UHGV virus genome: UHGV-0205583
Length of the DNA: 52,029 nucleotides
DNA from: a virus
Direction: 5' to 3' (one strand)
Each line of letters begins with the position of its first letter. Positions within the stretch are counted from its first letter, which is position 1. Positions 1 through 52,029 of this stretch are shown one piece after another. The translations under genes were made by a program, and so were the position numbers. A model generated the notes under the pieces. It saw only the letters and a list, made by a program, of their open reading frames with translations. It had not been told where the DNA came from and searched no databases.

Positions 1-9
1 ATCTTATTA

Positions 10-345
10 ATGGAAGCGTTGTTAACATTTACATTTAAAGACTTCATAGCTTTTATGATTCCTCTTTTTATTGGCGGACTTATCTTCAATAGGAGACGTA
101 AACGTAAGGAGGTTCGAGTGAAGTTTTCATTTCTTTGGCTTGTTTTGATTGTCGGTGGAATTCTTGAAATATGCGATGATATCTACACAACTTATTCCTA
201 TAGGCATAATCACTTATATAATAATGATACGCTTACAACCGTGTTTAACTATGATTTTGCAAAAATTGTTTTTTGTGGGGTTTTGATCTTTGTTTCTATT
301 GCGCTTCTTCTTCAGGAGTTGCTTTTAAACAAGCAGTCACATTGA
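10..345 (+). CDS. small hydrophobic membrane protein (AT-rich moron), hypothetical
   Basis: 111-aa ORF with 2-3 predicted TM helices. Strongly AT-rich compared with the adjacent tail genes. No family recognised. Confidence 0.35.
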   Translation: MEALLTFTFKDFIAFMIPLFIGGLIFNRRRKRKEVRVKFSFLWLVLIVGGILEICDDIYTTYSYRHNHLYNNDTLTTVFNYDFAKIVFCGVLIFVSIALLLQELLLNKQSH

Positions 346-659
346 CGTATATTTCCTGTCGGTGCATCGCCATTTTTTATTTTGATATGGGGCTGTGCCG
401 AAACAATGTAAGCTCACATTAAATTCAATAAAATTAATATATTGATAATGCTGTTTTTTTTATTTCTTTTGGCTCTTGAGGTGAGTTGGTAAATATATCG
501 CTCTGTGTGTTTTTTTTCGATTTAATAAGATTTTTATCTTCGTTAATTTGAACCAAAAAATCAGAGATTTCTTCGATTCCATCGTGCTTTATTCTGAAAT
601 GAATACCCTCCTGAGGTTAATGGTGAAATTTTATTCGAGATACTTTACCGGGAGACTGC

Positions 660-1133
660 ATGACTGATATCTACTACCCACATGACAGCCTCCCTATGCC
701 ATTACAGGAAGGATACGGATTTCAGCCTGTGAGCCCGTTAAAACGAACCCAGTTAACCACCGGTCGCGCGAGGCAAAGGCGAGCTTTTACGTCCACGCCG
801 ACGCAGGCCAGCATCACCTGGTTTATGGAAACCGATGCGCAGGGACTGGCGTTTGAGGCCTGGTTCCGTGATGCGTTATCTGACGGGGCTGCATGGTTCA
901 TGATGAAGCTGCAGACGCCGGCGGGCATTAAGTTTTACAAATGCCGCTTCACAGACATTTATCAGGGCCCGGAACTGGTTGCCCCGATCTACTGGAAGTA
1001 CAGCGCAACGCTGGAATTATGGGAGCGCCCCCTTGCTCCTGCCCCATGGGGTAATTACCCGGAATGGATCGTCGGCAGCTCACTGCTGGATATTGCGCTG
1101 AATAAGGAGTGGCCGAAGCATGACTCAGATTAA
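660..1133 (+). CDS. phage minor/distal tail protein
   Basis: 157-aa ORF heading an operon with overlapping reading frames that leads into the K-like and J-like genes. If the window ends are joined it lies directly after the tape-measure gene. Confidence 0.5.
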   Translation: MTDIYYPHDSLPMPLQEGYGFQPVSPLKRTQLTTGRARQRRAFTSTPTQASITWFMETDAQGLAFEAWFRDALSDGAAWFMMKLQTPAGIKFYKCRFTDIYQGPELVAPIYWKYSATLELWERPLAPAPWGNYPEWIVGSSLLDIALNKEWPKHDSD

Positions 1134-1602
1134 ACGCCTCTACGCCAGCAGCGGGCCGGAGGTGATCATTGAAACGCTGCAGATCACCATTGGTTCTGAC
1201 GTCCATTATCTGTGCCAGGGTTACGAGAACATCACGGCAACGACGGAGAACGGCGATACCGTAACGTTTACCGCCTGTGCGATAGACATTGCTCTGCCTG
1301 CGCGCAATGCGGACGGTACGCAAGATTTGAAATTTGCCCTGTGCAATATCGATGGTGTTGTGTCCACGGCGATCCGCAATGCCCTGGCTAACAGATTGCC
1401 TGCATCGCTGACGTACCGGCGTTACATCTCCACGGATTTAGCGGCCCCTGCGGAAGTGCCGTATACGCTGAAAATCAAGTCTGGTTACTGGACTGCGACC
1501 GAAGGGCAGATTACCGCGGGTTATATGAATATCCTCGATACCGCCTGGCCACGTTACCGCTACACGCTACCTGTATTTCCCGGACTGCGTTATATCAGCT
1601 AA
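1120..1602 (+). CDS. phage minor tail protein
   Basis: 160 aa, overlaps the upstream and downstream tail genes, typical minor-tail position. Confidence 0.5.
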   Translation: MTQIKRLYASSGPEVIIETLQITIGSDVHYLCQGYENITATTENGDTVTFTACAIDIALPARNADGTQDLKFALCNIDGVVSTAIRNALANRLPASLTYRRYISTDLAAPAEVPYTLKIKSGYWTATEGQITAGYMNILDTAWPRYRYTLPVFPGLRYIS

Positions 1603-1611
1603 GGAATCCCA

Positions 1612-1992
1612 ATGTTCAACCCTGATAAATACCGTTCTGTTAAATGGCAGAAGGGCGGTCGCTCTTTTCCAAAACTTGACTGCTTCGGCATTGTGAACGA
1701 GATACGCCGCGACCTGAATTTACCCGTCTGGCCCGATTTTGCCGGGGTCACCAAAGACGACGGCGGCCTCGACCGGGAAGCGCGCCGGATGATGCTTACC
1801 CTTGAGCGCTGCGAACCCTGCGAAGGGGCTGGGGTGGCCTGCTATTCCGGGTCGACCGTCACCCACGTAGGGATCGTGGTCAGTATCGGTGGCCTGCTGC
1901 ATGTGGCGGAATGCAACCCAGGCACGAACGTCACCTTTCTGCCCTTGCCGCGGTTTAAGCGGCGATTTGTCAAAGTGGAGTTCTGGCAATGA
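1612..1992 (+). CDS. tail assembly protein K-like, NlpC/P60 peptidase fold
   Basis: 126 aa with a Cys...His...His arrangement (KLDCFGIV, VTHVGIVV). Its stop overlaps the J start (ATGA). Confidence 0.7.
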   Translation: MFNPDKYRSVKWQKGGRSFPKLDCFGIVNEIRRDLNLPVWPDFAGVTKDDGGLDREARRMMLTLERCEPCEGAGVACYSGSTVTHVGIVVSIGGLLHVAECNPGTNVTFLPLPRFKRRFVKVEFWQ

Positions 1993-4900
1993 CCATTCGT
2001 TTTTACCCGTCCCGGCTTCCCGGTGAACCTCTCGAAACGCATGAACATGGCGTAACCAGCCTTCGTAACTGGCTGGCGGTGAATGTTGAAGGTTACGAGG
2101 ATCGGGATTTGCCGCCGCTGACCATTGAGGTTGACGGTCTGTCCATTCCGCCAGGCGAGTGGGCCACCTGCGTGATCCGCCCTGATAGTGATGTACGGCT
2201 TTATCCGGTCCCCTTCGGGCTGGAGGCAGCCACAATCGCGTGGATTGGTGTCGGTATCTCCGTTGCCGCAGCAGCCTATTCACTGTTTATGATGAGCAAT
2301 ATCGATACGGGAGGCTATACATCATCCACAGGGCGCAGTCTCGACCTGAACCCGGCGCGGGCCAACACCGCAAAACTCGGTGATGCCATTCGTGAAGTGT
2401 TTGGCCGGGTGCGTATCTACCCAGATTATGTGGTCCAGCCTGTGACCCGGTTCGACGTTGCTGATCCAACGAAGATGCGTGTCCAGATGCTGCTGAGTCT
2501 TGGGGTCGGTGACCTGGAATATTCCACTGGCGATATCCGGGTTGGCAGTACGCCAGCTTCAACGCTGCCGGGGTTCAGCAGCACCCATTACCCGCCAGGC
2601 GCTGACGTTTCCGGCGATGAGCGCAGCGAGAACTGGTTCAACTCGACAGAGGTCGGTGGAACATCAAGCGGAACAGGGCTGGACATGGCCCAGACCTCAC
2701 CTGATTCCGACGATATTATCGCTGACAGCATGACGGTTTCTGGTGCATCCGTAACCTTTACAGGCCTTGATACGGATGATGGTGACGATGACGACGAGGA
2801 CGATAATTCTCTTCCGGACAGCTGGGTAACGGGGGCCATAGTTGAAATTAAGGCGCCGACAAATTATCTGATCTCCACCTCTTCTGGTTACAGTGTTTTT
2901 GCCAGCTCGTTGCTTACCGAACTTGCTCCCGTAGCGGGTATGCCGGTGACGCTGAGTTTCAACAGTGTCGATTATGACCTCGTCATTGCGTCCTATACCC
3001 CAAGTCAGGAGGCGGTGCCTGGCGAGGGTGGCAGTGCAGCAAAAATTCAGGCCAGTGCCGCTCCTGTTACCTATGATTTTTCGACCAGTTCCAGTACGTT
3101 CATGATCACATGGCAGGGTACCACCTATACGGTGTCGCTGGTAGCGAACTATATCTCGATGTCGGGACTGCTGGCGGCTATTACCGAGGGGCTCACTGGC
3201 TCCGGCCTGGTCGCACGGGACAACGGCGGTACCGTACTGATAACCGAGGCGGCCAGTCCGTTCGTTGGTGGGGCAATCACATCCTCCTCGCTGCCTGCAG
3301 CCGTTTTCGGTGATGCCCCGGTTTACACCTCCGGCACGGCATCAACCGGCGGCAGCCCGGCGGTAACGGCGAATGTGACGCTTGCCTATAACAGCGCCAC
3401 GGGAACAGCCTTTTCCGGCATGCCGGAGGGGGTGCAACGGCTTTCACTTGCTCACCGCGGGAATGAGTACCGCATTGTCTCGACCGACGGCACGACGGCG
3501 ACGGTGGCGCGCCTGGTTAATGGTGCCGTTGATGAGTCATGGCAGGGATTCACCGCCAGGACGATGATCGACTATGAGGCCACTGGTCTTAACGACACGC
3601 TGAGCTGGCTTGGGCCTTTCCTCGTATGCCCTGAGAATGAAGTGGTGGATGCATTCGAGGTGAATTTCTCCTTCCCGAACGGCATCTGTGGCTTTGACAG
3701 TAAGGGCAAAAAACGGATCCGCCACGTTGAGTGGGAGATTCAGTATCGCGTCTACGGTTCCGGTTCGGGGTGGGTGAGTCACCAGGGCGAGTACGCGCTT
3801 AAAAACATCAACGGGTTAGGTTTCACTGAGCGGATCACCCTCAGTTCTCCGGGACTGGTAGAGGTTCGCTGCCGTCGGCGCAATGAGCAGGGCTCAAACA
3901 ACGCCAGGGATTCGATGTACTGGCAGGCACTGCGCGGGCGACTGCTGACGCGCCCTTCATCCTATCCCGGCGTGTCGCTGATGGCAGCGACCGTTGAGAC
4001 GGGGGGCAAATTGGCGGCTCAGTCGGACCGCCGCGTAAACGTTGTGGCCACGCGCGCCTATGACTCAGGAACGGCCAGAACTATCTCGGGTGCTCTGCTG
4101 CATGTCGGAAACTCGCTGGGGCTGGAGATGGATGTCGACACCATCAACGCGCTGGAGTCCGCGTACTGGACGCCACGGGGGGAAAATTTCGATTTTGCTA
4201 CCGGAGACAGTATCTCAGCGCTGGAAATGCTGCAGAAGATAGCCAATGCCGGGAAGTCCCGCTTTCTGTTAAGCGATGGCCTGGCGACGGTCAACCGTGA
4301 GGGGATTAAGCCATGGACTGGCGTGATCACTCCGCATGAGATGGTGGAGGAGCTGCAGAGCGGATTTACCGTGCCCTCAGATGATGATTTTGATGGTGTC
4401 GACGTGACGTACATCAACGGGACTACCTGGGCAGAGGAGACCGTTAAATGCCGGACGCCTGATAATCCTACGCCGGTGAAAATAGAGAATTACAAACTCG
4501 ATGGGGTACTGAATCAGGATCACGCCTACCAAATCGGGATGCGTCGCCTGATGAAATACCTGCAGCAGCGGGTGACGTTCCAGACCACTACCGAGCTGGA
4601 CGCGCTGTGCTACAACACGGGCGATCGCATAGTGCTCACGGATGATATTCCGGGCAACAACACGATTTCCTGTCTGGTGGAGGCGATGACAACGGCTGGT
4701 GGCGTGACAACGTTCACCGTCACGGAGCCGCTGGACTGGTCTTTCGAAAATCCCCGCGCGCTGATCCGTTATCAGGATGGCTCTGCATCCGGGCTGATGG
4801 TGGCGAGCAGGGTGGGTGATTTTCAGCTGTCAGTCCCGCACCTGAGCGAGTTTGATGATCCCATGCGGGTTGACCTGTCGTCGGCAACCATCGAGCCGAT

Positions 4901-5057
4901 CCGCCTGGTGTTCTGCGGCTCAACGCGCCATGTCTACGACGCCATTGTAGAGGAGATCGCCCCGCAGTCTGACGGAACCTGTCAGGTCACCGCTAAAGAA
5001 TACCTCGAATCGTTCTACCAGTACGACGACGCCACATACCCCGGCGACGTCGCTTAA
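1989..5057 (+). CDS. host specificity protein J / central tail fibre
   Basis: 1022-aa protein directly after the K-like gene. Contains an acidic DTDDGDDDDEDD stretch and a repetitive beta-rich sequence. The size and position match the lambda gpJ class. Confidence 0.8.
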   Translation: MTIRFYPSRLPGEPLETHEHGVTSLRNWLAVNVEGYEDRDLPPLTIEVDGLSIPPGEWATCVIRPDSDVRLYPVPFGLEAATIAWIGVGISVAAAAYSLFMMSNIDTGGYTSSTGRSLDLNPARANTAKLGDAIREVFGRVRIYPDYVVQPVTRFDVADPTKMRVQMLLSLGVGDLEYSTGDIRVGSTPASTLPGFSSTHYPPGADVSGDERSENWFNSTEVGGTSSGTGLDMAQTSPDSDDIIADSMTVSGASVTFTGLDTDDGDDDDEDDNSLPDSWVTGAIVEIKAPTNYLISTSSGYSVFASSLLTELAPVAGMPVTLSFNSVDYDLVIASYTPSQEAVPGEGGSAAKIQASAAPVTYDFSTSSSTFMITWQGTTYTVSLVANYISMSGLLAAITEGLTGSGLVARDNGGTVLITEAASPFVGGAITSSSLPAAVFGDAPVYTSGTASTGGSPAVTANVTLAYNSATGTAFSGMPEGVQRLSLAHRGNEYRIVSTDGTTATVARLVNGAVDESWQGFTARTMIDYEATGLNDTLSWLGPFLVCPENEVVDAFEVNFSFPNGICGFDSKGKKRIRHVEWEIQYRVYGSGSGWVSHQGEYALKNINGLGFTERITLSSPGLVEVRCRRRNEQGSNNARDSMYWQALRGRLLTRPSSYPGVSLMAATVETGGKLAAQSDRRVNVVATRAYDSGTARTISGALLHVGNSLGLEMDVDTINALESAYWTPRGENFDFATGDSISALEMLQKIANAGKSRFLLSDGLATVNREGIKPWTGVITPHEMVEELQSGFTVPSDDDFDGVDVTYINGTTWAEETVKCRTPDNPTPVKIENYKLDGVLNQDHAYQIGMRRLMKYLQQRVTFQTTTELDALCYNTGDRIVLTDDIPGNNTISCLVEAMTTAGGVTTFTVTEPLDWSFENPRALIRYQDGSASGLMVASRVGDFQLSVPHLSEFDDPMRVDLSSATIEPIRLVFCGSTRHVYDAIVEEIAPQSDGTCQVTAKEYLESFYQYDDATYPGDVA

Positions 5058-5121
5058 CTTTTTAAAAAGCACCCATTCACCCGCCTCATTCGGCGGGTTT
5101 TTCATTTTTGGAGCACAATGT

Positions 5122-7506
5122 ATGGCCGACAACGAAAAGCTTGGCTCGACATCACCACAGATATTGCTGAAGAACGCAACCAATCTGGATAAGTTAGTCA
5201 ATGGCCGCGAATCAGAGTCATTGCCGGATCGTTTCGCTGTACTTCGCCGCACCTGGTACGGTATGGAGATGATCTTCAATCGCTTCATCACGTATATCAC
5301 GGGACGTGGCGAACAGGCGGTAGGTGCCATTGGCTGGCAGGAGCTGGGAAACTGGGCGACTGGCCTCACGGTCGATAATCGCCAGCAAATCGTTTACTAC
5401 AATGGCTCCTGGTACAAATACCTTGGAGAGCTTGAGCACGTCATTACCGGAGATTCTCCAGAGAATGATGGTGGAGTGTGGTCGGCTGAAAACCCAACGG
5501 GGAAATGGTCGAATATTGGTGATGCGGCTCTTCGCTCAAACCTGGGTTCAGGCGACGGCCAAAAACTGGTGGGAAAGTGCGCCACTCTGGATGCACTCAG
5601 AACCACAGAGCCGGACTATCACGGGCAGGAAATAATCCTGTTTCGTGCGGCTGCCGATGGCCCTGTGCTGAATGAGAGGCTGTATTACGATGCGACGGAT
5701 ACCACATCGGAAGAAAATGGATTTTCGGTATTTGTAACGCCGAACGGTGCAAGATGGAAAGCGGATGTATCCGAGGGGTATAACGTATTTCTGGCGGGGT
5801 TTTCTCCTTCAGAAAATAACCTCGCGCAGTGCATTCATAAAATAAACGCCTGGATAGTTGCTAAGGCTATCGCTGCCAACCGGATTAATGACAGGAAGGC
5901 GACCATTCTTATTCCCGGTCTGATTGATTCTGGTGGCGCTACCGTTTACACGATGACGGAAGATGTGCATTTCTGCGCTGCGCTGGTCGAGCTGGTCCCA
6001 CTTACGCTTCAGTTCTGGGATTTTTCGAGTTCCGTTGACGTGCCGATACTGTGCAGCAATGAATTCGAGGGATTACGCGGCGGGATGGGTAACAGCTACA
6101 ACGGGGGAGCGGCTGACCAGGGCGGCTTCGCTATCAACCCGCGCAGCTTTCTCTATATCAAAGGCGGCGGCGAGGATTATACGCCCCACGGAGTAATTCT
6201 GGGGAACCGGTCGCGCCGTCCGGATGGGACAGCCTATCTCAACGTCAGAGATACCGTTATTCGCAACGTCCGGGTGTTCAACTGCGCAGATGGACTGACA
6301 TTTGGCAATTACGATACCTACGTGGTTGGTTTCGAAAACTGCAATGCCTATGCAAATACTCGTGGCCTGTCTCAGCCAACTGCAACGGCAGTGAATGCCG
6401 GTGAGCGGTGGTGGCTGAATAACTGCGTCCTGTCTAACAGCACCGAAGACAACATCTACATAAACAGCAACGGGCCGGCGATTTATTTTGACAACGTCAG
6501 TAATGATTACGCACGCCGTGATGCGTTCCGCTTTGGCCCTAATGCAGCCGGTTCTTTCCTGTTTACCAACAGCCATTTCGAAGGCTATGACGAGAAACTT
6601 ATTAACCAGCCGGTCAAAGAAGGCTCTGGCGGTCAGTGTCGTTTTCTGATGATTGGTGGGTTAACGGACTCCCGGCGTACCGGCGTGACGTATCGCGGCA
6701 TCAGGGATGTTATTTACGGGGCGACATATCGCGGCGTTATTGCTGAGTTTCGTGATGTGGATATGGGCGCAGGCCCCGCCGGTTACATGTGTAACAGCAA
6801 GTATGGGTCGTGGACCGGGGCCGAGAATCCTGCTGTTGTTATTATTCAGCACAAAAACAGCGACACCTATAAATGGTTGCCGGGTTATGGCTATGGTGTG
6901 GGTAAATACGCCCTGAATTCGGTGTACAAATTCACCGGAACATCGGGGGTATCTCTGCCGACGACGAAAGCCACCGCCAGTGCTGCCAGCGCTTACCACT
7001 GGACTTTCACTCAGGGAGGAGCAACAGCGGTATTTGGTGACGCAGATACGGACGGATTAATCCCGGTCAAAATCAGAATGACCTCGACTACGGACGTCCT
7101 CTATCTATATCAGGCGACCGAAATTCAGTTCCCGAGAAACACCAACTATCTGTCAGCGATGTGTGCGATTAAGTGCAAAAACGCGGTGGGTGAGGTGAAG
7201 GTGCAGGCTGCTCTCCGTCCACTGAGTAATCCTACAATAGCTGTTAGCGGGTCTGTTGTAACGCAAACTGAAACCGTTCGCGGCTCAGTGCTCGGCGATG
7301 AGATTGATGTACTGAATACGATACTGACCAAAAGTTATATCTCACTGACTAAAGATGATTTTGTCTCAACGCCACCACTCAAGGTGCCGAACTATTTTCT
7401 GGGCTCCGTGACATCTAACGCCGGATTTAAAATCTACGGGTTTACCGGGGAAATTGAGCTGGAGCTGCCGGTGTACTGGTTCGATAACCTGCATCCCAAT
7501 ACATGA
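5122..7506 (+). CDS. tailspike / side tail fibre with right-handed beta-helix (pectate-lyase-like) putative polysaccharide depolymerase domain
   Basis: 794 aa. The N-terminal part is adaptor-like. The central part has N/G/S-rich beta-helix repeats (NCNAYANTRG, NNCVLSNSTEDNIYINSNGPAIYFDNVS). An SD and ATG at 5122 follow the J stop. Confidence 0.65.
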   Translation: MADNEKLGSTSPQILLKNATNLDKLVNGRESESLPDRFAVLRRTWYGMEMIFNRFITYITGRGEQAVGAIGWQELGNWATGLTVDNRQQIVYYNGSWYKYLGELEHVITGDSPENDGGVWSAENPTGKWSNIGDAALRSNLGSGDGQKLVGKCATLDALRTTEPDYHGQEIILFRAAADGPVLNERLYYDATDTTSEENGFSVFVTPNGARWKADVSEGYNVFLAGFSPSENNLAQCIHKINAWIVAKAIAANRINDRKATILIPGLIDSGGATVYTMTEDVHFCAALVELVPLTLQFWDFSSSVDVPILCSNEFEGLRGGMGNSYNGGAADQGGFAINPRSFLYIKGGGEDYTPHGVILGNRSRRPDGTAYLNVRDTVIRNVRVFNCADGLTFGNYDTYVVGFENCNAYANTRGLSQPTATAVNAGERWWLNNCVLSNSTEDNIYINSNGPAIYFDNVSNDYARRDAFRFGPNAAGSFLFTNSHFEGYDEKLINQPVKEGSGGQCRFLMIGGLTDSRRTGVTYRGIRDVIYGATYRGVIAEFRDVDMGAGPAGYMCNSKYGSWTGAENPAVVIIQHKNSDTYKWLPGYGYGVGKYALNSVYKFTGTSGVSLPTTKATASAASAYHWTFTQGGATAVFGDADTDGLIPVKIRMTSTTDVLYLYQATEIQFPRNTNYLSAMCAIKCKNAVGEVKVQAALRPLSNPTIAVSGSVVTQTETVRGSVLGDEIDVLNTILTKSYISLTKDDFVSTPPLKVPNYFLGSVTSNAGFKIYGFTGEIELELPVYWFDNLHPNT

Positions 7507-7517
7507 GGAAATAAAAT

Positions 7518-7748
7518 ATGTATTACGTTTATCTGGTCAGGGATGGGCTTTATGAAGTCACCACCGCAAAGCGTGATGATGAAGAATACGTGTCATTCAG
7601 CACCGATAACACCGCTCATATCGTCGAAACGGCCGACTGGTATATTACACAGAAAAGAGACCAGGAAACCCCATCAACAACCGATAGTGCAGGCGGCGAT
7701 GATTTCATCGACCCGACACTGAAGCATTACACGGTTGTCGTTTTATAG
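7518..7748 (+). CDS. hypothetical small protein downstream of tailspike
   Basis: 76-aa ORF with an SD (GAGGAAATAAAATATG) 12 nt after the tailspike stop. Confidence 0.3.
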   Translation: MYYVYLVRDGLYEVTTAKRDDEEYVSFSTDNTAHIVETADWYITQKRDQETPSTTDSAGGDDFIDPTLKHYTVVVL

Positions 7749-7753
7749 GAAAA

Positions 7754-7791
7754 CCACCATCACTAAATTATTTGGCGTTCAGTGATGGTGG
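7754..7791. other. 11-bp-stem hairpin (CCACCATCACT...AGTGATGGTGG) at the end of the tail operon
   Basis: Perfect inverted repeat read from the sequence, with no U-tract. Confidence 0.5.
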
Positions 7792-8026
7792 GGCAATTAC
7801 TCTAAGAATAATCAAGGTTCAAATATTTATACCAAAACAAAGGGGGCAGCATGACGATTTCCTGGTGCGGGAGGAGGTTTTGTTTCATATTCATACTGGT
7901 AGTTATGGGGGCGGTTATTAACCTTCATTTTTCTGATTCAGTCTTGCCATATGTTGCATTGTCTTTTTTTTCAGCTTTAAAATTTAAACGATAAATAAAA
8001 GACCCAGCAAAATGCCGGGCTGAAGA

Positions 8027-8863
8027 TCATTTGAAGTGTTTTCTTACCTCTGCAGTATAGCTAAAAGGATTGGTATTGTAAGACCCTTTTATTTTTACTG
8101 ACCCTTCCCAACTGATGACTGACGCTGCTCCACCAACCAACGCTGCCAGAGCAGCTCCTGTTTGTGGAAAAAACCAACTGGCACCTGCATACACGGAAGC
8201 ACTTATTGCAAGAATATTCTTCATATTAAAGTTTAGTTTTATGTCTGATGATGTTAAAGAGAATTTTTTCTCATTATACAGGCGGTGTAACTCTAAGCAT
8301 GCAATGTCAATTTCATTCAAGACCTTTTTAAGCTCCATAGCTTGATTTTCTGCTTCTGATACTCTTAATTCCATGGAGTTTAAAGTTGTTGTAAGGTGTT
8401 TTAATTGTTCTTTCCTTGATTGTCTAAATTCAAGAACTTCATCTAAAGGAGTATTAACATCAATAAATGGCATGACATTGACCAAGTGGAACAGTGTACC
8501 ACCAGTATTTTGAGCAACCCCATCGTTTACCAGGACTCTTGGAGATAACCCGTCTGGGATGTAGTTTATGCCTTTATCATCTAAAAGATTAAGTATTTTT
8601 GACTTGGTTGCCTCTGCAACCATCATTGAAAACTCCCCCCGACCAACTACATCTACAGTTATTTCTTCGAAGACTCCTTCACCCTTCAATTTTTCAATGT
8701 CTTGGTTAATAGGGAATCCGAATATCCCCGGCTTTAGATTAACAATTGAATCCCAATACAATATTTTATTAACTAAATTATCTATACCATTACCAATGTT
8801 CAATGCTATTGTTTCTGGTGCTCCGAAAGAAATGTTTTGCTGGATGAGTAGTTTATTCTGCAT
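8027..8863 (-). CDS. hypothetical membrane-anchored protein, AT-rich moron (candidate abortive-infection/exclusion protein)
   Basis: 278 aa. Soluble N-terminal region followed by two C-terminal TM helices (ILAISASVYAGASWFF..., AALAALVGGAASVISW). GC is far below that of the phage backbone and the gene sits in the b-region after the tail fibres. Confidence 0.5.
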   Translation of the reverse strand: MQNKLLIQQNISFGAPETIALNIGNGIDNLVNKILYWDSIVNLKPGIFGFPINQDIEKLKGEGVFEEITVDVVGRGEFSMMVAEATKSKILNLLDDKGINYIPDGLSPRVLVNDGVAQNTGGTLFHLVNVMPFIDVNTPLDEVLEFRQSRKEQLKHLTTTLNSMELRVSEAENQAMELKKVLNEIDIACLELHRLYNEKKFSLTSSDIKLNFNMKNILAISASVYAGASWFFPQTGAALAALVGGAASVISWEGSVKIKGSYNTNPFSYTAEVRKHFK

Positions 8864-9140
8864 AATTAACCCCTACATGTATTTTATTTTTTTAATCTGA
8901 CGTCTACGATATCCTGAAATCAGATGTACGTGATAGTAACAAAATCCCACTCGAACACATGAATGAAAATGTTGCTCCATGATTACTAGTCCTGTTCATA
9001 GGATAGGTGAAAGTAAAACATACATCAGAAACGGCATAGTGTGTATAAATTCAGATGACGAAAATTTAACCTTTCCAAGAAAGAGGAAGATGTGAACGTA
9101 CCAGTTTGACAGTCATGGGTTGACGATGAGTAGATTACAG

Positions 9141-9320
9141 AGCAACCAGGTTCCTACAGCCGCGGCCAAGGAGCAGGGGATAGTCGGCGGTCGTCGCAGA
9201 GTGATGACCCCGTAGGTTGTCGAACGGGCGCGACGAATGCTTGCGAACGGCGCCACCCGGCAGCAGGTGGCTGATGTGACAGGCGTGGACGTGAAAACAA
9301 TCTACAAGTACCTCCCGGCG
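9141..9320 (+). pseudogene. remnant of serine recombinase (DNA invertase/resolvase) C-terminal HTH
   Basis: Translation ...GRRRVMTP*VVERARRMLANGATRQQVADVTGVDVKTIYKYLPAT* matches the resolvase/invertase C-terminal HTH consensus but carries an in-frame stop and no catalytic domain. Confidence 0.55.
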
Positions 9321-9403
9321 ACTTGAAGACAAAGATTTCACTACTTTTCCTGATATGTTACGTTTGGCTTAATCAATTCATTCTGCTTTGAAAACAGTTT
9401 GGT

Positions 9404-9826
9404 TTGTTCGTGAACGGTAAGAAAACAATAAGTTTTGAGCAATTTTTAACTATTAACAGCAATCTTGTTTCCATCTCAGATACATGGGCTGACTTGTGGG
9501 CGTTAATTTTTCACACGGGTTTAAGCGCTGGAAGGCTGCTGAGTATTCGATATGATGATATTGATGGTGACTTGATACTGATACGAAAACAGGGTCACCT
9601 GAAGGAGCTACGTGTTAAATCAACCCCTCCAGTAGAGGCGATGATTGCTCGTAGAAGAGAACGCTATCCAGAAGATGTTTATTTATTTCAGAGTCATTCT
9701 AACCGTGTGAAGTACCATCGCCGGCCGGTCACTATAATTGCTTTCAACGCCGCTTTACGTCGCGCCGCTAGATCATTACCAGACGTTAACGTAAGCAGTA
9801 GTAGCGCGAGAAACATACCGGACTAA
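9404..9826 (+). pseudogene. tyrosine recombinase (phage-integrase family) fragment
   Basis: The 140-aa ORF has a box-I-like segment (LIFHTGLSAGRLLSIRYDDIDGD) but lacks the C-terminal HxxR...Y catalytic box. It lies among decayed recombinase repeats. Confidence 0.4.
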
Positions 9827-9837
9827 GCGCCTGTCCA

Positions 9838-9903
9838 GTAGCGTGTGGCCGATGTGACAGGCGTGGGAGTGAAGACGATTTACAAATATTTGCCAGTACA
9901 ATA
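9838..9903 (+). repeat. second degenerate copy of the invertase HTH-coding segment (VADVTGVGVKTIYKYLP)
   Basis: About 85% identical over roughly 45 bp to 9272..9318. Confidence 0.6.
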
Positions 9904-10045
9904 CGGCGATAAAAAATCCCCTTGAGCAGGCACACTCAAGGGGAAAATACTACATAACATCATTGCTGTGTGCGTCTTTGCGCTCATCTATCTTCCAAGA
10001 AGATGCCTAAAGCTTCCAGATATTTCTGGTCTGAGCAGTTAAAAC

Positions 10046-10110
10046 ATTGGGTCGGTAGCCGATGTAATAGGAGGGGTGCAGACGATTTATAAATATTTTC
10101 CAGCCGGTTA
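10046..10110 (+). repeat. third, more decayed copy of the invertase HTH-coding segment (VADVIGGVQTIYKYFP)
   Basis: Visible alignment to 9272..9318 and 9850..9897. Confidence 0.5.
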
Positions 10111-10334
10111 AGTTTGCTCACCTGCGAACCGTATGCAAGAGATCGCAGGTGAGCAATTTGCTATGAAGGCATTGCCATAGCTGAAAAATTTTAACCTCGC
10201 ATTGTTCGCAAAACCATCAAACAGCTAAGGCCAGAAAACACTTTCAGACTAACCTTACTCGTTACATCAATGTGTTACGGCAATGACAAAAATTGATAGC
10301 CAGAACCTATATTGATCTGTCGCCCTGTTAAAAC

Positions 10335-10354
10335 TACTGTATATAAAAACAGTG
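10335..10354. promoter_or_regulatory. LexA (SOS) box upstream of umuD
   Basis: TACTGTATATAAAAACAGTG fits CTGT-N8-ACAG perfectly and lies 20 nt upstream of the umuD ATG. Confidence 0.85.
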
Positions 10355-10374
10355 TTAATCTGAGCGAGTCAATT

Positions 10375-10794
10375 ATGCAGTTTTACACGCCCGTTGAGTT
10401 ACGTGAGATCATGCTGATCCCGTTGTACAGTGACCTTGTGCAATGTGGTTTTCCAAGCCCTGCACAGGATTACGTTGAGCAACGCATCGATCTGAACGAG
10501 TTGCTCGTTAACCACCCCAGTGCGACGTATTTTGTCAAAGCCGCCGGCGACAGCATGAAGGATGCCGGCATAGGAGAAGGTGATCTTCTTGTTGTGGATA
10601 GCTCAAGGACAGCAGTTCATGGCGATATCGTTATCGCTGCAGTGGATGGGGAATTCACCGTTAAGAAGCTGCAGCTGCATCCGCGGGTTCAGCTTAACCC
10701 AATGAACCCTGCATATTCGCCGATAGTCGTCGGTAGTGAGGACACTCTCGACGTGTTCGGGGTGGTTACGTACATCATCAAATCAGCTGGCTGA
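10375..10794 (+). CDS. umuD: DNA polymerase V subunit UmuD (S24 peptidase)
   Basis: About 75% identity to E. coli UmuD by eye ([50 protein letters not shown]). The start was chosen at [12 protein letters not shown]. Confidence 0.9.
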
Positions 10795-10795
10795 G

Positions 10796-12061
10796 ATGTT
10801 TGCACTTTGCGATGTGAACTCATTTTACGCATCCTGCGAAACTGTTTTCCGTCCTGACCTGAAGGGGCGTCCGGTGGTCGTTCTGTCAAACAACGACGGC
10901 TGTGTGATCGCCCGCTCGCAAGAGGCGAAGCCCTTCGTCAAAATGGGCGAGCCTTATTTCAAGCAAAAGGACATGTTTCGCCGGCACGGTATTATCGCGT
11001 TTAGCAGCAACTATGAGCTTTATGCCGATATGTCCAACCGAGTGATGACAACGCTGGAGGAACTCTCTCCACGCTGCGAAATTTACAGTATTGATGAGGC
11101 ATTTTGCGACCTGACAGGAGTTCGGAATTGTCGCGACCTTACCGACTTTGGCAGGGAAATTCGCGAGACGGTTCTGCGCAGGACGCACCTCACGGTCGGT
11201 GTCGGCATAGCCCAGACTAAAACCCTGGCAAAGCTGGCCAATCACGCGGCGAAACAGTGGCAGCGACAGACCGGAGGAGTGGTGGATCTGTCTAATCTTG
11301 AAAGGCAGAGGAAGTTGATGGCTTTGCTGCCGGTGGATGAGGTCTGGGGCGTCGGGCGCCGTATTAGTAAAAAGCTGGAGGCCATGGGGATTAAAACGGT
11401 ACTGCAACTGGCGGATACCGATATCCGTTTTATCCGGAAGCATTTTAATGTGGTTCTGGAGCGAACTGTGCGGGAGCTGCGCGGAGAGCCATGTCTCGGT
11501 CTTGAGGAGTTCGCGCCGGTAAAGCAGGAGATTGTCTGTAGTCGCAGCTTTGGGCAGCGGATTTCCACCTACGAAGAGATGCGCCAGGCGATATGCAGCT
11601 ACGCCTCACGTGCAGCGGAGAAACTCCGTGGTGAGCATCAGTACTGCCGCTTTATCTCAGCATTCGTCAAAACCAGCCCCTTTGCGCTGAATGAACCGTA
11701 TTACGGGAACAGTGCATCGGTAAAGCTGCTAACGCCGACCCAGGACAGCCGGGACATCATCACCGCGGCGACGAAATGCCTCCATGCAATCTGGCGAGAC
11801 GGACATCGCTATCAGAAAGCAGGCGTGATGCTTGGTGATTTCTACAGCCAGGGCGTAGCGCAGCTCAACCTGTTTGATGACAACGCTCCACGGCAGAACA
11901 GCGAGAAGTTGATGGAAGTTCTCGATCATCTCAATGCGAAAGACGGACGGGGAACTCTGTATTTTGCAGGGCAGGGAATCCAGAGCGCCTGGCAGATGAA
12001 GCGGGAAATGCTATCGCCACGTTATACAACCCGGTTTTCAGATCTACCAGTTGTCACGTGA
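10796..12061 (+). CDS. umuC: DNA polymerase V catalytic subunit UmuC (Y-family polymerase)
   Basis: The N-terminus MFALCDVNSFYASCETVFRPDL is near-identical to E. coli UmuC over its length. The ATG lies 1 nt after the umuD stop. Confidence 0.9.
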   Translation: MFALCDVNSFYASCETVFRPDLKGRPVVVLSNNDGCVIARSQEAKPFVKMGEPYFKQKDMFRRHGIIAFSSNYELYADMSNRVMTTLEELSPRCEIYSIDEAFCDLTGVRNCRDLTDFGREIRETVLRRTHLTVGVGIAQTKTLAKLANHAAKQWQRQTGGVVDLSNLERQRKLMALLPVDEVWGVGRRISKKLEAMGIKTVLQLADTDIRFIRKHFNVVLERTVRELRGEPCLGLEEFAPVKQEIVCSRSFGQRISTYEEMRQAICSYASRAAEKLRGEHQYCRFISAFVKTSPFALNEPYYGNSASVKLLTPTQDSRDIITAATKCLHAIWRDGHRYQKAGVMLGDFYSQGVAQLNLFDDNAPRQNSEKLMEVLDHLNAKDGRGTLYFAGQGIQSAWQMKREMLSPRYTTRFSDLPVVT

Positions 12062-12725
12062 CAGGGTCGATTAGCTCTGCTCCCTGATTTTTCACATTAC
12101 CCACGGCGCGCGTCACGGCGTGCCAGATAAACTTGTCGGCGGGTGCAGCCCCGTCGACTGCTATCTCTTCAGCTTCCTTACCGCCTATATCCTGGCACAT
12201 CCATTCGCGCGCTGCCTCCGGTGACAAAACCAGTGGCCGGCGGTCGTGAATGTCGACCAGCCCCTGATCGGCCGCAGCGGTCACTATCAAAAACCCTTCG
12301 GCTTCGTCTCCGCGCTCGAATGGGACACTGCCGATCGCCGCCATGAAGATTGGCTGTCCGTCGGCACGATGAATGAAATAGGGCTGTTTCCTGTCGCCCT
12401 CGCGCTTCCATTCAAACCATCCATCGGCAAAGCAGATCGCTCGCCCGTGCTGCCACAGGGGTTTAAACATTCTGCTGCTGGCCGCGGTCTCAACCCTGGC
12501 ATTAATCAATGGCGGTTTATCCCACCACCCTGGAGCGTAACCCCAGTGAACCGGATCGAGGTGCAGCTGTTCGTCGCGTTCGCTCAGGAGCAAAACTTTA
12601 GTCCCCGGTGCCACGTTGTAACGTCCAATCGGCTCAGGGTCGTATGCGATGTCGCGCTCGGCTTCATCCGCCAGGTATGCCAGATATTCTTCACGGGTTT
12701 GTGATTGAGCAAAGCGTCCGCACAT
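12054..12725 (-). CDS. yedK: SOS-response-associated peptidase (SRAP/YedK family, abasic-site processing protein)
   Basis: 223 aa starting MCGRF, with the Cys2 nucleophile, and SRAP-family conservation. Convergent with umuC and overlapping it by 8 nt. Confidence 0.85.
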   Translation of the reverse strand: MCGRFAQSQTREEYLAYLADEAERDIAYDPEPIGRYNVAPGTKVLLLSERDEQLHLDPVHWGYAPGWWDKPPLINARVETAASSRMFKPLWQHGRAICFADGWFEWKREGDRKQPYFIHRADGQPIFMAAIGSVPFERGDEAEGFLIVTAAADQGLVDIHDRRPLVLSPEAAREWMCQDIGGKEAEEIAVDGAAPADKFIWHAVTRAVGNVKNQGAELIDPVT

Positions 12726-13089
12726 GGTTGCCTCCAGTCTTCAGACCGAAAGTATAGAAGGTATGGAGGAAACGTAGGAAGGGAACTCCGACAACCATCC
12801 AACTGATGACTGTCGGAGATGACGTCAAAAACAATGTGTACAAAACTGTGTATTAAAATCAGGAAAATCGCACAATTTAAAAATTTAACTCATTGTTTTT
12901 AATTGACAAAACTATTTATTTTGTAGCTGCTATCGTAGGGCATATGAATCCGTTTTAAGTTTGTTAGTCATGCTTTAAGTCTTTTCAAAAATCCCGCTAA
13001 TACCAACACCTTGCCAGCATTGAGTGCTTTAATTTTGTGTGTTCTGCATTGATTTGAAGGTTATCAATTTAACCAAAATGTGTACACTA

Positions 13090-14307
13090 ATGTGTATATC
13101 ATCTTCCGGAGTGTACACATTGCTTACCGACACAAAATTAAGAAAAGCTCTTGGCAAAAAGAGAGACCAGATCGAGGTCATATCGGACGCCCATGGTCTG
13201 AATGTCCGGTTGTCTACTTCCGGCAGTATAACATTCTTTTACCGCTACAGATGGAACGGGAAAGCCGCTCAGCTAACGATTGGCGATTATCCCACCACCT
13301 CCTTATCTCAAGCTCGCGAACGTAGACAGCAGTTCAGGGCCTGGTTGACAGAAGGACTCGATCCGAGACGGCAAACAGTTCTGGAGAAACAGAAAAAAGT
13401 CGAAGCACTCACCGTTAAAGAGGCTTTCGATTACTGGGAAAAGTATTACTGCATCCCTGAAGGTCTTGTGAAAATCAAGGTTAACCGGCGGGACTTCAAT
13501 AACCATATAGCGCCTGTGCTGGGGAACATGATTGTTGATCAGACCACTAAAGCGCACTGGCTTAACCTTTTTGATGGCATGGGGCGAAGAGTTGTCACTG
13601 GTCAGATGCTTGGGCTGATGCAGCGTACGTTCCGTTTTTGCTCCAATCGAGGGGTCATTAATGTGAACCCAATTGAGAGCCTTAGGCGCTCTGACGTAGG
13701 TCTCACAGCATCCGTTAAAGATCGCAGATTGAGTGATGAGGAAATCAAAACAGTTTGGAATATCCTTCCTGAATTGAAGCACAGACAACAGCTGATAATG
13801 AAGTTTCTCATCATGACTGGCTGCAGGAGTACAGAGATCAGGACAGCAAGATGGGAGTGGTTCGATTTCCATGAGCAAACGTGGACCATTCCGGCAAGTG
13901 ATTATAAAACCGGGAAATCGGTCAGAAGGGCACTTCCCGAGGCAGTAGTAAGAATGATGTTAGCAGAGAAGGAAACGTCAGTTTCAAAACACGTTGTGAC
14001 ACTGTCACGCTACAGAGGGCCAGAAGATGACAGACCGCCACTACAACCAAACGTCGCTCTGTTTTCTGCTCAGATTATAGCTAAAACAGGCATGAAGCCC
14101 TGGTCTCTCCATGACCTCAGGCGAACAGTGGCGACACGCCTTTCTGAATTAGGTGCGCCGCCACATGTTGTGGAAAAACTGCTAGGCCATCATATGGCAG
14201 GTGTCATGGCACGTTATAACCTGCATGATTATCTGGATGATCAGCGTCACTGGCTTGCTGTTTGGCAGGATCACCTTGAGAAGCTGGTTGGTCAGCCTCT
14301 GGTTTGA
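13090..14307 (+). CDS. int: tyrosine integrase, P4-type (Rac IntR-like)
   Basis: N-terminal DUF4102-like arm-binding region (LTDTKLRKA..., YRYRWNGK) and a C-terminal catalytic domain (HDLRRT...GH...Y). The longest ORF starts with GTG at 13039. The likely start is at 13090 or 13111. Confidence 0.85.
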   Translation: MCISSSGVYTLLTDTKLRKALGKKRDQIEVISDAHGLNVRLSTSGSITFFYRYRWNGKAAQLTIGDYPTTSLSQARERRQQFRAWLTEGLDPRRQTVLEKQKKVEALTVKEAFDYWEKYYCIPEGLVKIKVNRRDFNNHIAPVLGNMIVDQTTKAHWLNLFDGMGRRVVTGQMLGLMQRTFRFCSNRGVINVNPIESLRRSDVGLTASVKDRRLSDEEIKTVWNILPELKHRQQLIMKFLIMTGCRSTEIRTARWEWFDFHEQTWTIPASDYKTGKSVRRALPEAVVRMMLAEKETSVSKHVVTLSRYRGPEDDRPPLQPNVALFSAQIIAKTGMKPWSLHDLRRTVATRLSELGAPPHVVEKLLGHHMAGVMARYNLHDYLDDQRHWLAVWQDHLEKLVGQPLV

Positions 14308-14518
14308 TCCCCACGTTATCTTCCCAGGCCAACAAGTCTGAAAGTCTCCACCTTTTAGGGCTGCCATTTATTTTAGGCTGCGGGAATGGCTGAGCAAAGT
14401 AAGAGGGCATCCGGGATGGGGTGCTCCAGAAATAAAGTGTGCTGCGCGATATTTTGTATCTGGACAGAACGTCATCGGTTATCAAAATTTCATCTGATTT
14501 ATGAGATGTATTAGTCAT
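14204..14518 (-). CDS. AlpA-family excisionase / transcriptional regulator
   Basis: N-terminal MerR-like HTH of the AlpA type (LSRYKISRSTLYFW...KRWRLSDLLAWE). Overlaps the 3' end of int on the opposite strand, so its true start is uncertain. Confidence 0.55.
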   Translation of the reverse strand: MTNTSHKSDEILITDDVLSRYKISRSTLYFWSTPSRMPSYFAQPFPQPKINGSPKRWRLSDLLAWEDNVGIKPEADQPASQGDPAKQQASDADHPDNHAGYNVP

Positions 14519-14527
14519 AAAAACCCC

Positions 14528-14773
14528 TTAGTTACATTGTCCAGGCAGATGGTGTAGCCGGCGCGCGCAGCTCATGTCTGTGGCCACATAGCTACTTTTT
14601 CTGTTAACAACTTCTACAGTGATCTTTGAGCCTTGAACCACCACCGTATAAGTTCTCTTTGTTTTCTGTCGCCCGTAGGCTCCATAAAGCTCAACGTGTT
14701 TTGCCAGTGCCGCATCGCACGCCTGGCGGCCCAGAGGGGAGTGTCTGCTTCGGTTAATCAATCGCATATACAT
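14528..14773 (-). CDS. hypothetical protein
   Basis: 81-aa ORF between the excisionase and recT. No family recognised. Confidence 0.3.
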   Translation of the reverse strand: MYMRLINRSRHSPLGRQACDAALAKHVELYGAYGRQKTKRTYTVVVQGSKITVEVVNRKSSYVATDMSCARRLHHLPGQCN

Positions 14774-14807
14774 TCCTTTATCGGGAGAGTTTCCCCTCCC
14801 AATCTGG

Positions 14808-15917
14808 TTAACCCACGTATTCCGGTTTCATGTCGTCCAGGGCGATGCGGAACTGGTCATACAGTTCATCACCGAGGTGGCGTTTCGCGCCGTTGAGAAT
14901 GCCTTCAGCTTTAGCGAACAGTTCGACGGCTTCCGGTTCTCCGGGATTAGGTAGAGAGTTGATCGCGGCCTCAACTTTGTTTCGGGCGTCTACCATGAAA
15001 TAACGCTGCACGGCTTTACCTTTCAGTTCGGTGAAAAGAACAGTGCCCAACACAGCTTTCTCTTTATCCAGATCCGCCCTGATGGCTTTTGCTGCATCGA
15101 CCGATTCGGCGCGCTCAATGCGGTCACGGAAATCATCTGCCAGGGAATCAATATTGAGAGCTGAATCCTGCGCGCTGGTGGTGATGTCTGTTCCGCTGGT
15201 GATCTCTGCGACAGACATTCTTTGCGCCGGCGCCGGGTTTATTTCTCGCTCGGTCCTTTGTTCAACTTCATCCGGGCTGTAAACACCCAGGATGACTTCC
15301 GGGCAATACAGCCGTGCCCAGTATTTGACGCCCAGATAAGCGATCTGCTGTTTCGGGTTAGAAACCCACAAAGGAGAATTACGTGTGACGACTCCAGAGA
15401 GATAAAGTGGCTCCCCCCAGGTGATTTCTGATTCACCGCGCAGAATCGCGCCGACCTGGACGAATAACCCGATTTCGTCTTCATCAGTCCAGCCGCGCAC
15501 CCGTTCTGTAACGCTGTATTTCCCATTTTTACCGTGTTTTTCCCTGGTAATTTCCTGCGTCCTTGTGCAACGTTCCCAGTCGCCGCCGTAGCGATAATGA
15601 AATCGACCGTTAATAGCGCTGGAACTGGCGATTACCGCGTTGACGAGCTGGGCTTCATATCCGAGCACGCCGTTTACCAGATGCGTTTTTTGCGCGACTG
15701 CATAGGGATTCATGCCCCACTGCATAGCCTGCATAACGATGGCCATGCAATCGGCTGGCTTACCTGCAAGGTGAGCTGGCACTGTCACTTGTGAATCAGC
15801 CATAAGGTTTGCGAAAGCAGTTAACTGACCGAGAGCCTGAACGTTAAAGATCGCGTTGCTAGCTGAAATGGTGTTTGGTGCCTGCTGTTCGGCTGTAACA
15901 ATGTTAGTGTTTTCCAT
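14808..15917 (-). CDS. recT: RecT-family single-strand annealing protein
   Basis: 369 aa directly downstream of the RecE-like exonuclease gene. Its central region resembles RecT/Redbeta-superfamily annealing proteins. Confidence 0.65.
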   Translation of the reverse strand: MENTNIVTAEQQAPNTISASNAIFNVQALGQLTAFANLMADSQVTVPAHLAGKPADCMAIVMQAMQWGMNPYAVAQKTHLVNGVLGYEAQLVNAVIASSSAINGRFHYRYGGDWERCTRTQEITREKHGKNGKYSVTERVRGWTDEDEIGLFVQVGAILRGESEITWGEPLYLSGVVTRNSPLWVSNPKQQIAYLGVKYWARLYCPEVILGVYSPDEVEQRTEREINPAPAQRMSVAEITSGTDITTSAQDSALNIDSLADDFRDRIERAESVDAAKAIRADLDKEKAVLGTVLFTELKGKAVQRYFMVDARNKVEAAINSLPNPGEPEAVELFAKAEGILNGAKRHLGDELYDQFRIALDDMKPEYVG

Positions 15918-15929
15918 GACTGTTCCCCC

Positions 15930-18900
15930 TTATGCCTGTACGCGCAGCGCTTCGAGACGGCGCATATCAAAATCGTTAAGTTCTTCGGTGTAGTCTTCGG
16001 TAATCGGCGCCGGCCATTCGCCAGTGTCGAAACCGTTCGCGATGGCACGCATTGCTTTGCGATATTCCAGCATGCCGAGTTCCAGCAGTTCTTCGGATGC
16101 CTCGATGATGGCGATCCAGTGGTAGTTCTCGTCTTTGTTGACGAATATCCAGAAGAACTGGTCAAGGGCTGCGGTTTCGCAGTACATAGCCGCGCTCAGG
16201 TGGTAATCGCGCTCGATGATTTCCCGGTGCAGCTTCGCGCGCAGGCCTTCCTGCTTAATGTTCCACATACTGATGGTTTTCAGGTCCGCACCAATGCGCA
16301 GGCCGCCCATGTCTATTTCAAGGTCAGGGCGCACGCGAACTTCCAGCCCGGTTTCCTCATCAATGCCGAAATAGCTCACCTCGACGGCACGGCTCGGGTG
16401 CGTCAACAACTTGCCAGCGGTCGGGTGATTCAACAGTGCTTTCTGAATGGCCAGTGCCGTAGCCAGCTGCTGGCGGGTAACCAGCACTTTTCCTTCCGGG
16501 TTCTCGCGCCATGCATCCAGCAGCTCGTCGGCAAACACGGCATCCGGTTTTACCGATTTCACGGCTTGAATCAGATCGGCCTTTGTGCCAGAGACTTTCA
16601 GGGGCTGCGCCTTCTGTGCTTCCTGAGCAACCATGTTAGGATTAATAAGCGCCAGCTGTTCCAGTAAGACATCGCGGCCACCGCTGGTTTTCACCTGGGC
16701 GGGCAGGTTCGCGTTGTATTCTTTGATGCAGGCCTTCATTGCGGTGGCGGTTTGCTTCTGACCGTCTTCAATGCGCTGGAACTCAGCAGGTAAAGACATA
16801 TAACCCTGGCCGGTTTCTTCAACTGATGTACCCAAGGGAACCTGGGCGGGCAGGTTCGCGTTGTATTCCTCCAGGAATCTTTTGATGTCATCTGCGCTGA
16901 GTAAAACCGGAAGCCCGTTGTTGTATTCGTCGATAAATGCGCGGATCGTCGCCGTCGTGGTGAAGGCACCTTCCGGGATTTCCGGCTCGATACTGAATTC
17001 TTTTTCCAGCTGATCAGGCTGCAGCGCCAGTGCATGCACCAGATTGCCCATATCCAGAACAGGAGAGCGCACCTTCTGGATGGTTTTGGATACGTGGCGC
17101 GCCTCGAAATACATCAGCGATACCCGGGCATCTTTAACCATCGTGGAGCTGATGCCGTTAGCGGCGTGGTAGACCTCATTTGGCACGCCTTCATATCGAC
17201 CAGGCTCGAAATACTCCGGCCATGCTGGCGCTGCTTGTTCAGCCTCTTCCTCTTCATCGCTATGAGCACTCTCTGAAACCTGGCTTTTCAGCACTTCGGT
17301 GGTAAGATCCGGGCAGCGTTCAGCCAGTATTTTGCTCATGTTCACGGCAATTGTTTGCGCAGGAGGCTCATCAGCGCCTTCGCCTGCTGATACCGCATTA
17401 TCATTTTCGTCTTCGACCGGCTGAGCCGTTTCCATCTGCACATCGCTGGTGGTTTCCCCGGAATTAGCTGGATGTAATTTTTCTTCTGCAGCGCGCTGGC
17501 GCGCCTGGTCCACGATAGAAAGTGCTGGTGCTGGTGCTGGTGCTGGTGATGGCTGGCTATCCATCAGACCATCAATCGAAAAAACACCATTGCCCATGTT
17601 TGAAACTTCAGGCTGTTTGGGTTTGGTCAGGTCTTCGGTTATCCACTTCGGATCCGTGGGGTCACTGATGCCTTCGACATATTCGCCACGTTCGGCGGCC
17701 AGAACCTGATTAGCGTCAGGGCGTTTCTTTTGAGCTTCTTTCACCAGTTCGGTGCCAATTACCTGAAAGTCAGTTGGGAGAGTTTCCAGGTCAGGCACAC
17801 CTTCATCTCCATCGATAGCCTTTTTCACAGCGTCCAGAGTGACGGCGGCAGATGAAACATGACCAGCTTTTTCAAGAGTCTCAGCAGAAGGGGCGTCATG
17901 CTTATGCTCGGTCAGGTTCGCATTGATATAGGTCTGCAGACTTACCGGGAAATGATGAATGTCGCTAGTGGCGCCACGAATAAGGGCAAAAATCGCGGCG
18001 CGGGAATAATCCAGGATGCCTGCAACCTTGCGCAGCGCTGCCGACCATTCCTTGAACGGACTTTCTTTCTTCTGAACGATCTCTTTGGCCCGGCGGTGAA
18101 TTGATGCCGGGAAATTGTAGATATCGAAATCCATTGGCATTGTGGCCAGGGCTATTTCTACATCGAGCGTATCAAGGGTATGGGTGTAGTCAGGGTTGCG
18201 ATCGGTTTTATTACCGCCGCCAGCATTAGTTCCTGCATCAGTTTTCAAAACCGAAGAAATGCAGTTACCGGCAGCCCATTCCCTGGTGAGAATGCCGCGG
18301 TCGATCGCGTTCGTGGCGAACCACAGCTTTGCAAACTGAATACGTTTGCCGAGCTCATGCCGTTTCCCTTCCGGGAAGACTTTTTTATTGGCGCTGGTGA
18401 ATTTCCACAGGCCAGGCATATCATATTTTTTAAGCTCCGGAATATTTTCTGCCGTCAGCAGCAGATTCTGCACACCGTGATTATCCGTATCCATTTCCAT
18501 CGCTGAAAGGCGGTTACGATGAGGAATGCTAATGTGATACACGTGACGTTCGTCGGCCATATACTGGGCAAGCAGCTGCGTGCGGAATGACATTTCTGCT
18601 AGGTTGAAGAGTGCTTCTTCATTGTTCGAATAGTCCTCTTCATCGCTATTTGCAGGAGAGATATCGTTTTCTGGTTTACTGGAGGGCTGTGGTTCAGCCG
18701 CCGCCGGTGTAACGATTTTTTGCCATGTCAGCCCGTCTTTACCACCAAGCTCGTAACGATCGCACCAGGTATCATCCAGTACACCTTCTTCCGGTAAGTC
18801 ATCAACGATGAGCCAGTTGGTGCGGATCGGCAGCTGATGGCTGGCGCCGCGGCCAACGTTAATTTCAGCGTCTTCCAGGATGTCCAGGATTTTGCGCTCG

Positions 18901-18995
18901 GCGCGAGAATCGGATTTAGCAGAGAACCAGCAGAAGAGGCTTTTCGCTTCGTTTGCTTTTGCCTTAGCTTTAATGAGATACGGGTAGTTGTTCAT
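15930..18995 (-). CDS. recE: RecE-like exodeoxyribonuclease VIII (PD-(D/E)XK nuclease C-terminal domain)
   Basis: 1021 aa. The C-terminal roughly 250 aa carry a PD-(D/E)XK-like core (VRPDLEID...GADLKT). Paired with recT as in the Rac prophage. Confidence 0.7.
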   Translation of the reverse strand: MNNYPYLIKAKAKANEAKSLFCWFSAKSDSRAERKILDILEDAEINVGRGASHQLPIRTNWLIVDDLPEEGVLDDTWCDRYELGGKDGLTWQKIVTPAAAEPQPSSKPENDISPANSDEEDYSNNEEALFNLAEMSFRTQLLAQYMADERHVYHISIPHRNRLSAMEMDTDNHGVQNLLLTAENIPELKKYDMPGLWKFTSANKKVFPEGKRHELGKRIQFAKLWFATNAIDRGILTREWAAGNCISSVLKTDAGTNAGGGNKTDRNPDYTHTLDTLDVEIALATMPMDFDIYNFPASIHRRAKEIVQKKESPFKEWSAALRKVAGILDYSRAAIFALIRGATSDIHHFPVSLQTYINANLTEHKHDAPSAETLEKAGHVSSAAVTLDAVKKAIDGDEGVPDLETLPTDFQVIGTELVKEAQKKRPDANQVLAAERGEYVEGISDPTDPKWITEDLTKPKQPEVSNMGNGVFSIDGLMDSQPSPAPAPAPALSIVDQARQRAAEEKLHPANSGETTSDVQMETAQPVEDENDNAVSAGEGADEPPAQTIAVNMSKILAERCPDLTTEVLKSQVSESAHSDEEEEAEQAAPAWPEYFEPGRYEGVPNEVYHAANGISSTMVKDARVSLMYFEARHVSKTIQKVRSPVLDMGNLVHALALQPDQLEKEFSIEPEIPEGAFTTTATIRAFIDEYNNGLPVLLSADDIKRFLEEYNANLPAQVPLGTSVEETGQGYMSLPAEFQRIEDGQKQTATAMKACIKEYNANLPAQVKTSGGRDVLLEQLALINPNMVAQEAQKAQPLKVSGTKADLIQAVKSVKPDAVFADELLDAWRENPEGKVLVTRQQLATALAIQKALLNHPTAGKLLTHPSRAVEVSYFGIDEETGLEVRVRPDLEIDMGGLRIGADLKTISMWNIKQEGLRAKLHREIIERDYHLSAAMYCETAALDQFFWIFVNKDENYHWIAIIEASEELLELGMLEYRKAMRAIANGFDTGEWPAPITEDYTEELNDFDMRRLEALRVQA
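17524..17547. repeat. (GCTGGT)4 hexanucleotide microsatellite inside recE, encoding (PA)n
   Basis: Read directly from the sequence. Translated as SPAPAPAPAPAL on the minus strand. Confidence 0.85.
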
Positions 18996-19055
18996 TGCGT
19001 TTGGGCTCCTTTGGATTGTAAGATACCCGGCAGCTGATGGCAGCCGCCCTGGTGG

Positions 19056-19080
19056 TGGTCATTGGTCAAAACTCGATTCC
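19056..19080 (-). promoter_or_regulatory. copy 1 of the recurrent junction motif AATCGAGTTTTGACCAATGACCACCA (upstream of recE)
   Basis: Shares more than 20 nt with the copies at 19505, 21823 and 23318. Its embedded ATG opens a 29-codon ORF that overlaps the recE start. Confidence 0.6.
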
Positions 19081-19136
19081 GGAAAGCTTTGGTCGGCTGA
19101 CCGGGTACTTAACCCGCCTTGCGCGGGTTTTGTGCT

Positions 19137-19481
19137 TTATGGGGCTGGCGAATCGCCCCGCAGCAGCTGTGATACGCGAACGTCGTCAAGCGCTCGCAGG
19201 ATAGGCTCAAAAGTTTTATGGGCTGGCAGTTTAGATACCGCAGTGATCACTTCTGTAACGGTAATGTCATCGCCGCGGGGGCTATAACCACCACCTGGGC
19301 CACGCTGTGAAATAACCAGGTTACCCGCCCGCAGCTTTTTGAAGATCTGCTCAAGGTATGAAGTAGACAGCTTTGACTCTTTACTGATGGCCGTCAGTGA
19401 AACGGGCGAGCCGTCATAGAGCTTATTCAAAGTGGCGGCGGCCTGGACAGATGCCAGAACGCGTTTCATTCCAAATTCCAT
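19137..19481 (-). CDS. Rrf2-family transcriptional regulator
   Basis: Wing/recognition motif LSTSYLEQIFKKLRAGNLVISQRGPGGGY as in IscR/NsrR. An SD (GGAG) precedes the MEFGMKRV start. The ORF extends to 19508 through the motif ATG. Confidence 0.6.
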   Translation of the reverse strand: MEFGMKRVLASVQAAATLNKLYDGSPVSLTAISKESKLSTSYLEQIFKKLRAGNLVISQRGPGGGYSPRGDDITVTEVITAVSKLPAHKTFEPILRALDDVRVSQLLRGDSPAP

Positions 19482-19504
19482 AATCACTTCTCCGGCCGTA
19501 ACGG

Positions 19505-19525
19505 CCATTGGTCAAAACTCGATTC
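19505..19525 (-). promoter_or_regulatory. copy 2 of junction motif (TGA-ATCGAGTTTTGACCAATGG)
   Basis: Lies directly after the stop of the upstream minus-strand ORF. Contains the ATG at 19508. Confidence 0.6.
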
Positions 19526-19718
19526 AAAAACTCACTGCAGGCTGTTGGTCGTCAGCCATGTTTTGTGCATTTCGGTAGGGGAGGCACTGGCCCTGTACTT
19601 TTTGTTCATCGGCGTTGCTGTTGCAACTGGCCTCTGATGGATAAACACCGATCAGAACATCAGAGCATTCACCAGTGAGAGCACAAACGCTGATGACAAG
19701 GGCAAACAGGGTATTCAT
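19524..19718 (-). CDS. small secreted Cys-rich protein, hypothetical
   Basis: 64 aa with an N-terminal signal-like segment (MNTLFALVISVCALTGEC) and 6 Cys residues. Confidence 0.4.
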   Translation of the reverse strand: MNTLFALVISVCALTGECSDVLIGVYPSEASCNSNADEQKVQGQCLPYRNAQNMADDQQPAVSF

Positions 19719-19874
19719 GCCTCAGCCTCAGGGTTTCCTTTCTGCGCCAGCAAGTAACACAGCTGGCGTAGTCTCACCTCGAACCAGTTCAGGCGGGTCG
19801 CCTGGTTCCCGGTAGGTACTCGGGCAAAATCCTTCATAGTTATCTCCAGTTAACTCAGTATTAGGATGTGGTTT

Positions 19875-20016
19875 TGCAATGCGGCGCCGGGTGCCTCCCG
19901 GTGACGGCAGCCAGTTAACAACTACCGCCGACAACTTTTTCCCCACAACGTGTGAATAACCGCCATGTTTACTTTTTTAACTGTGCCGCGTGCGCATAGC
20001 CGCATTCACCGCATTG
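19875..20016 (-). ncRNA. third copy of the put-like structured RNA element (leftward early operon leader)
   Basis: A 9-bp closing stem (GCAATGCGG...CCGCATTGC) replaces the GGTGGTG/CACCAC stem of the late copies. The GGTGAAT, TATGCG and 3' CACCGGGAGGCACCCGGC hairpin are conserved, 22 of 23 nt versus copy 1. Confidence 0.4.
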
Positions 20017-20138
20017 CAAACCCTGATTTTTTATTTTCACTACTTCGACGCGCTTCGTCGGTGGTGTCGTGACGCTGATCTTCACGATTGAGCTTTTTCA
20101 CCCTGCAATTCACCACCACGAAGCGCGCAGGATTTCCA

Positions 20139-20267
20139 TTACATTTCAAAAGAGGCGCAGTCTGCCGGCTTACCTGAAAGCGCCGCGGTAAACTCGCTGA
20201 AACTCAGCGCCTCCTCACCTTCAGAGAGGCTTTCAAAATAGTCTTCATATGCTTTATCCATACTCAT
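20139..20267 (-). CDS. small acidic protein, hypothetical
   Basis: 42-aa ORF (MSMDKAYEDYFESLSEGEE...) with an SD (AAGGGA). First gene downstream of the candidate pL. Confidence 0.3.
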   Translation of the reverse strand: MSMDKAYEDYFESLSEGEEALSFSEFTAALSGKPADCASFEM

Positions 20268-20403
20268 TTCTTTCCCTTAAGGCCGGGCAGCCGAACGTTG
20301 AACCTGCTGCGATTGATATTGCTGTCATCTCATCCGGTGTTTCGTATGCCGCCGGCAGCTACTTCGTGGGCTTCCTGCCTCGATGACTTGCTGCGATGGA
20401 ATG

Positions 20404-20433
20404 ATTAAAGCATTGGTTTATGTTTGATGTCAA
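20404..20433 (-). promoter_or_regulatory. candidate leftward early promoter (pL-like), TTGACA-N18-TTTAAT
   Basis: Good sigma70 hexamers on the minus strand just left of the cI terminator. The flanking TTTGCAT..TATAAATCC segment resembles the sequence at the cro promoter. Confidence 0.35.
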
Positions 20434-20510
20434 CATTGGATTTATACAGATGCAAACTTTTGCTTTAATCGAGACAGGGGAGCTGTTGGAGTGATTGAGG
20501 CTGCGCGGCA

Positions 20511-20540
20511 GGCAAAAAAAAACCGGCATTTGCCGGTTTC
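20511..20540 (-). terminator. rho-independent terminator of the repressor gene
   Basis: Minus-strand AAACCGGCA-aa-TGCCGGTTT stem followed by T8. Confidence 0.7.
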
Positions 20541-20560
20541 ATGGGGTGAGATCAGAGATG

Positions 20561-20950
20561 TTAGTTAGTGTCGCTAGCCTTAAATCGACCACGGAGATAT
20601 TTCTCAACATAATCATCGATTTCTTTTAGGCGGACTTCAAACGTATCAATCATTCTCTCTTGTTCAGCCTCAGGTAACTGCCTAAACAGACGTAACATTT
20701 TGCTCTCATTTGGCTTGAGGCCTGAATCTTCAGATACTTTCTCTCCAAGCAACCAAGTTACAGACACATTGGCAGCTTCCGCGAGGGCAATTGCGGACTT
20801 TTTACTGATTACTCCTTTCTTAAACCACCCATTCACCGCTTGAGGTGTAACTCCAGCAATGCGAGCCATATCCGCCTTGCTGATCCCTCTTTGAGTAATT
20901 TCTTCCAAACGAGCAATCAGTTGGTTGTTGAGTTCTTCAGTGTTTTTCAT
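20561..20950 (-). CDS. CI-type phage repressor (Xre HTH only, no S24 peptidase domain)
   Basis: 129 aa with an HTH (ISKADMARIAGVTPQAVNGWFKKG). Divergent from cro. No C-terminal Ser-Lys peptidase domain. Confidence 0.8.
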   Translation of the reverse strand: MKNTEELNNQLIARLEEITQRGISKADMARIAGVTPQAVNGWFKKGVISKKSAIALAEAANVSVTWLLGEKVSEDSGLKPNESKMLRLFRQLPEAEQERMIDTFEVRLKEIDDYVEKYLRGRFKASDTN

Positions 20951-20995
20951 AAGCCCATTGTAAAGGTTTAGTTTATAGTCACAATAAATTAAAAA

Positions 20996-21027
20996 TTTGC
21001 ATTGAATATAAACCTATGCTTTATTAT
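20996..21027 (+). promoter_or_regulatory. candidate pR/operator region (TTGCAT-N17-TTTATT) sharing a 19-mer with the pL side
   Basis: TTTGCATTGAATATAAACC here matches TTTGCATCTGTATAAATCC at 20436..20454 (reverse complement) in 15 of 19 positions. Confidence 0.4.
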
Positions 21028-21051
21028 GCCTAACTTAACGAGGAGATAGAT

Positions 21052-21267
21052 ATGACAGCCCTTGATAACGCAATTCGAGTAGCTGGCTCAGCCAATAAAT
21101 TAGCATCAACGCTTGGAGTAAGCGGCATGGCAGTAAGTCAGTGGAAAACAAAAGGTATTGTGCCTTCATCGCGAGTTTTACAGGTTTTTAATGCAACGGG
21201 CGTTACGCCTCATGAATTACGTCCTGATCTATATCCGAATCCGACGGATGGAATACCTAAGGAGTGA
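21052..21267 (+). CDS. Cro/YdaS-like HTH regulator
   Basis: 71 aa with an HTH (LASTLGVSGMAVSQWKTKG). Divergent from cI. Confidence 0.7.
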   Translation: MTALDNAIRVAGSANKLASTLGVSGMAVSQWKTKGIVPSSRVLQVFNATGVTPHELRPDLYPNPTDGIPKE

Positions 21268-21269
21268 CC

Positions 21270-21824
21270 ATGCAAACCACCTCTTTTGAAAATCATACTC
21301 CGGTGATGAGTATGCAACTGAAAACGGAAAATCAGTATTTGCCCCGTCGGCGTGACGGCAAGAAATGCCGAGCCATTTTGGCCGCCGTTCAGGAATGGGA
21401 GTCCTCATTACCTGGGCGTGCGCAAGACCACGTCGCGCAGCTGGTGGCCGAACAGTGGGAGAAACAAAACGGGCGCGGTATCAGCGTCAATAAACAAAAT
21501 CTGTATCGCTACCTGAAAAACGAGGGCGGTTCAGAGAAGTACACCAGTTATGTCATCCAGCTTTCGGCGGCGATCGCTGATGCAATGCCGATAGAGATCG
21601 CGCGCAAACATGGCCTAAAACATGGCTTAACTGAAACTGAGCTGGTGGCCAATGCAATCAAAGAATGCAGCGAAGCGCACCAGGCCAAGTTACTTGGCGC
21701 ACCTCTGCAGAAACTAGAGCGTGAAATACGGGAAGCTGCAATTGCACTTTTTAACATGCTCCCTGCAGATGCGGCGGGACCACTACTGGCGAGCATCAGC
21801 GCCGTAGCGCCGCAATTTTTTTAA
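21270..21824 (+). CDS. CII/YdaT-like early regulatory protein
   Basis: An AAGGAG SD sits 6 nt before the ATG at 21270. The position after cro is the same as in the Rac ydaS-ydaT arrangement. Confidence 0.45.
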   Translation: MQTTSFENHTPVMSMQLKTENQYLPRRRDGKKCRAILAAVQEWESSLPGRAQDHVAQLVAEQWEKQNGRGISVNKQNLYRYLKNEGGSEKYTSYVIQLSAAIADAMPIEIARKHGLKHGLTETELVANAIKECSEAHQAKLLGAPLQKLEREIREAAIALFNMLPADAAGPLLASISAVAPQFF

Positions 21825-21847
21825 TCGAGTTTTGACAATGACCACCA
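21823..21847 (+). promoter_or_regulatory. copy 3 of junction motif (TAA-TCGAGTTTTGACAATGACCACCAGCA)
   Basis: Starts at the stop codon of the upstream gene. Its ATG at 21838 opens a 61-codon out-of-frame ORF across the rep start. Confidence 0.6.
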
Positions 21848-21875
21848 GCACCAGCTGGTTAATAAGAGGTTTCAG

Positions 21876-22859
21876 ATGGCCCGCATCAGAACAGTTAAAC
21901 CTGAATTCTGGACAGATGAGAAGGTGGTGGAATGTTCAATTCCAGCGCGTCTCCTGTTTATCGGGTTGTTCAACTTCGCCAACGATATGGGATGCCTTGA
22001 GCGTTCGCCAAAACGGTTGAAGATGCAAATCTTCCCTGCGGACGCGCTCGATTGCGAACCACTAATACAGGAACTGATTACTCATGGATTACTCACTGAG
22101 TATTCAGTGAATGATGTCTGCTATTTGCAGATTAAAGGTTTCCTTAAGCATCAAAAAATAAACAGGCCTTCGGCCTCAAAAATACCTCTTCCGCCAGAAT
22201 TCACTGAGTCTAAGGCAGGAAAGGAAGAAAAGAGAGCTCCTAATCAAGGAGGGCTCAGTGAGGACTCAGTGAATCCTCATGGAGGACTCACTGACGGAAA
22301 AGGAAGGGAAGGGAAGGGAAAAGGATCAAACCCCACTCTCTATGCGCAGGAGAGAAATTTTCCCCAGCAACCTCAGTATCTGCCTGGAGTGGATATTCCG
22401 ATCGGGAAATTCGCCATGCACGACCTTTGGCTGCCGTCACAGGACTGGCCGCGACTGGCTGCTACCTGGGGTATAGCGCTTCCCGAACCGGCATACCTGC
22501 CGACAGAGCTGGCAGAGTTCACCGCGTACTGGAAATCCGAGGGGAAAGTGTTCACTCAGATTCAGTGGGAGCAGAAATTTGCCCGCAGCGTGATAAGTGC
22601 CAGAGCCAAATCTAAACCGCAACCAGCAACCGGAGGTAAAGACCATGCAGGAATTCAACCAGTTAACACCGCATCCCGGGCAGTTCAGGAAATTCAGGCA
22701 GCCAGAGAACGCTGGGAAAAGCAAAACGGACTTGCTGGCGGCGGATACGGCATGGCGGCTATGGACAGTCATGGGGGAAATATTTTCGAACCGGTGGACC
22801 CAGAAGAACGGGGCGGCGCCCTCGGATATGTGGATTGCCCAGATCGGATCGATGAGTGA
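21876..22859 (+). CDS. phage replication-initiation protein (YdaU/O-like), putative
   Basis: 327 aa with an AGAGG SD and a basic N-terminal domain, at the position of the Rac ydaU gene. The C-terminal third overlaps the next ORF. Confidence 0.5.
   Translation: MARIRTVKPEFWTDEKVVECSIPARLLFIGLFNFANDMGCLERSPKRLKMQIFPADALDCEPLIQELITHGLLTEYSVNDVCYLQIKGFLKHQKINRPSASKIPLPPEFTESKAGKEEKRAPNQGGLSEDSVNPHGGLTDGKGREGKGKGSNPTLYAQERNFPQQPQYLPGVDIPIGKFAMHDLWLPSQDWPRLAATWGIALPEPAYLPTELAEFTAYWKSEGKVFTQIQWEQKFARSVISARAKSKPQPATGGKDHAGIQPVNTASRAVQEIQAARERWEKQNGLAGGGYGMAAMDSHGGNIFEPVDPEERGGALGYVDCPDRIDE
22299..22323. repeat. (GGGAA)n pentanucleotide microsatellite inside the replication gene
   Basis: AAGGAAGGGAAGGGAAGGGAAAAGG encodes GKGREGKGKGS. 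Confidence 0.8.
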
Positions 22860-23316
22860 AGCCCAGATTACCCTGGTCTGCAGTCAGTGCATGGAGCGCT
22901 GCGCCGCGGGTAACACATGGCCACCGGATCTGGCTGAATTCGTTGCTCTGGTATCTGCCAGCGGTGCTAACCCGTTCAATCTGACATCCGAATCTATAAT
23001 GGCGGAATACAAGCGCTGGAGGAATGAGTCTTACCGATACTCGGGCAGCGACAAATACCCATGGAAACAGGATGTTCTCTATCACATTTGCATTGAGATG
23101 CGCAGAACCGGAGTTGAGAGGAACCTGACGGAGGGAGAGCTGAAAAAACTGGCAGAAAACTTACTCACGAAATGGACCAAACACCTGGCTAACGGGTTTT
23201 CGATTCCGCCAATTCGTCAGCAGTTGGCAGCACCGAGACATCCAGCAGGACCGACGCCAGCGCAGATTCTGATGGAAGAGTACAAACGCCGCAAGGCGGC
23301 AGGTTTAACCAAGTAA
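22645..23316 (+). CDS. hypothetical replication-associated protein
   Basis: 224 aa from an ATG with a GGAGG SD. No Walker A motif, so not DnaC-like. Overlaps the 3' end of the previous ORF. Confidence 0.4.
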   Translation: MQEFNQLTPHPGQFRKFRQPENAGKSKTDLLAADTAWRLWTVMGEIFSNRWTQKNGAAPSDMWIAQIGSMSEAQITLVCSQCMERCAAGNTWPPDLAEFVALVSASGANPFNLTSESIMAEYKRWRNESYRYSGSDKYPWKQDVLYHICIEMRRTGVERNLTEGELKKLAENLLTKWTKHLANGFSIPPIRQQLAAPRHPAGPTPAQILMEEYKRRKAAGLTK

Positions 23317-23317
23317 A

Positions 23318-23337
23318 CGAGTTTTGACCATGACCAA
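23318..23337 (+). promoter_or_regulatory. copy 4 of junction motif (TAA-ACGAGTTTTGACCATGACCAAAC)
   Basis: Lies directly after the stop of the upstream gene. Its ATG at 23330 is the start of the next gene. Confidence 0.6.
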
Positions 23338-23770
23338 ACAATCAAAAACCAAAGTAACCAAAGCGCAGATGGTGCTTGCCATCGTTAGCCGGACGCCAGA
23401 ATGCGTCCTGCAGGATGTCTGCGATGCGCTGGACTTGCAAGCCAGTACGGCAGGTAACTTGCTGCGGCAGCTCCATGCCGCGGGAAAACTCCATCGTACC
23501 CATAACGGTTGCCAGTATGTCTACCGAGTTGTTGCAGGCGTTGAGGTTCCCGATGTTGCCCTGCCGCAGGCTGTAACACAATTATCTGAAGAGGATGTGA
23601 AAAAAATCCAGGACGCACTGGCCCTGGCGAAGACGCTGGAAGACAAAAAGCTGTGGCGCCGGGCTGCGACTGTTTACACATCGATGCTTGGGATGACTAC
23701 AACAGCAAACGAACTCTGGTTGCTTGCCAAAATGCGCAACCGCTGCCTGCGCAATGCGACGAGGTGCTGA
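23330..23770 (+). CDS. hypothetical winged-helix-like protein
   Basis: 147 aa with no clear SD. The start codon is embedded in junction motif copy 4. Confidence 0.4.
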   Translation: MTKQSKTKVTKAQMVLAIVSRTPECVLQDVCDALDLQASTAGNLLRQLHAAGKLHRTHNGCQYVYRVVAGVEVPDVALPQAVTQLSEEDVKKIQDALALAKTLEDKKLWRRAATVYTSMLGMTTTANELWLLAKMRNRCLRNATRC

Positions 23771-24002
23771 TTATGCCTAAAATGGAATCAACAGCATCTG
23801 GTACGGGATGTCAAAGCTAAGTTCAAATATTCCGGGATGAGGCAAAGCTGAGATGTCCGCTGAGTGCCAGGAGCAGACATTAAGGAAATTGTGATATTTT
23901 GAGTGATGACAAGCCGTTTCCACTCAATTTTTAATTCTCAACACGCCCACTGCTGCAACTCCAGAAAATGATAGATATAATGTTCACACATTTACTTTAT
24001 TA

Positions 24003-24236
24003 ATGCTTCTCGCTGAGCGTTGCCGCATAACGCTCGGTGGATAGGCATTGATGCGTTTCAAAGCTCTGCTAAACACTGCCTGTGAGGCATAGCCGAGGCG
24101 GAGAGCGACTGTGTAAATTAAGTTCTTATCGTGAATAATTAAGTGGCCAGCGAGACGCATTCGTACTTCTCTTGCATAGCGTTGGACACGCTGCTGAACG
24201 GAGTAATGGTTGTGACGGCCATTGCCACCTCAGTCG
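24003..24236 (-). pseudogene. AraC-family regulator C-terminal fragment
   Basis: Translation ...YAREVRMRLAGHLIIHDKNLIYTVALRLGYASQAVFSRALKRINAYPPSVMRQ matches the AraC second HTH. There is no upstream start, and a stop precedes it in frame. Confidence 0.5.
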
Positions 24237-24717
24237 CGGCACTGACCCCAAGAAGAAGTCATTTGTTGCGATGACAAGTGGCTTGGAAAACTATATAGAC
24301 GTGATGAGATCTCAATGGGTATTGCTCACAGCCTTGAAAGAGGAGGTCTTCTTCGAAAAAAAATCAATGGCCTAGTTTTGATTGATAGCTACGCCCTGAT
24401 CAATAGGTTGGGCTTCGGTGAAGCCCGGAGTGATTTGTGCAATGGGTGTTTGCAGAAAATTGAGAATGCTTAGGCCGAATGACCAAAAATCAGAAAGTCT
24501 TTTTGGGGGCGGGAGCGCCATCTTCTGTAAAGCTTGCGGTCCATATGATGGCATACTGGCTTGTGGCGCGACTCTTCTGTCACTAGGCAGCGTACTGTGT
24601 ACTAAGCATTACGTCCAGACTCGTCTTAAGAAGATGGCACTCATTCCTCGAGGTCAAGAAGCGCGGAAAAAAGACGAAGCGATGCCAGGAGGACAATGGT
24701 CAGTGATGATCCAGTAG

Positions 24718-24984
24718 TCAGCTGGTTTGTATGCGATCATAATATTCGATGATTTGCAGCGCAACTGCAGCAATTTGCACAGCTTCTTCTCTGCTGGTAC
24801 CGGCTGCTTTTCCCCCGAAACGGTCATGGAGAACGGCCTGATGAAACTCTCCCACTTCCTCCCCAAGGATAGCCCCCCAGATGAAAGGATCCAGATTGCG
24901 GTCTGCTCCCCATTTTGCATCCTGCCGTTGCATTTCAGCTAACACATCTTTCAGTGCTTCGGTTTCTTGATGTTTATATTTCAT
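24718..24984 (-). CDS. MazG-like nucleotide pyrophosphohydrolase domain protein
   Basis: 88 aa with an EEVGE...EE helix pair (GAILGEEVGEFHQAV...REEAVQIAAVALQI). Confidence 0.5.
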   Translation of the reverse strand: MKYKHQETEALKDVLAEMQRQDAKWGADRNLDPFIWGAILGEEVGEFHQAVLHDRFGGKAAGTSREEAVQIAAVALQIIEYYDRIQTS

Positions 24985-25129
24985 GATTCCCGTTACGTAC
25001 CCGTCATTTTATGCGCTATCTTAAACATTAAATCTATGCTGAGTCCATTGCGATGACGCATCGCATTTTGTGATTGAACGGTAAGTTTGCTATAAACGTA
25101 GCAATGACAAAAATTTAAAGTGGATAATC

Positions 25130-25456
25130 TTGTACATTACCTTTCAAAGCAAAAAGTTAAGAGCTCTTTGTGAGAGTATGCACAATGCGAATGAGAACCT
25201 TGGTGAGAAACTAGCATCCAAGCTACGCGCACGCCTTTCCGATATCACCGTGGCGGACAATATTTTAGCATTGCCCGTCGGTTCGCCGGAGGTATGCTTT
25301 GAGGAAGGGGAAGAGTGTATTACAATTACCCTTTTGGGCGATAAAAAAATGGGATTTGTTTGTGGGAATACGATTCAGCCAAAAAATCAAGACAATACGA
25401 TTGACTGGTCCCAGGTCAGCCGGATACGGTTAGTGTTCATAGGTGATGTGAAATGA
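25130..25456 (+). CDS. RelE/HigB-like putative toxin
   Basis: 108 aa. The N-terminal part resembles the plasmid-maintenance killer family (ITFQSKKLRAL...). Its stop overlaps the start of the Xre-peptidase gene (ATGA). Confidence 0.4.
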   Translation: MYITFQSKKLRALCESMHNANENLGEKLASKLRARLSDITVADNILALPVGSPEVCFEEGEECITITLLGDKKMGFVCGNTIQPKNQDNTIDWSQVSRIRLVFIGDVK

Positions 25457-26535
25457 TGGTAACGCAGGACTTCCAGCCTGACTGGGTATCTCCACCCGGT
25501 GATACGATTATAGATCTGATGGATGAACACGGAATTTCTGATGAGGAGTTGAGTAAAAAAATAGGCTTGTCCCTTGATCGGGGTCAGCAACTTCTTGAAG
25601 GGAAACTCCGACTGAATCCGTCCCTGGCCGACAAGCTTGAAGAGCTGTTCAGTGTGTCGACGGACTTCTGGATCAGGCGCGAAGATGCTTATCGCAGGCA
25701 AATAGAACATATCCAGAAAGTTAACAGCGACTGGCTGGAATCATTGCCCGTACGCGATATGATGGAGTTTGGCTGGATCCCGAAAACCACAACGCGGGAA
25801 AGTAAATTCCGACACTGTCTGTCGTTCTTCGGTATACACTCCGTGAGTGAGTTTTTTCACAAAATACATTCTGATGCTCCACTGGTCGCCTTTCGTAAAT
25901 CATTGAATCTGACGACTGAGCCTGTCGCTGATCTGGTATGGCTGACCCGTGCAGAACAGTTGAGTGCAAAACAGGTCTGCGCAGAATGGAATAAAAAGGC
26001 GCTGCAGGCGCTTTTGCCGGAGCTTCGTAGAGCAACAAACGAACCTGATATGGGAATTTTTATCCCTCACATTCGGCGGCTTCTCGCGACTGCCGGGGTT
26101 TCGCTGATCGTGTTGCCAACGCCCAAGGGATGCCGGGCCAGTGGTGCCACCTGCTTTTTCACTCCAGACCGCGCCACGCTGGTCATGAGTTTCCGCTATC
26201 TTACCGATGACCATTTCTGGTTTACGCTGTTTCATGAGATTGGGCATCTCATTCTGCACGAGGCAGTGCAGGTTCGTGCGGAAGGTAAAGAAGGCCTGTC
26301 GACAGAAGAGGAAAAAGAAGCCGATACATTTGCTGTAGACGTCCTCATTCCTGAGGAATACAGGCAGCAACTCAGGCGCTATGGTGTTCGGCACTGGAGG
26401 GACATCGTCCGCACGGCCCGTAAAATAGGCGTATCAAAAGGGATTGTTCTCGGGTACTTACAACATGAGGGCAACATTCCTTTTTCTCACCTTAACCGGC
26501 TTAAGGTGAGATACAGTAAAGAAGACATTGTATAA
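25453..26535 (+). CDS. Xre-family HTH fused to ImmA/IrrE (COG2856) zinc metallopeptidase
   Basis: N-terminal HTH (ISDEELSKKIGLSLDRGQQLLEGK) and a C-terminal HEIGH zinc motif (FTLFHEIGHLILHE...EADTFA). Confidence 0.75.
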   Translation: MMVTQDFQPDWVSPPGDTIIDLMDEHGISDEELSKKIGLSLDRGQQLLEGKLRLNPSLADKLEELFSVSTDFWIRREDAYRRQIEHIQKVNSDWLESLPVRDMMEFGWIPKTTTRESKFRHCLSFFGIHSVSEFFHKIHSDAPLVAFRKSLNLTTEPVADLVWLTRAEQLSAKQVCAEWNKKALQALLPELRRATNEPDMGIFIPHIRRLLATAGVSLIVLPTPKGCRASGATCFFTPDRATLVMSFRYLTDDHFWFTLFHEIGHLILHEAVQVRAEGKEGLSTEEEKEADTFAVDVLIPEEYRQQLRRYGVRHWRDIVRTARKIGVSKGIVLGYLQHEGNIPFSHLNRLKVRYSKEDIV

Positions 26536-26537
26536 GT

Positions 26538-27482
26538 TCAGCCGCCAAAATAGACGTAGCGATCAGGTGACTTCTGCCAGTTACACAGCGCGTCTTCAAT
26601 GACCTGCATCCTGAGATATGGTGCAGGGATAATTTCGGCAAGTTCAGCCAGTTTATCATTCAGAGTCTCTAGCCTATCACCTGCGCTCCGGCTGTTACTA
26701 AACAGCAGCCGACTCCCCTGAAGAGGGCCAGTAGCTCCCTTCAAAAAAGCATGCCCCGGTTCTGCCTCGATGAGTCCGGTTTTTCTTAGCATAGTCAGGT
26801 AATCAAATCGGGCGGTTCGTCCGAATGAAACCACCGCATTCAGGCCTGAATACAGCAATTCGAAAAGAGTAGCAGGTGTTGCCGCGAGGCTCCTTGCTTC
26901 TGCAAACCGGGCCTCGTGGCTGTATGTTGCACCAATAAATCCGAGATATGAACGAAAAACGACAGGTATAGAACGACGTGAATGATATTTTTTCGTTTCA
27001 TATTTGCGGTGGTTACCATACTGTCTTAGACTGCTATGTAGGGTCAGCTCATCAGAAACGCTGGCAAACCACTGTTCAAATGCATCAAAGTCATCAGTTA
27101 TGGCATCCCATGTCCACGTCTGGGTACCTAGTCCACTGTAAATATCGCGGCACAAAACCCAGCCTGTTTTACTACTCCGGCCAAAATGCGTGGCCAGAAA
27201 AACCAGCCAGCAGGCTTCGTCATAGTTGTTTTCACGCAGATGCAGACACGCAGCACGAAGAGGATCAAATAAATCTGAGTTTGGCTCTTTTCTTAGCGGA
27301 TTCATATAATCGGTTCGTGATGTCAGCGTTGACATATAGCGAATGCGGCGAATACTGTCAATAATCTGAAAGGCTAATACATTATAGTGAGCCGCAGAAC
27401 TCAGTCCGTTTAGGATATGTTTATCGCGACTGAAGTTTTGAAGAGCGGCGACCAACTGGCTTGCCTGACTGTGTCTGTTCAT
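26538..27482 (-). CDS. hypothetical protein, operon partner of the thymidylate-synthase-like gene
   Basis: 314 aa whose start overlaps the ThyA-like stop (ATGA at 27482). No family assigned. Confidence 0.5.
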   Translation of the reverse strand: MNRHSQASQLVAALQNFSRDKHILNGLSSAAHYNVLAFQIIDSIRRIRYMSTLTSRTDYMNPLRKEPNSDLFDPLRAACLHLRENNYDEACWLVFLATHFGRSSKTGWVLCRDIYSGLGTQTWTWDAITDDFDAFEQWFASVSDELTLHSSLRQYGNHRKYETKKYHSRRSIPVVFRSYLGFIGATYSHEARFAEARSLAATPATLFELLYSGLNAVVSFGRTARFDYLTMLRKTGLIEAEPGHAFLKGATGPLQGSRLLFSNSRSAGDRLETLNDKLAELAEIIPAPYLRMQVIEDALCNWQKSPDRYVYFGG

Positions 27483-28717
27483 TATATTTTCCCGTCAAAA
27501 ATAAATCGGTATTCCTGATTATTCAACGCAGTCAGCTCCTGACGGGCCAGCTCGTTGTGTGCCGACGTATGTGAACGTAACAAAAAATGGACTTTTATCA
27601 CGCGCAGAAGATCCTTCCAGTAGTCACTCAAGGGCGTAGTATCGATATTAAATTCCTTGTTTTCCCGCAGAGCCTTTTCTGCTTCAAGGATGACTGTAAT
27701 GTCCTTTAAGGATTGAATTTCGGGCATATCACCCATCACCGGCAAGGTACTCATAAAGCCTTCTTGTTGTAGCGCTTTTACTTGTTCAAAATGTTCTTCA
27801 TAGATATGGAGGCTTGAGACGAAGTGATGATAATACCCCAGTTTGCATCCGGTGAGGCGGGCGACCAGTTCCTGCAACATCGTGAAGGAGAACACATCAT
27901 GGGGTAAGCCCATAAAGGCATCGTTAGAGCGCATACAGACAAAAAGATGCAATGCATCTTGTCTGACAATAAATTGCAACGATATAGTGCACGGAATATC
28001 GGCATATTCTGTCTGCTCTGGATTACCCGTCACCAGATCTGAGGCATCAAACAGTTGTATCAGCGCGCGTCGAGTAGTTCTTTTCTCCTGCAGCAGACTG
28101 ATGACATTTTCCAACTGATTATACAGCCCGTGCATACTAAATAATCTCGGACCGTATCCCCCGTGTATTCTGCCGTCGGATTCAGCGTATTTTACGTAGC
28201 GAGGTATGAAGTGCCGGATGAAATCGAGATCGTTCTGGGCTGAGAGGTACCATAGCAATTCCCCCAGACAGCTGACAATTTTACCGCGGGATTCTGTCCT
28301 ACTTATTCTGCGGCGAGGATCGGTGAGAATCAGGTAGGCTCCCAGAATTTCAATATTTGCTCCTTTAGTGGGAGTATTCCAGAGTCCGCCAGTAAGGATC
28401 GCCTGATGGACATCGTTTAACAGATCGTCAACACATTCAGCCGTCACCAGAAGAGTCATAAACTGCCTGTTATATAATGAATGTAACAAATCATTACCAC
28501 TAGTGCGATAAATAGTCAACATGCCATTAGTAAAAACAGGGCTATAACCGCTATGACACATATCATCAGGTGCGAGGTTTGACACCCATGTTTCCTCCAT
28601 TCCCTCTGGAAGCAAAAAATGTTCACGTAGAATAAGAACTGAGGGACGCAGACGCATGCAGGCCACTCGCCAGGGTATTCCTCCAAATGAACTGGCCGGT
28701 TTCCTAATATCAGCCAT
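27482..28717 (-). CDS. thymidylate synthase superfamily enzyme (ThyA-like / candidate dNMP hydroxymethylase) with N- and C-terminal extensions
   Basis: Aligns by eye to E. coli ThyA across its core blocks (LGELLWYLS, YGPRLFSMHG, RRALIQLFD, and the catalytic IPCTISLQFIVRQDALHLFVCMRSNDAFMGLPHDVFSFTMLQ). 411 aa versus 264 aa for ThyA. Confidence 0.75.
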   Translation of the reverse strand: MADIRKPASSFGGIPWRVACMRLRPSVLILREHFLLPEGMEETWVSNLAPDDMCHSGYSPVFTNGMLTIYRTSGNDLLHSLYNRQFMTLLVTAECVDDLLNDVHQAILTGGLWNTPTKGANIEILGAYLILTDPRRRISRTESRGKIVSCLGELLWYLSAQNDLDFIRHFIPRYVKYAESDGRIHGGYGPRLFSMHGLYNQLENVISLLQEKRTTRRALIQLFDASDLVTGNPEQTEYADIPCTISLQFIVRQDALHLFVCMRSNDAFMGLPHDVFSFTMLQELVARLTGCKLGYYHHFVSSLHIYEEHFEQVKALQQEGFMSTLPVMGDMPEIQSLKDITVILEAEKALRENKEFNIDTTPLSDYWKDLLRVIKVHFLLRSHTSAHNELARQELTALNNQEYRFIFDGKI

Positions 28718-28750
28718 TAAAATAGCGCTGTAAACTTCATTACCAAATGC

Positions 28751-28818
28751 GGCGCGCCTGTAAGGGCCTGACTACAGGTTTAAACACTGTGCAACCACAA
28801 GTCCTAGGTCCGCTCTTC
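28751..28818. other. cluster of rare restriction sites: AscI (28751), PmeI (28778), AvrII (28803), SapI (28812)
   Basis: Two 8-bp sites, a 6-bp site and a type IIS site lie within 68 bp. Short GC-rich inverted repeats follow at 28807..28832 and 28851..28872. Confidence 0.7.
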
Positions 28819-29045
28819 GCTCATAGCGGACCTCCAAATCAGTTAGTTTGTCCGCTCTGTGCCAAGAGCGGAATCTGGAACGCCAGAGGTAGCAACGTTT
28901 CTTATCAAAGGTGTTGATCACCACAAAAATGACTGTATCCCTGTGATAGCGGATTTCGTCCTTTGTGGAGAAAAGATCAATCTAAACATGAGCATGGGTT
29001 AGCGAAAAGTGGCATTAAACGCTTGAACATTTCACCTAACAAGTA

Positions 29046-29065
29046 TACTGTTTATTTATACAGTA
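29046..29065. promoter_or_regulatory. LexA (SOS) box upstream of dinI homologue
   Basis: TACTGTTTATTTATACAGTA fits CTGT-N8-ACAG perfectly and lies 20 nt upstream of the ATG. Confidence 0.85.
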
Positions 29066-29084
29066 CTTGCGTGAGGAGCTAGTT

Positions 29085-29318
29085 ATGAAAGTGGAAATCA
29101 CAATTGATCGCCAAAAAAAATTGCCGGATGGCGCTGTGCCTGCTCTGGAGAAGGAGCTACTGCGGCGATTGGATCAAAACTTTAATAACTGCAGTCTTGT
29201 GATTCGTCGGGCCAGCTCCGATGGTTTGACCGTGCTTGGTGGAATGGACGGAGATAAAAAACGTATTGAGGAAATCCTGCAGGACACCTGGGAAAGCGCT
29301 GATGACTGGTTTTGTTAA
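29085..29318 (+). CDS. dinI: DinI-family DNA-damage-inducible protein
   Basis: High identity to E. coli DinI by eye (EVTI...LP.GA..AL..EL.RR, RIEEILQDTWESADDWF). Confidence 0.85.
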   Translation: MKVEITIDRQKKLPDGAVPALEKELLRRLDQNFNNCSLVIRRASSDGLTVLGGMDGDKKRIEEILQDTWESADDWFC

Positions 29319-29361
29319 GTTGAGGTCCATTGGCTTGCCTGGTTTATTTTGGGGATTTGGC

Positions 29362-29620
29362 TGTGAGTAAAAAACAAGAAATGCCGAACACCGGCTATGC
29401 AATTATCAGATGCGATGATGGGGTGATCGTTGCTCGTCTGACATCCTTTCCTGTGTCTGAGCGCGCTCTGATGTACCGGCGCGGAGACACTGTTTCGTTT
29501 ATGCCTTTGCAGCCGGATGAGATAGTGGGGACTCTCTCTCTTTTTTCACAGATGATTGAAAAGGCTAAGTCTGGAGTTGGTTACCAGGTTCCCCCTGGTT
29601 CTGTTACAATCCCGTCATAG
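29362..29620 (+). CDS. hypothetical protein co-transcribed with dinI (candidate antirepressor)
   Basis: About 80-86 aa, directly downstream of dinI in the LexA-boxed operon. Start is GTG at 29362 or ATG at 29378. Confidence 0.35.
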
Positions 29621-29660
29621 GCCTGAACAACCTATACCTGCTGCGTCGCGGAGAGAAACC

Positions 29661-30053
29661 ATGACGCAAACCCCCGAAGTATCAAAATCCCATCAGACTG
29701 GTGCTCCTTCATCGAGCGCCGGTTTGCTTTCGTCTTCAAAACTAACTTTTCGACAGCAGGAAGTTTTCGATCTGCTGGTGGCCTACATCAATCAGCATGG
29801 CTACCCACCTACGCTATCTGAGCTGGCCGATATGCTCGGCGTTAGCTCGTCTAATGCTGTCCTGTTGCATCTGCGTGCGTTAGAGAGAAAAAATTTTATA
29901 AAACTCTCTCGCCGTGTCTCCAGAGGAATTTCCATCGTCGGGCGAAAGGAGCCTGTGCTCGCCGTGCAGCTGCTGCAGGAAATGATCGCTGAAGAACCCG
30001 GCGCGCGTGAAAGAGCGATTGAGTTTTTACGACTGTTCGGTGATCAGCCATGA
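29661..30053 (+). CDS. LexA N-terminal DNA-binding-domain-only protein
   Basis: Residues 25-95 align to LexA 1-70 (LTxRQQEVFDL...G.PPT..E.A..LG..S.NA...HL.AL.RK..I....SRGI). No S24 peptidase domain follows. Confidence 0.6.
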   Translation: MTQTPEVSKSHQTGAPSSSAGLLSSSKLTFRQQEVFDLLVAYINQHGYPPTLSELADMLGVSSSNAVLLHLRALERKNFIKLSRRVSRGISIVGRKEPVLAVQLLQEMIAEEPGARERAIEFLRLFGDQP

Positions 30054-30253
30054 AGAAAAGTTGGTTTTTACACGAGCAACTTTCAGAGGCTGAAGCTACA
30101 GAGCTGGTGGAGCGATACCGTAAAAATAACTTTGTGGTTGAGAAAAGCTTGTCCAGAGACTTTGCATCGTGGGAGATCCGCGTGCTGTTGCCGGAATCGA
30201 AGAAGCCGCCACGGATTGACAGGACCTACATACAGAAGATGTGGAGGGACTGA
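30050..30253 (+). CDS. hypothetical small protein
   Basis: 67-aa ORF overlapping both neighbouring genes in the operon. Confidence 0.3.
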   Translation: MKKSWFLHEQLSEAEATELVERYRKNNFVVEKSLSRDFASWEIRVLLPESKKPPRIDRTYIQKMWRD

Positions 30254-31284
30254 TGCGAGCTTTGCTTAACGTGGATATTGCACGCCATCTTGGAATTGTG
30301 CTGCTTAAGCCGGGTAGTGAATTAATGCCGTTATTCGGTGCCGGCCGAGTTCTTGTGGAAATACCGCCGGCAAGCATGAAAAAGATACCCTGCGGGCGTC
30401 TTCCTAATGCCCGGCAGCCGTTGCGGGATGATATGGGGCTCAGACCATTTTTCATGAAGAAGGCAGTTATCACTGCGGCTGGTGGTGTTAGTGCTTTAGA
30501 GTCATGGTTGCGCCGGCAGGTTAAAAACTGTCAGTGGACACATTCCGATTACCATCACCATGAGCTCGTCCCGTTTCGCCATTCGACGGGTGTAATAATC
30601 GCATGCTGGCACTGTGATAATGAGCTGAAAAACCAAACAGAACAAACCCTCGATCAACTGGTAGGTGTTAATAACGCTGACTGGGTAATCGACACTGCCC
30701 GCATCGCGCTTGGTCTGGACGCTCAGCGCTCATTGTCACTGGCGGAGCTATGCTGGTGGGCGGTAGGCGCCGGGATTGGCGATGAAATTACAGAAGAAAT
30801 GGCGCGCCGATCCCTGCGTATTAAAGACGATGGCATTAAATCGATTTACAGGGAGAGTGAAATTGTTCCGTCGGTACCGGCCACCAGTATTCTTTCTCCC
30901 CGTCTCGAAAAAACAATCAAGCCAACGGCAATAACAACGCCGGGCAAACCTCTGGTTCCTGTGAACGTCGATCCTGTTGCTCCGGCGACACTATTCGCGA
31001 GACCTAAGCGGAGCCGATGGTTATCAGCTGACTTTATCTCATGGGTTAAAAAACAGCCGTGTATGTGCTGTGGGCAGCCTGCAGATGATGCACATCATCT
31101 TATTGGCTGGGGGCAGGGCGGCGTAGGCACCAAGGCCCACGATATTTTTACGATCCCATTATGCCGCAAGCACCACCGCGCTTTGCACCATGACCCTGCC
31201 GCTTTTGAGCGTGAATACGGCACCCAGCCGGTATTAATTATTAAATTGCTGGACCGGGCATACGCGCTCGGCGTTCTGGCGTAG
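30241..31284 (+). CDS. DUF968-like prophage protein with C-terminal Cys/His (HNH-like) cluster
   Basis: C-terminal CMCCGQPADDAHHL...LCRKHHRALHH. Sits at the position of the YdfU-type gene that precedes Q in the Qin prophage. Confidence 0.45.
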   Translation: MEGLMRALLNVDIARHLGIVLLKPGSELMPLFGAGRVLVEIPPASMKKIPCGRLPNARQPLRDDMGLRPFFMKKAVITAAGGVSALESWLRRQVKNCQWTHSDYHHHELVPFRHSTGVIIACWHCDNELKNQTEQTLDQLVGVNNADWVIDTARIALGLDAQRSLSLAELCWWAVGAGIGDEITEEMARRSLRIKDDGIKSIYRESEIVPSVPATSILSPRLEKTIKPTAITTPGKPLVPVNVDPVAPATLFARPKRSRWLSADFISWVKKQPCMCCGQPADDAHHLIGWGQGGVGTKAHDIFTIPLCRKHHRALHHDPAAFEREYGTQPVLIIKLLDRAYALGVLA

Positions 31285-31300
31285 TAAGGAGAAGAACAGA

Positions 31301-31903
31301 ATGACACCACGTCAACGCCGTCTGCACCGTGCAGGATTAGCAACAGTTGCCGCCGCCCCGCGCAAAAGCTGGCTGGGCCGATTCACTCCCCTTAATGGTA
31401 TTCAGTCCGCCTGGATAAAATCTCTGCTTACTGTTTGGGGGGAAGGGATGAGAGGAGGTGCAGCCCCGCGTAAACCATCAGGACATTCATGCTGGCGAGG
31501 TATGAAGGGTGATCACTGGTCAGATAGAGCATTAGAGCGCTTTACGGCAGCAATCGAGCAGGCAAGGAGTGAAGGCTATCGCGGGCGGCAGGCACTAAGC
31601 AGGGCGCATGCCATTTTGTGGCCAAAAACTCCAACTGTTGCCATTGACGCTGCGATCACTGAGGATGATGTTGAATTTGTTGAACGATGTGTACTGGCGA
31701 TATTTGAAACGGGTGATCCTGTTTATCTCGTTGGCGTTAACTATTACACCACCCGCAAAAAAATCTCAGACATAACACGGGAAATACAGCTGGTGGCTCC
31801 ATGGTTAACAGACAGTGAGGCCCGGAAAAGAGTGCGCTGGTGCCTTGAAATATTCAGAGCAAAAGCTTTCCTTTCTGTTCATAAGGCGATTCATGCGGAT
31901 TAG
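31301..31903 (+). CDS. candidate late-gene regulator (Q-position protein)
   Basis: 200 aa. Assignment is positional only (DUF968, then this gene, then terminator, late promoter and lysis genes). No family motif recognised. Confidence 0.3.
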   Translation: MTPRQRRLHRAGLATVAAAPRKSWLGRFTPLNGIQSAWIKSLLTVWGEGMRGGAAPRKPSGHSCWRGMKGDHWSDRALERFTAAIEQARSEGYRGRQALSRAHAILWPKTPTVAIDAAITEDDVEFVERCVLAIFETGDPVYLVGVNYYTTRKKISDITREIQLVAPWLTDSEARKRVRWCLEIFRAKAFLSVHKAIHAD

Positions 31904-32023
31904 CAAAAAGTGCTATGTTGCCTTTTTGGTATTGAAAATGGGCCAGAAAGTTAGATAATTCCTTCATGCTTGGCAGAGCTGCGCCACTCGGCAGCGACAA
32001 AAAGCGACAATCTGAATATAACG

Positions 32024-32048
32024 AAAACCCCGCCCGTGCGGGGTTTTT
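32024..32048. terminator. bidirectional rho-independent terminator
   Basis: AAAA-CCCCGC-ccgt-GCGGGG-TTTTT lies between two convergent genes. Confidence 0.7.
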
Positions 32049-32146
32049 GCTTTCCGGCGATATGACAGGGGTATTCGCGAGATGCGCTGCATCAATACCC
32101 CTGTCATATCGTCGTATTGCATACGCAATCTCACATGCTTCAGCAT

Positions 32147-32350
32147 TCACTGAGGATTTTTAGTGATTTTTTTGAAGATCTCTAGGGCTTCGGTTGTTAA
32201 CTGATCATGTTCGCTAAAGTAACTGTCACATGCTGCCTGCTTTTGAGCAGGGGATAGATTAGGGTTGCTTGTTAATTCAGCAGTTTTAGCTGCTATTTCT
32301 GCCAAACGTTCAAAAATCTCTGAAATTCTTTGGTTATCAGTAGATAGCAT
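32147..32350 (-). CDS. hypothetical small protein
   Basis: 67-aa ORF convergent with the Q-position gene. Start context is AGGTAAGTAAAATG. Confidence 0.3.
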   Translation of the reverse strand: MLSTDNQRISEIFERLAEIAAKTAELTSNPNLSPAQKQAACDSYFSEHDQLTTEALEIFKKITKNPQ

Positions 32351-32495
32351 TTTACTTACCTCGTATTTACCTGATATCAGTGAGTGCTACATTGAGTCAG
32401 GGCTTCGCAATAGCTTTAAGTATTAGAATGCATACAATTTAAGTGGGCGTTGTTGGCTTATATTATGGCAGAGGCGCTGGCGGTATGGTCAGATA

Positions 32496-32525
32496 TTGAC
32501 ACTTTGAATGTTTGCATCATAAATT
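32496..32525 (+). promoter_or_regulatory. candidate late promoter (TTGACA-N18-TAAATT) driving structured RNA copy 1
   Basis: Consensus -35 hexamer. The -10 hexamer ends 5 nt before the first G of the element. Confidence 0.4.
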
Positions 32526-32530
32526 ATTGA

Positions 32531-32641
32531 GGTGGTGAATCCCCCTATGCGGAGGGGCGACCAGTCAGTTACAGAAACCTGTAAATGCAGCGCGGGCCAT
32601 GCCGACTGGGGCATGCTCACCGGGAGGCACCCGGCACCACA
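32531..32641 (+). ncRNA. put-like structured leader RNA, copy 1
   Basis: Closing stem GGUGGUG...CACCACA. Internal hairpins CCCCU-augcgg-AGGGG, UUACAG-aaac-CUGUAA, CAUGCC-gacugg-GGCAUG and CCGGG-aggca-CCCGG. Confidence 0.45.
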
Positions 32642-32804
32642 CTGTCACTAAGCATATTGAATATTTCATAGTGGGTTTACTTTTGCGGTTGCCCTTCTAT
32701 GTTTATAGAACGTAACGGCAAAAGTGAATGCTTCCTGGTAAATCGGTAGCTCGGACTATTAGGTGCACCTTCCTTTCGTTACAGCCTTGGTTGCCAATTT
32801 TCTT

Positions 32805-32830
32805 CCCGCTTCTCTGGCGGGTTTTTTTAT
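32805..32830 (+). terminator. rho-independent terminator about 165 nt downstream of RNA copy 1 (tR-prime-like)
   Basis: CCCGC-ttctctg-GCGGG followed by T7. Confidence 0.65.
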
Positions 32831-32984
32831 TCATAATCTGCCAAAAAAAACATCAAAGCAAGGAAGGCGATGGATTCATTTGCAGGAACTCCTTTCCCCT
32901 TCAACGGAGACAGGCTCAAAGCAATAAGAAGCGGAACAGAAGGATGCTTTGCGCCGAAAAATTAGGTCATAGCGACGCATGGCA

Positions 32985-33013
32985 TTGAAGAGACGTTATT
33001 GAGATGTTAAGTT
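32985..33013 (+). promoter_or_regulatory. candidate promoter (TTGAAG-N17-TAAGTT) driving structured RNA copy 2
   Basis: Same geometry as for copy 1, with the -10 hexamer 5 nt upstream of GGTGGTG. Confidence 0.35.
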
Positions 33014-33018
33014 TTATG

Positions 33019-33123
33019 GGTGGTGAATCCCCCTAGCGGAGGGGCGTAAACAGTTAGAAGCGAATCCTCAGCGCGAGTCACGGTGACTGACCAACGACTT
33101 ACCGGGAAGCACCCGGCACCACA
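33019..33123 (+). ncRNA. put-like structured leader RNA, copy 2
   Basis: Same architecture as copy 1, with compensatory changes in two stems (CCCCU-agcgg-AGGGG and GUCAC-gg-GUGAC replacing CAUGCC..GGCAUG). Confidence 0.45.
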
Positions 33124-33314
33124 ACTTCACCTCAAGCCCACGTTAACGCGTGGGCTGTTCTTTTCCAGCGGATCTATTCAAAGGCTGCGCATTTGCGTGG
33201 CCTTTTTCATTTCAGGCTCACGGGAATCATCATCGATACGGCTCGTTGTTAAATCAGCCCGATGGGCCTGACCCCCTACACGCACAAAGCACCCCGTTAA
33301 TCCGGAGGTGGAGT

Positions 33315-33530
33315 ATGTATCGAATGGACAAGCTAACAACAGGTATTGCCTACGGAACGTCCGCAGGTAACGCGGGGTTCTGGATGTTGCAATTGCTCGA
33401 CAAAGTATCCCCATCCCAGTGGGCCGCTATTGGTGTTCTAGGAAGTCTGGTATTTGGCTTGCTGACATACCTGACGAATCTGTATTTCAAAATTAAAGAG
33501 GACCGGCGAAAAGCTGTGCGAGGTGAATAA
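33315..33530 (+). CDS. holin (class II, dual-start MYRM)
   Basis: 71 aa with two TM helices and a GGAGG SD. Its stop overlaps the endolysin start (TAATG). Confidence 0.7.
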
Positions 33531-34027
33531 TGTCTCCGACACTACGTAAAAGCGTTCTTGCTGCAGTCGGCGGTGGAGCCTTTGCGATTGCGTCTGCACT
33601 CATTACTGGCCCGACGGGTAATGATGGGCTTGAGGGAGTGCGATACGACCCTTATCAGGATGTGGTAGGTGTCTGGACGGTTTGCTACGGCCACACAGGT
33701 AAAGACATCATGCTCGGCAAAACCTATACCGAGGCAGAGTGTCGGGCGCTATTAAATAAAGACCTGAATACCGTCGCTAGGCAGATCAACCCTTACATCA
33801 AAAAACCGATCCCAGAAACGATGCGTGGGGCTCTGTACTCATTCGCCTATAACGTCGGTGCCGGGAACTTCCAGACCTCTACTCTGCTTCATAAAATCAA
33901 CAAGGGGGACCAGAAAGGTGCATGTAATCAACTGCGCCGCTGGACCTATGCCAAAGGTAAGCAGTGGAAAGGACTTATTACCCGGAGGGAAATTGAGCGT
34001 GAAGTTTGTTTATGGGAGCAAAGATGA
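33530..34027 (+). CDS. endolysin, GH24 lysozyme
   Basis: 165 aa with T4-lysozyme-family motifs (EG....YxD..G..T.G.GHT). Confidence 0.85.
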
Positions 34028-34374
34028 ATCGCTTAACCGCCGTTATCATCGCTATAACAATCCTGCTGGCCTCCAACGTGATTTCGTGGCGCTCAGGCTG
34101 GAGTTCTCACGCTGATCACATCAAGGCTCAGGCTTCAAAGAAGAGAGAGAAGGCCGAGAATACCATTAAGCCTGTAGAGGAAAAGGCCGCTACTGCTAAC
34201 GAAGCGGGTAAGGTCATCTACAAAACAATAACCCGTGACGTGGTGAAATATGTTCAGTCTCCGAATCGTATTGTATGCAGGTTTGATGATGCAGCTGTGC
34301 AGCTGCGCCAGCGCGCCATCGATGCTGCCAACTCCATCCCCGGATTTGATGAGCCCGCCGTGCAAAGCAAGTGA
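34024..34374 (+). CDS. i-spanin (Rz)
   Basis: N-terminal TM segment ([17 protein letters not shown]) followed by coiled coil. Its ATG overlaps the endolysin stop. Confidence 0.6.
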
Positions 34375-34492
34375 CGCCGGGAAGGATAGCGATGAAGATT
34401 TACAGTCTGACATAGAAACCGCTCAGTGCCTACGCCAGCTCCGTTTGGATAAGTATCGCTGGCAGGTGTACTATCGGGCGGTGAGTAAGTAA
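34286..34492 (+). CDS. o-spanin (Rz1) lipoprotein, overlapping Rz in the +1 frame
   Basis: Lipobox LCSC and a Pro-rich sequence. Extends past the Rz stop. Confidence 0.5.
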   Translation: MMQLCSCASAPSMLPTPSPDLMSPPCKASDAGKDSDEDLQSDIETAQCLRQLRLDKYRWQVYYRAVSK

Positions 34493-34642
34493 CAGGTATA
34501 TCACATGAAATAAGTGGCCTTAAGTGAACAAAAGAATCTGAAAACAAGACATTCAAGCTTTCAGCATCAAAATGTTTGTATCTAATTCAGGTGGGGTCAT
34601 GCACTATAGGATCTCAAACCACTCTTAACTAAGTAGCCACTC

Positions 34643-34840
34643 ATGACAGTAAACTTACTACCACAACTTCCATGCGGTTATCGTTACGGCATTGAGCGCT
34701 CGATCCGGCCCCACACTGATGCGGAATTTTTTCCGCCACAAGGGTGTGTTATCAAATCTGTCAACTTTGGGGATGGTGTGGTTATTTGTGTGCCCATCCA
34801 ATGGTACGTTAAACAATTAGATTTATGGGTCACTGTCTAA
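34643..34840 (+). CDS. hypothetical small protein
   Basis: 65-aa ORF of weak plausibility. Confidence 0.25.
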   Translation: MTVNLLPQLPCGYRYGIERSIRPHTDAEFFPPQGCVIKSVNFGDGVVICVPIQWYVKQLDLWVTV

Positions 34841-35026
34841 GGAACCATCGAATAATATGTTAGTTACCGGCCTCGTTCGGGAGAGCTGAGAATTGCCATC
34901 AAAAGACCAGCAGAGATGCCTGGTGCTCTGGTTGAATGTTCCGGCAAGTTGAAAATGATTGGTTCAATGAGCTCTTTCGATATTTAAATGCTTTCGATAA
35001 CTTAAATGAAGCTATCACCACGTTAT

Positions 35027-35165
35027 CACTGCCAGCCAACACCAAAACGGCAGTGGTCAGTTAAAAAGCAGAAAAGCCTCTCCCGGGTGGCTCCTGAGAG
35101 ATTTTAGTTTTCTAACTGGTACCAACCAAAGGTCGCATTTTTTATGCGACCTTTTTTATTGTGCG
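35027..35165. repeat. terminator-containing module A (TGCCAGCCAACA...GGCTCCTGAGAGATT...terminator)
   Basis: About 75% identical to module B at 36003..36140. Confidence 0.6.
35131..35160 (+). terminator. rho-independent terminator
   Basis: GGTCGCAT-ttttt-ATGCGACC followed by TTTTTTATT. Confidence 0.75.
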
Positions 35166-35289
35166 TAACAGGCATCCGTAAGGAAACCGTTCAGCTTGTA
35201 CACACGGCAAAGATAAATGCAAAAGCATCACAGAGGCTATTTTGTCGAATGGCTTCGATAATACTCCCCACATCGCACAGAGGTAAGAC

Positions 35290-35535
35290 ATGTCAGAGAT
35301 CACTGCATCCGAGCAAATCCGCCTGGATATAATCAAGAAAGTTAATTATGACACCGCAGCGGCCAAGCTGGCCATTGACTGGGTAGGCGACAGCTATCTG
35401 AAGTCTGAGCTATTCGCTGACTCTTTCGATCGTGTTTTCACGGAAAGTGAGATTGTCTCGAAGACCCGTAAGGCAATCCAGGAAGCGACCGAAGCGCTGG
35501 CGCTGTTTGATACTGCCGCTGAGAAAGTCAGCTAA
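35290..35535 (+). CDS. hypothetical protein
   Basis: 81-aa ORF with an SD (AGAGGTAAGACATG). Confidence 0.35.
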   Translation: MSEITASEQIRLDIIKKVNYDTAAAKLAIDWVGDSYLKSELFADSFDRVFTESEIVSKTRKAIQEATEALALFDTAAEKVS

Positions 35536-35574
35536 GGCATTACAGCAGGCATTCATCGAGTGCCTGTGATAATG
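35536..35574. repeat. hairpin-containing repeat C1 (GCATTACAGCAGGCATTCATCGAGTGCCTGTGATAATG)
   Basis: Second copy at 35889..35930. The two copies flank a small membrane ORF. Confidence 0.6.
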
Positions 35575-35714
35575 TTAAAGCTCCTGTATAAGGGGCAGTT
35601 GTATGATATCATGCAACGAAGCAACCAAGCTATGGAAAGTCCGGGTAATGGTTTGGAGTGAATGTGACGTTTAGCAGCGGTGGTATAAATGGCTACTTTT
35701 TCCTGTTGCTTAGT

Positions 35715-35849
35715 ATGTGGCCAGTGCTAATGGTTTTATTCCTGGGATTGTCTCCTGCATTTTACGGTGTGTTAATGCCTAAAACGGCAATTGCTTGTCT
35801 GGTGATCGCTGCAGCCTTTGGCATTGGTGGGTGGTTCTATGGATTGTGA
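35715..35849 (+). CDS. small hydrophobic membrane peptide (44 aa), hypothetical
   Basis: MWPVLMVLFLGLSPAFYGVLMPKTAIACLVIAAAFGIGGWFYGL forms two TM helices. Flanked by direct hairpin repeats. Confidence 0.3.
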   Translation: MWPVLMVLFLGLSPAFYGVLMPKTAIACLVIAAAFGIGGWFYGL

Positions 35850-35888
35850 TCTAAGTAACATTTGGTCAGGTTATAAACTGGTATCTGA

Positions 35889-35930
35889 CCGCATTACAGC
35901 AGGTATTCATTGAGTGCCTGTGATAATGCC
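35889..35930. repeat. hairpin-containing repeat C2
   Basis: 36 of 39 nt identical to C1. Confidence 0.6.
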
Positions 35931-36002
35931 CGTCAGACAATGGACTGATATCATTGTCTGTTTCTCCCGGTGTATTTTGAAATACTCAATACTCTCATAA
36001 CG

Positions 36003-36140
36003 TCTCTGCCTGCCAACATCAGAACGCCAGAGGTTAGTTAGCCGGATAGATGCACCTCTATCTGTTGGCTCCTGAGAGATTCTTTATACGCTGGTTGGTA
36101 GTGACCAAAGGCCGCATAATTTTGCGGCCTTTTTCATTTC
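36003..36140. repeat. terminator-containing module B
   Basis: Homologous to module A. Includes the terminator at 36110..36134. Confidence 0.6.
36110..36134 (+). terminator. rho-independent terminator
   Basis: GGCCGCA-taatttt-TGCGGCC followed by TTTTTCATTT. Confidence 0.7.
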
Positions 36141-36164
36141 TGTAAAATGAAAGTCCTCAGGCGG

Positions 36165-36293
36165 TTAACGATGCTCTGGACCATGGAAGTGATCTCCACC
36201 ATGTCCGCCGCTATGAGGCCCAGGGGGAAGGATACATCCTGAAAGAGACAGCGCACCACAGATCACAAAAACAGCAAGCATAATTCTTTTCAT
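36165..36293 (-). CDS. small lipoprotein (42 aa)
   Basis: MKRIMLAVFVICGALSLSGC has a lipobox followed by a His/Gly-rich tail. Below the ORF-track cutoff, so found by manual translation. Confidence 0.45.
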   Translation of the reverse strand: MKRIMLAVFVICGALSLSGCILPPGPHSGGHGGDHFHGPEHR

Positions 36294-36397
36294 AATAACT
36301 CCTGAACTAAAGAGCCTTAATTCCAAAACATAAAAGTGAATATTTTATGGAGAATCAGTAATTCCTTTTTCTCCCTCACGTTAAATAGGAATAATCC

Positions 36398-37393
36398 ATG
36401 GCAAAACCGGACTGGGGCGAGCTTCAGCGACGGTTCCTGTCCGATCATGCCGCAACCGGCGTATCACCGAAGGATTGGTGTGAAGCGCAGGGACTGAATT
36501 ACGCTACTGCCCGCCGATACATCAAGAAACCCACTGCGCAAACTGCGCAAAAACCTGCGCAGAAGAAACTGCGCACTGCGCAAAAGGAAAAGTGCGCAGA
36601 AGAGCTGGTGGATGATGATGGCCTCACCGATCAGCAACGTTTATTTGTCGCAGAATACCTGAAGGACCACAACGCCACGCAGGCCGCTATCCGTGCCGGG
36701 TACAGCAAGAAGACTGCTGAACAAATTGGCTATCAGCTGCTTCAGAAAACTTCAGTTGCGCAGGCCATTGCGCAGCAGCAGAAAGCATCCATTGTGCGCA
36801 CGCTTGGCAGCGCTGATGAAGTGCTTGAGCAGATGTGGCGGCTGGCAACATTCGACGCCAACCAACTTTCTCAGTATCGCCGCGGGAGCTGCCGTTACTG
36901 CTGGGGCTTCGGTCACCAGTATCAATGGCGCGATGCGGTTGAGTTCGAAGAGAAGCTGGCTGAGGCTTTAGCGAAGAAAGGGAAAGAGCCAAACGACAGA
37001 GGCGGCTACGGTTACGACCATACCAGCTCGCCTAACCCGAAATGTCCTCGCTGTAATGGTGATGGCATCGGCCAGCCTTTCTTCGCCGATACGCGCAAGC
37101 TGGCGCCTGATGCTGCACTTGCCTATTCCGGCGTTAAGCTCGGAAAGAACGGTGTGGAGATAACCGCTATCAGCCGCGAACGAATGTTCGAGGCGGTGAT
37201 GAAGCGTCTCGGACTGGCTGATAGTGAATTCGCCCAGCGTCTACAGCAGATTGAAATCGAGCGCCGGCAACTGGAGATCGACCAGCTTCGACGGGAGATA
37301 GCCCTGGATAAAAACCCGACGGGATTTGAAGAGGATTATCAACTTCAGCCAATAACTCCCGATGAGGAACCTCCAGATGATCCAATCCTCTAG
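36398..37393 (+). CDS. terS: terminase small subunit (HTH + Terminase_2 domain, C-terminal zinc ribbon)
   Basis: Central region LTDQQRLFVAEYLKDHNATQAAIRAGYSKKTAEQIGYQLLQK is typical of TerS. A CxxC...CxxC follows. Confidence 0.8.
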   Translation: MAKPDWGELQRRFLSDHAATGVSPKDWCEAQGLNYATARRYIKKPTAQTAQKPAQKKLRTAQKEKCAEELVDDDGLTDQQRLFVAEYLKDHNATQAAIRAGYSKKTAEQIGYQLLQKTSVAQAIAQQQKASIVRTLGSADEVLEQMWRLATFDANQLSQYRRGSCRYCWGFGHQYQWRDAVEFEEKLAEALAKKGKEPNDRGGYGYDHTSSPNPKCPRCNGDGIGQPFFADTRKLAPDAALAYSGVKLGKNGVEITAISRERMFEAVMKRLGLADSEFAQRLQQIEIERRQLEIDQLRREIALDKNPTGFEEDYQLQPITPDEEPPDDPIL

Positions 37394-38690
37394 CAGCGAT
37401 GCTGTCAGCCTGACACCGAAACAGGCAAATATTTACGTCTGGGGATGGCAGCGCTCAGCGCGTTTCAGGGATGCTGTATGCGGTCGCCGGTTTGGCAAAA
37501 CATTCCTGGGCAAAGCGGAAATGCGCAGGGCTGCCAGACTGGCGCAGAAATGGAAAGTCAGTGTAGAGGATGAAATCTGGTATTGCGCACCCACACAAAA
37601 ACAGGCAAAGCGTGTTTTCTGGCGAAGGCTGAAACAATCCATACCTCCACACTGGCGGGCATCGAAGCCGAACGAGACAGAATTATCCATCACTCTTAAA
37701 AGCGGACACATAATGCGATGCGTCGGGTTGAATAACTACGATGATTTGCGTGGGTCTGGCTTATTTTTCGTGCTGGTGGATGAATGGGCTGATTGCCCGT
37801 ATGCAGCATGGGAGGAAGTATTGCGCCCGATGCTGTCGACTTGTCGGTATATCGTAAATGGTGTGCAGTTTATAGGTGGACATGCTCTCCGGATTGGCAC
37901 ACCCAAGGGATTTAACCATTGCTATGATTCATGGCTTGCCGGACAGGACAACCGAGAGCCTGACCATAAAAGCTGGCTTTATACTTCGGTGGATGGTGGA
38001 AATGTTCCGCCAGAAGAACTGGAAGCAGCTCGCCGGCGAATGGATCCCAGAACGTTCAGGCAGGAATATGAAGCTTCGTTCGAAAACTATCAGGGCGTTG
38101 TCTATTACTGCTTTGATCGCCGTAAAAATCATACTGATGAAACCGTCAAACCAGGTGAAGCGCTGCATATCGGTATGGACTTTAACGTGGGGAAAATGGC
38201 GGCAGTGGTTTATGTGCTGCGTGATGGGCTTCCACGGGCTGTAGATGAGTTCATGGATGTATTTGATACTCCGGCAATGATTGAAGCGATTAAGACTCGG
38301 TACGAGGAAGGGAAGCACACAATCAATATCTATCCCGATGCTTCAGGGAAAAACAGGAAGTCCAGCAACGCCAGCGAGTCGGATATTTCTCTGCTCTATG
38401 ATGCTGGATTCTCTGTGCTGGTTAATGACAGCAACCCGGCAGTAAGGGACCGGATAAACGCTGTCAACTCGATGCTATGCAATACCTACGGCGAGCGGAG
38501 GATGATGGTTAACACGGTAACTTGCCCGAAATTCACTCAGTGCCTGGAGCGACAGGTCTATAACGATAAAGGCGAGCCAGATAAGAAAGGCGGCTTTGAC
38601 CACGGCAATGATGGCGGTGGTTATCCAATCGTGTACCTGTTCCCTGTCAACGCTACAGCGTTCGACATCACCCTCGATACGACATTCTGA
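37362..38690 (+). CDS. terL: terminase large subunit
   Basis: Walker A-like GRRFGKT and Walker B VLVDEWAD, with a C-terminal nuclease-like region. 442 aa. Confidence 0.85.
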   Translation: MRNLQMIQSSSSDAVSLTPKQANIYVWGWQRSARFRDAVCGRRFGKTFLGKAEMRRAARLAQKWKVSVEDEIWYCAPTQKQAKRVFWRRLKQSIPPHWRASKPNETELSITLKSGHIMRCVGLNNYDDLRGSGLFFVLVDEWADCPYAAWEEVLRPMLSTCRYIVNGVQFIGGHALRIGTPKGFNHCYDSWLAGQDNREPDHKSWLYTSVDGGNVPPEELEAARRRMDPRTFRQEYEASFENYQGVVYYCFDRRKNHTDETVKPGEALHIGMDFNVGKMAAVVYVLRDGLPRAVDEFMDVFDTPAMIEAIKTRYEEGKHTINIYPDASGKNRKSSNASESDISLLYDAGFSVLVNDSNPAVRDRINAVNSMLCNTYGERRMMVNTVTCPKFTQCLERQVYNDKGEPDKKGGFDHGNDGGGYPIVYLFPVNATAFDITLDTTF

Positions 38691-38691
38691 T

Positions 38692-40092
38692 ATGGCCAAT
38701 AATGATATTACTTACGTCCGCCCTGAGGTCAGGGCGGCGATGCCCGTGTGGAAAAAAATTCGTGACGTGTGCAAAGGGGCTGATGCTGTAAAGGCCGCCG
38801 GGAATGAATACCTCCCTTTTCTGGATCCCTCCGATAAGTCTGCTCGCAATAAAAAGCGCAATGCCGATTACATTCAGCGCGCCGTTTTCTACGCGATAAC
38901 GGGCAATACAAAAGTGGGTTTGCTGGGGCTGGCATTCCGAAAAGACCCTACCATGACCGCGCCGGATAAGCTGAATTATCTTCGTGATAACGCCGATGGT
39001 GCTGGTGCCAGTATCTATCAGCAGTCCCAGCAGGTTACAGAAAATATTCTGGAGGCCGCGCGCGAGGGGCTTTATACGGATTATGCAGCTGAGACCGACG
39101 AGGCGATCATCCTTCGTTATCAGGCGGAAAGCATCATTAACTGGCGCACCAAACGCATCAATGGACGTGATCAACTGGTGCTGGTGGTTTTACGCGAATG
39201 CATGGAAAAGGAAGATGGTTTTGCGTACAAGGATGAAATCCAGTATCGGGAACTTGCCCTGGAGGATGGCAAGTTTATCTGCAGGGTGTGGCGAAAGTCG
39301 GCCGATGCAGTGTCTTTTTCCGTCGATTCTGAGTATCACCCGAAGCCTAAAGGTGAGGATTTTTGGGATGAAATCCCCTTTACCTTCGTTGGTGCACAAA
39401 ATAACGATCCCAGCATCGACGAGTCGCCTTTAGCCGCCCTCGTTGAAATTAACCTTGGCCATTATCGTAATTCGGCGGATTACGAAGACAGCGTATTTTT
39501 CTGCGGTCAGGTTCAGCCGGTGATTTCCGGGCTTGATACCGCCTGGCGTGACTGGCTGCAGGATAAGGGAATTCGTGTCGGTTCTCGTTCTCCATTCCTT
39601 CTGCCGAAGGAGGGGAGTTTTACCTATGCTCAGGCGCAACCAAACACCCTGGCTAAAGAGGCGATGGACAGTAAGCGTGATTATTCTGTTCAGCTTGGCG
39701 CCCGCCTTATCGAGCAGAACGGCGCGGTTAAAACCGCCACGCAATCCAGCGGCGAGCAAACCGCATCCACATCGGTGCTCGGCATTTGCGTTTCCAATGT
39801 CTCGGAGGCCTATACGCTGGCGCTCGGCTGGTGCGCCAGATATCTCGGCATAAAAGGCGAGGAATACCGTTACAGCATCAATCAGGAGTTTATCGCCAAA
39901 GTCGCTGAATCCGGCATGGTAACGGCAATCGTCAATGCCTGGCAGTCCGGTGCGATTCGCGACACGGATATGGTCAGAGCTCTGCAGAGGCTTGACTTGA
40001 TAGATCCTGCTGACGACCCTGAAACTGTCATTGACGCTATTCGTAACGGCGCGCCTAACCTGATTGGTGGCAATAATGGCAACGGCGAATGA
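38692..40092 (+). CDS. portal protein
   Basis: 466 aa starting 1 nt after the terL stop. Canonical position and size. Confidence 0.7.
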   Translation: MANNDITYVRPEVRAAMPVWKKIRDVCKGADAVKAAGNEYLPFLDPSDKSARNKKRNADYIQRAVFYAITGNTKVGLLGLAFRKDPTMTAPDKLNYLRDNADGAGASIYQQSQQVTENILEAAREGLYTDYAAETDEAIILRYQAESIINWRTKRINGRDQLVLVVLRECMEKEDGFAYKDEIQYRELALEDGKFICRVWRKSADAVSFSVDSEYHPKPKGEDFWDEIPFTFVGAQNNDPSIDESPLAALVEINLGHYRNSADYEDSVFFCGQVQPVISGLDTAWRDWLQDKGIRVGSRSPFLLPKEGSFTYAQAQPNTLAKEAMDSKRDYSVQLGARLIEQNGAVKTATQSSGEQTASTSVLGICVSNVSEAYTLALGWCARYLGIKGEEYRYSINQEFIAKVAESGMVTAIVNAWQSGAIRDTDMVRALQRLDLIDPADDPETVIDAIRNGAPNLIGGNNGNGE

Positions 40093-41188
40093 CAAACTGC
40101 AGGATGAATCCATAGCCCACGCTATATGGGTTAGTCGCTACAGCACCGGCGTTGCCAACAGGATGATAAAAGTTCTGAATGACAGCGACGCCGAACTTAC
40201 CGCCAGGCTGCTGGTGGCTATCGATACGCTGGATCCCGAGAGCTTTACCGTTTCGCGTCTGGAAGCGTTACTGGTCAGTGTCAGGGCCGTAAACAAGGAT
40301 GCCATACAGTCGATGTATGCAGCCCTCTCTACCGAGCTGCAGGAGCTGGCGAAACATGAGGCCAGTTTTCAGATGAGCCTCTTCCAGTTTGCCATTCCCG
40401 ACGATGTTCTGGCTCTTCATCCACTGGTTGGCATCTCCCCGGATGCAGTTTATGCCGCGGCGATGGGGCGTCCATTTCAGGGGCGGTTGCTAAGCGAATG
40501 GGCCAGCAACCTCGAAGCTGATCGTATGGCGCGCATATCCAATACGGTACGGCAGGGATTCCTGCTGGGCGATACGCATGAACAGATCGCAAAAAAGGTT
40601 CGTGGCCATGCTAACCGCGGCTGCCAGGATGGTGCGCTTCAGATGAGCCGGGCCAATGCAGCCAGCATAGCGAAAACGGCAGTAGGGCATCTTGCATCGA
40701 CAGCAAGACAAAGCTTTGCAGCGGCGAACGACGACATTCTGAAGGGTAAGCAGTGGTTATCTACTTTGGATAACCGGACATCAAAGGATTGTCGGATCCG
40801 CGACCGACTCAAGTACACGCTGGATAACAAACCGATAGGGCACAAGGTGCCTTATTTGCAGGGGCCCGGGAAAATCCACTTTTGCTGTCGGAGCACCGAA
40901 ACTTACATCCTGAAATCGTCCGAGGAATTGGGTATTAAAGTCGGCGAAATCAAGGATAGCTCGCGCGCCAGCATGGATGGACAGGTTCCGGCTGACACGA
41001 ATTACCAGGACTGGTTCTCCCGGCAGTCGTTCACGCGACAAGCTGAGATTGTCGGAGAAACACGCGCCAGGCTGATTCGTGATGGCGACATGTCTCCCGA
41101 TGAGTTCTACAACGACAGGGGCGAGTGGCTGACGCTTGACCAATTGCGCAACCGTGACGCGCAGGCGTTTAAGGATGCCAGAGTGTGA
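40076..41188 (+). CDS. head morphogenesis protein (SPP1 gp7 / Mu F-like)
   Basis: 370 aa overlapping the portal end. Canonical position. Confidence 0.6.
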   Translation: MATANDKLQDESIAHAIWVSRYSTGVANRMIKVLNDSDAELTARLLVAIDTLDPESFTVSRLEALLVSVRAVNKDAIQSMYAALSTELQELAKHEASFQMSLFQFAIPDDVLALHPLVGISPDAVYAAAMGRPFQGRLLSEWASNLEADRMARISNTVRQGFLLGDTHEQIAKKVRGHANRGCQDGALQMSRANAASIAKTAVGHLASTARQSFAAANDDILKGKQWLSTLDNRTSKDCRIRDRLKYTLDNKPIGHKVPYLQGPGKIHFCCRSTETYILKSSEELGIKVGEIKDSSRASMDGQVPADTNYQDWFSRQSFTRQAEIVGETRARLIRDGDMSPDEFYNDRGEWLTLDQLRNRDAQAFKDARV

Positions 41189-41428
41189 TAGAGTAAATTC
41201 GTGGTGAATGCAGGATGCTGACCTGCGCGCCAAAGCGTCCCGTGAGAAACGGGCAAGCCGGAAACCAGACTCACTTCGGTGAGTCCCCGCCGTTCTGAAG
41301 TATCAGAATGCCGTGGCAGCACCGGCCACCACACCTAATTGTATTGTCAGTGGCTAGGGTCGCTCCCGAAAAGCGGAATCGTCACCGCCTACCACCAATA
41401 ACCCGACAAGCAACGAGACGAGGTTGTT

Positions 41429-41605
41429 ATGGATTCACAAAAACAAAGAGACCTTATTGCAAGCCTGTATGAAGAGTTGGTAATCGCAAGAGGGCTCATT
41501 AAAGAGATTTGCACAGTGCGAAGCATTGCAGAGCCAAAGTCTTCTTTGCAGAGAATGGATAAAGCCATTAAAGATGCAAAAGAATACATGCTAGAAAATA
41601 GCTAA
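41429..41605 (+). CDS. small hypothetical protein (58 aa) in an AT-rich insert between head genes
   Basis: MDSQKQRDLIASLYEELVIARGLIKEI... with a GAGG SD. GC is clearly lower than that of the head module. Has its own terminator. Confidence 0.4.
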   Translation: MDSQKQRDLIASLYEELVIARGLIKEICTVRSIAEPKSSLQRMDKAIKDAKEYMLENS

Positions 41606-41655
41606 ATGAAGAGGTCGCCTTAGCGCGGCTTTTTTATTATCTGAAATTTACAACA

Positions 41656-41680
41656 GGCTGCCTAAGGGCGGCCTTTTTTA
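41656..41680 (+). terminator. rho-independent terminator after the small insert gene
   Basis: GGCTGCC-taag-GGCGGCC followed by TTTTTTATT. Confidence 0.6.
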
Positions 41681-41718
41681 TTGGGCCAGGCCCACAGTAA
41701 CTATCCCAAGGGGACAAC

Positions 41719-42504
41719 ATGCTTATTCGTAACATGCTCATTAAATATTATTCGGCAGCTGGTGGTGAAGGTGGTGATGGCGGTGGCTCCGGTAGTGGTG
41801 CGCCCGAGATTACGCCGGAAATCCAAAAGCTGATCGATGAGCAGGTCAGTGCTCAGGTTTCAGGCCTGAAAAATAAAAATAGTGAGTTACTCGGTAAGCT
41901 CAAAGAGTCCACTGAGTCGCTTAAGCGTTTTGATGGTATCGATCCTGACGCGGTGAAAACCATTCTCCAGCGTTTCTCTGATGATGAAGAGGCGCAACTG
42001 ATCGCCGCCGGGAAAATTGACGAGGTACTGGATAAACGCACTGAGCGGCTACGTGCTGATGTTGATAAGCAAATCAAAGCCGCTAATGAACGCGCTGAAA
42101 AGGCGGAAGCGTTCTCCAACAAATTCCGTGATCGTGTCCTGGGTGATGCTATCCGCAGCGCAGCGCTTAAGGCAGGCGCGCTGCCAGAAGCATCCGACGA
42201 TCTGATTCTTCGTGCTAAAGGCACATTCCAGCTCAACGACGAAGGCGAGGCCGTAGCAGTTGATGCAAATGGCGATGTTCTGTTCGGTAAAGACGGCAAA
42301 ACTCCGCTCACCCCGGTTGAGTGGGCTGAATCTCTGAAAGAGACGGCCCCGCACCTGTTCCCGCGCGCCGAAGGCTCCGGGGCTGGTGGTCATAAACCCG
42401 GTGGCGGTGGCGGTAGTCTGAAACGTTCAGAAATGAGCTCAAGCGACAAAGCGGACTACATCCGCAAACATGGCCAGCAGGCCTATCTCAAATTGCCTAA
42501 GTAA
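41719..42504 (+). CDS. head scaffolding protein
   Basis: Coiled-coil, Ala/Lys/Glu-rich 261-aa protein directly upstream of the capsid gene. Confidence 0.55.
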   Translation: MLIRNMLIKYYSAAGGEGGDGGGSGSGAPEITPEIQKLIDEQVSAQVSGLKNKNSELLGKLKESTESLKRFDGIDPDAVKTILQRFSDDEEAQLIAAGKIDEVLDKRTERLRADVDKQIKAANERAEKAEAFSNKFRDRVLGDAIRSAALKAGALPEASDDLILRAKGTFQLNDEGEAVAVDANGDVLFGKDGKTPLTPVEWAESLKETAPHLFPRAEGSGAGGHKPGGGGGSLKRSEMSSSDKADYIRKHGQQAYLKLPK

Positions 42505-42514
42505 GGACTAATCA

Positions 42515-43468
42515 ATGCCTACGACCGTAAACAGTGACCTGATTATCTATGACGACCTCGCGCAGACTGCGTTTCTTGAGCGTCGCCAGGATAATCTGGA
42601 AGTCTTCAACGCCGCTTCAAACGGCGCAATCATTCTCGACAACGAACTGATCGAGGGTGATTTTCGCAAGCGCACCTTCTATAAAGTTGGTGGTTCTATC
42701 GAATCGCGCAACGTTAACTCCACCGACCCGGTAACGGGTAAAAAAATCGGTGCCGGTGAATCTGTCAGCGTTAAGGCGCCGTGGAAATACGGCCCGTATG
42801 AAACCACGGAGGAGGCGTTTAAACGTCGGGGTCGCGACGTTAGCGAATTCTCCGAGGTGATCGGCGTCGACGTCGCTGATGCAACGCTTGAAGGTTATAT
42901 CAAGTATGCCCTACAGGGTCTTGTTGCAGCCATTGGCGAAAATGCTGACATGACGGTATCCGCGGATATTGCCACTGATGGTAAGAAAACGCTGACCCGT
43001 GGCCTGCGTAAATACGGCGATAAATTTAACCGTGTTGCGCTGTTCGTTATGCATTCCACGACCTATTTCGACATTGTTGATCAGGCTATCGACAACAAAA
43101 TTTACGAAGAAGCTGGCGTGGTGGTTTATGGCGGACAGCCAGGCACGTTGGGTAAACCGGTGCTGGTAACTGACACCATGCCAGTTGATGCGATTCTGGG
43201 GCTGGTGGCCGGCGCGGTATCCGTAACGGAATCACAGGCTCCGGGCTTCCGTTCCTACGATATCAACGACCAGGAAAACCTTGCCATTGGCTATCGCGCA
43301 GAGGGTACGGTTAACGTTGAACTGCTGGGTTACAGCTGGGATGAGACGAAGGGCGCTAACCCTGACCTGACCAAAATCGGCACCGGCGCGAACTGGAAGA
43401 AACATTTCACCAGTAACAAATCCACTGCAGGCGTACTGATTAAGCTGGAAGCCCCTGCGGGGGAGTAA
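42515..43468 (+). CDS. major capsid protein
   Basis: 317 aa after the scaffold gene. Canonical position. Confidence 0.7.
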   Translation: MPTTVNSDLIIYDDLAQTAFLERRQDNLEVFNAASNGAIILDNELIEGDFRKRTFYKVGGSIESRNVNSTDPVTGKKIGAGESVSVKAPWKYGPYETTEEAFKRRGRDVSEFSEVIGVDVADATLEGYIKYALQGLVAAIGENADMTVSADIATDGKKTLTRGLRKYGDKFNRVALFVMHSTTYFDIVDQAIDNKIYEEAGVVVYGGQPGTLGKPVLVTDTMPVDAILGLVAGAVSVTESQAPGFRSYDINDQENLAIGYRAEGTVNVELLGYSWDETKGANPDLTKIGTGANWKKHFTSNKSTAGVLIKLEAPAGE

Positions 43469-43476
43469 CCCTGTCA

Positions 43477-43749
43477 GTGGATAAAACTTCCGCAACTGCT
43501 GACAGTACCGACGCGGTGACCGTTTCGCTCAAGTACACCAGAAATGGTGCAGGAGTCTCCGGGGCATCTGTGGCGTGGACGTCTACAGGCGGCACACTCA
43601 GTGCTTCGACGTCACAGACAGGGTCTGCTGGTGGCTCGACGGTGAAACTCACCTCTGCTATGGCCGGCTCCTTCACGGTGACGGCTACCGTTGACGGCGT
43701 GGTGAAAACAACTGAAGCGATCGCGTTCACTGCTCCTGCGGGTGGTTAA
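43477..43749 (+). CDS. Ig-like (Big_1-type) domain protein, putative head decoration
   Basis: Beta-rich TxTVTA.. repeats (SFTVTATVDGVVKTTEAIAFTAP). GTG start with a GGAG SD, 8 nt after the capsid stop. Confidence 0.5.
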   Translation: MDKTSATADSTDAVTVSLKYTRNGAGVSGASVAWTSTGGTLSASTSQTGSAGGSTVKLTSAMAGSFTVTATVDGVVKTTEAIAFTAPAGG

Positions 43750-43789
43750 CCGACGGGGCGAAAGCCCCGTTTCTTTTGGTGAGGATCCG

Positions 43790-44185
43790 ATGACCGTTTA
43801 TATAACAATCCAGGACGTTGACGAGTTGCTGGGGGATACCTGGGCTGCCGCCGACAAAAAGGCTAAAGCCGTGCTCCAGGCAAACACCTGGATGACGGCG
43901 CTTAACCTTCAGGATATCGACCCGGAGCATATTCCTGAAGAAGTTAAGCAAGCCGGAGCGTTTATCGCTTCCGTAGCCGCTGCAGGCAATCTGTATCAGC
44001 AAAAAACAGATTCCGGCGTGGTGACGAGCAAAAGCGTTGAGGCCGACGATGTGAAGGTTTCCCGCACTTTTGCCGAGCTTTCAACCACCAGCACTGAATT
44101 ACTCGATCCTGATTTGCAGCTGGCGCTGGATATGCTCAAACCGTGGATGATTAACCCTTTCCAGACGTTCTTTGTGAGGGCGTGA
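43790..44185 (+). CDS. head-tail connector (gp6-like), putative
   Basis: Position and size only. Confidence 0.4.
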   Translation: MTVYITIQDVDELLGDTWAAADKKAKAVLQANTWMTALNLQDIDPEHIPEEVKQAGAFIASVAAAGNLYQQKTDSGVVTSKSVEADDVKVSRTFAELSTTSTELLDPDLQLALDMLKPWMINPFQTFFVRA

Positions 44186-44186
44186 T

Positions 44187-44441
44187 ATGTCCGATTTGAA
44201 GGTGGTCCCATTTCAAAAGCCCAGCCATCACAACCTCGATAACGACCAGGTTATTCGCCTGCTGAAACAGGCTCTGGAGCGAGCCGAAAACGGCGGCTGC
44301 CACAGTGTCGCAGTGATACTGCTTGATGATGAGGGTAACGCGATTGATTGCTGGCATAACGGTGGACGCCCCTATGTGATGGTTGGCGCTATGGAGTCGC
44401 TTAAAACCGACTTTATCCATGCTCATATTGAGCGGCGGTAA
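44187..44441 (+). CDS. hypothetical head-tail module protein
   Basis: 84-aa ORF packed tightly in the operon. Confidence 0.35.
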   Translation: MSDLKVVPFQKPSHHNLDNDQVIRLLKQALERAENGGCHSVAVILLDDEGNAIDCWHNGGRPYVMVGAMESLKTDFIHAHIERR

Positions 44442-44450
44442 GGGGGTAAC

Positions 44451-44684
44451 ATGCAAAATCCATATGTGCATTATGCCGGCGACGGGCTCGGTCCCCGCGA
44501 TGTGTTTGTGAATGGAAACCCGATCAGACATGTCGTTTACGCAAACGAGGCAAAGGGTGTTGTAGAGTTTGCTCCGCTCCCGCTGCGGGTTAAACGCAAT
44601 GGCGAAATTTATACCTGCAAACTCCACGGTACAGTAATCGTTAAACCTCAGCAGCGTATTGGTGGGTGCAATGGGCATTCGTGA
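44451..44684 (+). CDS. hypothetical head-tail module protein
   Basis: 77-aa ORF with an SD (AAGGGGGTAACATG). Confidence 0.35.
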   Translation: MQNPYVHYAGDGLGPRDVFVNGNPIRHVVYANEAKGVVEFAPLPLRVKRNGEIYTCKLHGTVIVKPQQRIGGCNGHS

Positions 44685-45054
44685 CGAGCTGCAAACCGAA
44701 GTCGCCGCGGCATTCGATACCGACCTGCAGGATGCCGTTAAGGATTTCACTGGGTCATATACCGTTCGGGGTGCCTGGGACCCGGTGACGGAAACCGGCA
44801 CTGAAACGCAGGTGACTTACTCGGGGCGTGGAGTGCTGGCGCGCTATAAGCTGCGCCGTATCGATGGCGTTAACATTCTGCATGGTGATGTGAAGCTAAC
44901 CGCACTGGTTAACGAGGTGACTGATAAGCCGGCCGTCGGGCATATCATCACCGCACCGGATCCGGTTACGGGTGAGCTTCAGCGCTACGAGGTCATCACC
45001 GCTTCTGCCGACTCTGCTGGCGCTGCGTACTCCATTCAACTGAGGAGGGCGTGA
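44659..45054 (+). CDS. head-tail joining protein, putative
   Basis: Position only. Start is GTG at 44659 or ATG at 44671. Confidence 0.4.
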   Translation: MVGAMGIRDELQTEVAAAFDTDLQDAVKDFTGSYTVRGAWDPVTETGTETQVTYSGRGVLARYKLRRIDGVNILHGDVKLTALVNEVTDKPAVGHIITAPDPVTGELQRYEVITASADSAGAAYSIQLRRA

Positions 45055-45055
45055 T

Positions 45056-45607
45056 ATGGCTAAGGGCTGGAACATTGACCCAGCGGCATTCGCCGGGCTT
45101 GTGGCAGAAGATGTCAAACTACGCCAGCGGACAATCGCCATTCAGCTGCTGAATGAAATCGTTCAGCGGTCGCCGGTAGGAAACCCGGAGCTGTGGGCCA
45201 TCAACGCGACCGCGGTTCAATACAACAAAGCTATTGGGGAATGGAACGAATCTCTTTATGCCGATCCTGCCAACCTGACAAAGACAGGCCGTCTCAGAAA
45301 GAAAGCCCGTGTTAATGACAGCATGGATATTATGCGGCCGGCTGAGTATCGCGCAGGAACCTTCAGGGCATCGCATTTTGTCAGCATCGGCGAACCTAAT
45401 CATTCCGTCCCGACCGAACCGGATCCGCGCGGGACAATGACGTTTCTTAATGGCAAAAATATTATTGACCAGGCGCCAGCCTACTCGGTGATTTACATCC
45501 AGTCGAACCTGCCTTACTCCGTGCCTCTGGAGAATGGCCACTCAACACAGGCGCCGACAGGCGTCTATGCCGTCTCGTTTAATGGTGTAATTCAGGCCTA
45601 CAAATGA
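45056..45607 (+). CDS. tail completion / neck protein, putative
   Basis: 183 aa. Position only. Confidence 0.4.
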   Translation: MAKGWNIDPAAFAGLVAEDVKLRQRTIAIQLLNEIVQRSPVGNPELWAINATAVQYNKAIGEWNESLYADPANLTKTGRLRKKARVNDSMDIMRPAEYRAGTFRASHFVSIGEPNHSVPTEPDPRGTMTFLNGKNIIDQAPAYSVIYIQSNLPYSVPLENGHSTQAPTGVYAVSFNGVIQAYK

Positions 45608-45996
45608 CCCTTACAGAAATCAGAAACGCTGTCATTTCCCGAATGGCGGCACAGACCGCTATTGCCTCTGATGCGGTTGATTATCCCAATGGCCCGGTAT
45701 TTGACCCCAGTAACCGCGATATCTGGGCCCGACTAACCAACATTGCTGGGCAGGCTGGCGCAACAGAGATCGGGGACGGGCCGGTAGTCCACAGGACGGG
45801 CTTACTCATCATTCAGCTGTTTGTTCCGGTCGGTTCCGGGACGTTGCTTATCTCCCGAACGGCCGATCAGCTAACGGAGCTATTCGAGTTTAAGGACGAC
45901 GGAAAGCTGAGTTATTTCGCTGTTTCTGCTGTGCCGGCGGGTGAGACCGATGGCTGGTTACAGCTCAATCTTCAAATTCCTTATCGCGCTCTGTAG
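45604..45996 (+). CDS. tail terminator protein (gpU-like), putative
   Basis: 130 aa directly upstream of the major tail protein gene. Confidence 0.45.
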   Translation: MTLTEIRNAVISRMAAQTAIASDAVDYPNGPVFDPSNRDIWARLTNIAGQAGATEIGDGPVVHRTGLLIIQLFVPVGSGTLLISRTADQLTELFEFKDDGKLSYFAVSAVPAGETDGWLQLNLQIPYRAL

Positions 45997-46019
45997 CGCA
46001 CAAAAAACAGGAGGCTCCT

Positions 46020-47192
46020 GTGAGCTCAGGTGCAAAAGTAGTAGCTGCGTTTATTCGCGAGACAACGCCAGGAATCACGCCTACAGCAGGGGCGTGGAAC
46101 CTGCTGCGTCGTTCTTCATTTGGTCTGAAACCAACGCAGAACACCAACGACAATGACGAAATCGCTGGTGACCGCATGGCGCAGGGTGTTTCACGCGGCA
46201 CAGTGGATGTCGGCGGCGATGTCGGCACGCGGTTTCGCTGGAACCAGCATGATGATTTTCTTGCCAGCTGCTTCGGTTCCGAATGGCTAAATAACGTGCT
46301 GACGATGGGTAATGGTCGCATTACGTTCTCCGTGGCGACTTTTGCCAGTGATGTGGGGATCGCCCAGATTGCCCGCGGTTGCCAGGTTGGCACCTTCCAG
46401 ATGGAAATCCCGGCCGATGGTGATATCACTGCAACCATTACGTTTGCAGGGCTGGACTGGGAGACGAAGGGGGACGATACCAGCTATTTCACCGCGCCGG
46501 TGGATTTAGCGGGGGCGCTGCGTTACTCCTTCAAAGAGGTCACGAACATCCGGCTAAATGGTGTTGATGGCGGGACAGGTTTCTGCGTCGACACCTTCAA
46601 CATCCAGTTCAACAACAATATGCAGACTCAGCGCTGCATCGGTACCGGTTCGGCATTCGCCGGTGCAAACATTCCGACAACCTTTACCCCGTCAGGTCAA
46701 ATCACGCTGTCATGGTCAAAGGCTGCCTGGGAGGTTTACAAAAAAACGTTCACCGGCGAAACGGTGCCGTTTAGCTTCACCCTGGAGAATGCTGAAGGCG
46801 CCTATACCTTCGATTTCCCGGAAGTGCAAATCTCCGGCGACTGGCCGGATGCGGGGAGCACTGACATTGTTCAGGTTCAGCTGGATATCACCGCGGCCAA
46901 TACTCCGCCAACTATCACCCGCGTCCCCAAAGTGCCGGCGATGGCAATCAGTGTTGCGCCAGCCACTTCAACTGGGGCCGTGGGATCCACGGTGACGTTA
47001 ACCGCCACGCTTACGCCAGCTGATTCAACTGATACCGTCCAGTGGACGTCATCGGATCCGACTATCGCCAGCGTGGTTTCTACCGGGCAGAAAACAGCAA
47101 CAGTCACCAGAAATGCTGCTGGTACTGCAATCATCACCGGTAAGGCCCGCACCTATACCGCAACGTCTGAAATCACCGTTACCGCGCCTTAA
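46020..47192 (+). CDS. major tail protein with C-terminal Big_2 Ig-like domain
   Basis: GTG start with an AGGAGG SD. The C-terminal roughly 90 aa have a Big_2 pattern (AVGSTVTLTATLTPADSTDTVQWTSSDPTIASV...). gpV-like arrangement. Confidence 0.8.
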   Translation: MSSGAKVVAAFIRETTPGITPTAGAWNLLRRSSFGLKPTQNTNDNDEIAGDRMAQGVSRGTVDVGGDVGTRFRWNQHDDFLASCFGSEWLNNVLTMGNGRITFSVATFASDVGIAQIARGCQVGTFQMEIPADGDITATITFAGLDWETKGDDTSYFTAPVDLAGALRYSFKEVTNIRLNGVDGGTGFCVDTFNIQFNNNMQTQRCIGTGSAFAGANIPTTFTPSGQITLSWSKAAWEVYKKTFTGETVPFSFTLENAEGAYTFDFPEVQISGDWPDAGSTDIVQVQLDITAANTPPTITRVPKVPAMAISVAPATSTGAVGSTVTLTATLTPADSTDTVQWTSSDPTIASVVSTGQKTATVTRNAAGTAIITGKARTYTATSEITVTAP

Positions 47193-47245
47193 TTTACCTG
47201 GCCCGTTATGCGGTCATCGCGGATCGGGCTTTTTTGGGAGTCTTT

Positions 47246-47728
47246 ATGCTGATTATTTCTTCTCAAATTGATTTGAACGGAGAACGCTGGTTTTTCCCTT
47301 TCAAAAAGCCAGCAGGAAGTAAAAAGAAATTCACGCCGGAAGACGAGGCGCTATTTAAACTCCGTCTGCTGGTGGCCAGTAGCGAGAATCCACAATACCG
47401 CTCACGCAATGCGCTGGTGCGGCGCCATATCGACAAAATGGACGCGAGCTACCAGGTCGGTACGGATGCTTTCGATCTCGCCAGTGTGGGCGAGATTGAC
47501 TCGGTTGATGATCTTCTCATCGACAATTGCGCGCGCTTTCTTCTGAAAGACTGGGAAGGCGTGGGGGAGTTGGTGGATGATACGGAGACGGCGGTAGCGT
47601 ATACACCGGAGCGTGGTGTTGCGTTACTGAAGCAAAACCCCTCTCTGTACTGGCTTATTCTGGCTGAGGCGGCGAATATTGCTCAGGGTAAGGAGCAGCA
47701 GACTCAGGAAACCGTAAAAAAGCCATAG
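47246..47728 (+). CDS. tail assembly chaperone G
   Basis: Lies between the major tail protein and the G-T frameshift window. Ends 6 nt after the slippery site. Confidence 0.7.
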   Translation: MLIISSQIDLNGERWFFPFKKPAGSKKKFTPEDEALFKLRLLVASSENPQYRSRNALVRRHIDKMDASYQVGTDAFDLASVGEIDSVDDLLIDNCARFLLKDWEGVGELVDDTETAVAYTPERGVALLKQNPSLYWLILAEAANIAQGKEQQTQETVKKP

Positions 47729-48072
47729 AGGCCCAAAAGTGGCTAAAGGAATTCGCTGGCGAACAGGGCGAGAAAGCAAAGTGGCGCAGGGAGAAACTAA
47801 ATCTCCCGCCCATTCCAGAGCCTGAAATCGATGCAGTTACTGGGGAGATCCTCAACGCTTACGCCATGATATCGCGCGGCAGGAAGTATGCCGGCATGGC
47901 CGGAGTGCCGCTCCCTCTATCCCTGAACGATATTGAGCTTTACCTGGCATCGCGCACCATCCTGATCGACCGCATTGAGTTTGACGCAGCCATACTGGCT
48001 CTCGATGATGCCTGGAGGGCTGAGTGGGCAGAGGCACAGAAACGTGCAGCGGATAAGAAAGGAAGCAACTGA
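47246..48072 (+). CDS. tail assembly chaperone G-T frameshift fusion product
   Basis: The -1 frame after the slippery site (AIEAQKWLKEFAGEQGEKAKWRREKLNLPPIPEPEIDAVTGEI...) continues into the annotated 68-aa ORF at 47866..48072. Confidence 0.6.
47716..47722 (+). promoter_or_regulatory. programmed -1 ribosomal frameshift slippery heptamer A_AAA_AAG (G to G-T)
   Basis: Read in the 0 frame as GTA AAA AAG. The -1 frame is open from 47722 to the stop at 48070..48072. Confidence 0.65.
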
Positions 48073-48148
48073 CCTACCATTAATGGTGGTCCATGCTCCT
48101 GAAAGTCGATGATAGGATGTTTCCGATTGCAATCAAAGGAAACATATA

Positions 48149-48505
48149 ATGAAAAAAGTCATCGCTTTGGCGCTTGGAGCGCTGTTACTTTCTGGTTGTA
48201 CAGTACGTGTTGCAGATTTGACTGTGGCGAGTACTAAAAATTACAACCTCAATGGGGGTAAGTTCTATAAAGGGAAACGTGTAACAGCAGAAGATAGCTA
48301 TCCGGTTATCATCTTCCCTCTTGGCATCCCGAACGTTAAAACAGCCGCTGATCGAGCGATTGAAAAAGATCGCTGTGCAGTTGGTCTGTCTGACGTAGTT
48401 GTCACTCAACTTAACCACTCCTTCCTGTTCGGTAAGATTGGTCTGCGTGTTGAGGGTAATCTTGTGATTGACCGCAGCCTGCCGGGTTGTGAGAACGCAA
48501 GCTGA
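48149..48505 (+). CDS. lipoprotein (moron inserted between G-T and the tape measure)
   Basis: Signal peptide and lipobox (LLLSGC), 118 aa. GC is lower than in the tail genes. Has its own terminator. Confidence 0.55.
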   Translation: MKKVIALALGALLLSGCTVRVADLTVASTKNYNLNGGKFYKGKRVTAEDSYPVIIFPLGIPNVKTAADRAIEKDRCAVGLSDVVVTQLNHSFLFGKIGLRVEGNLVIDRSLPGCENAS

Positions 48506-48512
48506 ATGATAA

Positions 48513-48536
48513 AGCCACCATCTGGTGGCTTTTTAA
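48513..48536 (+). terminator. rho-independent terminator
   Basis: AGCCACC-atct-GGTGGCT followed by TTTTT. Confidence 0.7.
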
Positions 48537-48552
48537 TTTATGGGGTAGACAA

Positions 48553-48984
48553 GTGAAGATTATTGGATACTTAGCGATTGTAATAGGGGTGATCTTTGCT
48601 GTATCGGCGCTATTTATGGATGTGACAGTAGCGACAAGCGGTGGCTATAGGGTTAACAATCTTGGATTAATATCATCGCGCCAAAATTATATGATATTTG
48701 GAGGTTTCGTAGCCATCGCAGGTATCATTATTGCTCTGGTGGGAGATAAGCTAAAAGCGTCCGGAACTTCAGTCAAATGCCCTTACTGCGCAGAATTAAT
48801 AAATTCCGAAGCGGTGAAGTGCAAGCATTGCGGGAGTGATGTAACTCCTTCGAAGATAATAGCTAACACTGACAATACTGGAGCTAGTGATAGGCTGGCT
48901 GATGTCAATGTAAAGTTAATCGCTGGAATTGCAATTACTGTCTTTGCGGTGATTATCGTAGCAATAATGTTTTACCGCCAATGA
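48553..48984 (+). CDS. membrane protein with cytoplasmic zinc-ribbon (CPYC...CKHC) between TM helices
   Basis: 143 aa. Two N-terminal TM segments, then CxxC-x13-CxxC, then a C-terminal TM segment. Has its own terminator. Confidence 0.5.
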   Translation: MKIIGYLAIVIGVIFAVSALFMDVTVATSGGYRVNNLGLISSRQNYMIFGGFVAIAGIIIALVGDKLKASGTSVKCPYCAELINSEAVKCKHCGSDVTPSKIIANTDNTGASDRLADVNVKLIAGIAITVFAVIIVAIMFYRQ

Positions 48985-49016
48985 AGTAAAGACCCGACAG
49001 TTTCAAAAAGTTCCAA

Positions 49017-49038
49017 CCTCGCTTTGGCGGGGTTTTTT
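49017..49038 (+). terminator. rho-independent terminator
   Basis: CCTCGC-tttg-GCGGGG (with one G-U pair) followed by TTTTTTATT. Confidence 0.6.
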
Positions 49039-49057
49039 ATTGCCCGGAGAAAAGCAC

Positions 49058-51955
49058 GTGACAGAACAAACCTCCCGCCTGGCCATTATTATTGACAGCT
49101 CTGGGGCAGAAAAGCAGGCTGACAATCTCGCAACTGCACTTGTAAAAATGACGCAGGCAGGTGAACGTGCTGCCACCAGTGCAGGGAAAGTGACAAAGGC
49201 CACTGATGAAGAAAAACAGTCCCTTTCTGAACTTTTAGATCGTATCGACCCGGTAAACGCCGCCCTGAACAAACTGGATAAACAACAGCAGGATCTTGCG
49301 AAATTCAAATCCAAGGGGATGGTAGATACCGATACATTCGATCTTTATTCAAAGAAAATCGAGGAAACACGAAACAGGCTAACAGGATTTCGCGACGACC
49401 TTGGTAAAACCGGCCAATCCGCCGCCCAGACCGCCTATGCCATGCGCATGATCCCGGCTCAGATGACAGATATTGTTGTCGGCTTATCCACCGGTCAGTC
49501 TCCGTTTATGGTGCTGATGCAGCAGGGCGGGCAGTTAAAAGATATGTTTGGTGGTATTGGTCCGGCAATTAAGGGTGTGGGCACCTATGTTATGGGGTTG
49601 GTTAACCCTTTAACTCTTGCAGCTGCGGCGGTCGGATTTCTTGGTCTGGCCTATTACAAAGGCACTCAGGAGCAGGACGAATTTTATAAGTCTCTCGTTC
49701 TCACTGGTAATCTGGTAGGCAAAACTTCGGGTCAACTGGCAGATATGGCGGCCCGTGTATCGGTCGCAGCTAACTCCACAACCGGTGCAGCAGCTTCAAC
49801 GCTGAATCAGTTGGTGTTATCCGGTAAAGTAGCTGGCGACTCATTGGAGCGCGTGACAACCGCCATTGTTAAGACCAGCGAGGCGACGGGCATTGCTACC
49901 GATAAGCTGGTTGGTGATTTCAACGACATTACTGCTGACCCGGTTGCGGCCATTACCAAACTTAACGACCAGTACCACTTTCTGACACTGGCAACCTACA
50001 ACCAGATTAAAGCGCTACAGGATGAAGGTAATCAGCAGGATGCTGCACGGGTGGCTACTGATGCTTACGCCAATGCCATGCAGCAGCGTGCGAATGATAT
50101 TCATCAGAATCTTGGTCTTCTTGAAAGTGCATGGGACTCGCTGGGTAAAACGGCCAAAGGCGCCTGGGATGCGATGCTCAATATTGGGCGTGAACAAACA
50201 CTAACGGATAAACTTGCCACCTTAAACGAAAATATTGCTGAAGCCCAAAAGGGGCAAAAAGATGGTGGGTTCTGGAACAGTTTTAGCGCGAGGTTTACCA
50301 ACCTCCCGGAGATGATAAAACAGAGAGATTTGCTCGAATCAGTTGCCAATCTTCAGGGGGATGTAACCAAAGGACAGGCGAAGGCTAAGGAAGCCGAACA
50401 GCAAAGAATTAAAACGCAGCAGGAAGCAGATCGCGTTAACCAGCAATATCTGAGCAATGCGGATAAGCGCAATAAAGCTATTAAGCAGCAAAGCGAATTC
50501 CTGAAGGCTGGTGCAATTACTGCAGAGCAATATGCAAAAAATGTTTCTCGCATTAACGAGATGTACAAAGATCCGAAACCACCCAAGACGCCAAAGGGTA
50601 AAGCATATACCGAGGACGCGGCAACCCGGCTGCTTGATCAAATAAACCAGCAGACAGCTGCCTTGCAGTCGCAACTGGATGCCAGTGACAAGCTTAACAG
50701 CGCAACCCAGGCACGTGTTAAGTTCGAACAGCAAATTACTGACCTCAAGTCTAAAACGCAGCTCACCGCTGACCAGAAATCGATCCTTTCCCGTTCAGAT
50801 GAAATCCTCCAGGCGTATAAGCAGCAGGAGGCACTGCAAAACTCCGTAAAAACCCTGGACGATTACCGGAAAATGCAGGAACAGGTAAAGACGAAGGATG
50901 AGCGGACCAACGATCTGCTTAAAACCCGTCTTGAACTTCTGGAGAAGGCCAAAGCAACCGGGCAACTAAAGCCCGGTGAATATGAAAAAACACGGGCAGA
51001 TATTTATCAAAACACCGATATGCAACTGCCCTCGACGGTTCGTAATGTTGTAGGAAACCTGACACCCACAGGAGGGCGACTCTCTGGAACTTTTGAGGGG
51101 ATACAGGGGCAAATCAATGAATATGACCAGGCGCAGCAGGAGCTCCAGCGCTGGCTGGCAGCTCAGGAGGAAGCTTATGCGAAGGCCGGCGAAATAACTG
51201 CCGAGGGTGAGGCCAGAATGACGTCGATTCGTCAGCGTGCAGCGGATGCAAATCAGGTCATCGAGGCTCAGAAAAACACCATCATATCTGCGGCCACGCA
51301 GTCCTTGTTTGACAGTACCGCCGACATCATGCGAACGGGGTTTGGTGAGCAATCGGCAATCTACAAGGTTGCTTTTGCTGCGAGCAAGGCATTCGCTATC
51401 GCGGACTCAATGGTGAAAATCCAGCAGGCTATAGCAAGCGGTGCAGTTAGCGCGCCTTATCCGGCCAACATCATCGCTATGGCCTCAATCGCTGCGCAGA
51501 CCGCCAGTATCGTCTCAAATATCCAGGCTGTTTCAGGAGTTGGCTTCGCCTCCGGCGGTTACACCGGCCCCGGTGGTAAGTATCAGCCCGCGGGTATTGT
51601 TCACAAAGGTGAGTACGTCTTCGACCAGGCGTCAACGAACCGGATCGGCGTGTCTCAGCTTGAGGCACTTCGAAATGGCCAACCGCTTGATGCAACTCTG
51701 GGGCGTACAGGGTTTGGTACTGGTGTTCAGAACGTTAACAGCGATAACCGTAGGCAAACAACTGTACACGCGCCGATTAATCAGGAGTTTCATCTCCAGG
51801 GTATTACTCCGGAGCAGTTGAGCGCTACACTCAATCAGAATAATCGACAGCTTTCCAGGCAGTTAAAAGGTGAACTCACAAAGGAGGTTACCATGCCACA
51901 AGGGGCTTTTGGCAACGCTCTAAAAGGAAACTATACACGACACGGTCCTAGGTAA
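49058..51955 (+). CDS. tail tape measure protein
   Basis: About 966 aa, Ala/Gln/Lys-rich with coiled-coil segments and central hydrophobic segments. Follows G/G-T. GTG at 49058 is preferred over the TTG at 49040, which abuts the terminator. Confidence 0.85.
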   Translation: MTEQTSRLAIIIDSSGAEKQADNLATALVKMTQAGERAATSAGKVTKATDEEKQSLSELLDRIDPVNAALNKLDKQQQDLAKFKSKGMVDTDTFDLYSKKIEETRNRLTGFRDDLGKTGQSAAQTAYAMRMIPAQMTDIVVGLSTGQSPFMVLMQQGGQLKDMFGGIGPAIKGVGTYVMGLVNPLTLAAAAVGFLGLAYYKGTQEQDEFYKSLVLTGNLVGKTSGQLADMAARVSVAANSTTGAAASTLNQLVLSGKVAGDSLERVTTAIVKTSEATGIATDKLVGDFNDITADPVAAITKLNDQYHFLTLATYNQIKALQDEGNQQDAARVATDAYANAMQQRANDIHQNLGLLESAWDSLGKTAKGAWDAMLNIGREQTLTDKLATLNENIAEAQKGQKDGGFWNSFSARFTNLPEMIKQRDLLESVANLQGDVTKGQAKAKEAEQQRIKTQQEADRVNQQYLSNADKRNKAIKQQSEFLKAGAITAEQYAKNVSRINEMYKDPKPPKTPKGKAYTEDAATRLLDQINQQTAALQSQLDASDKLNSATQARVKFEQQITDLKSKTQLTADQKSILSRSDEILQAYKQQEALQNSVKTLDDYRKMQEQVKTKDERTNDLLKTRLELLEKAKATGQLKPGEYEKTRADIYQNTDMQLPSTVRNVVGNLTPTGGRLSGTFEGIQGQINEYDQAQQELQRWLAAQEEAYAKAGEITAEGEARMTSIRQRAADANQVIEAQKNTIISAATQSLFDSTADIMRTGFGEQSAIYKVAFAASKAFAIADSMVKIQQAIASGAVSAPYPANIIAMASIAAQTASIVSNIQAVSGVGFASGGYTGPGGKYQPAGIVHKGEYVFDQASTNRIGVSQLEALRNGQPLDATLGRTGFGTGVQNVNSDNRRQTTVHAPINQEFHLQGITPEQLSATLNQNNRQLSRQLKGELTKEVTMPQGAFGNALKGNYTRHGPR

Positions 51956-52029
51956 GCTAAACTGCATTAGCTGAGACTTGATTAGGTAGGTAAGTCTAAC
52001 AATCTGAGTAGGTACAAGAAAACACAAGG

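Follow-up and report, generated by a model that had tools for sequence, protein, structure and literature searches.

A selected junction motif heading four early-gene cassettes of a Klebsiella-type lambdoid prophage and its possible pairing with a candidate IsrB-like small RNA

A motif of 20-23 bases heads four early-gene modules in the window (the whole stretch of 52,029 nucleotides analysed here), which derives from a Klebsiella-type lambdoid prophage. Comparison with relatives showed that this motif is a selected cis-acting element heading each delayed-early cassette of a YdaT-type lambdoid prophage group, and that the selection is tied to the downstream gene. One of the four copies lies inside a candidate homologue of the small RNA gene isrB, and the remaining three may be sites at which the RNA of that gene pairs.

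The 11-mer CGAGTTTTGAC had exactly four exact matches in the window, at 19075-19065 (−), 19521-19511 (−), 21826-21836 (+) and 23318-23328 (+). A single extra match with one mismatch, at 28573, is unrelated. The expectation from shuffled sequences, with up to one mismatch allowed, was 0.74 matches, and none of 100 shuffles reached 5. All four copies were oriented as the local genes, and the recurrence of four co-oriented copies described in the earlier note is thus confirmed as a real observation. The consensus across relatives was AAnCGAGTTTTGAC(C)AATGACCA, with a direct repeat, TGACCA-A-TGACCA, in the core.

Copy A (19503-19524, −; AATCGAGTTTTGACCAATGGCC) is located between the stop codon of a DUF1482 gene (TGA, 19526-19524) and the cassette of an Rrf2-family regulator (19137-19508, −), which is replaced or deleted in relatives; the junction is occupied by the motif in relatives also. 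Copy C (21823-21844, +; AATCGAGTTTTGACAATGACCA, split as AATCGAGTTTTGAC-AATGACCA) separates the YdaT/CII-like gene (21264-21824, +; TAA at 21822-21824) from the cassette of a replication initiator with a DnaT domain (21876-22859, +), and is a breakpoint hotspot. Copy D (23315-23336, +; AAACGAGTTTTGACCATGACCA, split as AAACGAGTTTTGACC-ATGACCA) is found between the P-like helicase-loader gene (22852-23316, +, start approximate; TAA at 23314-23316) and a gene for a transcriptional activator with wHTH and PerC domains (23330-23770, +). These three copies begin 1-2 nt past the upstream stop codons. Copy B (19056-19078, −; AATCGAGTTTTGACCAATGACCA), the most conserved of the four, is in the leader of recE (exonuclease VIII; 15930-18995, −), 67 nt upstream of the recE start, and is preceded by a hairpin (19111-19129), so that the arrangement reported earlier, with three copies at stop codons and the fourth after a hairpin, was found again.

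A search of related prophages identified the motif at the same four junctions in about 200 loci from more than ten enterobacterial genera (four-junction occupancy in 66 of 84 sources; 21 species-level genomes). Pairwise identity was 0.92-0.98 in the core as against 0.33-0.74 in the flanks, and the motif was far more conserved than the surrounding genes. Copies B and C co-occurred in 151/151 and 137/141 loci with enough flank, and the commonest motif variants were T-to-A changes within the U run. Where the cassette gene had been deleted, the core of copy A was always mutated, with a mean of 1.45 mismatches compared to 0.20 where the gene was present. The motif thus decays when the downstream gene is lost; it therefore serves the expression of that gene and is not just a recombination linker.

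The motif was also the place where related genomes cease to resemble one another. Homology between relatives stopped at the motif edges, breakpoints clustered at both edges, and the right ends of homology blocks fell inside the motif in 79% of cases at junction C and in 38% at junction A. Pairs of phages were found in which the genes upstream of junction D were unrelated and those downstream were 93-98% identical, the homology beginning 7 nt ahead of the core. Module types on the two sides of the motif were reassorted among relatives, strictly position for position, and no cassette was found at a different junction class among the related loci. These breakpoints support the earlier proposal of a boundary for mosaic exchange, and the coincidence follows from the motif being the only sequence common to otherwise swappable modules. 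The selection linked to the downstream gene, the lack of cassette movement between junction classes and the isrB-like gene around copy B were all absent from the earlier note.

Copy B is embedded in a conserved island of 120 nt, extending from about −80 to +60 relative to the core. On the opposite strand of this island, 19031-19138 (+) is a candidate positional and partial sequence homologue of isrB, encoding a putative antisense small RNA of about 108 nt. It was recognised from an Rfam isrB match at 19054-19133 (+), which at 16.3 bits is far below the gathering score of 35, together with the homology and synteny of Gifsy-2 isrB and predicted folds. In these folds a 5′ stem-loop is followed by an open stretch, CAAAACUCGAUU, complementary to the motif core, by the stem CCGG..GCUUUGGUCGG..CCGG and by a Rho-independent terminator (19111-19138, +; AACCCGCCTTGCGCGGGTTTTGTGCTTT), which was also detected by a terminator scan. 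The terminator U tail was kept in 71 variants, and variant pairs comprised four G-U states compatible with the antisense strand only and none with the sense strand only. A putative −10, TG-TAAGAT (19017-19024, +), corresponds to TG-TAGAAT of Gifsy-2 isrB; the pattern TG-TAnnAT (the preceding TG, and T, A, A and T at hexamer positions 1, 2, 5 and 6) was invariant in 18 diverse relatives. No −35 was found for this candidate promoter.

Two features of the sense-strand recE leader (19003-19048, −) count against the small RNA. The hairpin GGCGGCUG-CCAU-CAGCUGCC (19029-19048) adjoins the putative −10, and its G-U pairs favour folding of the sense strand. The −10 block itself is also accounted for by anti-SD pairing between GGGUAUCUU (19020-19028) and AAGGAGCCC (19003-19011).

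IsrB (isrB-1/isrB-2) of Salmonella Gifsy-2 and Gifsy-1 was seen by northern blot and primer extension and described as cis-antisense, with 5′ ends mapped 7 and 13 nt past its −10 (PMC2330248); no function is described for it in the literature cited here. The true Gifsy-2 isrB scores 99 bits and is placed and oriented with respect to recE as the candidate is. Both lie between recE/sbcA and the upstream gene, antisense to both, and have a TG-TAnnAT −10 in the recE leader and a CCGG-bounded stem (with GCUUUGGUCGG here and GCTTTGGTCGG in Gifsy-2) followed by a terminator (Rfam RF01386; PMC2330248). They differ in the score of the present candidate and in the 5′ domain, which is unrelated: the candidate has the complement of the junction motif and an extra 5′ stem-loop, whereas the Gifsy-2 early operons are without repeated targets of their own IsrB. 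As no repeated complement of the IsrB 5′ domain was present in Gifsy-2, action in trans is not a trait of the family.

The location of copy B inside a relative of the isrB gene suggests that the candidate RNA pairs with copies A, C and D, a tentative reading to which we give slightly less than an even chance. The main stretch left unpaired in the predicted folds was CAAAACUCG, complementary to the invariant core, and over 71 island variants its unpaired probability was 0.91 compared to 0.38 for the whole RNA. Predicted pairing of the anti-motif with A, C and D gave energies of −27.6 to −29.5 kcal/mol, with −23.1 for the runner-up among sites in the 52 kb. In B copies with ATA for ATG, pairing with the target G would persist through G-U. 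Against pairing stands a whole clade with CGAGTATTGAC at D and B unchanged, which amounts to an uncompensated central mismatch. Covariation of seed and target was not seen, since the seed almost never varies, and no special unpaired state of the motif was predicted in the sense mRNAs.

A comparable arrangement is known from phage P4, in which the CI RNA is complementary to the repeated seqA and seqC sites on its own early transcripts and keeps the replication genes off in the lysogen (PMC4825925). In both cases one small phage RNA is complementary to repeated sites on early transcripts of the same phage. CI is processed from the target strand and causes premature transcription termination, whereas a separately transcribed antisense RNA with four sites in two divergent operons is proposed here. 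The OOP RNA of lambda is a short antisense RNA that ends at a terminator in or near an early gene and forms a duplex with the sense mRNA. The candidate resembles it as a short lambdoid antisense RNA ending inside or beside an early gene, but OOP acts in cis only, on cII, whereas for the candidate three sites in trans are proposed as well.

Alternatively, the motif could be a double-stranded DNA site for a conserved phage or host protein (the wHTH/PerC activator being the phage candidate), which would act at the head of each cassette as a roadblock or regulator whose effect depends on orientation; we consider this unlikely. It would agree with the asymmetric, co-oriented and intergenic motif, with the direct repeat in its core, with the invariable presence of the activator gene after copy D and with motif decay on loss of the downstream gene. 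The distance from the core to the 3′ half, however, shifts by 1 nt in about one third of the C and D copies, and the T-run length varies too, which is poorly compatible with a rigid DNA-binding protein. Several diverged D protein types face a constant motif, the YdaT operator pattern of the CP-933P type was not found in the early region, and the position of copy B inside the small RNA gene homologue would be left unexplained. The stoperators of cluster A mycobacteriophages (PMC9283540, PMC6550527) are likewise asymmetric and occupy small gaps between genes on both genome arms, always pointing the same way with respect to transcription. They correspond in sequence to the immunity-repressor operator and occur by the dozen in each genome, whereas the present motif has four copies (six in the relative L168), is unlike the cI-cro operators and is constant across immunity regions. 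An operator for the immunity repressor was rejected because the identical motif accompanies differing immunity regions and the operators of the cI-cro interval look different. The earlier suggestion of a site for a phage regulator is consequently not supported for the immunity repressor or Cro. A sigma-70 promoter was also rejected: none of 232 distinct contexts had a TAnnnT hexamer 16-18 nt past TTGACN, which bears out the view that the embedded −35-like sequence is not part of a promoter.

It is less likely still that the motif is solely a recombination linker, kept by repeated RecET homologous exchange between phages and with no role in expression. The breakpoints at both edges, the reassorted modules and the presence of both RecE and RecT genes in this phage would suit such a linker, and the concept is established in the literature: lambdoid boundary (linker) sequences are cited as references 21 and 22 in PMC3029335. 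Those are likewise short conserved sequences at gene boundaries where homology of mosaic relatives starts or stops. Here, in contrast, one sequence is reused at four junctions, co-oriented with transcription, under selection linked to the downstream gene and tied to a candidate small RNA gene. A linker alone would not account for a motif identity far above the flanks across more than ten genera, for the decay after gene deletion or for cassettes that never appear at another junction class. A long conserved gene upstream of A and of C already provides much more homology than a 20-bp motif could, and recombination does not require strict co-orientation with transcription. The PeSL cassettes of T4-type phages (PMC2839356, PMC4122927) also place a repeated regulatory motif before variable ORFs, at boundaries of insertion, deletion and replacement, much as L168 carries an extra gene flanked by two of its motif copies; the present motif differs in being without promoter or fixed stem-loop and in that cassettes are not shuffled between sites.

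Improbable, too, is a common role of the motif in starting translation, in re-initiation or as a ribosome standby region: on finishing the upstream gene, ribosomes would begin anew at the embedded ATG and from there translate the cassette gene, either straight away or by way of a short coupling uORF. As the earlier note stated for this window, the ATG of copy D (23330) is the true start of the activator gene, that of copy A adds in frame a 9-codon N-terminal extension to the Rrf2 regulator (whose true start is likely 19481), and the others open out-of-frame ORFs of about 30 codons over the recE start and about 60 over the replication start. The abutting stop codons at A, C and D agree with this, as do the D cassettes, in all types of which the ATG is the true start (for example in homologues without a next in-frame ATG), and several C cassette families whose uORF stops at the real start or runs into it (UAGAUG, UAAAUG, UAAUG, AUGA). 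Yet in at least eight independent A, B or C copies of relatives the core was kept while the ATG was replaced (ATA, ATT, ACG, AAA, ACC); at copy D it was never replaced. The uORF lengths vary, the one of about 60 codons in the window running through the replication start, and stops in a control reading frame fall equally close to starts. The motif has neither 16S complementarity nor special accessibility in the sense mRNAs, and 11 invariant bases are more than normal initiation of translation requires. Only at copy D is the ATG of consequence, and a conserved coupling or reinitiation signal is not supported as a general mechanism.

An RNase processing site, for example one where RNase E would cleave AG|UUUU and part the immediate-early cistrons of polycistronic mRNAs from the delayed-early ones, is very improbable: the U-rich motif fits the loose RN|WUU preference of RNase E, hairpins stand on both sides at most junctions and the constraint is linked to the downstream gene, but RNase E needs no invariant sequence of 11-20 nt, and the U run is just where the commonest variants, T-to-A changes, occur.

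The pairing of the candidate small RNA with the motif may be pictured as follows. The motif would act as RNA, by offering a pairing site to a phage antisense RNA that has a 3′ scaffold of stem and terminator in common with IsrB and holds the exact motif complement in a different 5′ domain. The RNA would pair in cis with the recE leader and in trans with mRNA just past the DUF1482, YdaT and P-like stop codons, at the heads of the Rrf2-type cassette, the replication initiator and the wHTH/PerC activator. The duplex at D would cover the start codon, and those at A and C would form 25-40 nt upstream of the real ribosome-binding site. The outcome, speculatively, might be a translation block, duplex-directed cleavage or both, and the recombination, replication and activator genes might remain silent until sense transcription outruns the RNA. 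If this is true, any cassette recombining in behind the motif may, again speculatively, fall under the same control.

The core of the junction motif, the invariant 11-mer CGAGTTTTGAC, has exactly four exact matches in the 52-kb window, at 19521-19511 (minus strand, copy A), 19075-19065 (minus strand, copy B), 21826-21836 (plus strand, copy C) and 23318-23328 (plus strand, copy D); one further, unrelated match carries a single mismatch. Shuffled sequences gave an expectation of 0.74 core matches, and five were reached in 0 of 100 shuffles. The neighbours of the copies were placed by gene calls and family searches. Copy A (AATCGAGTTTTGACCAATGGCC) directly follows the stop codon of a DUF1482 gene and lies ahead of the Rrf2 regulator, copy B (AATCGAGTTTTGACCAATGACCA) lies 67 nt ahead of recE and 3′ of a hairpin, and copy C (AATCGAGTTTTGACAATGACCA) directly follows the stop of the YdaT/CII-like gene, ahead of the replication initiator. 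Copy D (AAACGAGTTTTGACCATGACCA) directly follows the stop of the P-like helicase loader, and its ATG is the start of the wHTH/PerC activator gene. The motif is asymmetric, and all four copies lie in intergenic gaps in the same direction as local transcription. The earlier note had thus described the copies correctly for the window.

Right behind copy C, positions 21842-21849 read CCACCAGC, the complement of Chi (GCTGGTGG), and open a hairpin ACCAGC-ACCA-GCTGGT; copy B has CCACCAGG, a near-match to this Chi complement. Within the replication-initiator gene, the tandem repeat GGAAGGGAAGGGAAGGGAAAAGG (22296-22320) may represent origin iterons. On the minus strand, a strong terminator lies behind the repressor gene (20540-20519, within 20385-20545), and past it, at about 20435-20400, is a leftward promoter-like TTGACA-18-TTTAAT, good by eye, which with its operator-like repeats TAAAGC-N4-GTTTA is probably the early left promoter. 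A weak Rfam match to STnc100 (33 bits, E 2e-4, gathering score 47) was found at 19873-20018 on the minus strand, and its approximately 150 nt are the sole part of 18.8-23.8 kb common to 582 E. coli genomes and Stx phages.

The window is a Rac-like, YdaT-type lambdoid phage with 96% identity to Klebsiella phage Kp4865-4. Among 50,697 phage records, the motif is carried by Kp4865-4 and Citrobacter phage Chris1 only; it is present in just 2 of 5,426 complete E. coli genomes and is absent from E. coli K-12 Rac, where it was searched for. It is common in the prophage contigs of IMG/VR and, with one representative genome per species, was found in 21 species of the genera Klebsiella, Kluyvera, Enterobacter, Citrobacter, Scandinavium, Buttiauxella, Dryocola, Atlantibacter, Pluralibacter and Phytobacter. 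A text search with the motif sequence returned unrelated eukaryotic primers only, with no phage context in the searchable literature.

The same four junctions hold the motif in the relatives, and all four copies were present in 66 of 84 sources, those short of four being mostly incomplete contigs. The consensus across relatives is AAnCGAGTTTTGAC(C)AATGACCA. Among the species-level genomes, the mean pairwise identity was 0.92-0.98 in the core and 0.82-0.97 in the AATGACCA part, against 0.33-0.74 in the adjoining 30-60 nt on each side, and the motif is intact in Phytobacter despite a YdaT at 58% protein identity. Judged by these comparisons, the non-coding 20-mer is under purifying selection. 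The divergent relative L168 has six motif copies, at 3830, 6247 and 7206 (minus strand) and at 10248, 10442 and 10817 (plus strand), and one extra gene, of ~224 aa, lies between two of them, as if a cassette had been inserted at the motif.

The orientation and intergenic placement of the copies fit a stoperator, but the sequence differs from the operator of the immunity repressor. The operator-like repeats of the cI-cro interval, TAAAGC-N4-GTTTA, are unlike the motif, and the motif is unchanged in phages whose immunity region differs; an operator of either the immunity repressor or Cro was rejected on these grounds, and with it the binding of cI that had been offered as one option. The YdaT operator of CP-933P is of the type TTGATT-N6-AATCAA, and no such site is present in the early region. 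An IHF site was rejected by eye, the ATC part of the consensus varying across the copies. A site for a DNA-binding protein, to which the oriented, intergenic copies lend some plausibility, is on the whole unlikely. Neither is the motif a sigma-70 promoter, as the earlier note had already suspected: TTGACN is present, but TAnnnT at 16-18 nt occurs in 0 of 232 distinct contexts, and a consensus scan called none at the copies. A nut site was likewise rejected, the core being unlike the boxA consensus GCUCUUUA by eye, with differing hairpins after A, B and C and none after D.

The copies coincide with the limits of homology between related phages. In BLAST comparisons of the window with eight relatives, alignments stop at 21841-21844, the 3′ edge of copy C, in seven of the eight, and five of the eight start at 19504-19512, the 3′ edge of copy A; the replaced Rrf2 segment extends to 19143-19147, where homology picks up again. 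When every pair of distinct loci was compared, the right ends of homology blocks fell inside the motif in 79% of cases at C and in 38% at A. At junction D, phage pairs with non-homologous upstream replication genes have downstream genes that are 93-98% identical, homology running from 7 nt before the core, and both motif edges serve as homology limits there. Several upstream module types are joined to common downstream types at C and D, which indicates reassortment. Short conserved boundary sequences are an established concept, and one that the junction motif matches (PMC3029335). The search of relatives thus found the four junctions occupied and the breakpoints coinciding with them, and because breakpoints at the motif edges are combined with reassorted modules, the proposal that these are boundary sequences for modular exchange has gained real support.

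An all-against-all BLAST of the downstream segments gave no true match between the four junction classes; no cassette was found at another class, and exchange therefore occurs position for position. The PeSL cassettes of T4-type phages, in contrast, shuffle freely between sites (PMC2839356, PMC4122927). A mobile regulatory cassette of the PeSL type was rejected, since the motif lacks a -10 and a conserved structure and no ORF cassette is found at different motif sites. The gene after copy A is deleted in 20 loci, representing three independent deletions, and in these the A core is always mismatched, with a mean of 1.45 mismatches versus 0.20 where the gene is present. Since the core decays with gene loss, the constraint on the motif depends on the gene that follows it, and a role in cis in that gene's expression is indicated. 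A motif serving as a recombination linker only, attractive in view of the breakpoints, is quite unlikely given this decay.

The Rrf2 cassette is deleted in L087 (~6206), L090 (~6680), L093 (~5975) and L028 (~3621), all on the minus strand, with a spacing of 91-113 nt between A and B; in L090 and L093 a leftover 6-codon mini-ORF fuses the start of the cassette to its end at a repeated CCAGCC. An alternative junction-A cassette (L005, L047, L055, L092 and others) has a conserved leader of about 145 nt between the motif and the SD/ATG, with the hairpins GGCUU(A/G)CCAGCC and GCCCGGUGCACAGGGC. This leader may be a structured RNA, since the frame opened by the motif ATG is not kept.

The ATG embedded in copy D opens a long ORF in nearly every cassette type of the relatives, including homologues without a later in-frame ATG. 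By this evidence it is the start codon, and the claim that the ATG at 23330 is the real start of its gene was confirmed in the relatives. At the other copies the embedded ATG is, from the comparison of relatives, dispensable. It is lost in at least eight A, B or C copies, ATA replaces it in copy B of the Citrobacter group as well as at some A and C junctions, and four of the six copies in L168 are without it (ATT, ACC, AAA, ATA). The uORFs opened by the motif ATG vary in length, and a control frame hits stops equally near the real starts, so that uORF coupling was rejected as a selected feature; neat UAGAUG or AUGA arrangements are found in some C cassettes. With these ATG losses, the unconserved uORF lengths and the like behaviour of the control frame, a general re-initiation or coupling signal, as the earlier note had considered, is therefore unlikely. 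Complementarity or similarity to 16S rRNA, including resemblance to the 16S 5′-end, was no better than in shuffles. A shared translation start or standby site, the reading for which copy D speaks and the ATG-less copies do not, is very unlikely. A Rfam search gave no family at threshold. That the motif should be an RNase site is hardly credible.

Copy B differs from the others in its surroundings, being embedded in a non-coding island whose conservation extends about 80 nt upstream and about 60 nt downstream of the core. The plus strand of this island, antisense to recE, begins with an invariant TG-TAnnAT (TGTAAGAT, 19017-19024) and ends in a terminator, AACCCGCCTTGCGCGGGTTTTGTGCTTT, which was called by the consensus scan too; conservation ceases right past the U tail. 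Across the terminator with its extension, four variant/majority pair states are paired (as G-U) on the plus strand only and none on the minus strand only. In the hairpin adjoining the -10, G-U pairs favour the sense strand, and within the sense leader the -10 block could also base-pair to the Shine-Dalgarno sequence of recE. With terminator signals on the plus strand and hairpin and Shine-Dalgarno pairing on the sense strand, both strands of the island may be functional. A small protein encoded by the plus strand was rejected, the 55-codon ORF not being kept in relatives. On the sense (minus) strand, the segment 19003-19028 of the recE leader contains the conserved GGGUAUCUU, which can pair with the recE Shine-Dalgarno region AAGGAGCCC; five of the eight leader types are predicted to form this anti-SD pairing. 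On 21 E. coli plasmids, intergenic DNA that lacks annotation is 92% identical over 36 nt to the terminator region (19110-19145).

Searched permissively against Rfam, the B island matched isrB (RF01386) at 19054-19133 on the plus strand, with a score of 16.3 bits that is far below the gathering score of 35. The candidate sRNA (19031-19138, plus strand) lies between recE and Rrf2, both on the minus strand, and the true isrB of Gifsy-2 (99.3 bits, 5993-6080, plus strand) lies between recE/sbcA (STM1009) and the upstream STM1010, also both on the minus strand; the place and orientation relative to recE are the same. Both have a -10 in the recE leader, TG-TAGAAT in Gifsy-2 isrB and TG-TAAGAT in the window, and in the alignment both share a 3′ scaffold made up of the stem CCGG..GCUUUGGUCGG..CCGG (also written CCGG..GCTTTGGTCGG..CCGG), followed by a terminator with a U tail. 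The 5′ domains are not alike. IsrB-1 and IsrB-2 are RNAs of 88 and 94 nt, detected by northern blot and primer extension and reported to be cis-antisense to flanking genes (PMC2330248); the transcript of about 90 nt was shown in Salmonella only (PMC2330248), and IsrB-1 is expressed in RNA-seq of Gifsy-2 lysogens (PMC7067206). The longer IsrB has its 5′ end 7 nt past the -10, and by analogy the candidate sRNA would therefore start near 19031; no -35 was found for it. In E. coli K-12 Rac (L225), a hairpin between racC and recE (~6400-6480) reads as a terminator only opposite the recE strand (AGCCTGCGCCATACGCAGGCTATTTCTTTC), so that RNAs antisense to the recE leader may be widespread among Rac-like phages.

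In its 5′ domain, the candidate sRNA carries a sequence exactly complementary to the junction motif. When 71 variants of the island were folded, CAAAACUCG, which is complementary to the invariant core, had a mean unpaired probability of 0.91 versus 0.38 for the whole RNA, and the complement of the less conserved 3′ half was paired to a variable 5′ arm. The 20-nt anti-motif was predicted to pair with A, C and D at energies between -27.6 and -29.5 kcal/mol, as against -23.1 kcal/mol for its next best site in the window, and the window contains no sequence complementary to the motif apart from the copies' own antisense strands. Folding of the sense mRNAs predicted no special accessibility of the motif. 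Copies B and C occur together in all of the 151 loci whose flank is long enough on one side, and in 137 of the 141 with sufficient flank on the other; in at least one of the four exceptions, L168, an ATG-less C copy was left out by the filter. B copies of the ATA type could still form a G-U pair with the target G. One clade has CGAGTATTGAC at D with an unchanged B, leaving uncompensated mismatches, and no seed-target covariation was seen. A wobble bias of target substitutions was rejected: it appeared ninefold by context counts, was gone when substitution types were counted, and was carried by a few positions at the cassette-proximal 3′ end of the motif. In a single genome, L180 (7538, plus strand; 3279, minus strand), the same T-to-G change is present at core position 6 in B (CGAGTGTTGAC) and D (CGAGTGATGAC), which could be compensation, gene conversion or chance.

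Our tentative reading, modelled on these predictions and put at somewhat less than an even chance, is that an IsrB-like antisense RNA made from the B island pairs with the motif at A, C and D. The duplex at D would cover the start codon, those at A and C would form 25-40 nt upstream of the real ribosome-binding site, and the outcome would be a block of translation and/or cleavage of the long duplex. Speculatively, as the recE leader contains the putative sRNA promoter, strong leftward transcription of the sense strand might interfere with this promoter and titrate the RNA, thereby setting a threshold. The proposed pairing resembles that of the P4 CI RNA, which keeps the replication genes off by binding to seqA and seqC in early transcripts of P4 itself (PMC4825925). 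In Gifsy-2, no sequence complementary to the 5′ domain of its IsrB is repeated, and action in trans would therefore be a lineage-specific gain. A wider scenario, which we regard as doubtful, is that an IsrB-family RNA gained a 5′ seed matching the head of every delayed-early module, namely the Rrf2-type cassette, recET, the replication genes and the PerC-type activator, as a post-transcriptional second layer of immunity or timing that includes swapped-in genes. If the motif is both sRNA target and module boundary, any gene swapped in behind it would come under the same control.

Boundary sequences, antisense RNAs of temperate phages and IsrB are known kinds, and their combination was not found described in the literature covered: a single motif at four module heads in two divergent operons, conserved beyond the genes and with one copy inside an isrB-like gene. 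For enterobacterial prophages, the motif provides a concrete example of a boundary sequence with wide conservation, demonstrably selected for a function in cis, beyond being a by-product of recombination, and its 14-20 nt provide a simple marker of this prophage group in genomes of Klebsiella, Enterobacter, Citrobacter and Kluyvera. Should the sRNA reading be true, it would join mosaic module exchange, the control of delayed-early genes and the prophage sRNA family IsrB. IsrB-type RNAs, which are without a described function in the literature covered, would get a testable role, and it would be explained how a phage controls new cassettes without their own regulatory sites having to evolve.

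Follow-up and report, generated by a model that had tools for sequence, protein, structure and literature searches.

The locus described here raises the question of how a prophage whose immunity repressor is a short HTH protein could be induced by DNA damage. The analysis covered a viral genome of 52,029 nt (UHGV-0205583), the whole of which is referred to below as the window. An original prediction, made from the bare sequence, had proposed that the 129 aa repressor consists of an HTH and lacks an S24 domain, and our searches bore this out. Pfam matched the repressor to HTH_3 (1.4e-8) and, weakly and under the curated cut-offs, to two further HTH-type entries, and to nothing else, whilst NCBIfam placed the protein in the DicA subfamily (2.9e-9). 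When the whole window was searched by tblastn, the queries being lambda CI and the LexA of E. coli, S24-type sequence was absent from the repressor, and the sole match lay in a umuD-like gene (10312–10794). An autopeptidase domain of the lambda CI/LexA type, with its Ala-Gly site and Ser-Lys dyad, was therefore not found in the repressor. The closest characterized relative of the protein is GfoR, with 45% identity across the full length (E 7e-40); identity was 29% both to GftR/GtgR (E 4e-8) and to DicA (E 3e-11). Gifsy repressors are not cleaved, and the lexA(Ind-) allele lexA3 blocks induction (Lemire, Figueroa-Bossi & Bossi 2011, PMC3121763); by analogy, the repressor of the window would also escape cleavage. 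Between the immunity region and dinI, at 25453–26535, the window encodes a protein combining an HTH with a Peptidase_M78 (ImmA/IrrE-like) domain.

We consider it likely that this Klebsiella-type lambdoid prophage is induced through a repressor–antirepressor switch of the Gifsy-1 (GfoR/GfoA) type. In the lysogen, the repressor would hold the early promoters shut, and host LexA would occupy a box overlapping the -10 element of a separate promoter, ~8 kb from the repressor. Upon DNA damage, activated RecA would lead LexA to cleave itself, allowing the dinI operon to be transcribed. The 85 aa GfoA-family protein encoded in this operon would bind the repressor and remove it from its operators without cleavage, whereupon the early genes would be switched on and lytic growth would follow. 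The sequence elements of such a switch are present in the window in the corresponding order (Table 1).

Table 1. Features of the putative induction switch and of the flanking immunity and late regulatory regions (window coordinates)
Feature	Position	Strand	Description and evidence
Immunity repressor, 129 aa	20561..20950	-	GfoR/GftR/DicA family; N-terminal HTH and C-terminal helical module, without S24 peptidase domain
Cro-like gene, divergent from repressor	21052..21267	+	Pfam YdaS_toxin 1.9e-13, P22_Cro 1.5e-7; phrog_35
cII-like/YdaT-like regulator	21264..21824	+	phrog_163 'CII-like transcriptional activator' 4.1e-39; Pfam YdaT
Putative SOS promoter	29023..29051	+	-35 TTGAAC 29023-29028, 17 nt spacer, -10 TACTGT 29046-29051
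LexA box TACTGTTTATTTATACAGTA	29046..29065		Upstream of dinI; pattern TACTGT-N8-ACAGTA
dinI homologue, 77 aa	29085..29318	+	First gene of the putative SOS operon; Pfam DinI 1.3e-25; NCBIfam DinI 4.6e-26; phrog_189
Candidate antirepressor, 85 aa from GTG	29363..29620	+	GfoA family; phrog_1813, sister to phrog_340
LexA paralogue, 130 aa	29661..30053	+	DNA-binding domain only, without cleavage domain; Pfam LexA_DNA_bind 3e-20
Stable hairpin with interrupted U tract	29694..29726	+	-20.4 kcal/mol, z -4.4
Conserved 67 aa ORF	30050..30253	+	phrog_1212 1.5e-24
YdfU/DUF968 protein	30253..31284	+	Orf-like domain and HNH; Pfam DUF968 9.2e-70; phrog_96
Q-like antiterminator	31301..31903	+	phrog_753 9.4e-55
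Late-promoter-like site TTGAAA-16-GATAAT	31932-31959	+	Sequence
Strong terminator hairpin	32024-32053	+	Sequence

The predicted perfect LexA box directly ahead of a DinI homologue was readily confirmed. Its pattern occurred exactly once in the window and in none of 100 dinucleotide-preserving shuffles, and the box agrees with the 20 nt E. coli consensus at 18 positions, both mismatches falling within the AT spacer. The dinI start codon is the ATG at 29085, preceded by GAGGAG, which leaves 19 nt between the end of the box and the ATG, exactly as tabulated for the dinI genes of Gifsy-1, -2 and -3. The left arm of the box forms the putative -10 element, an arrangement conserved in Gifsy-2, SPN3UB, SEN34 and Chris1; the DNA of the promoter, box and dinI leader can be aligned with these four and with pAEv1818. 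We treat the SOS promoter as putative because a consensus promoter scanner made no call at 29023–29051. By analogy with the Gifsy prophages, LexA would be expected to bind the box. No Rho-independent terminator could be identified in 28600–29046, the plus-strand stretch ahead of the box; the upstream gene is divergent. GC hairpins followed by T runs, resembling terminators, are visible upstream of the box in Gifsy-2, SEN34, Chris1 and pAEv1818. A terminator before the LexA box is an accessory feature of the module and not a functional requirement.

The ORF following dinI had been proposed as the antirepressor. Its presence was confirmed, and its predicted start at 29362 was corrected by 1 nt to the GTG at 29363. 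In-frame start options are TTG 29330 (giving 96 aa), TTG 29357, GTG 29363 and ATG 29381; the GTG, with a purine-rich Shine–Dalgarno sequence ahead of it, is invariant across five diverged phages, and the gene is therefore likely to span 29363–29620. Non-ATG starts are also reported for gftA and gfoA (PMC3121763). The assignment as a candidate antirepressor was strengthened by similarity to GfoA (37% identity, E 7e-13) and to SPN3UB_0059, which is located between dinI and irsA (58% identity), and PHROG searches gave reciprocal hits for the ORF. In a family alignment the ORF is colinear with GfoA, FsoA and GftA, with R45, L60 and G84 invariant, although GftA showed no significant pairwise similarity to it. 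Searches of Pfam and NCBIfam gave no annotated domain, and the AlphaFold model is of low confidence (pLDDT 45.9) and so lends no structural support. The window holds no second gene of the antirepressor family, there being one such gene per locus. Since both partners are homologous to GfoR/GfoA, the predicted kinship with the Gifsy dinI–antirepressor operons, to which the alignable promoter region also points, rests on more than resemblance.

Gifsy-1, and likewise Gifsy-3 with GfhR/GfhA, resembles the window in having a homologous short HTH repressor, a homologous antirepressor with a non-ATG start and an alignable promoter overlapped by a LexA box, with 19 nt from the box to a dinI homologue; the whole module comes after the replication genes and before the nin/Q region. 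The two differ from the window in host genus and in antirepressor subfamily (phrog_340, as against phrog_1813 in the window). Whereas the third gene of the Gifsy operon is irsA (NinB/Orf-like), followed by ninG, the window has a truncated LexA paralogue, the 67 aa ORF and DUF968; it also lacks the terminator upstream of the box, and minus-strand cargo genes lie directly upstream instead. GftR(GtgR)/GftA of Gifsy-2 and FsoA of Fels-1 follow the same operon logic, but the phage encoding FsoA has a cleavable CI and carries the fsoA gene in its left operon.

The parallel drawn in the original prediction with Tum of coliphage 186 held for one half of that protein. The DinI of the window matches residues 71–141 of Tum, its C-terminal half (30% identity, E 4e-12), whereas the ORF is not detectably related to the N-terminal antirepressor half (hhalign probability 0.15%), and for the ORF the parallel is one of analogy only. 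Phage 186 is similar in that the LexA box forms the -10 element of its SOS promoter p95 (annotated in the curated record at the first six bases of the box), in its DinI-like moiety, in induction by an antirepressor and in a partial terminator after the antirepressor gene. In 186, however, the antirepressor and DinI moieties form a single fused polypeptide, whilst DinI is a separate gene in the window, and the CI protein belongs to another family. The Qin prophage (DicA/Rem; Ragunathan et al. 2023, PMC10448788) likewise has a DicA-type short repressor and, ahead of ydfU (DUF968) and a Q-like gene, a small gene for an antirepressor; the linker sequence before the next gene is conserved. Rem, in contrast, has no detectable similarity to the ORF (no BLASTP alignment; hhalign probability 0.4%). 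On reading the Qin sequence we saw neither dinI nor a LexA box upstream of rem, and the signal that induces Rem is stated to be unknown (PMC10448788).

The genes predicted downstream of the ORF, namely the LexA DNA-binding-domain protein, DUF968 and the Q-like gene, were all present. The LexA paralogue, whose best start is the ATG at 29661 preceded by GGAGAG, can be aligned to residues 3–95 of LexA (PDB 1jhf); its recognition helix reads SSNAVLLH, compared with SPNAAEEH in E. coli LexA. A DNA-binding-domain-only LexA homologue in an SOS-controlled operon is also known from gp6 of the Bacillus tectivirus GIL01 (Fornelos et al. 2018, PMC6182141), a likeness that concerns this third gene alone. 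GIL01 differs in having an unrelated host and in being an unrelated type of virus; its gp6 has been proven to activate a late promoter, and the two proteins share no pairwise similarity. An unannotated reading frame homologous to the 67 aa ORF is visible in Qin between rem and ydfU. YdfU/DUF968 is described as an Orf–HNH fusion (PMC4118853). E. coli Qin YdfU is 50% identical to the DUF968 protein of the window (E 2e-123) in an alignment that begins at the residue encoded by the ATG at 30253, which is probably the start of the gene. Q would be expected to act on the late-promoter-like site and terminator hairpin (31932..32053). A protein of the gp6 type would call for a non-SOS palindrome, but the surroundings of the late promoter yielded no convincing one.

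From dinI to Q, gaps and overlaps between genes are at most 44 nt, and at most 11 nt except for those flanking the antirepressor ORF. Co-transcription from dinI onwards is therefore plausible, and judged by this spacing the LexA paralogue would belong to the SOS operon. As an addition to the switch, and in keeping with the suggestion of the original prediction that late-gene regulation may partly be under SOS control, the LexA-controlled transcript could continue through the LexA paralogue and DUF968 into Q, linking SOS directly to late-gene timing, a possibility that we rate as rather doubtful. The tight packing of the genes, the failure to find a canonical intrinsic terminator on the plus strand between the ORF and Q, and the shared gene direction through to Q in the Gifsy phages are consistent with such read-through. 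Against it, a stable hairpin whose U tract is incomplete separates the antirepressor from the genes that follow, falling inside the opening 25 codons of the LexA paralogue gene; phage 186 carries its partial terminator at the corresponding position behind tum; and early expression of Q without replication would be wasteful. The hairpin may serve to attenuate the SOS transcript; its core stem is kept in one diverged lineage, via one-sided changes only.

The module is inherited as a unit. Among 80 related IMG/VR loci, dinI, the LexA box and the downstream genes stay with the ORF; the box lies 18–19 nt ahead of the dinI ATG in 72 of 77 loci, and the LexA paralogue and the 67 aa ORF were each found in all 80. 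An irsA homologue was absent from the window and from every one of these relatives; in Gifsy, deletion of irsA left induction unaffected (PMC3121763). A short repressor, of 118–151 aa except in a few truncated copies, was seen in 63 of the 80 loci; the 17 without a match mostly have short flanks or large cargo inserts. A search for the lambda CI C-terminal domain found it in none of the 80, and every complete phage record with an ORF homologue also has a homologous short repressor.

These distributions bear on the pairing of the two proteins. A near-identical antirepressor (86–99%) accompanies at least six repressor types, of which T3 and T5 show just 36–38% identity even within the C-terminal module; cognate pairing in any single phage is therefore not guaranteed. 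We considered whether the ORF could be a genuine GfoA-family antirepressor that is not the cognate inducer and acts mainly in trans on the repressors of co-resident prophages, with induction depending on another signal or on the antirepressor of another prophage. Besides the repressor diversity, this would fit the independent recombination of the immunity region and the dinI module, which are separated by 8 kb, and the documented cross-talk of GfoA with GfhR and of FsoA with GftR (PMC3121763). Nevertheless, we judge it unlikely, as exactly this repressor and this antirepressor occur together in 22 of the 63 repressor-bearing loci, the closest characterized relatives of the two proteins, GfoR and GfoA, have been proven to work as a pair and occur together in L009, and the window offers no alternative gene of the family. 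On the model of the Gifsy prophages, the ORF product would contact the repressor of the window as its cognate partner.

There is very little to commend the view that dinI and the ORF are an SOS-regulated moron tuning RecA or the host SOS response, with no part in repressor inactivation. DinI does work on RecA filaments and the ORF is without an annotated domain, but the ORF is strictly tied to short repressors without S24. In Gifsy, moreover, deletion of dinI was without effect on induction and the small ORF was needed; expressed alone, this small ORF, the homologue of ours in Gifsy-1, induced the prophage, and the antirepressor binds the repressor (PMC3121763).

The repressor–antirepressor switch also has to be set against proteolysis of the repressor, by the phage HTH–M78 peptidase noted above or by a host protease. 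ImmA-type proteases inactivate HTH repressors of other mobile elements, and the peptidase gene does lie between the immunity region and dinI. Yet removal of the repressor by proteolysis and not sequestration is scarcely credible here: just 1 of the 80 loci (and 1 of the 22 with the identical repressor) has the M78 gene, whereas the antirepressor module is in all of them; the M78 gene lies 4.5 kb from the repressor and bears its own HTH; and GfoR, GftR and GfhR were shown to be uncleaved (PMC3121763).

The novelty of the circuit is lower than the original prediction assumed, homologues of GfoR/GtgR and the dinI region having already been noted in Klebsiella prophages (PMC3121763). The mechanism of the switch is known, and the Klebsiella-type prophage described here would be a further example of it. 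The antirepressor family itself carries only a 'hypothetical' annotation in the databases searched, where all 142 homologues of the ORF are named 'hypothetical protein'.

The gene order of the original prediction, in which a perfect LexA box directly precedes a DinI homologue and is followed by an unannotated ORF, a LexA DNA-binding-domain protein, DUF968 and a Q-like gene, was confirmed, with a further 67-aa ORF lying ahead of the DUF968 gene (see table). The box was the only match to TACTGT-N8-ACAGTA in the window, and none was found in 100 shuffled sequences. The 19 nt from the box to the dinI ATG are the same as the value tabulated for the Gifsy dinI genes. The consensus scanner made no call for a dinI promoter; the putative SOS promoter was modelled on the curated p95 promoter of phage 186, and was inferred because of that annotation and of conservation, the DNA from the -35 to the dinI ATG being alignable between the window, Gifsy-2, SPN3UB, SEN34, Chris1 and pAEv1818. 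No terminator was found 5' of the box in the window, in contrast to Gifsy. The divergent intergenic region 5' of the SOS promoter contains two adjoining hairpins with 8-bp stems and a common core, CCGCT, both without a U tract.

Features of the SOS operon, the immunity region and adjacent cargo (window coordinates)
Feature	Coordinates	Strand	Details
Second strong LexA box	10335-10354		TACTGTATATAAAAACAGTG; 20 nt 5' of umuD-like gene
umuD-like gene	10375-10794		Peptidase_S24 1.1e-29
umuC-like gene	10736-12061		After umuD-like gene
SRAP/YedK-like gene	12054-12725	minus	
Repressor gene	20561-20950	minus	129 aa; HTH the sole domain
Immunity intergenic region	20951-21051		
Cargo hot spot	23770-29045		From PerC-like gene (after replication genes) to dinI box
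108-aa ORF and HTH-M78 gene	25130-26535		HTH-M78 gene, 25453-26535
Hypermodification-type gene pair	26538-28717	minus	
Two adjoining hairpins	28807-28872		GGTCCGCT...AGCGGACC and TCCGCTCT...AGAGCGGA
SOS promoter, putative			-35 TTGAAC, 17-nt spacer, -10 TACTGT within box
LexA box	29046-29065		TACTGTTTATTTATACAGTA
dinI homologue	29085-29318		Pfam DinI 1.3e-25; 3' of box
Small ORF (candidate antirepressor)	ends 29620	plus	No Pfam/NCBIfam match; 3' of dinI
Linker	29621-29665		GGCCTGAAC...GGAGA...ATG.CGCA
LexA DNA-binding-domain-only protein	29661-30053		ATG 29661; Pfam 3e-20; after small ORF
Hairpin	29694-29726		-20.4 kcal/mol, z -4.4; interrupted U tract
67-aa ORF			After LexA paralogue
YdfU/DUF968 protein			After 67-aa ORF
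Q-like protein			After YdfU/DUF968 gene
Upstream late-promoter sequence	31903-31916		GCAAAAAGTGCTAT; 5' of late promoter

The absence of an S24 autopeptidase domain from the short repressor was likewise upheld. In tblastn searches of the window with lambda CI and E. coli LexA as queries, S24-type sequence was confined to the umuD-like gene (10312-10794). The repressor gene is divergent from Cro-like and cII-like genes, and its product is 45% identical over its full length to GfoR, the Gifsy-1 repressor (E 7e-40; taken from L009, the locus that carries the gfoA allele used here), and 29% identical to GftR of Gifsy-2. The repeat finder gave no output for the immunity intergenic region, in which only short AT-rich palindromes were seen by eye. 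Separately, the second LexA box and the umuD-like, umuC-like and SRAP/YedK-like genes make up mutagenesis cargo under SOS regulation next to the integrase; this box provides an internal control on the consensus.

The ORF after dinI had been proposed as a candidate antirepressor at 29362-29620. Homology to GfoA, the Gifsy-1 antirepressor, supports the candidacy, while the start required revision: a GTG at 29363 with a purine-rich Shine-Dalgarno sequence 6-7 nt 5' is invariant across five diverged phages and database gene calls for the family are mostly 81-85 aa, so that the gene most likely spans 29363-29620 and encodes 85 aa. A TTG start at 29330, giving 96 aa, is possible. As the Gifsy protein sequences appear only in figures of the 2011 paper, they were rebuilt from its primer table, GftA as Gifsy-2 11464-11685 and GfoA as an 82-aa allele with a TTG start from 37 Salmonella prophage contigs found with the gfoA primer, which matched the published gfoA primers at 21/21 and 38/40 nt; FsoA was taken from Fels-1. 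Identity between the ORF and this rebuilt GfoA allele is 37% across almost the whole ORF (E 7e-13). The allele is not the ATCC14028 sequence, the latter being by primer probably five residues shorter at the end. GfoA matched phrog_1813, the PHROG of the ORF, at 3.5e-11, and the ORF matched phrog_340, that of GfoA, at 1e-4. Together with its phage homologues the ORF aligns colinearly with GfoA, FsoA and GftA, although similarity to GftA alone was not significant. Membership of the Rem or GftA families was not supported by similarity tests, nor was homology to the N-terminal half of Tum; the likeness to Tum that had been suggested holds for the promoter and box layout, which is that of 186 p95, and is one of analogy for the antirepressor part. 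The AlphaFold2 model built from 40 aligned sequences had a mean pLDDT of 45.9 and gives no more than an outline (beta-beta-beta-beta-alpha).

The short Gifsy repressors stay uncleaved upon induction, which requires LexA cleavage; a LexA box precedes the dinI homologue, and gftA, gfoA and gfhA, small ORFs with GUG or UUG starts between dinI and irsA, suffice for induction, their products being antirepressors that bind the repressor (Lemire, Figueroa-Bossi and Bossi 2011; PMC3121763). The proposed analogy to these operons is borne out by the homology of repressor, ORF and promoter/box DNA and by the common spacing, and the sequence evidence establishes which parts are present, how they are ordered and to what they are homologous. 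By extension from the Gifsy experiments, LexA would repress the dinI promoter until DNA damage removed it; the 85-aa protein would then be made and would bind the repressor, freeing it from its operators without cleavage and allowing lytic gene expression. We consider this LexA-controlled antirepressor circuit the probable reading of the window. It is weakest on the point of whether the ORF product and the window repressor form a cognate pair.

The ORF family is widespread. Over 28900-31950 the window matches Klebsiella phages Kp4865-4 and ST846-OXA48phi9.1 at 96-97% identity, and SPN3UB, SEN34, Chris1 and pAEv1818 each carry an ORF homologue directly 3' of dinI, a LexA box 15-19 nt 5' of the dinI ATG and a homologous short repressor. 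An IMG/VR scan yielded 331 confirmed loci of the ORF family, the best 80 of which (ORF identity 86-99%) were analysed. The 142 protein clusters of the family, from Klebsiella, Enterobacter, Citrobacter, Leclercia and Kluyvera, are all labelled 'hypothetical'. Within the best 80 loci, dinI is kept wherever upstream sequence exists, with the sole exception of L116, and the box lies 18-19 nt 5' of the dinI ATG in 72 of 77. L116 (~9300-10246) keeps the LexA box and the antirepressor gene with no dinI match, and the box may lie directly 5' of the antirepressor gene. The remaining five of the 77 carry an insertion abutting the box, which is intact in both loci whose 5' junction lies inside the fetched sequence. 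This insertion (L055 7739-9703, L105 7748-9703, also L104, L111 and L112) occupies the dinI leader immediately 3' of the LexA-box palindrome, begins GTGCGCC and ends CCCTACCGCGAC. It is ~1.9 kb long in L055 and L105, the two loci that contain both junctions, and includes a reverse-transcriptase-like ORF in L104; its appearance is that of a group II intron homing beside the palindrome.

In 63 of the best 80 loci a short repressor was found, 118-151 aa long save for a few truncated copies, and no locus showed a lambda-CI-type C-terminal domain. The 17 without a repressor match are mostly accounted for by short flanks, or by large cargo inserts that put the immunity region beyond the 10-kb flank; one is in a plasmid-like context. 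No second antirepressor-family gene was present within the ~20 kb fetched for any of the best 80. Across these loci, at least six repressor types, whose HTH halves are very different, are accompanied by a nearly identical antirepressor. The C-terminal identity of types T2, T4 and T6 is 66-72% against 24-26% for the N-terminal part, which suggests that the conserved C-terminal module is the antirepressor target; in T3 and T5, however, C-terminal identity is only 36-38% with the same antirepressor, such that tracking of the C-terminal module by antirepressor type appears only partly supported. It is possible that the antirepressor is broad-spectrum and reads a common feature of many short repressors, perhaps this module.

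The pairing of one antirepressor with many repressor types also fits the trans-acting cross-talk known for Gifsy and Fels-1, and non-cognate, trans-acting use of the antirepressor is the most serious rival to the cognate circuit, one that we judge improbable. That the HTH-M78 peptidase (25453-26535) removes the repressor is unlikely: this idea was rejected because the gene is variable cargo, present in only one of the 80 relatives (best 80 of 331). A purely accessory SOS role for dinI and the ORF conflicts with the GfoA homology of the ORF and with its strict association with short repressors.

The HTH-M78 gene (360 aa, IrrE/ImmA-like Peptidase_M78) has its start overlapped by a 108-aa ORF without a family match, and the two may form a toxin-antitoxin or defence pair. 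Both are variable cargo, and they lie in a hot spot that in relatives holds unrelated, large genes, such as ORFs of 1166 aa (L079 2196-6559) and 1974 aa (L083 2315-8239). In the window it also holds an aGPT-Pplase3/amino-acid:DNA transferase homologue (1.3e-89) adjoining a thymidylate-synthase-like protein, a pair of thymidine-hypermodification-type genes in a temperate Klebsiella phage that recurred in one of the best 80 of 331 loci. The window is of the Klebsiella lambdoid type, and from the regions 1-7506 and 49040-52029 it looks like a complete phage genome, circularly permuted, rather than a prophage bounded by host DNA; no tRNA gene was found.

Downstream of the antirepressor the operon departs from Gifsy, in which the third gene is irsA (NinB/Orf-like), whereas in the window it is a truncated LexA paralogue of 130 aa. 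All of the best 80 of 331 loci carry the paralogue, the 67-aa ORF and DUF968, and none carries irsA. The paralogue aligns to LexA residues 3-95, with the recognition helix SSNAVLLH in place of SPNAAEEH in E. coli LexA. The two glutamates of the LexA helix contribute to reading the CTGT half-site, and the DNA specificity of the paralogue may therefore differ. In GIL01, gp6 is a truncated LexA homologue from an SOS-controlled operon that activates the late promoter (PMC6182141). The paralogue has no pairwise similarity to gp6, and we found no report of LexA-DBD-only proteins of Gram-negative phages in the literature searched. Uncleavable and presumably co-transcribed, it may work in the manner of gp6 and set the timing of late genes; another possibility is that it would re-occupy promoters after the loss of LexA, turning the antirepressor burst into a pulse. 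That the SOS operon is a multi-output device, combining a broad antirepressor with a role for the paralogue, rather than a simple on-switch, seems improbable.

The DUF968 protein is 50% identical to Qin YdfU, and DUF968 proteins have been described as fusions of an Orf-like domain with HNH (PMC4118853); the genes 3' of the antirepressor are therefore nin-region equivalents. The Qin antirepressor Rem (PMC10448788) lies at the place corresponding to the ORF, with no detectable relation to it. The linker 3' of the antirepressor is kept in the window, Gifsy-2 (L001 11686-11770) and SPN3UB, and more loosely in Qin (further coordinates, L002 2735-2776 and L045 4590-4650, minus strand). The gene that follows varies between the LexA paralogue, irsA and an unannotated ORF, and the linker looks like a mosaic recombination boundary exactly at the start codon.

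The genes from dinI to Q are tightly spaced, and no canonical plus-strand terminator was found between them. A stable hairpin just 3' of the antirepressor occupies a position equivalent to the partial terminator after tum in phage 186; its core stem is kept in one diverged lineage, with one-sided changes only and a covariation term of ~0. Past Q come a promoter-like site and a strong terminator, the arrangement that Q-dependent late transcription would call for. Extension of the SOS transcript as far as Q, and with it SOS control of late-gene regulation, is possible but doubtful. Upstream of the dinI -35, Gifsy-2 and SPN3UB have a sequence identical to GCAAAAAGTGCTAT; as a shared motif it was rejected, being not significant (one match against 0.35 expected) and absent from the Gifsy-2 late region.

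Both mechanism and architecture were published in 2011 and will hold little surprise for specialists; that study already mentions GfoR/GtgR homologues and the dinI region in Klebsiella (PMC3121763). What is new is an uncharacterized, unannotated subfamily, variant downstream genes and the sharing of one antirepressor among many immunity types, which makes a natural data set for charting antirepressor recognition. The analysis gives a widespread family of 80-96-aa proteins a testable function. It also leads to the prediction that SOS-triggering antibiotics induce these Klebsiella prophages by way of LexA rather than by repressor self-cleavage. If so, induction should in principle be reversible, a non-cleavable LexA should prevent it, and co-resident prophages could cross-talk. 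Should the antirepressor prove broad-spectrum, a single damaged cell could co-induce several Klebsiella prophages of different immunity.

Follow-up and report, generated by a model that had tools for sequence, protein, structure and literature searches.

A candidate defence cassette on a Klebsiella temperate phage genome: a predicted dCMP 5-hydroxymethylase linked to an aGPT-Pplase clade 3 protein and a PD-λ-2-like regulator pair

Among the hydroxymethylases that share the ThyA fold are MilA, the CMP 5-hydroxymethylase of mildiomycin biosynthesis (PDB 5B6D/5JNH), and the T4 gp42 dCMP hydroxymethylase; the former belongs to an antibiotic cluster, the latter to a lytic-phage nucleotide-metabolism module. 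The sugar of the substrate is specified by Lys/Ala (ribose) or Arg/Ser (deoxyribose), and the base by Asp (cytosine) or Asn (uracil) (PMC5175136). The thymidine hypermodification pathway of phages consists of a dUMP hydroxymethylase, a 5-hmdU DNA kinase and an amino-acid:DNA transferase (AADT), examples of the latter being M6 gp51, ViI gp247 and PaMx11 gp46. Characterised AADTs act on phosphorylated 5-hmdU, and a Cys with a neighbouring Glu is reported to be essential in M6 gp51 (PMC8989533), Cys247 being reported as the essential Cys (PMC11472151). PD-λ-2 is a validated three-gene toxin-antitoxin-like abortive-infection system (Vassallo et al. 2022), in which B by itself is toxic and A relieves that toxicity (PMC9519451). 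DS-4 ('NTTI'), a validated E. coli defence system of the DefensePredictor study, comprises a TS, a dNMP kinase, an HMUDK_hel protein, a TIR protein and a hypothetical protein.

The window analysed here is the whole 52,029-nucleotide stretch of the virus genome UHGV-0205583, in which the following features were assigned.

23946..28806, no strand assigned: mobile block, 92% nucleotide identity to chromosomal islands of E. coli ES7/TC24 and of Citrobacter (blastn)
24730..28522, no strand assigned: core of the block, 78% nucleotide identity to the common E. coli version (blastn)
28460..28717, minus strand: non-coding 5' leader and promoter region of the ThyA-fold gene, wrongly added by the longest-ORF rule as an N-terminal extension
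27482..28459, minus strand: ThyA-fold enzyme, predicted dCMP 5-hydroxymethylase, 325 aa, architecture as in MilA, including the helical C-terminal domain
26538..27482, minus strand: aGPT-Pplase clade 3 protein (aGPT3), 314 aa, all-helical, HhH glycosylase-like fold, related to phage AADTs
25453..26535, plus strand: HTH (Xre/HigA-like)-ImmA/IrrE M78 metallopeptidase, 360 aa, HEIGH motif, Pfam Peptidase_M78 and HTH_3
25130..25456, plus strand: small protein, 108 aa, its gene running into the start of the peptidase gene; counterpart of PD-λ-2A by position
24718..24984, minus strand: MazG-like small protein, 88 aa, EEVGE motif, found with the cassette only in Enterobacterales

A preliminary description of this DNA had recognised a two-gene operon. 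Both minus-strand open reading frames exist, but the conserved unit comprises four genes, and five in enterobacteria. We consider it roughly an even chance (probability about 0.5) that this unit is a self-contained mobile cassette acting in anti-phage or inter-element conflict, and we treat it in the following as a candidate defence cassette.

Pfam analysis of both enzymes, as the preliminary description had proposed, assigned the ThyA-fold protein to Thymidylat_synt (PF00303, E 4.4e-28) and its partner to aGPT-Pplase3 (PF18746, E 1.3e-89; 300.7 bits versus a cut-off of 25, residues 34-313 of 314). The ThyA core and catalytic Cys claimed at the outset were confirmed by the former match and by retention of the nucleophilic Cys in IPCTISLQF in 188 of the 189 family members. 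In the numbering of the 411-aa longest ORF, the key residues are Cys243, Glu153, Arg216, Ser264, Asp274, His304 and Tyr306; Asp274, Ser264 and His304 are invariant (189/189), Arg216 is found in 182 of the 189 members, and the Arg residues that bind the dUMP phosphate (Arg263, Arg216/217) are conserved along with the nucleophilic Cys243. In the 325-aa numbering, Cys243 and Asp274 are residues 157 and 188. With MilA and T4 gp42 the enzyme shares the fold, the catalytic Cys, Glu, His and Tyr, and an Asp at the cytosine-specifying position. The best PDB relative was MilA (5b6d/5jnh, E 2.4e-43, residues 26-298), compared with E 1.7e-21 for the best thymidylate synthase, and a MilA-like C-terminal helical domain substitutes for the C-terminal lid of ThyA. 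The best score to an NCBIfam ThyA model was 88 bits versus a cut-off of 327, and all eight models scored far under their cut-offs. Furthermore, Asp274 occupies the position of N177 in E. coli, which is Asn both in E. coli ThyA and in the TS of DS-4. A plain ThyA (EC 2.1.1.45) was rejected on the basis of the model scores and the Asp for Asn exchange, and the earlier proposal of a hydroxymethylase-type paralogue stood, also in view of the similarity to MilA. MilA has Lys133 and Ala176, whereas the window enzyme has Arg and Ser, from which a deoxyribose preference like that of T4 gp42 is predicted. As the Asp and Arg/Ser types occur throughout the family, the enzyme is a predicted dCMP 5-hydroxymethylase. 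A hydroxymethyl rather than a methyl derivative as product is suggested by the kinship to MilA and by the MilA-type C-terminal domain in place of the ThyA lid. Unlike MilA and T4 gp42, the window gene lies outside an antibiotic cluster and outside a lytic-phage nucleotide-metabolism module.

The longest ORF of the ThyA-fold gene (27482..28717, minus strand) encodes 411 aa, and extensions of approximately 90 N-terminal and 70 C-terminal residues had initially been ascribed to its product. The C-terminal one was retained, as it aligns to the extra helical C-terminal domain of MilA. The N-terminal one is an artefact of ORF calling: in close relatives (92-97% identity), the reading frame is stopped by a TAA seven codons before Met87 (411-aa numbering), where the window reads TTA, and it is broken by indels still further upstream. 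Moreover, fewer than 10 residues precede Met87 in 161 of the 189 homologues. A real N-terminal domain was ruled out by the homologue starts, the in-frame TAA and the indels. Near-identical genes have been annotated at 325, 367 or 391 aa by PGAP and other gene callers; for ThyA-fold genes of this kind, the name 'thymidylate synthase' and the 367- or 411-aa models are unsuitable. The leader contains a promoter-like TTGACT-18-AATGAT (28519..28490), of which the TTGACT and the following GGTAATGATTTGTTAC are kept even where the surrounding sequence of the relatives has diverged. Immediately 5' of the gene start, the inverted repeat TAATGA-N10-TCATTA is a possible operator. A search for an operator shared between the two promoter regions of the cassette revealed no common k-mer of ≥8 nt.

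The partner had been described as belonging to no recognised family, which is contradicted by its hits to aGPT-Pplase3 and to the ADDT profile (E 1.7e-56); the accompanying suggestion of an aGPT-Pplase-type enzyme was correct. The protein shows the fold of the amino-acid:DNA transferase PaMx11 gp46, and E296 and C300, invariant in its family, align with E243 and C247 of M6 gp51, the ORF used for this comparison being confirmed as ADDT. M6 gp51 was not detected with the clade-3 HMM, and the Cys region was aligned by hhalign and motif inspection alone; as the hhalign statistics were weak (E 0.045), the match to M6 gp51 rests on the Cys/Glu motif. The fold and the Cys/Glu dyad are those of the AADTs of phage thymidine hypermodification. 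Unlike in that pathway, the window protein belongs to clade 3, not clade 2, the linked hydroxymethylase is of the cytosine type, and the cassette contains neither a 5-hmdU DNA kinase nor PLP, radical-SAM or FAD tailoring enzymes. NCBIfam scans of the partner, the MazG-like protein, gene X and two other window proteins gave no match. The junction of the two enzyme genes reads TAATG, a 1-nt stop/start overlap and not the ATGA first noted; in the common E. coli version the genes overlap by 4 nt.

The TS of DS-4 and the window enzyme are 33% identical (E 2e-32), and both combine the ThyA fold with a C-terminal extension. In a defence context, both loci link a ThyA-fold enzyme to a helical one drawn from the enzymes of base hypermodification. 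They differ in the base-specifying residue (Asn, uracil type, in the DS-4 TS; Asp in the window), and DS-4 has a dNMP kinase and a TIR effector without an HTH-peptidase pair, whereas the cassette has neither kinase nor TIR. A relationship of the partner to the HMUDK_hel protein of DS-4 was rejected, as the two were unrelated in a direct BLASTP comparison. In the DefensePredictor study, the E. coli orthologue of the ThyA-fold enzyme (WP_000174035.1) is listed as 'Predicted novel defense gene' with a log-odds of 7.63. The name 'predicted aGPT-Pplase system' also occurs there, its tie to the present cassette being the table entry of this orthologue only. PADLOC has a model for neither enzyme, and scanning both with it gave no match.

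The HTH-peptidase gene converges on the enzyme operon with stop codons 2 nt apart. Of 81 genome loci, 79 have it downstream in the opposite orientation, as do 22 of the 23 viral loci. Its product matches the PADLOC model PD-Lambda-2_B nearly full length (E 5.2e-29, residues 15-341 on model positions 60-378), and, as with PD-λ-2A, a small gene overlaps its start. Unlike in PD-λ-2, the third component, related to a P4 antitoxin, is absent and the convergent two-enzyme operon is found in its place. The 108-aa protein is conserved in 65 of the 81 loci and in most viral loci. It gave no match to the PADLOC model PD-Lambda-2_A, and its HigB/RelE-like signals were faint (Pfam HigB-like_toxin at 0.0032 in one of 25 family members, PDB 'putative killer protein' at E 0.99). 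Source annotations label its orthologues as HigA/killer-suppression protein.

The small protein and the HTH-peptidase might form a toxin-antitoxin pair of an addiction or stabilisation module that has no antiviral role, with the enzymes as metabolic toxin or cargo. The toxicity of PD-λ-2B alone and its rescue by A (PMC9519451) are in line with this, as are the location on prophages, islands and plasmids and the patchy, mobile distribution. PD-λ-2 itself is, however, anti-phage (PMC9519451), the cassette is co-located with RM, dGTPase, Shedu and AbiE genes, and the orthologue mentioned above was scored high by the defence-trained machine-learning model, so that we rate pure addiction as unlikely, if worth keeping in mind. 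Addiction and defence are not mutually exclusive.

The window belongs to a lambdoid temperate phage of Klebsiella, in which the cassette is an accessory insert. The block lies between a lambda-P-like replication gene and DinI/LexA-like genes, the enzyme operon being on the strand opposite to both, and it is missing in related Klebsiella phages such as Kp4865-4. A tRNA-linked island was rejected since no tRNA was found in the window. In the E. coli islands, the neighbours are type I RM genes, a dGTPase-family gene, an AAA ATPase and a TIR fragment; elsewhere, they include integrases, transposases, Shedu, AbiEii and type I RM genes, with defence or mobile genes accounting for only a minority of the immediate neighbours in diverse genomes. 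The cassette was also found on plasmids. This genomic context favours the second of the readings offered in the preliminary description, a defence module among the accessory genes of a temperate phage.

Co-conservation of the two enzymes had been set beforehand as a test of a functional link, and it was found: the TS-like gene is upstream of and on the same strand as aGPT3 in 75 of 81 loci, and a contig end cuts five of the six exceptions. In 23 IMG/VR loci, the cassette is intact wherever the contig extends far enough. It occurs across at least 8 phyla, and homologues number in the thousands across phyla, though with a patchy, mobile distribution in which a relative is present in at most 356 of 185,579 species. 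The 78% identical version is carried by 237 of 5,426 complete E. coli genomes (4.4%), and an index of public assemblies lists the exact window protein in 1,286 blocks, most of them Klebsiella.

These data also bear on the first reading of the preliminary description, self-modification of phage DNA for anti-restriction, according to which 5-hydroxymethyl-pyrimidines enter phage DNA and the aGPT-Pplase decorates them after replication. The original descriptions of both families come from pathways of phage base hypermodification (PMC8989533), the cassette is located on a temperate phage genome, and the partner retains the AADT fold and catalytic dyad. We nevertheless give this reading a slim chance. 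No dNMP kinase or 5-hmdU DNA kinase was found with the cassette in the 81 genome and 23 viral loci (approximately 100 in total), nor among the scanned window ORFs, and the enzyme is of the cytosine type, whereas the characterised AADTs use phosphorylated 5-hmdU. The clade-3 protein had no tblastn match in 50,697 GenBank phage records, megablast of the whole block versus GenBank phages gave none either, and the protein occurs in only 24 of 2.9 million IMG/VR contigs. The same block is instead found at 92% identity in non-phage islands of E. coli and Citrobacter beside restriction systems, and the cassette on plasmids as well. Finally, the enzyme operon opposes the flanking phage genes and is accompanied by the PD-λ-2AB-like regulator pair, the peptidase in 79 of 81 loci.

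Two further genes are associated with the cassette in part of its range. The MazG-like gene clusters with it in seven loci and lies within the part that the window has in common with E. coli, in the 92% as well as in the 78% identical version; the label derives from the PGAP name of its orthologues ('MazG-like family protein') and from the motif, as Pfam and NCBIfam scans of the 88-aa protein gave no match. A UDG-fold (uracil-DNA-glycosylase) gene joins the cassette in 29 loci, approximately a third of the lineages, and its family has no Pfam or NCBIfam match. The five-gene version thereby contains two proteins with DNA-glycosylase folds, which would fit a restriction-like system whose modification half marks the DNA of host or element epigenetically, the HhH- and UDG-fold enzymes installing a base derived from 5-hydroxymethylcytosine through substitution or base exchange. 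The mildly basic character of aGPT3 (pI 8.8) and the frequent type I RM neighbours are consistent with such a role. It appears improbable, however, as a cognate nuclease is not among the conserved genes, the adjacent RM systems are already complete by themselves, a route for hydroxymethyl-dCMP into DNA is missing, and the toxin-antitoxin-like pair suggests induced rather than constitutive action. A small-molecule pyrimidine antimetabolite, as made by MilA/MilB or BcmA/BcmB, with an N-glycosidase-like enzyme freeing 5-hydroxymethylcytosine, is very improbable in view of the deoxyribose-type specificity residues (unlike MilA and BcmA), the lack of conserved extra tailoring or export genes, the AADT Cys/Glu dyad of the partner in place of glycosidase carboxylates, and the mobile, defence-like genomic context.

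For the favoured reading, a cassette acting in anti-phage or inter-element conflict, the observed gene structure, families and folds, active-site residues, co-conservation and genomic contexts form the basis from which we infer substrates, products, order of steps and a defence phenotype. The enzyme operon would have a promoter of its own and be read in the orientation opposite to that of the flanking phage genes. The ThyA-fold enzyme, presumably a dimer, would convert dCMP and methylene-tetrahydrofolate to 5-hydroxymethyl-dCMP; in enterobacteria, the MazG-like protein may act as a pyrophosphatase making dCMP from dCTP. The AADT-like HhH-fold enzyme would then attack C6 of the 5-hydroxymethyl-pyrimidine, in DNA or as nucleotide, by means of its Cys/Glu dyad and replace or remove the C5 substituent; about a third of the lineages have the UDG-fold protein in addition. 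The small protein and the HTH-ImmA/IrrE peptidase, counterparts of the neutralising/toxic PD-λ-2 A-B pair by position and by homology, respectively, probably sense infection or control and execute the response. The net outcome may be diversion of the dC nucleotide pool and/or marking or damage of replicating DNA. Against the defence reading, the cassette contains no effector of known kind (nuclease, TIR, pore) and no dedicated dNMP kinase to carry 5-hydroxymethyl-dCMP towards DNA, and the kinase normally making the phosphorylated substrate of AADTs is absent from it. The small share of defence or mobile genes among the immediate neighbours, the faint HigB-like signals of the 108-aa protein and the absence of an HMM match behind the MazG label also count against it.

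A speculative variant with long odds is a 'Trojan nucleotide' defence. The cell's own kinases could not use 5-hydroxymethyl-dCMP; only the broad-specificity dNMP kinase of an infecting phage would phosphorylate it in the direction of the triphosphate, and hydroxymethylcytosine would thereby enter phage DNA during replication. There, the AADT-like enzyme, in many lineages together with the UDG-fold protein, would attack the bases covalently without prior phosphorylation, giving bulky adducts, or abasic sites and protein-DNA crosslinks, and the infection would be aborted. If this variant were true, the aGPT-Pplase superfamily would include a kinase-independent, cytosine-directed activity, and a phage counter-defence chemistry would have been turned against phages.

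Irrespective of this variant, the candidate defence cassette appears to couple pyrimidine hydroxymethylation and Cys-dependent C5 substitution, a chemistry previously known only from lytic-phage counter-defence, to a toxin-antitoxin-like switch in defence islands. Should it prove defensive, bacterial immunity would gain a mechanism that modifies nucleotides or DNA, and an activity would be defined for aGPT-Pplase clade 3 and for the UDG-fold family. The cassette is also a possible source of new enzymes derivatising 5-hydroxymethylcytosine, for which epigenetic sequencing would have a use. In a sibling prophage, a reverse transcriptase is inserted beside the cassette.

A survey of 185,579 species genomes (one genome per species) identified 356 stretches encoding a relative of aGPT3, the 314-aa partner of the ThyA-fold enzyme (TS), and 79 of these were examined together with an E. 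coli island locus and the window (n = 81). The 79 loci derived from Proteobacteria, Acidobacteriota, Planctomycetota, Verrucomicrobiota, Bacteroidota, Chloroflexota, Myxococcota, Actinomycetota, Leptospira, and Saccharibacteria. Linkage of the two genes had been set beforehand as a test; the ThyA-fold gene was located upstream of aGPT3 and co-oriented with it in 75 of the 81 loci, and a contig end explained five of the six misses. Neighbour clustering additionally revealed two genes that were always downstream and convergent, one for an HTH–ImmA/IrrE metallopeptidase (~360 aa; 79/81 loci) and one for a ~110-aa protein overlapping the start of the peptidase gene (65/81 loci). Thus, the pair in the two-gene operon of the preliminary description is conserved, but the unit really comprises four to five genes.

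Cassette features in the window and the basis of their assignment
27482..28717, minus strand: ThyA-fold ORF in its longest form, 411 aa (ORF scan)
27482..28459, minus strand: ThyA-fold gene as corrected, 325 aa (homologue lengths and DNA comparison of relatives)
28519..28490, minus strand: promoter-like TTGACT-18-AATGAT (sequence motif upstream of the true start)
26538..27482, minus strand: aGPT3 partner, 314 aa (ORF scan)
25453..26535, convergent to aGPT3: HTH–ImmA/IrrE metallopeptidase (neighbour clustering)
25130..25456, convergent to aGPT3: small protein overlapping the peptidase start (neighbour clustering)
24718..24984: MazG-like gene, 88 aa (in Enterobacterales, travelling with the block)

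Apart from an optional inserted gene for a uracil-DNA-glycosylase (UDG)-fold protein and the MazG-like gene, neighbour clustering yielded no further family in more than nine of the 81 loci; the cassette is therefore autonomous as a unit. The same cassette was present in all 23 IMG/VR loci as far as the contigs reach. A DUF4031 protein of ~100 aa (Pfam E 4.8e-27), encoded in or beside the cassette in five loci (e.g., L073:8836-9141 and L075:8844-9146), is a further optional component.

Both minus-strand ORFs claimed earlier were present, while the ~90-residue N-terminal extension ascribed to the ThyA-fold protein proved to be an artefact. Nearly all of 1,541 homologues from a database search were 320-335 aa long and covered 79% of the 411-aa ORF, and fewer than 10 residues preceded Met87 (counted from the first codon of that ORF) in 161 of 189 members of the family alignment. 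Relatives from E. coli ES7, Citrobacter, and Enterobacter, with partner proteins 95-97% identical, were compared at the DNA level. The window TTA at 28477..28479, seven codons upstream of Met87, was an in-frame TAA in these relatives; further upstream, a frame-shifting indel was present as well in the copies from E. coli and Citrobacter, and the Enterobacter copy diverged entirely. A single TAA-to-TTA difference opening the upstream frame accounts for the 411-aa ORF and for the NCBI records, in which different pipelines modelled near-identical genes as 325, 367, or 391 aa. As the extension is artefactual, the gene spans 27482..28459 and encodes 325 aa. The TTGACT of the promoter-like element and the following GGTAATGATTTGTTAC were kept in relatives with otherwise diverged surroundings, and an inverted repeat (TAATGA-N10-TCATTA) also lies within the region wrongly read as coding. 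The junction to aGPT3 is TAATG, with one base common to stop and start, instead of the ATGA overlap described before; in the common E. coli version, the two genes overlap by 4 nt.

The Pfam Thymidylat_synt match of the 411-aa ORF (E 4.4e-28) was confined to residues 146-318, and the protein scored far under every NCBIfam ThyA equivalog cut-off (best 88 bits versus 327). Its closest solved relative was MilA (E 2.4e-43, residues 26-298 of 325), the CMP 5-hydroxymethylase of mildiomycin biosynthesis, which has an extra five-helix domain (PMC5175136); the best thymidylate synthase of known structure gave E 1.7e-21. Since the MilA alignment runs through the C-terminal region, the C-terminal extension noted in the preliminary description is real and corresponds to the five-helix domain. 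In MilA, Lys133' and Ala176 determine specificity for ribose, and Arg and Ser at these positions that for deoxyribose; Asp186 selects cytosine, Asn at the same position uracil, and the A176S/K133R double mutation shifts the substrate from CMP to dCMP (PMC5175136). The window enzyme has Arg216, Ser264, and Asp274 (411-aa numbering), besides the nucleophile Cys243, Glu153, His304, and Tyr306. Asp, Ser, and His were conserved in 189/189 family members, Cys in 188/189, and Arg in 182/189; the base-specificity position is Asn in E. coli ThyA and in the TS of the defence system DS-4. The substrate should be a mononucleotide, as the phosphate-binding arginines are present. From these residues, the most fitting description of the enzyme is that of a predicted dCMP 5-hydroxymethylase; a hydroxymethyl rather than a methyl product would be in line with the closest relative and the missing ThyA C-terminal lid.

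The partner, described earlier as being of no recognised family, matched Pfam aGPT-Pplase3 (PF18746, E 1.3e-89) over its full length and Pfam ADDT, amino-acid:DNA transferase (PF18724, E 1.7e-56). The family is already named by Pfam and PGAP, and the earlier guess of an aGPT-Pplase-type enzyme was right. The family is large (4,121 matches in a database search). Its invariant motifs are GNHRKY, FGR-x3-FDYLTM, and a C-terminal one, Q-x2-ED-x2-CNWQK, which holds E296, D297, and C300 of the partner (computed pI 8.8, mildly basic). In clade-2 enzymes, an essential Cys, with a Glu nearby, serves to attack C6 and displace the phosphate of 5-phosphomethyl-dU in DNA (PMC8989533); the essential Cys is Cys247 in gp46 (PMC11472151). 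We found M6 gp51 in the M6 genome (ADDT match E 1.4e-46), and a profile alignment placed its IQEVETVLCKWK (E243, C247) on the window MQVIEDALCNWQK (E296, C300); because the alignment statistics are weak, this correspondence rests on the motif. The partner thus keeps the catalytic dyad of amino-acid:DNA transferases.

The peptidase protein contains an HEIGH motif and gave a near full-length match to PADLOC PD-Lambda-2_B (E 5.2e-29). Experiments have established PD-λ-2 as an abortive-infection system of three genes: A is HigB-like; B, in which a peptidase is joined to a HigA-like HTH, is toxic on its own, an effect that A relieves; and the third is required for defence (PMC9519451). The small protein of the window occupies the position of A, with only faint HigB-like similarity. 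The stop codons of aGPT3 and the peptidase gene are 2 nt apart (26533..26540), and at ~100 loci across phyla they lay within a few nucleotides or overlapped, leaving no room for terminators. That the 3' ends abut so consistently suggests antisense control or transcriptional interference between the two genes.

The window (1..52029) looks like the complete, circularly permuted genome of a Klebsiella lambdoid temperate phage; in related phages, its two ends are contiguous. The record of Klebsiella phage ST846-OXA48phi9.2 matches the window end up to position 43602 and, without a gap, the window start from position 43603 onward; the gene order of tail, accessory region, and integrase is the vegetative, not the integrated, one. 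The block is flanked by DnaT-like and lambda-P-like replication genes on one side and by DinI, LexA-like, and DUF968 genes on the other, and is missing from related phages such as Kp4865-4. Public assemblies contain the exact aGPT3 protein in 1,286 indexed blocks, and all eight chromosomal places shown correspond to this prophage site. A sibling prophage carries the gene for a 494-aa reverse transcriptase (RVT_1; L108:4568-6052, Klebsiella chromosome JBIHIX010000001.1) between its DinI and ThyA-fold genes, an insertion that suggests a hotspot for defence-type cargo.

Four E. coli genomes and a Citrobacter chromosome hold 92% identical copies of block 23946..28806; those of E. coli occupy a tRNA-Leu island and adjoin an integrase, a TIR fragment, type I restriction-modification (RM), and a LeoA-like GTPase accompanied by an AAA ATPase. 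Of 5,426 complete E. coli genomes, 237 carried a version with 78% identity (window 24730..28522); in the two that were inspected, it was neighboured by type I RM, IS elements, a dGTPase-family gene, and an AAA ATPase. Relatives were further found on ten plasmids and in 24 of 2.9 million IMG/VR contigs, and in none of 50,697 GenBank phage records. Across diverse genomes, the nearest neighbours comprised, besides otherwise unrelated genes, integrases, serine recombinases, transposases, type I S subunits, Shedu, and AbiEii.

A mobile conflict or defence cassette is the best supported reading; the observations of the preliminary description were confirmed in part, and its interpretation likewise stood only partly. 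An enzymatic arm would consist of the predicted dCMP hydroxymethylase and the Cys-dependent transferase-like enzyme, possibly helped by the UDG-fold protein in some lineages and by a MazG-like pyrophosphatase in enterics, and the PD-λ-2AB-like pair would form a switch or toxin arm; candidate outcomes are pool diversion, DNA marking, or DNA damage. Phage T4 makes hydroxymethyl-dCMP with the MazG-superfamily dCTPase gp56 and gp42; it needs its own kinase gp1, as host kinases are not known to accept hydroxymethyl-dCMP. With a MazG-like protein and a hydroxymethylase but no kinase, the enterobacterial version would be expected to draw dCTP and dCMP off into a dead-end nucleotide, except where rescue by a phage kinase occurs. 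Three other readings are less probable: a module serving addiction only, host epigenetic marking, and pyrimidine antimetabolite synthesis. Self-hypermodification of phage DNA for anti-restriction, as proposed initially, is disfavoured because the kinases are missing, the enzyme is of cytosine type, the cassette is absent from sequenced phages and resides in non-phage islands, and the regulator pair is obligatory.

The cassette parts are of known kinds, and a predicted defence gene has already been flagged computationally. In the DefensePredictor study (Science 2026, PMC13092281), the validated DS-4 comprises a TS, a dNMP kinase, a TIR protein, a hypothetical protein, and a protein with a 5-hmdU-kinase helical domain, and aGPT-Pplase-containing systems are singled out as predicted, unvalidated ones. 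The window TS is 33% identical to that of DS-4, whereas the partner proteins are unrelated and the DS-4 TS is of uracil type (Asn versus Asp in the window). Table S10 of the same source gives WP_000174035.1, which is the cassette TS in the common E. coli version, as 'Predicted novel defense gene' (log-odds 7.63); it is absent from the DefensePredictor file of validated systems. The cassette is common enough to merit testing.

Elsewhere in the window, a UmuD-like protein (Peptidase_S24, 10312..10794), a UmuC-like Y-family polymerase (IMS, 10736..12061), and, convergent to these, an SRAP/YedK-type SOS-response-associated peptidase (12054..12725) are encoded between the tail genes and the integrase and form a phage-borne DNA-damage-tolerance module. 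Two genes immediately beyond the cassette, one DinI-like (29067..29318) and one for a protein with a LexA DNA-binding domain only, lacking the peptidase domain (29556..30053), may modulate the SOS response of the host. Within the 92% block common to the E. coli and Citrobacter islands, 23984..24160 encodes a C-terminal fragment (58 aa) of an AraC-family HTH protein (HTH_18, under the Pfam threshold), probably a remnant from a previous location. A 278-aa DUF6236 protein is encoded on the minus strand at 8027..8863, where the GC content of the window is lowest (0.37 versus ~0.50 elsewhere); its gene looks like a separately acquired accessory gene.

Follow-up and report, generated by a model that had tools for sequence, protein, structure and literature searches.

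What is a cluster of rare cloning sites doing in the genome of a virus? The stretch analyzed here (the window) comprises 52,029 nucleotides of UHGV virus genome UHGV-0205583, and within 68 bp of it, next to an operon encoding a thymidylate synthase-like (ThyA-like) protein, lie recognition sites for AscI, PmeI, AvrII and SapI, with two GC-rich inverted repeats on their 3' side. The sequence-only reading likened this pattern to a polylinker, or to a scar left by engineering or assembly, and added that it might mark the boundary of a cargo insertion. Direct reading of the sequence bears out all four site positions as well as both repeats:

28751-28758: AscI site GGCGCGCC
28778-28785: PmeI site GTTTAAAC
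28803-28808: AvrII site CCTAGG, its last base inside the first repeat element (h1, below)
28812-28818: SapI site GCTCTTC, inside h1
28807-28832: inverted repeat GGTCCGCT..AGCGGACC
28851-28872: inverted repeat TCCGCTCT..AGAGCGGA

The cluster itself is a chance feature of natural DNA and is statistically ordinary. Whereas about one AscI and one PmeI site had been expected in the window, the actual counts are 6 and 3, and the isolated 8-cutter sites mentioned elsewhere are present (AsiSI at 4621 and 21570, SwaI at 34982), but they had been placed 1-2 bases off and formed an incomplete list. For 13 commercial enzymes with uninterrupted 8-bp sites, the window contains 23 sites, that is, 253 pairs, each with a chance of ~60/52029 of lying within 30 bp, so that ~0.29 close pairs are expected. 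When the sequence was simulated 2000 times with a first-order Markov model, two 8-cutter sites came to lie no more than 30 bp apart in 20% of the simulations, with a mean of only 13.8 sites per simulation, and the proposed frequency of well below 1e-3 for such a co-occurrence thus does not hold. The expectation for the AscI-PmeI pair alone is ~0.02, this pair having been picked post hoc; a second near-pair of 8-cutter sites, PmeI at 42817 and SgrDI at 42865, occurs in the same window. Any stretch of 68 bp should contain one 6-bp palindrome, and the SapI site simply comes with the first repeat, because h1 with CT at its variable dinucleotide reads GCT-CT-TC.

The sequence-only reading had itself named the identical segment in independent natural isolates as the finding that would overturn a synthetic origin, and had proposed a comparison of homologous prophages over 28740-28880. 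In that comparison, the 141-bp segment was exact in nine of the nine NCBI assemblies fetched via the 325-aa ThyA-like protein, and since it thus recurs in independent natural isolates, a synthetic origin is effectively excluded. The prophages of these assemblies are 98.6-99.99% identical to the window, with 1-167 mismatches over 7.5-13 kb, and in one of them a group II intron lies in the neighborhood; in L006, a group II intron is inserted at 29064/29065. In the public assembly collection, the 325-aa protein appears in 194 blocks. A homologous 4.9-kb module is present in a different element of E. coli TC24, a cattle isolate from Guadeloupe, where GGCGCACC, GCTTTACC and CCTAAT stand in place of the AscI, PmeI and AvrII sites, so that three of the four sites are broken by single-base differences. 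A synthetic multiple cloning site likewise has several enzyme sites close together, but those of the window are not abutting; they are embedded in conserved natural sequence that fills gaps of 19, 17 and 3 bp between them, occur in wild isolates and have a chance frequency. Megablast of 28700-29090 against E. coli genomes and phages returned no match, homologues being found only in a sensitive search mode, and the AscI/PmeI part of the segment had no match among PLSDB plasmids. Comparison across these genomes makes it nearly certain that 28740-28880 is natural DNA; accordingly, the window needs no contamination, chimera or artefact flag, and contains nothing engineered.

The suggestion of a cargo insertion boundary, in contrast, turned out to be right. 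In four related prophages from IMG/VR (L064, L104, L112 and L114), identity to the window is 93-97% as far as 23880-23882 and ~96-97% again from 28804-28809 onward, with unrelated cargo of ~1 to 4.2 kb between the two breaks. Because these relatives keep both flanks with different DNA between them, 23879-28807 can be delineated as a cargo cassette, and the points where homology stops and restarts place the AscI and PmeI sites in the last 57 bp of this natural 4.9-kb unit. In TC24, the module, 92% identical over window positions 23946-28806, lies in an island adjoining an integrase and a tRNA-Leu gene; there, homology ends at 28806 except for the first palindrome, the TC24 module then having an h1 of its own. 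On the left side, at least 15 IMG/VR prophages share the backbone GAATCAACAGC...GCTGAGAT but differ in the DNA on its right. These comparisons make it very probable that the region is the right-hand boundary of an exchangeable cargo cassette. In IMG/VR, the empty site predicted for the window-type backbone, GTCCGCTGAGTGCCANNAGCGGAATCTGG, had 0 matches. The host element is a lambdoid prophage, and the locus lies between its replication module and dinI. The contents of the cassette, called with Pfam, PADLOC and NCBIfam, and its right-hand surroundings are as follows:

23879-28807, mixed strands: cargo cassette of 4.9 kb, delimited by the breaks in homology with related prophages
23984-24160, minus strand: AraC-type HTH fragment, in the cassette
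24418-24717: ORF, in the cassette
24718-24984, minus strand: MazG-like gene, in the cassette
25130-25456: ORF, in the cassette
25453-26535, plus strand: HTH and ImmA/IrrE gene, in the cassette
26538-27482, minus strand: aGPT-Pplase3/ADDT gene, in the cassette
27482-28459, minus strand: ThyA-like gene, 325 aa, in the cassette
28460-28807, minus strand: non-coding leader, promoter region of the ThyA-like operon
28460-29084: divergent intergenic region, with the ThyA-like/aGPT-Pplase3 operon (minus strand) on one side and the dinI-like gene on the other
29046-29065, plus strand: LexA box TACTGTTTATTTATACAGTA, read from the sequence, upstream of dinI, in the backbone outside the cassette
29085-29318, plus strand: dinI-like gene (Pfam PF06183, 1.3e-25), the first backbone gene right of the junction

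PADLOC had no match for the ThyA-like and aGPT-Pplase proteins. The cluster had been assigned to the promoter region of the ThyA-like operon; its upstream location stands, but the 411-aa ORF behind that assignment is over-extended. The conserved start is at 28459, where PGAP and other gene callers agree on the equivalent ATG; the Pfam thymidylate synthase match begins only at residue 146 of the 411-aa ORF, the TC24 homologue is 325 aa long according to PGAP, and within the 258 nt upstream a 1-nt indel relative to TC24 breaks the longer reading frame. The over-extension also explains why an exact look-up of the 411-aa ORF came back empty, the 325-aa version being the one on record. The leader, which holds the AscI site (28751), the PmeI site (28778) and most of the AvrII site (28803), is ~85% identical to that of TC24 and has two weak sigma-70-like matches on the minus strand; its RNA (28455-28735) folds no better than shuffled sequences (z = +0.5). 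Base-precise borders are thus available for a mobile 4.9-kb module with enzymes of the thymidine-hypermodification type.

At both borders of the cassette lie copies of two related 24-bp sites, which we denote h1 and h2:

23855-23878, plus strand: left h2, GTCCGCTGA-GTGCCA-GGAGCAGAC, the left cassette boundary
28808-28831, plus strand: h1, GTCCGCTCT-TCGCTC-ATAGCGGAC, the right cassette end
28832-28849, plus strand: 18-bp spacer CTCCAAATCAGTTAGTTT between h1 and h2
28850-28873, plus strand: right h2, GTCCGCTCT-GTGCCA-AGAGCGGAA, in the right-hand backbone, followed by TCTGGAACGCC

The window cassette is therefore bounded by h2 on the left and by h1, 18 bp and h2 on the right. The consensus sequences are GTCCGCT-NN-TCGCTC-NN-AGCGGAC for h1 and GTCCGCT-NN-GTGCCA-NN-AGCGGAC for h2, a 7+2 / 6 / 2+7 layout in which 9-bp inverted arms (GTCCGCTNN) surround an asymmetric 6-bp centre. 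In this anatomy, the sites fit the core site of a tyrosine recombinase, with inverted arms and an asymmetric overlap of 6-8 bp. The right h2, with an identical right flank, is found behind other cargo in three of the four relatives (L064, L104 and L112). The right arm of the window's h1 and the spacer differ from those of the sister prophages, whereas h2 and the downstream sequence are the same, which suggests that the ThyA module may have entered by exchange at h2 on both sides.

The sites are widespread. At least 120 IMG/VR stretches contain the exact h2 pattern, as do at least 120 stretches from species-representative genomes. Copies of both h1 and h2 were collected with patterns that fix the arms and the centres; part of the conservation seen in the centres is therefore due to the patterns, and diverged sites are under-represented. 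The left flanks of viral h2 copies fall into a few conserved backbone families, and their right flanks are highly variable; h1 is the mirror image, with a variable left flank and a backbone-specific right flank in 93-113 distinct copies elsewhere. In arrays, the two sites alternate strictly, h2-h1(-h2-h1...), on a single strand. Altogether, 74 distinct cassettes were delineated (53-5404 bp, median 1.6 kb), and 28 junctions have 18 bp, and 4 have 16 bp, between h1 and the next h2. In the Qin prophage of E. coli K-12, h2 and h1 bracket flxA, and the P2-like phage 899 and a Qin-type prophage of E. coli 042 carry two- and four-cassette arrays. Matches to the junction were detected in 624 of the 5426 complete E. 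coli genomes, in 149 plasmids, and in the P2-like phages 899 and GMG73; overall, cargo bounded by h1 and h2 occurs in P2-like phages, in lambdoid prophages of the Qin and Klebsiella types, in islands and in plasmids. Reference P4 contains neither h1 nor h2, and therefore these sites cannot account for all swapping at hotspots. A provisional "P4-like" label for one of the backbone families was dropped, reference P4 being site-free and the family being Qin-type lambdoid. As sequence landmarks, the two sites could help to locate cargo cassettes in prophages, plasmids and islands, new defence systems among them.

Where does the exchange take place? The variable dinucleotides on either side of the centre provide an answer. 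In a linkage test on 78 dereplicated h2 sites (mutual information, 2000 permutations), the left dinucleotide tracked the family of the left flank (z = 13.4; 0 of the 2000 permutations) and not the cargo (z = 0.7), whereas for the right dinucleotide the link was with the cargo (z = 3.1), the backbone having no bearing on it (z = 0.4); this link to the cargo is the weaker of the two because most cargoes are singletons. The two dinucleotides are mutually independent. A shared cargo of ~1 kb, which begins ATTATAGATGG and ends GCGTGACA-GTCTGCTTT, was found in backbones of the Qin type (L031, L095 and L124), the P2 type (L055) and the window type (L104), and in each of these the outer half-site at either end of the cargo belongs to the host backbone. 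Outer half-sites thus go with the backbone and inner ones with the cargo, which points to exchange inside the 6-bp centres of both sites; by linkage, backbone gives way to cargo somewhere from position 9 to position 16. Across 113 h1 copies, position 4 (C/T) and position 21 (G/A) are independent (odds ratio 0.99, p = 1), and positions 8-9 could pair with 16-17 in just 28-40% of the copies. On this evidence, protein-bound half-sites reshuffled by recombination would fit better than an RNA or DNA hairpin maintained by selection.

A plausible candidate for the protein involved is encoded within the junctions themselves. In E. coli 042, the gene for the 200-aa protein WP_023147793 lies between two modified sites, an h1 whose right arm is altered and an h2 whose left arm is. 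The protein is made up of the catalytic domain of Phage_integrase alone (Pfam, 2e-17), and the H-x-x-R, LLGH and Y motifs fall within its alignment to XerD. Relatives of this protein were found in 68 IMG/VR loci, and, in all but two of the enterobacterial copies with readable flanks, the gene is framed in the same way: a variable cargo end, GTCCnnTnn-TCGCTC-ATAAGGGAC, ~40 nt, the gene, a hairpin, AGCAGCCCT-GTGCCA-nnAGCGGAC and a variable cargo start, the outer half-sites being variable. The gene fills the slot that, in the window, is occupied by the 18-bp spacer, and the gap between h1 and h2 is then 614-660 bp. Across many gammaproteobacterial genera, relatives are 77-95% identical, and the module is present in 912 of the 5426 complete E. 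coli genomes (~17%), sometimes on plasmids or chromosomal islands that also have h1/h2 arrays. A homologue from an alphaproteobacterial MAG (55% identical) is framed by GTCCGCTCT-GCTCGA-AAAGCGGAC and GTCAGCTAA-GTGCCA-CGAACGGAC. The public names of these proteins are only "site-specific integrase" or "tyrosine-type recombinase/integrase", and the 200-aa protein is below every NCBIfam cut-off: it scores 54.6 bits against NF040815 (cut-off 220), 44.7 against XerC (335), 27.5 against PRK09871 (222) and 19.2 against PRK09870 (221). From its position and domain content, we infer that this tyrosine recombinase is the candidate cognate enzyme of h1 and h2. It is not encoded in the window, so that any activity on the sites there would have to be supplied in trans. 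Taken together, the half-site linkage and the embedded gene make us lean towards site-specific recombination by the small recombinase as the mode of exchange.

Recombination of this kind could be dispensed with if the palindromes were elements of the backbones, such as insulators, operators or moron terminators, and cargo were swapped between short patches by homologous recombination. The sites are indeed the only sequence common to unrelated backbones with the same cargo, many site-bearing genomes lack the small recombinase, and lambdoid phages encode recombinases that tolerate short homologies. Homologous recombination is also counted among the candidate mechanisms in a recent survey of hotspots (PMC13586616). 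However, 24 bp is very short for RecA, and P2, according to its annotation, lacks a Red-like system. The crossovers map to the interval enclosed by the two variable dinucleotides and are not scattered over the 24 bp; there are two types of sites with different centres in strict alternation, and the recombinase gene is embedded exactly between the site centres. A role as terminators is countered by the lack of a T-run: no intrinsic terminator was found on either strand of 28380-29120, where no T-run follows the GC-rich stem. We therefore regard swapping by homologous recombination alone as unlikely.

The junction might also be a folded single-stranded substrate, either a long attC-like hairpin, in which the left arm of h1 pairs with the right arm of h2, or a set of subterminal hairpins of the HUH/IS200 type. 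As single-stranded DNA, either strand of the junction forms one long hairpin (-19.5 and -22.2 kcal/mol; z ~ -6.7), and the junction is of attC size and separates cassettes in arrays. Against this reading, the solitary h2 and h1 at the ends of arrays exchange at the centre too, and the left h2 folds only weakly (-3.7 kcal/mol, z = -0.6); moreover, the arms lack compensatory variation, cargo genes are found in both orientations with their own leaders, and the associated protein is a minimal tyrosine recombinase rather than an IntI-type or HUH protein. A folded substrate is accordingly quite improbable. Still less probable is a structured RNA, be it an sRNA or an element in the 5'-UTR, with control over the ThyA-like operon or dinI. 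Although the two stem-loops are stable and lie in a divergent intergenic region, Rfam yielded nothing there at the gathering threshold or even at E <= 10 (the best matches in E-value mode reach 12-17 bits against cut-offs of 39-90), the sites occur in every orientation relative to neighboring genes, the would-be pairing positions vary independently and, apart from h1, the sites are not part of the segment that accompanies the operon in TC24. Finally, an engineered junction, be it a synthetic polylinker, a cloning scar or an artefact of assembly, for which the four recognizable cloning sites in 68 bp, two of them 8-cutters, could be adduced, is a negligible prospect in view of the nine assemblies, the 194 blocks, the substitutions in TC24 and the statistics given above.

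Our reading of the locus as a whole, to which we assign a probability of roughly 0.78, is that it represents natural prophage DNA at the right end of an exchangeable cassette, with AscI and PmeI sites that arose by chance, h1 and h2 as putative recombination-type sites, and a recombinase presumably acting in trans. Under the mechanism that we propose, the small recombinase would bind the 9-bp arms and exchange strands in the 6-bp centres, and, because the centres of h1 and h2 differ, like would recombine with like. Two routes can be envisaged. A double exchange, h2 with h2 and h1 with h1, between co-resident elements would swap the cassette. Alternatively, recombination of a directly repeated pair of h2 (or h1) sites would release a circle with one h1-18 bp-h2 junction, and such a circle could insert at any matching site, whereby an array would grow.

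A broader proposal, on which we consider the odds evenly balanced, is that h1, h2 and the embedded 200-aa recombinase constitute a widespread, uncharacterized cassette-exchange system with an integron-like outcome but with two alternating double-strand sites, which would move defence and other cargo among P2-like phages, lambdoid prophages, plasmids and islands of gammaproteobacteria, with a sister version in alphaproteobacteria that combines a GTGCCA site with a different partner palindrome. If true, this would provide the mechanism that is still lacking for the fast turnover of antiviral cargo at phage hotspots; the mechanism by which defence genes are swapped was stated to be unresolved in the 2026 survey of P2/P4 hotspots (PMC13586616). 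Neither this survey nor another paper on hotspots (PMC9122126) mentions repeats or hairpins at these loci, and full-text literature searches for the h1 and h2 sequences returned nothing relevant. The half-site linkage and the embedded recombinase make hotspot swapping directly testable, with two 24-bp sites and one 200-aa protein.

Among known systems, integrons (IntI, attI, attC) come to mind because of their arrays of unrelated cargo, imperfect-palindrome sites of ~60-70 bp, a tyrosine recombinase and defence genes among the cargo. The differences, however, are numerous. Integrons have IntI, whereas the h1/h2 system has none, and the scores of its recombinase against Xer and integron families in NCBIfam are far below the cut-offs; the GTTRRRY core of attC is absent from h1 and h2. 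Integrons use one folded attC, whereas here there are two alternating sites of the double-strand type, and solitary 24-bp sites bound the cargo. Unlike those of integrons, h1/h2 cassettes are multi-gene, inserted in either orientation and self-expressed from their own leaders, and the arrays lack the fixed platform promoter. The recombinase gene resides inside a junction and not, as in integrons, at the head of the array.

Recombinase-mediated cassette exchange of the Cre/lox type is an engineered procedure in which a cassette is exchanged between two heterospecific sites. There, too, sites with the same arms and different centres of 6-8 bp favor like-with-like swapping over loss, but those sites are of 13-8-13 layout, whereas h1 and h2 are natural and of 9-6-9 layout, and their mutual incompatibility is putative. 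FimB and FimE resemble the candidate enzyme in size (~200 aa), in consisting of the catalytic domain alone and in the weak NCBIfam match to "tyrosine-type DNA invertase", although its scores against that family are far below the cut-offs (27.5 vs 222 bits). The h2 centre GTGCCA is similar to GTGCCAA, the sfx spacer of the Rci/sfx shufflon. Both of these systems act on invertible segments, whereas h1 and h2 bound cassettes in direct order, and their arms are unlike those of fimS and sfx.

The closest parallel is the fun(Z) hotspot of phage P2. According to the summary in PMC8987985 of the report by Nilsson, Karlsson and Haggard-Ljungquist (2004, Mol Biol Evol 21:1), inverted repeats flank P2 fun, and site-specific exchange of cargo was likewise deduced there (PMC8987985). 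The repeat sequences are the same as in the window. In the P2 genome, fun(Z) lies between h2 GTCCACTCTGTGCCAAAAGCGGAC, located at 15335, 60 bp after gene G, and h1 TTCCGCTTCTCGCTCAAAGGAAAC, located at 17432, immediately ahead of the pF activator site. The P2 sites have 1 (h2) and 4 (h1) mismatches to the consensus, compared with 0-1 for the sites of the window. Going by that summary, boundary repeats of this kind were already known, and the window holds an additional member, which differs from P2 fun(Z) in being located in a lambdoid prophage and in flanking a ThyA-like/aGPT-Pplase module. The lambdoid prophage examined here thus shares its boundary sites with the classical fun(Z) locus of P2.

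The exchangeable cassette carries the following genes and gene fragment (window coordinates):

23879-28807: genes for a ThyA-like enzyme, an aGPT-Pplase3/ADDT enzyme of the thymine-hypermodification type, a MazG-like protein and a protein combining HTH and ImmA/IrrE domains
23984-24160, minus strand: C-terminal fragment (58 aa) of an AraC-type HTH protein, at the left end of the cassette (PF12833, below the cut-off)

The HTH+ImmA/IrrE protein matches the PADLOC model PD-Lambda-2_B (5e-29). Neither a hydroxymethyl-dUMP kinase nor a DNA polymerase was seen in the cassette (23879-28807). The cassette may act in self-modification, in defence or in counter-defence. An island of TC24, an Escherichia coli cattle isolate, carries this module too and has retained the AraC-type fragment; this fragment is probably a gene remnant that moves together with the module. 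The 411-aa "ThyA-like" reading frame (27482-28717, minus strand) is an over-extension; the start kept in homologues is the ATG at 28459, which yields a protein of 325 aa, and, compared with the TC24 homologue, an indel breaks the frame in 28460-28717.

The sites h1 and h2, whose centres frame the gene of the small tyrosine recombinase, also bracket a gene of the cryptic prophage Qin. In E. coli K-12 MG1655 (locus L134, 9982-10996), h2, which falls within the annotated ydfV ORF, lies on one side of flxA and h1 on the other, so that flxA is, by this definition, a cassette. Arrays of h1 and h2 with the small recombinase are found outside prophages too, namely, on the 72-kb E. coli plasmid p720632_72 (L324), where the array adjoins a BCCT transporter gene and IS26, and in a chromosomal island of E. 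coli PBP8 (L323) that carries dynamin-family and patatin-like genes.

Among the matches listed, exact copies of h2 occur multiple times in many alphaproteobacterial MAGs, including Pseudolabrys, Xanthobacteraceae and Methyloceanibacter (genome contigs L203-L322; for example, L204, L230 and L304). Usually, a different palindrome, GTCCGCTTT-ACCCCC or GGGTCA-nAAAGCGGAC, is located about 20 nt upstream, and homologues of the small recombinase with 52-55% identity are encoded in contigs L305 and L232. These multi-copy sites may belong to a sister system of cassettes, or they may be copies of a dispersed repeat.

In locus L113 (195-260), a single h1 includes six tandem copies of the motif CTTCGCT, a microsatellite-like expansion by slippage inside the site. 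In locus L080 (1946-2046), the cassette is nearly empty, with only 53 bp from h2 to the next h1.

The sequence-only reading had likened a cluster of rare restriction sites to a polylinker; because a second pair of 8-bp-cutter sites, PmeI (42817) and SgrDI (42865), is present at a distance of 48 bp, such pairs arise by chance in the window.

Upstream of dinI, locus L006 (OW969805.1) harbours a 1909-bp group II intron, which begins with GTGCG and encodes a 494-aa RVT_1 protein. Its insertion point, equivalent to 29064/29065 of the window, coincides precisely with the final base of the LexA-box palindrome. Some bacterial introns prefer sites just past a palindrome, and the position of this intron fits that preference.

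About 500 bp separate two Rfam matches to the STnc100 sRNA (gathering score 47), both 3' of the DUF968 gene:

32499-32704, plus strand: STnc100 sRNA, 79.9 bits
32991-33162, plus strand: STnc100 sRNA, 68.9 bits

Follow-up and report, generated by a model that had tools for sequence, protein, structure and literature searches.

The protein LexN (130 aa), encoded by the third gene of a dinI operon in a lambdoid Klebsiella prophage, is a LexA-type winged-helix DNA-binding domain (DBD) followed by a helical tail, without a protease. The stretch of 52,029 nucleotides that was analysed as a whole, hereafter the window, comprises this operon together with its prophage surroundings. By analogy with the protein gp6 of phage GIL01, we tentatively favour the view, to which we give somewhat less than an even chance, that LexN may be a non-cleavable, SOS-induced phage DNA-binding regulator with a diverged specificity of its own. 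The question has been narrowed, in that LexN appears, as judged from sequence, to be a conserved, non-cleavable, LexA-derived predicted DNA binder with a diversifying recognition helix. What is most informative about it in this prophage is that it belongs to an SOS-gated induction operon and that its recognition helix lacks the counterpart of LexA Glu45. Members of the LexN family are common in the prophages of Klebsiella, E. coli (including Shiga-toxin phages), Salmonella and Shigella, and the Klebsiella form, wired as it is into an SOS-controlled induction module, could shape prophage induction by DNA-damaging antibiotics, umuDC mutagenesis and competition among prophages; its importance would grow if it were true that LexN closes SOS boxes after induction.

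Domain architecture and selection

By sequence inspection, LexN starts with an ATG located seven bases 3' of GGAGAG, and the motifs LTFRQQEVFDL, PPT, LGVSSSNA, HLRALERK and SRGI are all found in its translation. The protein matches the Pfam family LexA_DNA_bind (PF01726) over residues 26-89 with E=1.9e-20 and 72.8 bits (cut-off 23.7), and a phmmer search against the PDB placed E. coli LexA first (1jhf, E=1e-14), pairing residues 27-121 of the protein with residues 3-95 of LexA. An AlphaFold2 (AF2) model, which was built with 49 family members, has pLDDT values of 84-90 over residues 30-95, and its topology, three helices with a two-strand wing, is that of LexA. The model superimposes on the chains of the LexA-DNA complexes 3jso and 3jsp with an rmsd of 0.6-1.8 Å over 65-67 residues at 52% identity; the fold of 1lea was also matched, and weak structural matches beyond the DBD were to MntR, BlaI and MarR-type dimers. 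The similarity to LexA that the sequence-only reading had pointed out thus held in both the profile comparison and the structure prediction. Furthermore, no match to the S24 peptidase family PF00717 was found in LexN by Pfam at E<=1, the chain ends 35 residues past the wing without equivalents of Ser119 and Lys156, and the score against the NCBIfam lexA equivalog TIGR00498 (68.2 bits) is below the cut-off of 110.95. Pfam, phmmer and the AF2 fold therefore agree with the same reading in describing a stand-alone LexA DNA-binding domain without the peptidase.

The C-terminus had also been described as short and devoid of the autoprotease. While there is indeed no Ser/Lys peptidase, this part of the protein is more than a short end, as it forms two conserved predicted helices (Table 1). 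Over residues 26-128, LexN matches positions 2-104 of the 106-position profile of PHROG 362 ('transcriptional repressor') with E=2.3e-41, including the tail motif AxxLLxxLxxxExxARERAIxFL. Compared with E. coli LexA, then, the winged HTH is 52% identical and superimposes within 2 Å, and the hinge is weakly alignable up to LexA residue 95; LexN differs from LexA in having no S24 domain, an Ala-Glu in place of Ala84-Gly85, the two-helix tail and a 25-residue N-terminus that is predicted to be disordered. In the HMMER alignment, residues 96-121 of LexN correspond to LexA 75-95, with I-A-E-E-P placed on A83-A84-G85-E86-P87, so that the Ala84-Gly85 cleavage site would fall on Ala110-Glu111, the alignment being weak in this stretch. 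About a quarter of the LexN relatives keep V-A-G-E at the position of the cleavage site, where LexA has V-A-A-G-E. As the tail can be aligned, if weakly, with the hinge of LexA and these relatives retain V-A-G-E, the LexN family looks like a lexA gene that was cut off near codon 100. Cleavage of LexN itself in trans is unlikely, judging from the replacement of the cleavage-site Gly by Glu.

The I-A-E-E-P alignment and the V-A-G-E of some relatives could also be taken to mean that the tail is a pseudo-substrate or decoy for S24 peptidases or RecA*, which blocks the active site of LexA, UmuD or a CI-type protein, or is cut in trans. We regard this as very improbable, since Gly85 is Glu in LexN and the LexA change G85D makes that protein non-cleavable, AF2 predicts a helix-loop-helix here rather than a strand, and, apart from the weakness of the alignment, a Gly at a helix C-cap suffices as an explanation of the motif.

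The ratio dN/dS of LexN, computed against relatives at 72% and 61% protein identity, is low in both the DBD and the tail (Table 1), and the two are therefore functional and under purifying selection. The N-terminal extension is barely constrained, yet its frame and length are retained. One could argue that LexN is a functionless, decaying remnant of a captured lexA, as it covers only about the first 100 residues of LexA and has this nearly neutral extension (dN/dS 0.64-0.85). However, hundreds of prophages carry the gene with an intact frame, the DBD and the tail have a dN/dS of 0.15-0.21, the Shine-Dalgarno sequence is good, the gene is translationally coupled to orf67, and the tail is conserved and family-specific; the selection and conservation data effectively refute this reading, to which we attach almost no credence.

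Table 1. Features of the window (nucleotide positions) and of the LexN protein (residues)
Feature	Position	Strand	Remarks
Second SOS box	10337..10352	+	24 nt upstream of the umuD ATG (10376); umuC next
SOS cargo	10337-12725		SOS box, umuD, umuC and convergent SRAP/YedK-like gene
SRAP/YedK-like gene	12054-12725	-	PF02586, E=1.5e-51
Prophage repressor, 129 aa	20561..20950	-	HTH_3 only, no S24 (Pfam)
HTH_3 + Peptidase_M78 protein, 360 aa	25453-26535	+	ImmA/IrrE-like; HTH_3 N-terminal, M78 C-terminal
Thymidine-hypermodification pair	26538-28717	-	314-aa aGPT-Pplase3 / amino-acid:DNA transferase (PF18746, E=1e-89); 411-aa thymidylate-synthase-like protein (PF00303, E=4e-28)
TCCGCT/AGCGGA hairpins	28809-28830, 28851-28872		
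-35-like TTGAAC	29023-29028		
-10-like TATACT	29044-29049		overlaps the dinI SOS box
Perfect SOS (LexA) box CTGTTTATTTATACAG	29048..29063	+	cassette promoter
dinI homologue	29085..29318	+	first cassette gene; Pfam DinI, E=1e-25
orf85	29363..29620	+	PHROG 1813; Gifsy small-antirepressor slot, assigned by position only
LexN gene	29661..30053	+	LexA-like; 130-aa product
orf67	30050..30253	+	PHROG 1212; start overlaps LexN stop (ATGA); co-conserved in Klebsiella and Enterobacter loci
DUF968 / His-Me finger (HNH) protein	30253..31284	+	Pfam DUF968, E=9e-70; start overlaps orf67 stop
Q-like late antiterminator	31301..31903	+	PHROG 753, E=9e-55
PR'	31932-31959		3' of the Q gene
tR'	32024-32047		3' of the Q gene
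STnc100 sRNA family (RF02076), copy 1	32499-32704	+	79.9 bits
STnc100 sRNA family (RF02076), copy 2	32991-33162	+	68.9 bits
LexN N-terminal extension	residues 1-24		predicted disorder (AF2 model); dN/dS 0.64-0.85
LexN LexA-type winged HTH	residues 26-95		profile and fold match; dN/dS 0.15-0.18 (DBD)
LexN recognition helix	S63-S-N65-A66-V-L68-L69-H70		
LexN tail	residues 97-126		two predicted helices, pLDDT 84-88; kept across the family; dN/dS 0.17-0.21

The SOS-controlled cassette and its surroundings

The window represents a lambdoid prophage of Klebsiella that shares 96-98% identity with the phage Kp4865-4, with ST846-OXA48phi9.1 and with several 'plasmid' records. It holds exactly two perfect SOS boxes, one upstream of umuD and the other upstream of dinI, in accordance with the two LexA-boxed loci, umuDC and dinI, of the sequence-only reading; that LexN is the third gene of the LexA-box-controlled dinI operon is a placement which was absent from it. 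The order of the cassette is SOS box, dinI, orf85, LexN, orf67, the DUF968/HNH gene and Q, with gaps that are very short or replaced by stop/start overlaps. No terminator-like site was predicted between LexN and Q, and one terminator-like match (29694-29726), no more than expected by chance, lies inside the 5' coding region of LexN. The prophage repressor, being without an S24 domain, is not self-cleaving and presumably needs an antirepressor.

This arrangement is the one described by Lemire et al. in Gifsy prophages, which consists of a LexA box, dinI, a small antirepressor and a short uncleaved repressor (PMC3121763). The operon of Gifsy-1, -2 and -3 and the LexN cassette share a LexA box over the promoter, dinI as the first gene, a small ORF as the second and a short non-cleavable repressor, and both are positioned between the replication genes and Q. 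The LexN cassette thereby matches a Gifsy-type antirepressor induction module by analogy, the antirepressor role of orf85 being putative and assigned by position. The third genes differ, with DUF1367 (the irsA homologue STM2620) in Gifsy-1 versus a LexA domain in the LexN cassette. A correspondence of LexN to the Gifsy third gene 'irsA' was ruled out, as the Gifsy-1 irsA homologue is the DUF1367 gene; orf85 was likewise rejected as a GfoA homologue for want of sequence similarity. A homologue of orf85 in the Gifsy-like phage SPN3UB sits between dinI and a DUF1367/irsA-type gene. Under our preferred reading, host LexA would hold the dinI-orf85-LexN promoter closed until DNA damage and the cleavage of LexA open the cassette, and LexN, co-transcribed with dinI and the putative antirepressor, would be made only when LexA has undergone cleavage, or by lytic read-through. 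Unlike LexA, LexN sits inside an SOS-repressed phage operon and would therefore be present when LexA is absent.

The conservation of the cassette was examined in 80 IMG/VR loci fetched with the LexN-led family alignment. The block from the SOS box through dinI, orf85, LexN and orf67 to DUF968 is 95-100% conserved in 76 of them, and the remaining four carry about 72%-identical LexN relatives in an unchanged gene order. In 69 of the 80 loci an SOS box is located at about -613 from LexN, or at about -565 to -612 where the cassette is a variant, and the dinI SOS box is also kept in the loci of Klebsiella sp. I138 and of Enterobacter; some cassettes are without dinI, yet retain the SOS box, orf85 and LexN. 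Across the fetched loci the identity of the repressor gene, on the other hand, amounts either to 100% or to no more than 29-47%, and Q is variable too. Since the block is conserved while the repressor and Q vary, it appears to behave as a mobile cassette. In the phages examined from E. coli, Salmonella, Kosakonia and Cronobacter, the nin region encodes a 105-111-aa form of LexN, the gene of which comes immediately behind that of a Dam/Dcm methyltransferase and ahead of DUF968 and Q, with rusA or kilA-N/ant in between in some cases. In these loci the repressor is of the S24 type wherever the immunity region is included, and the dinI operon is found in none.

The DUF968 gene lies downstream of the LexN homologue in every locus examined, including 66 of the 66 E. 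coli-type loci with enough sequence. This constancy, which extends over LexN identities of 42-100% and differing intervening genes, is consistent with a different function, i.e. that LexN is a DNA-targeting or accessory subunit for the DUF968 His-Me-finger nuclease, for RusA or for the methyltransferase, with the tail as the interaction surface. The stop/start overlaps along LexN-orf67-DUF968 agree with it, as do the occurrence of the DBD in frame with RusA in three Kluyvera loci and, in the loci examined from E. coli, Salmonella, Kosakonia and Cronobacter, the placement of the gene close behind that of a Dam/Dcm methyltransferase, which it overlaps slightly or from which a small gap separates it. 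However, gene order in the lambdoid nin region is conserved for modular reasons, and many of the loci are near-identical cassettes rather than independent cases. In addition, DUF968 occurs in 175 phage records compared with 72 for LexN, including that of P1 (PdcB), which argues that LexN is not required, and PdcA of P1 is unrelated to orf67. We therefore think such a role improbable. PADLOC gave no defence-system link.

A number of further observations were made in these loci. In the Kluyvera loci L007 (5956-6675), L010 (5956-6624) and L018 (1-546), the LexA-type domain is in frame with RusA and the helical tail is absent, which reflects either a fusion protein or a deletion that joined adjacent genes. 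The Edwardsiella phage EPP-1 (L204, 3286-3501) encodes a 71-aa LexA domain with no tail, the stop of which abuts the DUF968 start. Directly after Q, and on the opposite strand, a Kosakonia prophage (L208, 6757-8834) carries a RelA_SpoT-domain gene and an NA37 (nucleoid-associated) gene, which look like a moron or a defence-like insert. Within the window, the umuD and umuC genes behind the second SOS box are accompanied by a convergent SRAP/YedK-like gene, and a thymidine-hypermodification pair, present in one of the 80 related IMG/VR loci, is located just upstream of the dinI cassette. The variable early-right operon region also encodes an ImmA/IrrE-like protein; M78 proteases of this type cleave repressors in other mobile elements. 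Furthermore, two members of the STnc100 sRNA family lie in the leader of the late operon, in the interval from tR' to the lysis genes (Table 1).

Recognition helix, operator search and the proposed regulator

E. coli LexA reads the CTGT half-site mainly via S39, N41, A42 and E45 of helix 3 (PMC11442139), and E44 has been added to the CTGT-reading residues (PMC3091678). R28 makes a backbone contact, and E45 and N41 read bases (PMC11442139; bioRxiv 10.1101/2020.07.14.201889). It has been reported that the change E45K abolishes specific SOS-box binding (bioRxiv 10.1101/2020.07.14.201889), and that changes in helix alpha-3 retarget LexA across phyla (PMC4951493). LexN keeps S39, N41 and A42 (as S63, N65 and A66) as well as R7, Q8 and the SRGI wing, and carries Leu68 for E44, Leu69 for E45 and Leu52 for R28. 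In the set of 49 family members, no substitution occurs at S39 or N41 and hardly any at A42; Glu is absent from position 44, E, D, A, L, T and V occur at position 45, and H, M and T at position 46. The column entropies at the positions equivalent to P40, E44 and E45 are 2.05, 1.52 and 2.06 bits, respectively, and those of S39 and N41 are 0. The helix forms a series of AAEH in Raoultella, V[TA]LH in the K. oxytoca group and VLLH in the K. pneumoniae group, and cassettes with VLLH, VALH or AAEH all carry an identical SOS box upstream.

The pattern suggests a LexA-like docking surface combined with a diversifying base-reading edge. Because Glu45, Glu44 and Arg28 are replaced by Leu and these positions vary in the family, binding of LexN to canonical SOS boxes seems doubtful, and the helix pattern would fit a specificity that drifts from phage to phage better than it would a faithful copy of LexA.

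We searched for an operator of LexN by scans of the cassette, of the PR' region and of the whole window for palindromes; apart from the pair of SOS boxes and one hairpin of RNA type, nothing specific emerged, and no candidate was found. Specifically, no convincing LexN operator was returned by the scan for inverted repeats in 28700-33300, by the scans for xTGT-N6-10-ACAx, or by the window-wide test for enriched palindromes, nor did alignments of the dinI-upstream and PR' regions between phages with different recognition helices provide one, with no candidate at PR'. The SOS box is the sole operator-like palindrome that is co-inherited with the cassette. A palindrome GTGTTGATCACCAC at 28911 was rejected, as it is present in only about half of the cassettes, and the top palindrome, TCCGCT-N10-AGCGGA, was rejected as a strand-specific RNA-type hairpin. 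This hairpin, TCCGCT-[xxGTGCCAxx]-AGCGGA, occurs twice in the window (Table 1), and in loci L042-L121 at positions -810 and -1.8 to -6 kb relative to the gene. It lies on the early-right strand in every Klebsiella locus, the lone opposite-strand near-match being a divergent copy in an E. coli locus. As its stem variants pair (as G-U) only on the early-right strand, it looks like an RNA element, and it has neither a U-tract nor an Rfam match.

The outcome of these searches bears on the most serious alternative, namely that LexN is a non-cleavable LexA surrogate, which would occupy canonical SOS boxes after the loss of LexA and hence turn induction into a pulse followed by SOS shutdown. LexN would close again the dinI-antirepressor operon from which it is made, together with umuDC, the SOS genes of the host and those antirepressor operons of rival prophages that LexA controls. 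We consider this alternative unlikely, but it keeps a substantial probability, because no LexN operator was found and the cassette is accompanied by no palindrome other than the SOS box. The docking residues are invariant along with S39, N41 and A42, the DBD is 52% identical to that of E. coli LexA, some relatives have E45 or D45, and the helix of the EPP-1 domain, SPNAAEDH, is almost that of LexA. Moreover, Kim and Little are said to have found in 1992 that the isolated N-terminal domain of LexA can dimerise on operator DNA. These points are opposed by the Leu residues of LexN at E45, E44 and R28, the first of which is the site where E45K abolishes specific binding by LexA. They are also opposed by the lack of E44 throughout the family, by the variation of positions 44-46 while the SOS box stays constant, and by the phages of E. 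coli, Salmonella, Kosakonia and Cronobacter, in which the gene belongs to a nin region driven by PR, the dinI operon is absent, and the repressor is of the S24 type in each locus that extends to the immunity region. The more far-reaching version, in which such an uncleavable stand-in for LexA would provide the prophage with a built-in pulse generator and, in polylysogenic Klebsiella, with a weapon against its rivals, is in our opinion less likely again.

We thus return to the tentatively preferred reading of LexN as a regulator with its own specificity. RecA* would be unable to remove LexN, which has no protease and in which the Ala-Gly site is Ala-Glu. LexN probably dimerises via the two-helix tail, in which the small or hydrophobic residues A101, L104, L105, A115, A119, F122 and L123 are conserved, so that the tail would stand in for the interface provided by the protease domain of LexA. 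LexA-like docking is most likely, because S39, N41, A42, R7, Q8 and the SRGI wing are invariant, and the dimer would probably dock in this manner, with its base readout changed (E45L, E44L, R28L), at a palindrome of its own. LexN might in this way serve as a phage-specific regulator of transcription in the early or induction phase, and would not simply duplicate LexA at SOS boxes. The points that we count against this model are the outcome of the operator search, with the SOS box as the only co-travelling palindrome, the retention in LexN of three of the four main CTGT-reading residues, and the many relatives with E45 or D45.

The closest known precedent is gp6 of GIL01, a tectivirus of Bacillus thuringiensis. 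This truncated LexA homologue, in essence a DNA-binding domain, binds to GaCACAnnTGTGaC and switches on the late promoter P3 (PMC6182141). It is expressed upon DNA damage from an early promoter that LexA represses, and the palindrome to which it binds is one of its own and not the host LexA box (PMC6182141). Both gp6 and LexN are phage-encoded truncated LexA homologues behind a LexA-repressed promoter. However, gp6 is of Firmicute LexA origin and has a short C-terminal extension, whereas LexN has a conserved helical tail, and the late switch is the gp6-activated P3 in GIL01, as established experimentally, versus the Q antiterminator in the LexN prophage.

Distribution of the family

A phage-encoded LexA mimic had been called unusual, which is contradicted by the abundance of the family: it comprises 161 clusters at 90% identity in a search of 5.8 billion proteins, is represented in 72 phage records and is found on hundreds of IMG/VR contigs. 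The two main Klebsiella clusters have 1017 and 664 members, named 'DNA-binding protein' or 'LexA family protein'. The 72 deposited phage genomes with a PHROG 362 protein, for which a Salmonella member was the query, include mEp460, cdtI, SfII, SfIV and the Stx2a, Stx2c and Stx2k phages. In IMG/VR, at least 585 stretches match the E. coli allele of the family, and 226 encode a relative of the LexN-led family alignment. LexN is therefore a further member of a catalogued family that is common in lambdoid prophages; no experimental paper on this enterobacterial family was found in the searchable literature.

The PHROG 362 proteins of these phages (mEp460 gp46, cdtI orf48 and those of SfII, SfIV and the Stx2 phages) share with LexN the DBD, the tail and a gene position upstream of DUF968 and Q. 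They differ from it in their length of 105-108 aa, without the N-terminal extension, and in a helix that is usually S-x-N-A-A-x-[ED]-[HM]. In mEp460, cdtI and the Stx2k phage, the gene follows that of a Dam-type methyltransferase in the PR-driven nin region, the repressor is of the S24 type and there is no dinI operon. A profile search of 1.84 billion representatives returned many further short LexA-domain proteins, some of which have two tandem domains. The proteins P0129, P0136, P0145, P0157 and others, for instance, are 140-190 aa long and contain two LexA-domain stretches per chain, apparently without a protease.
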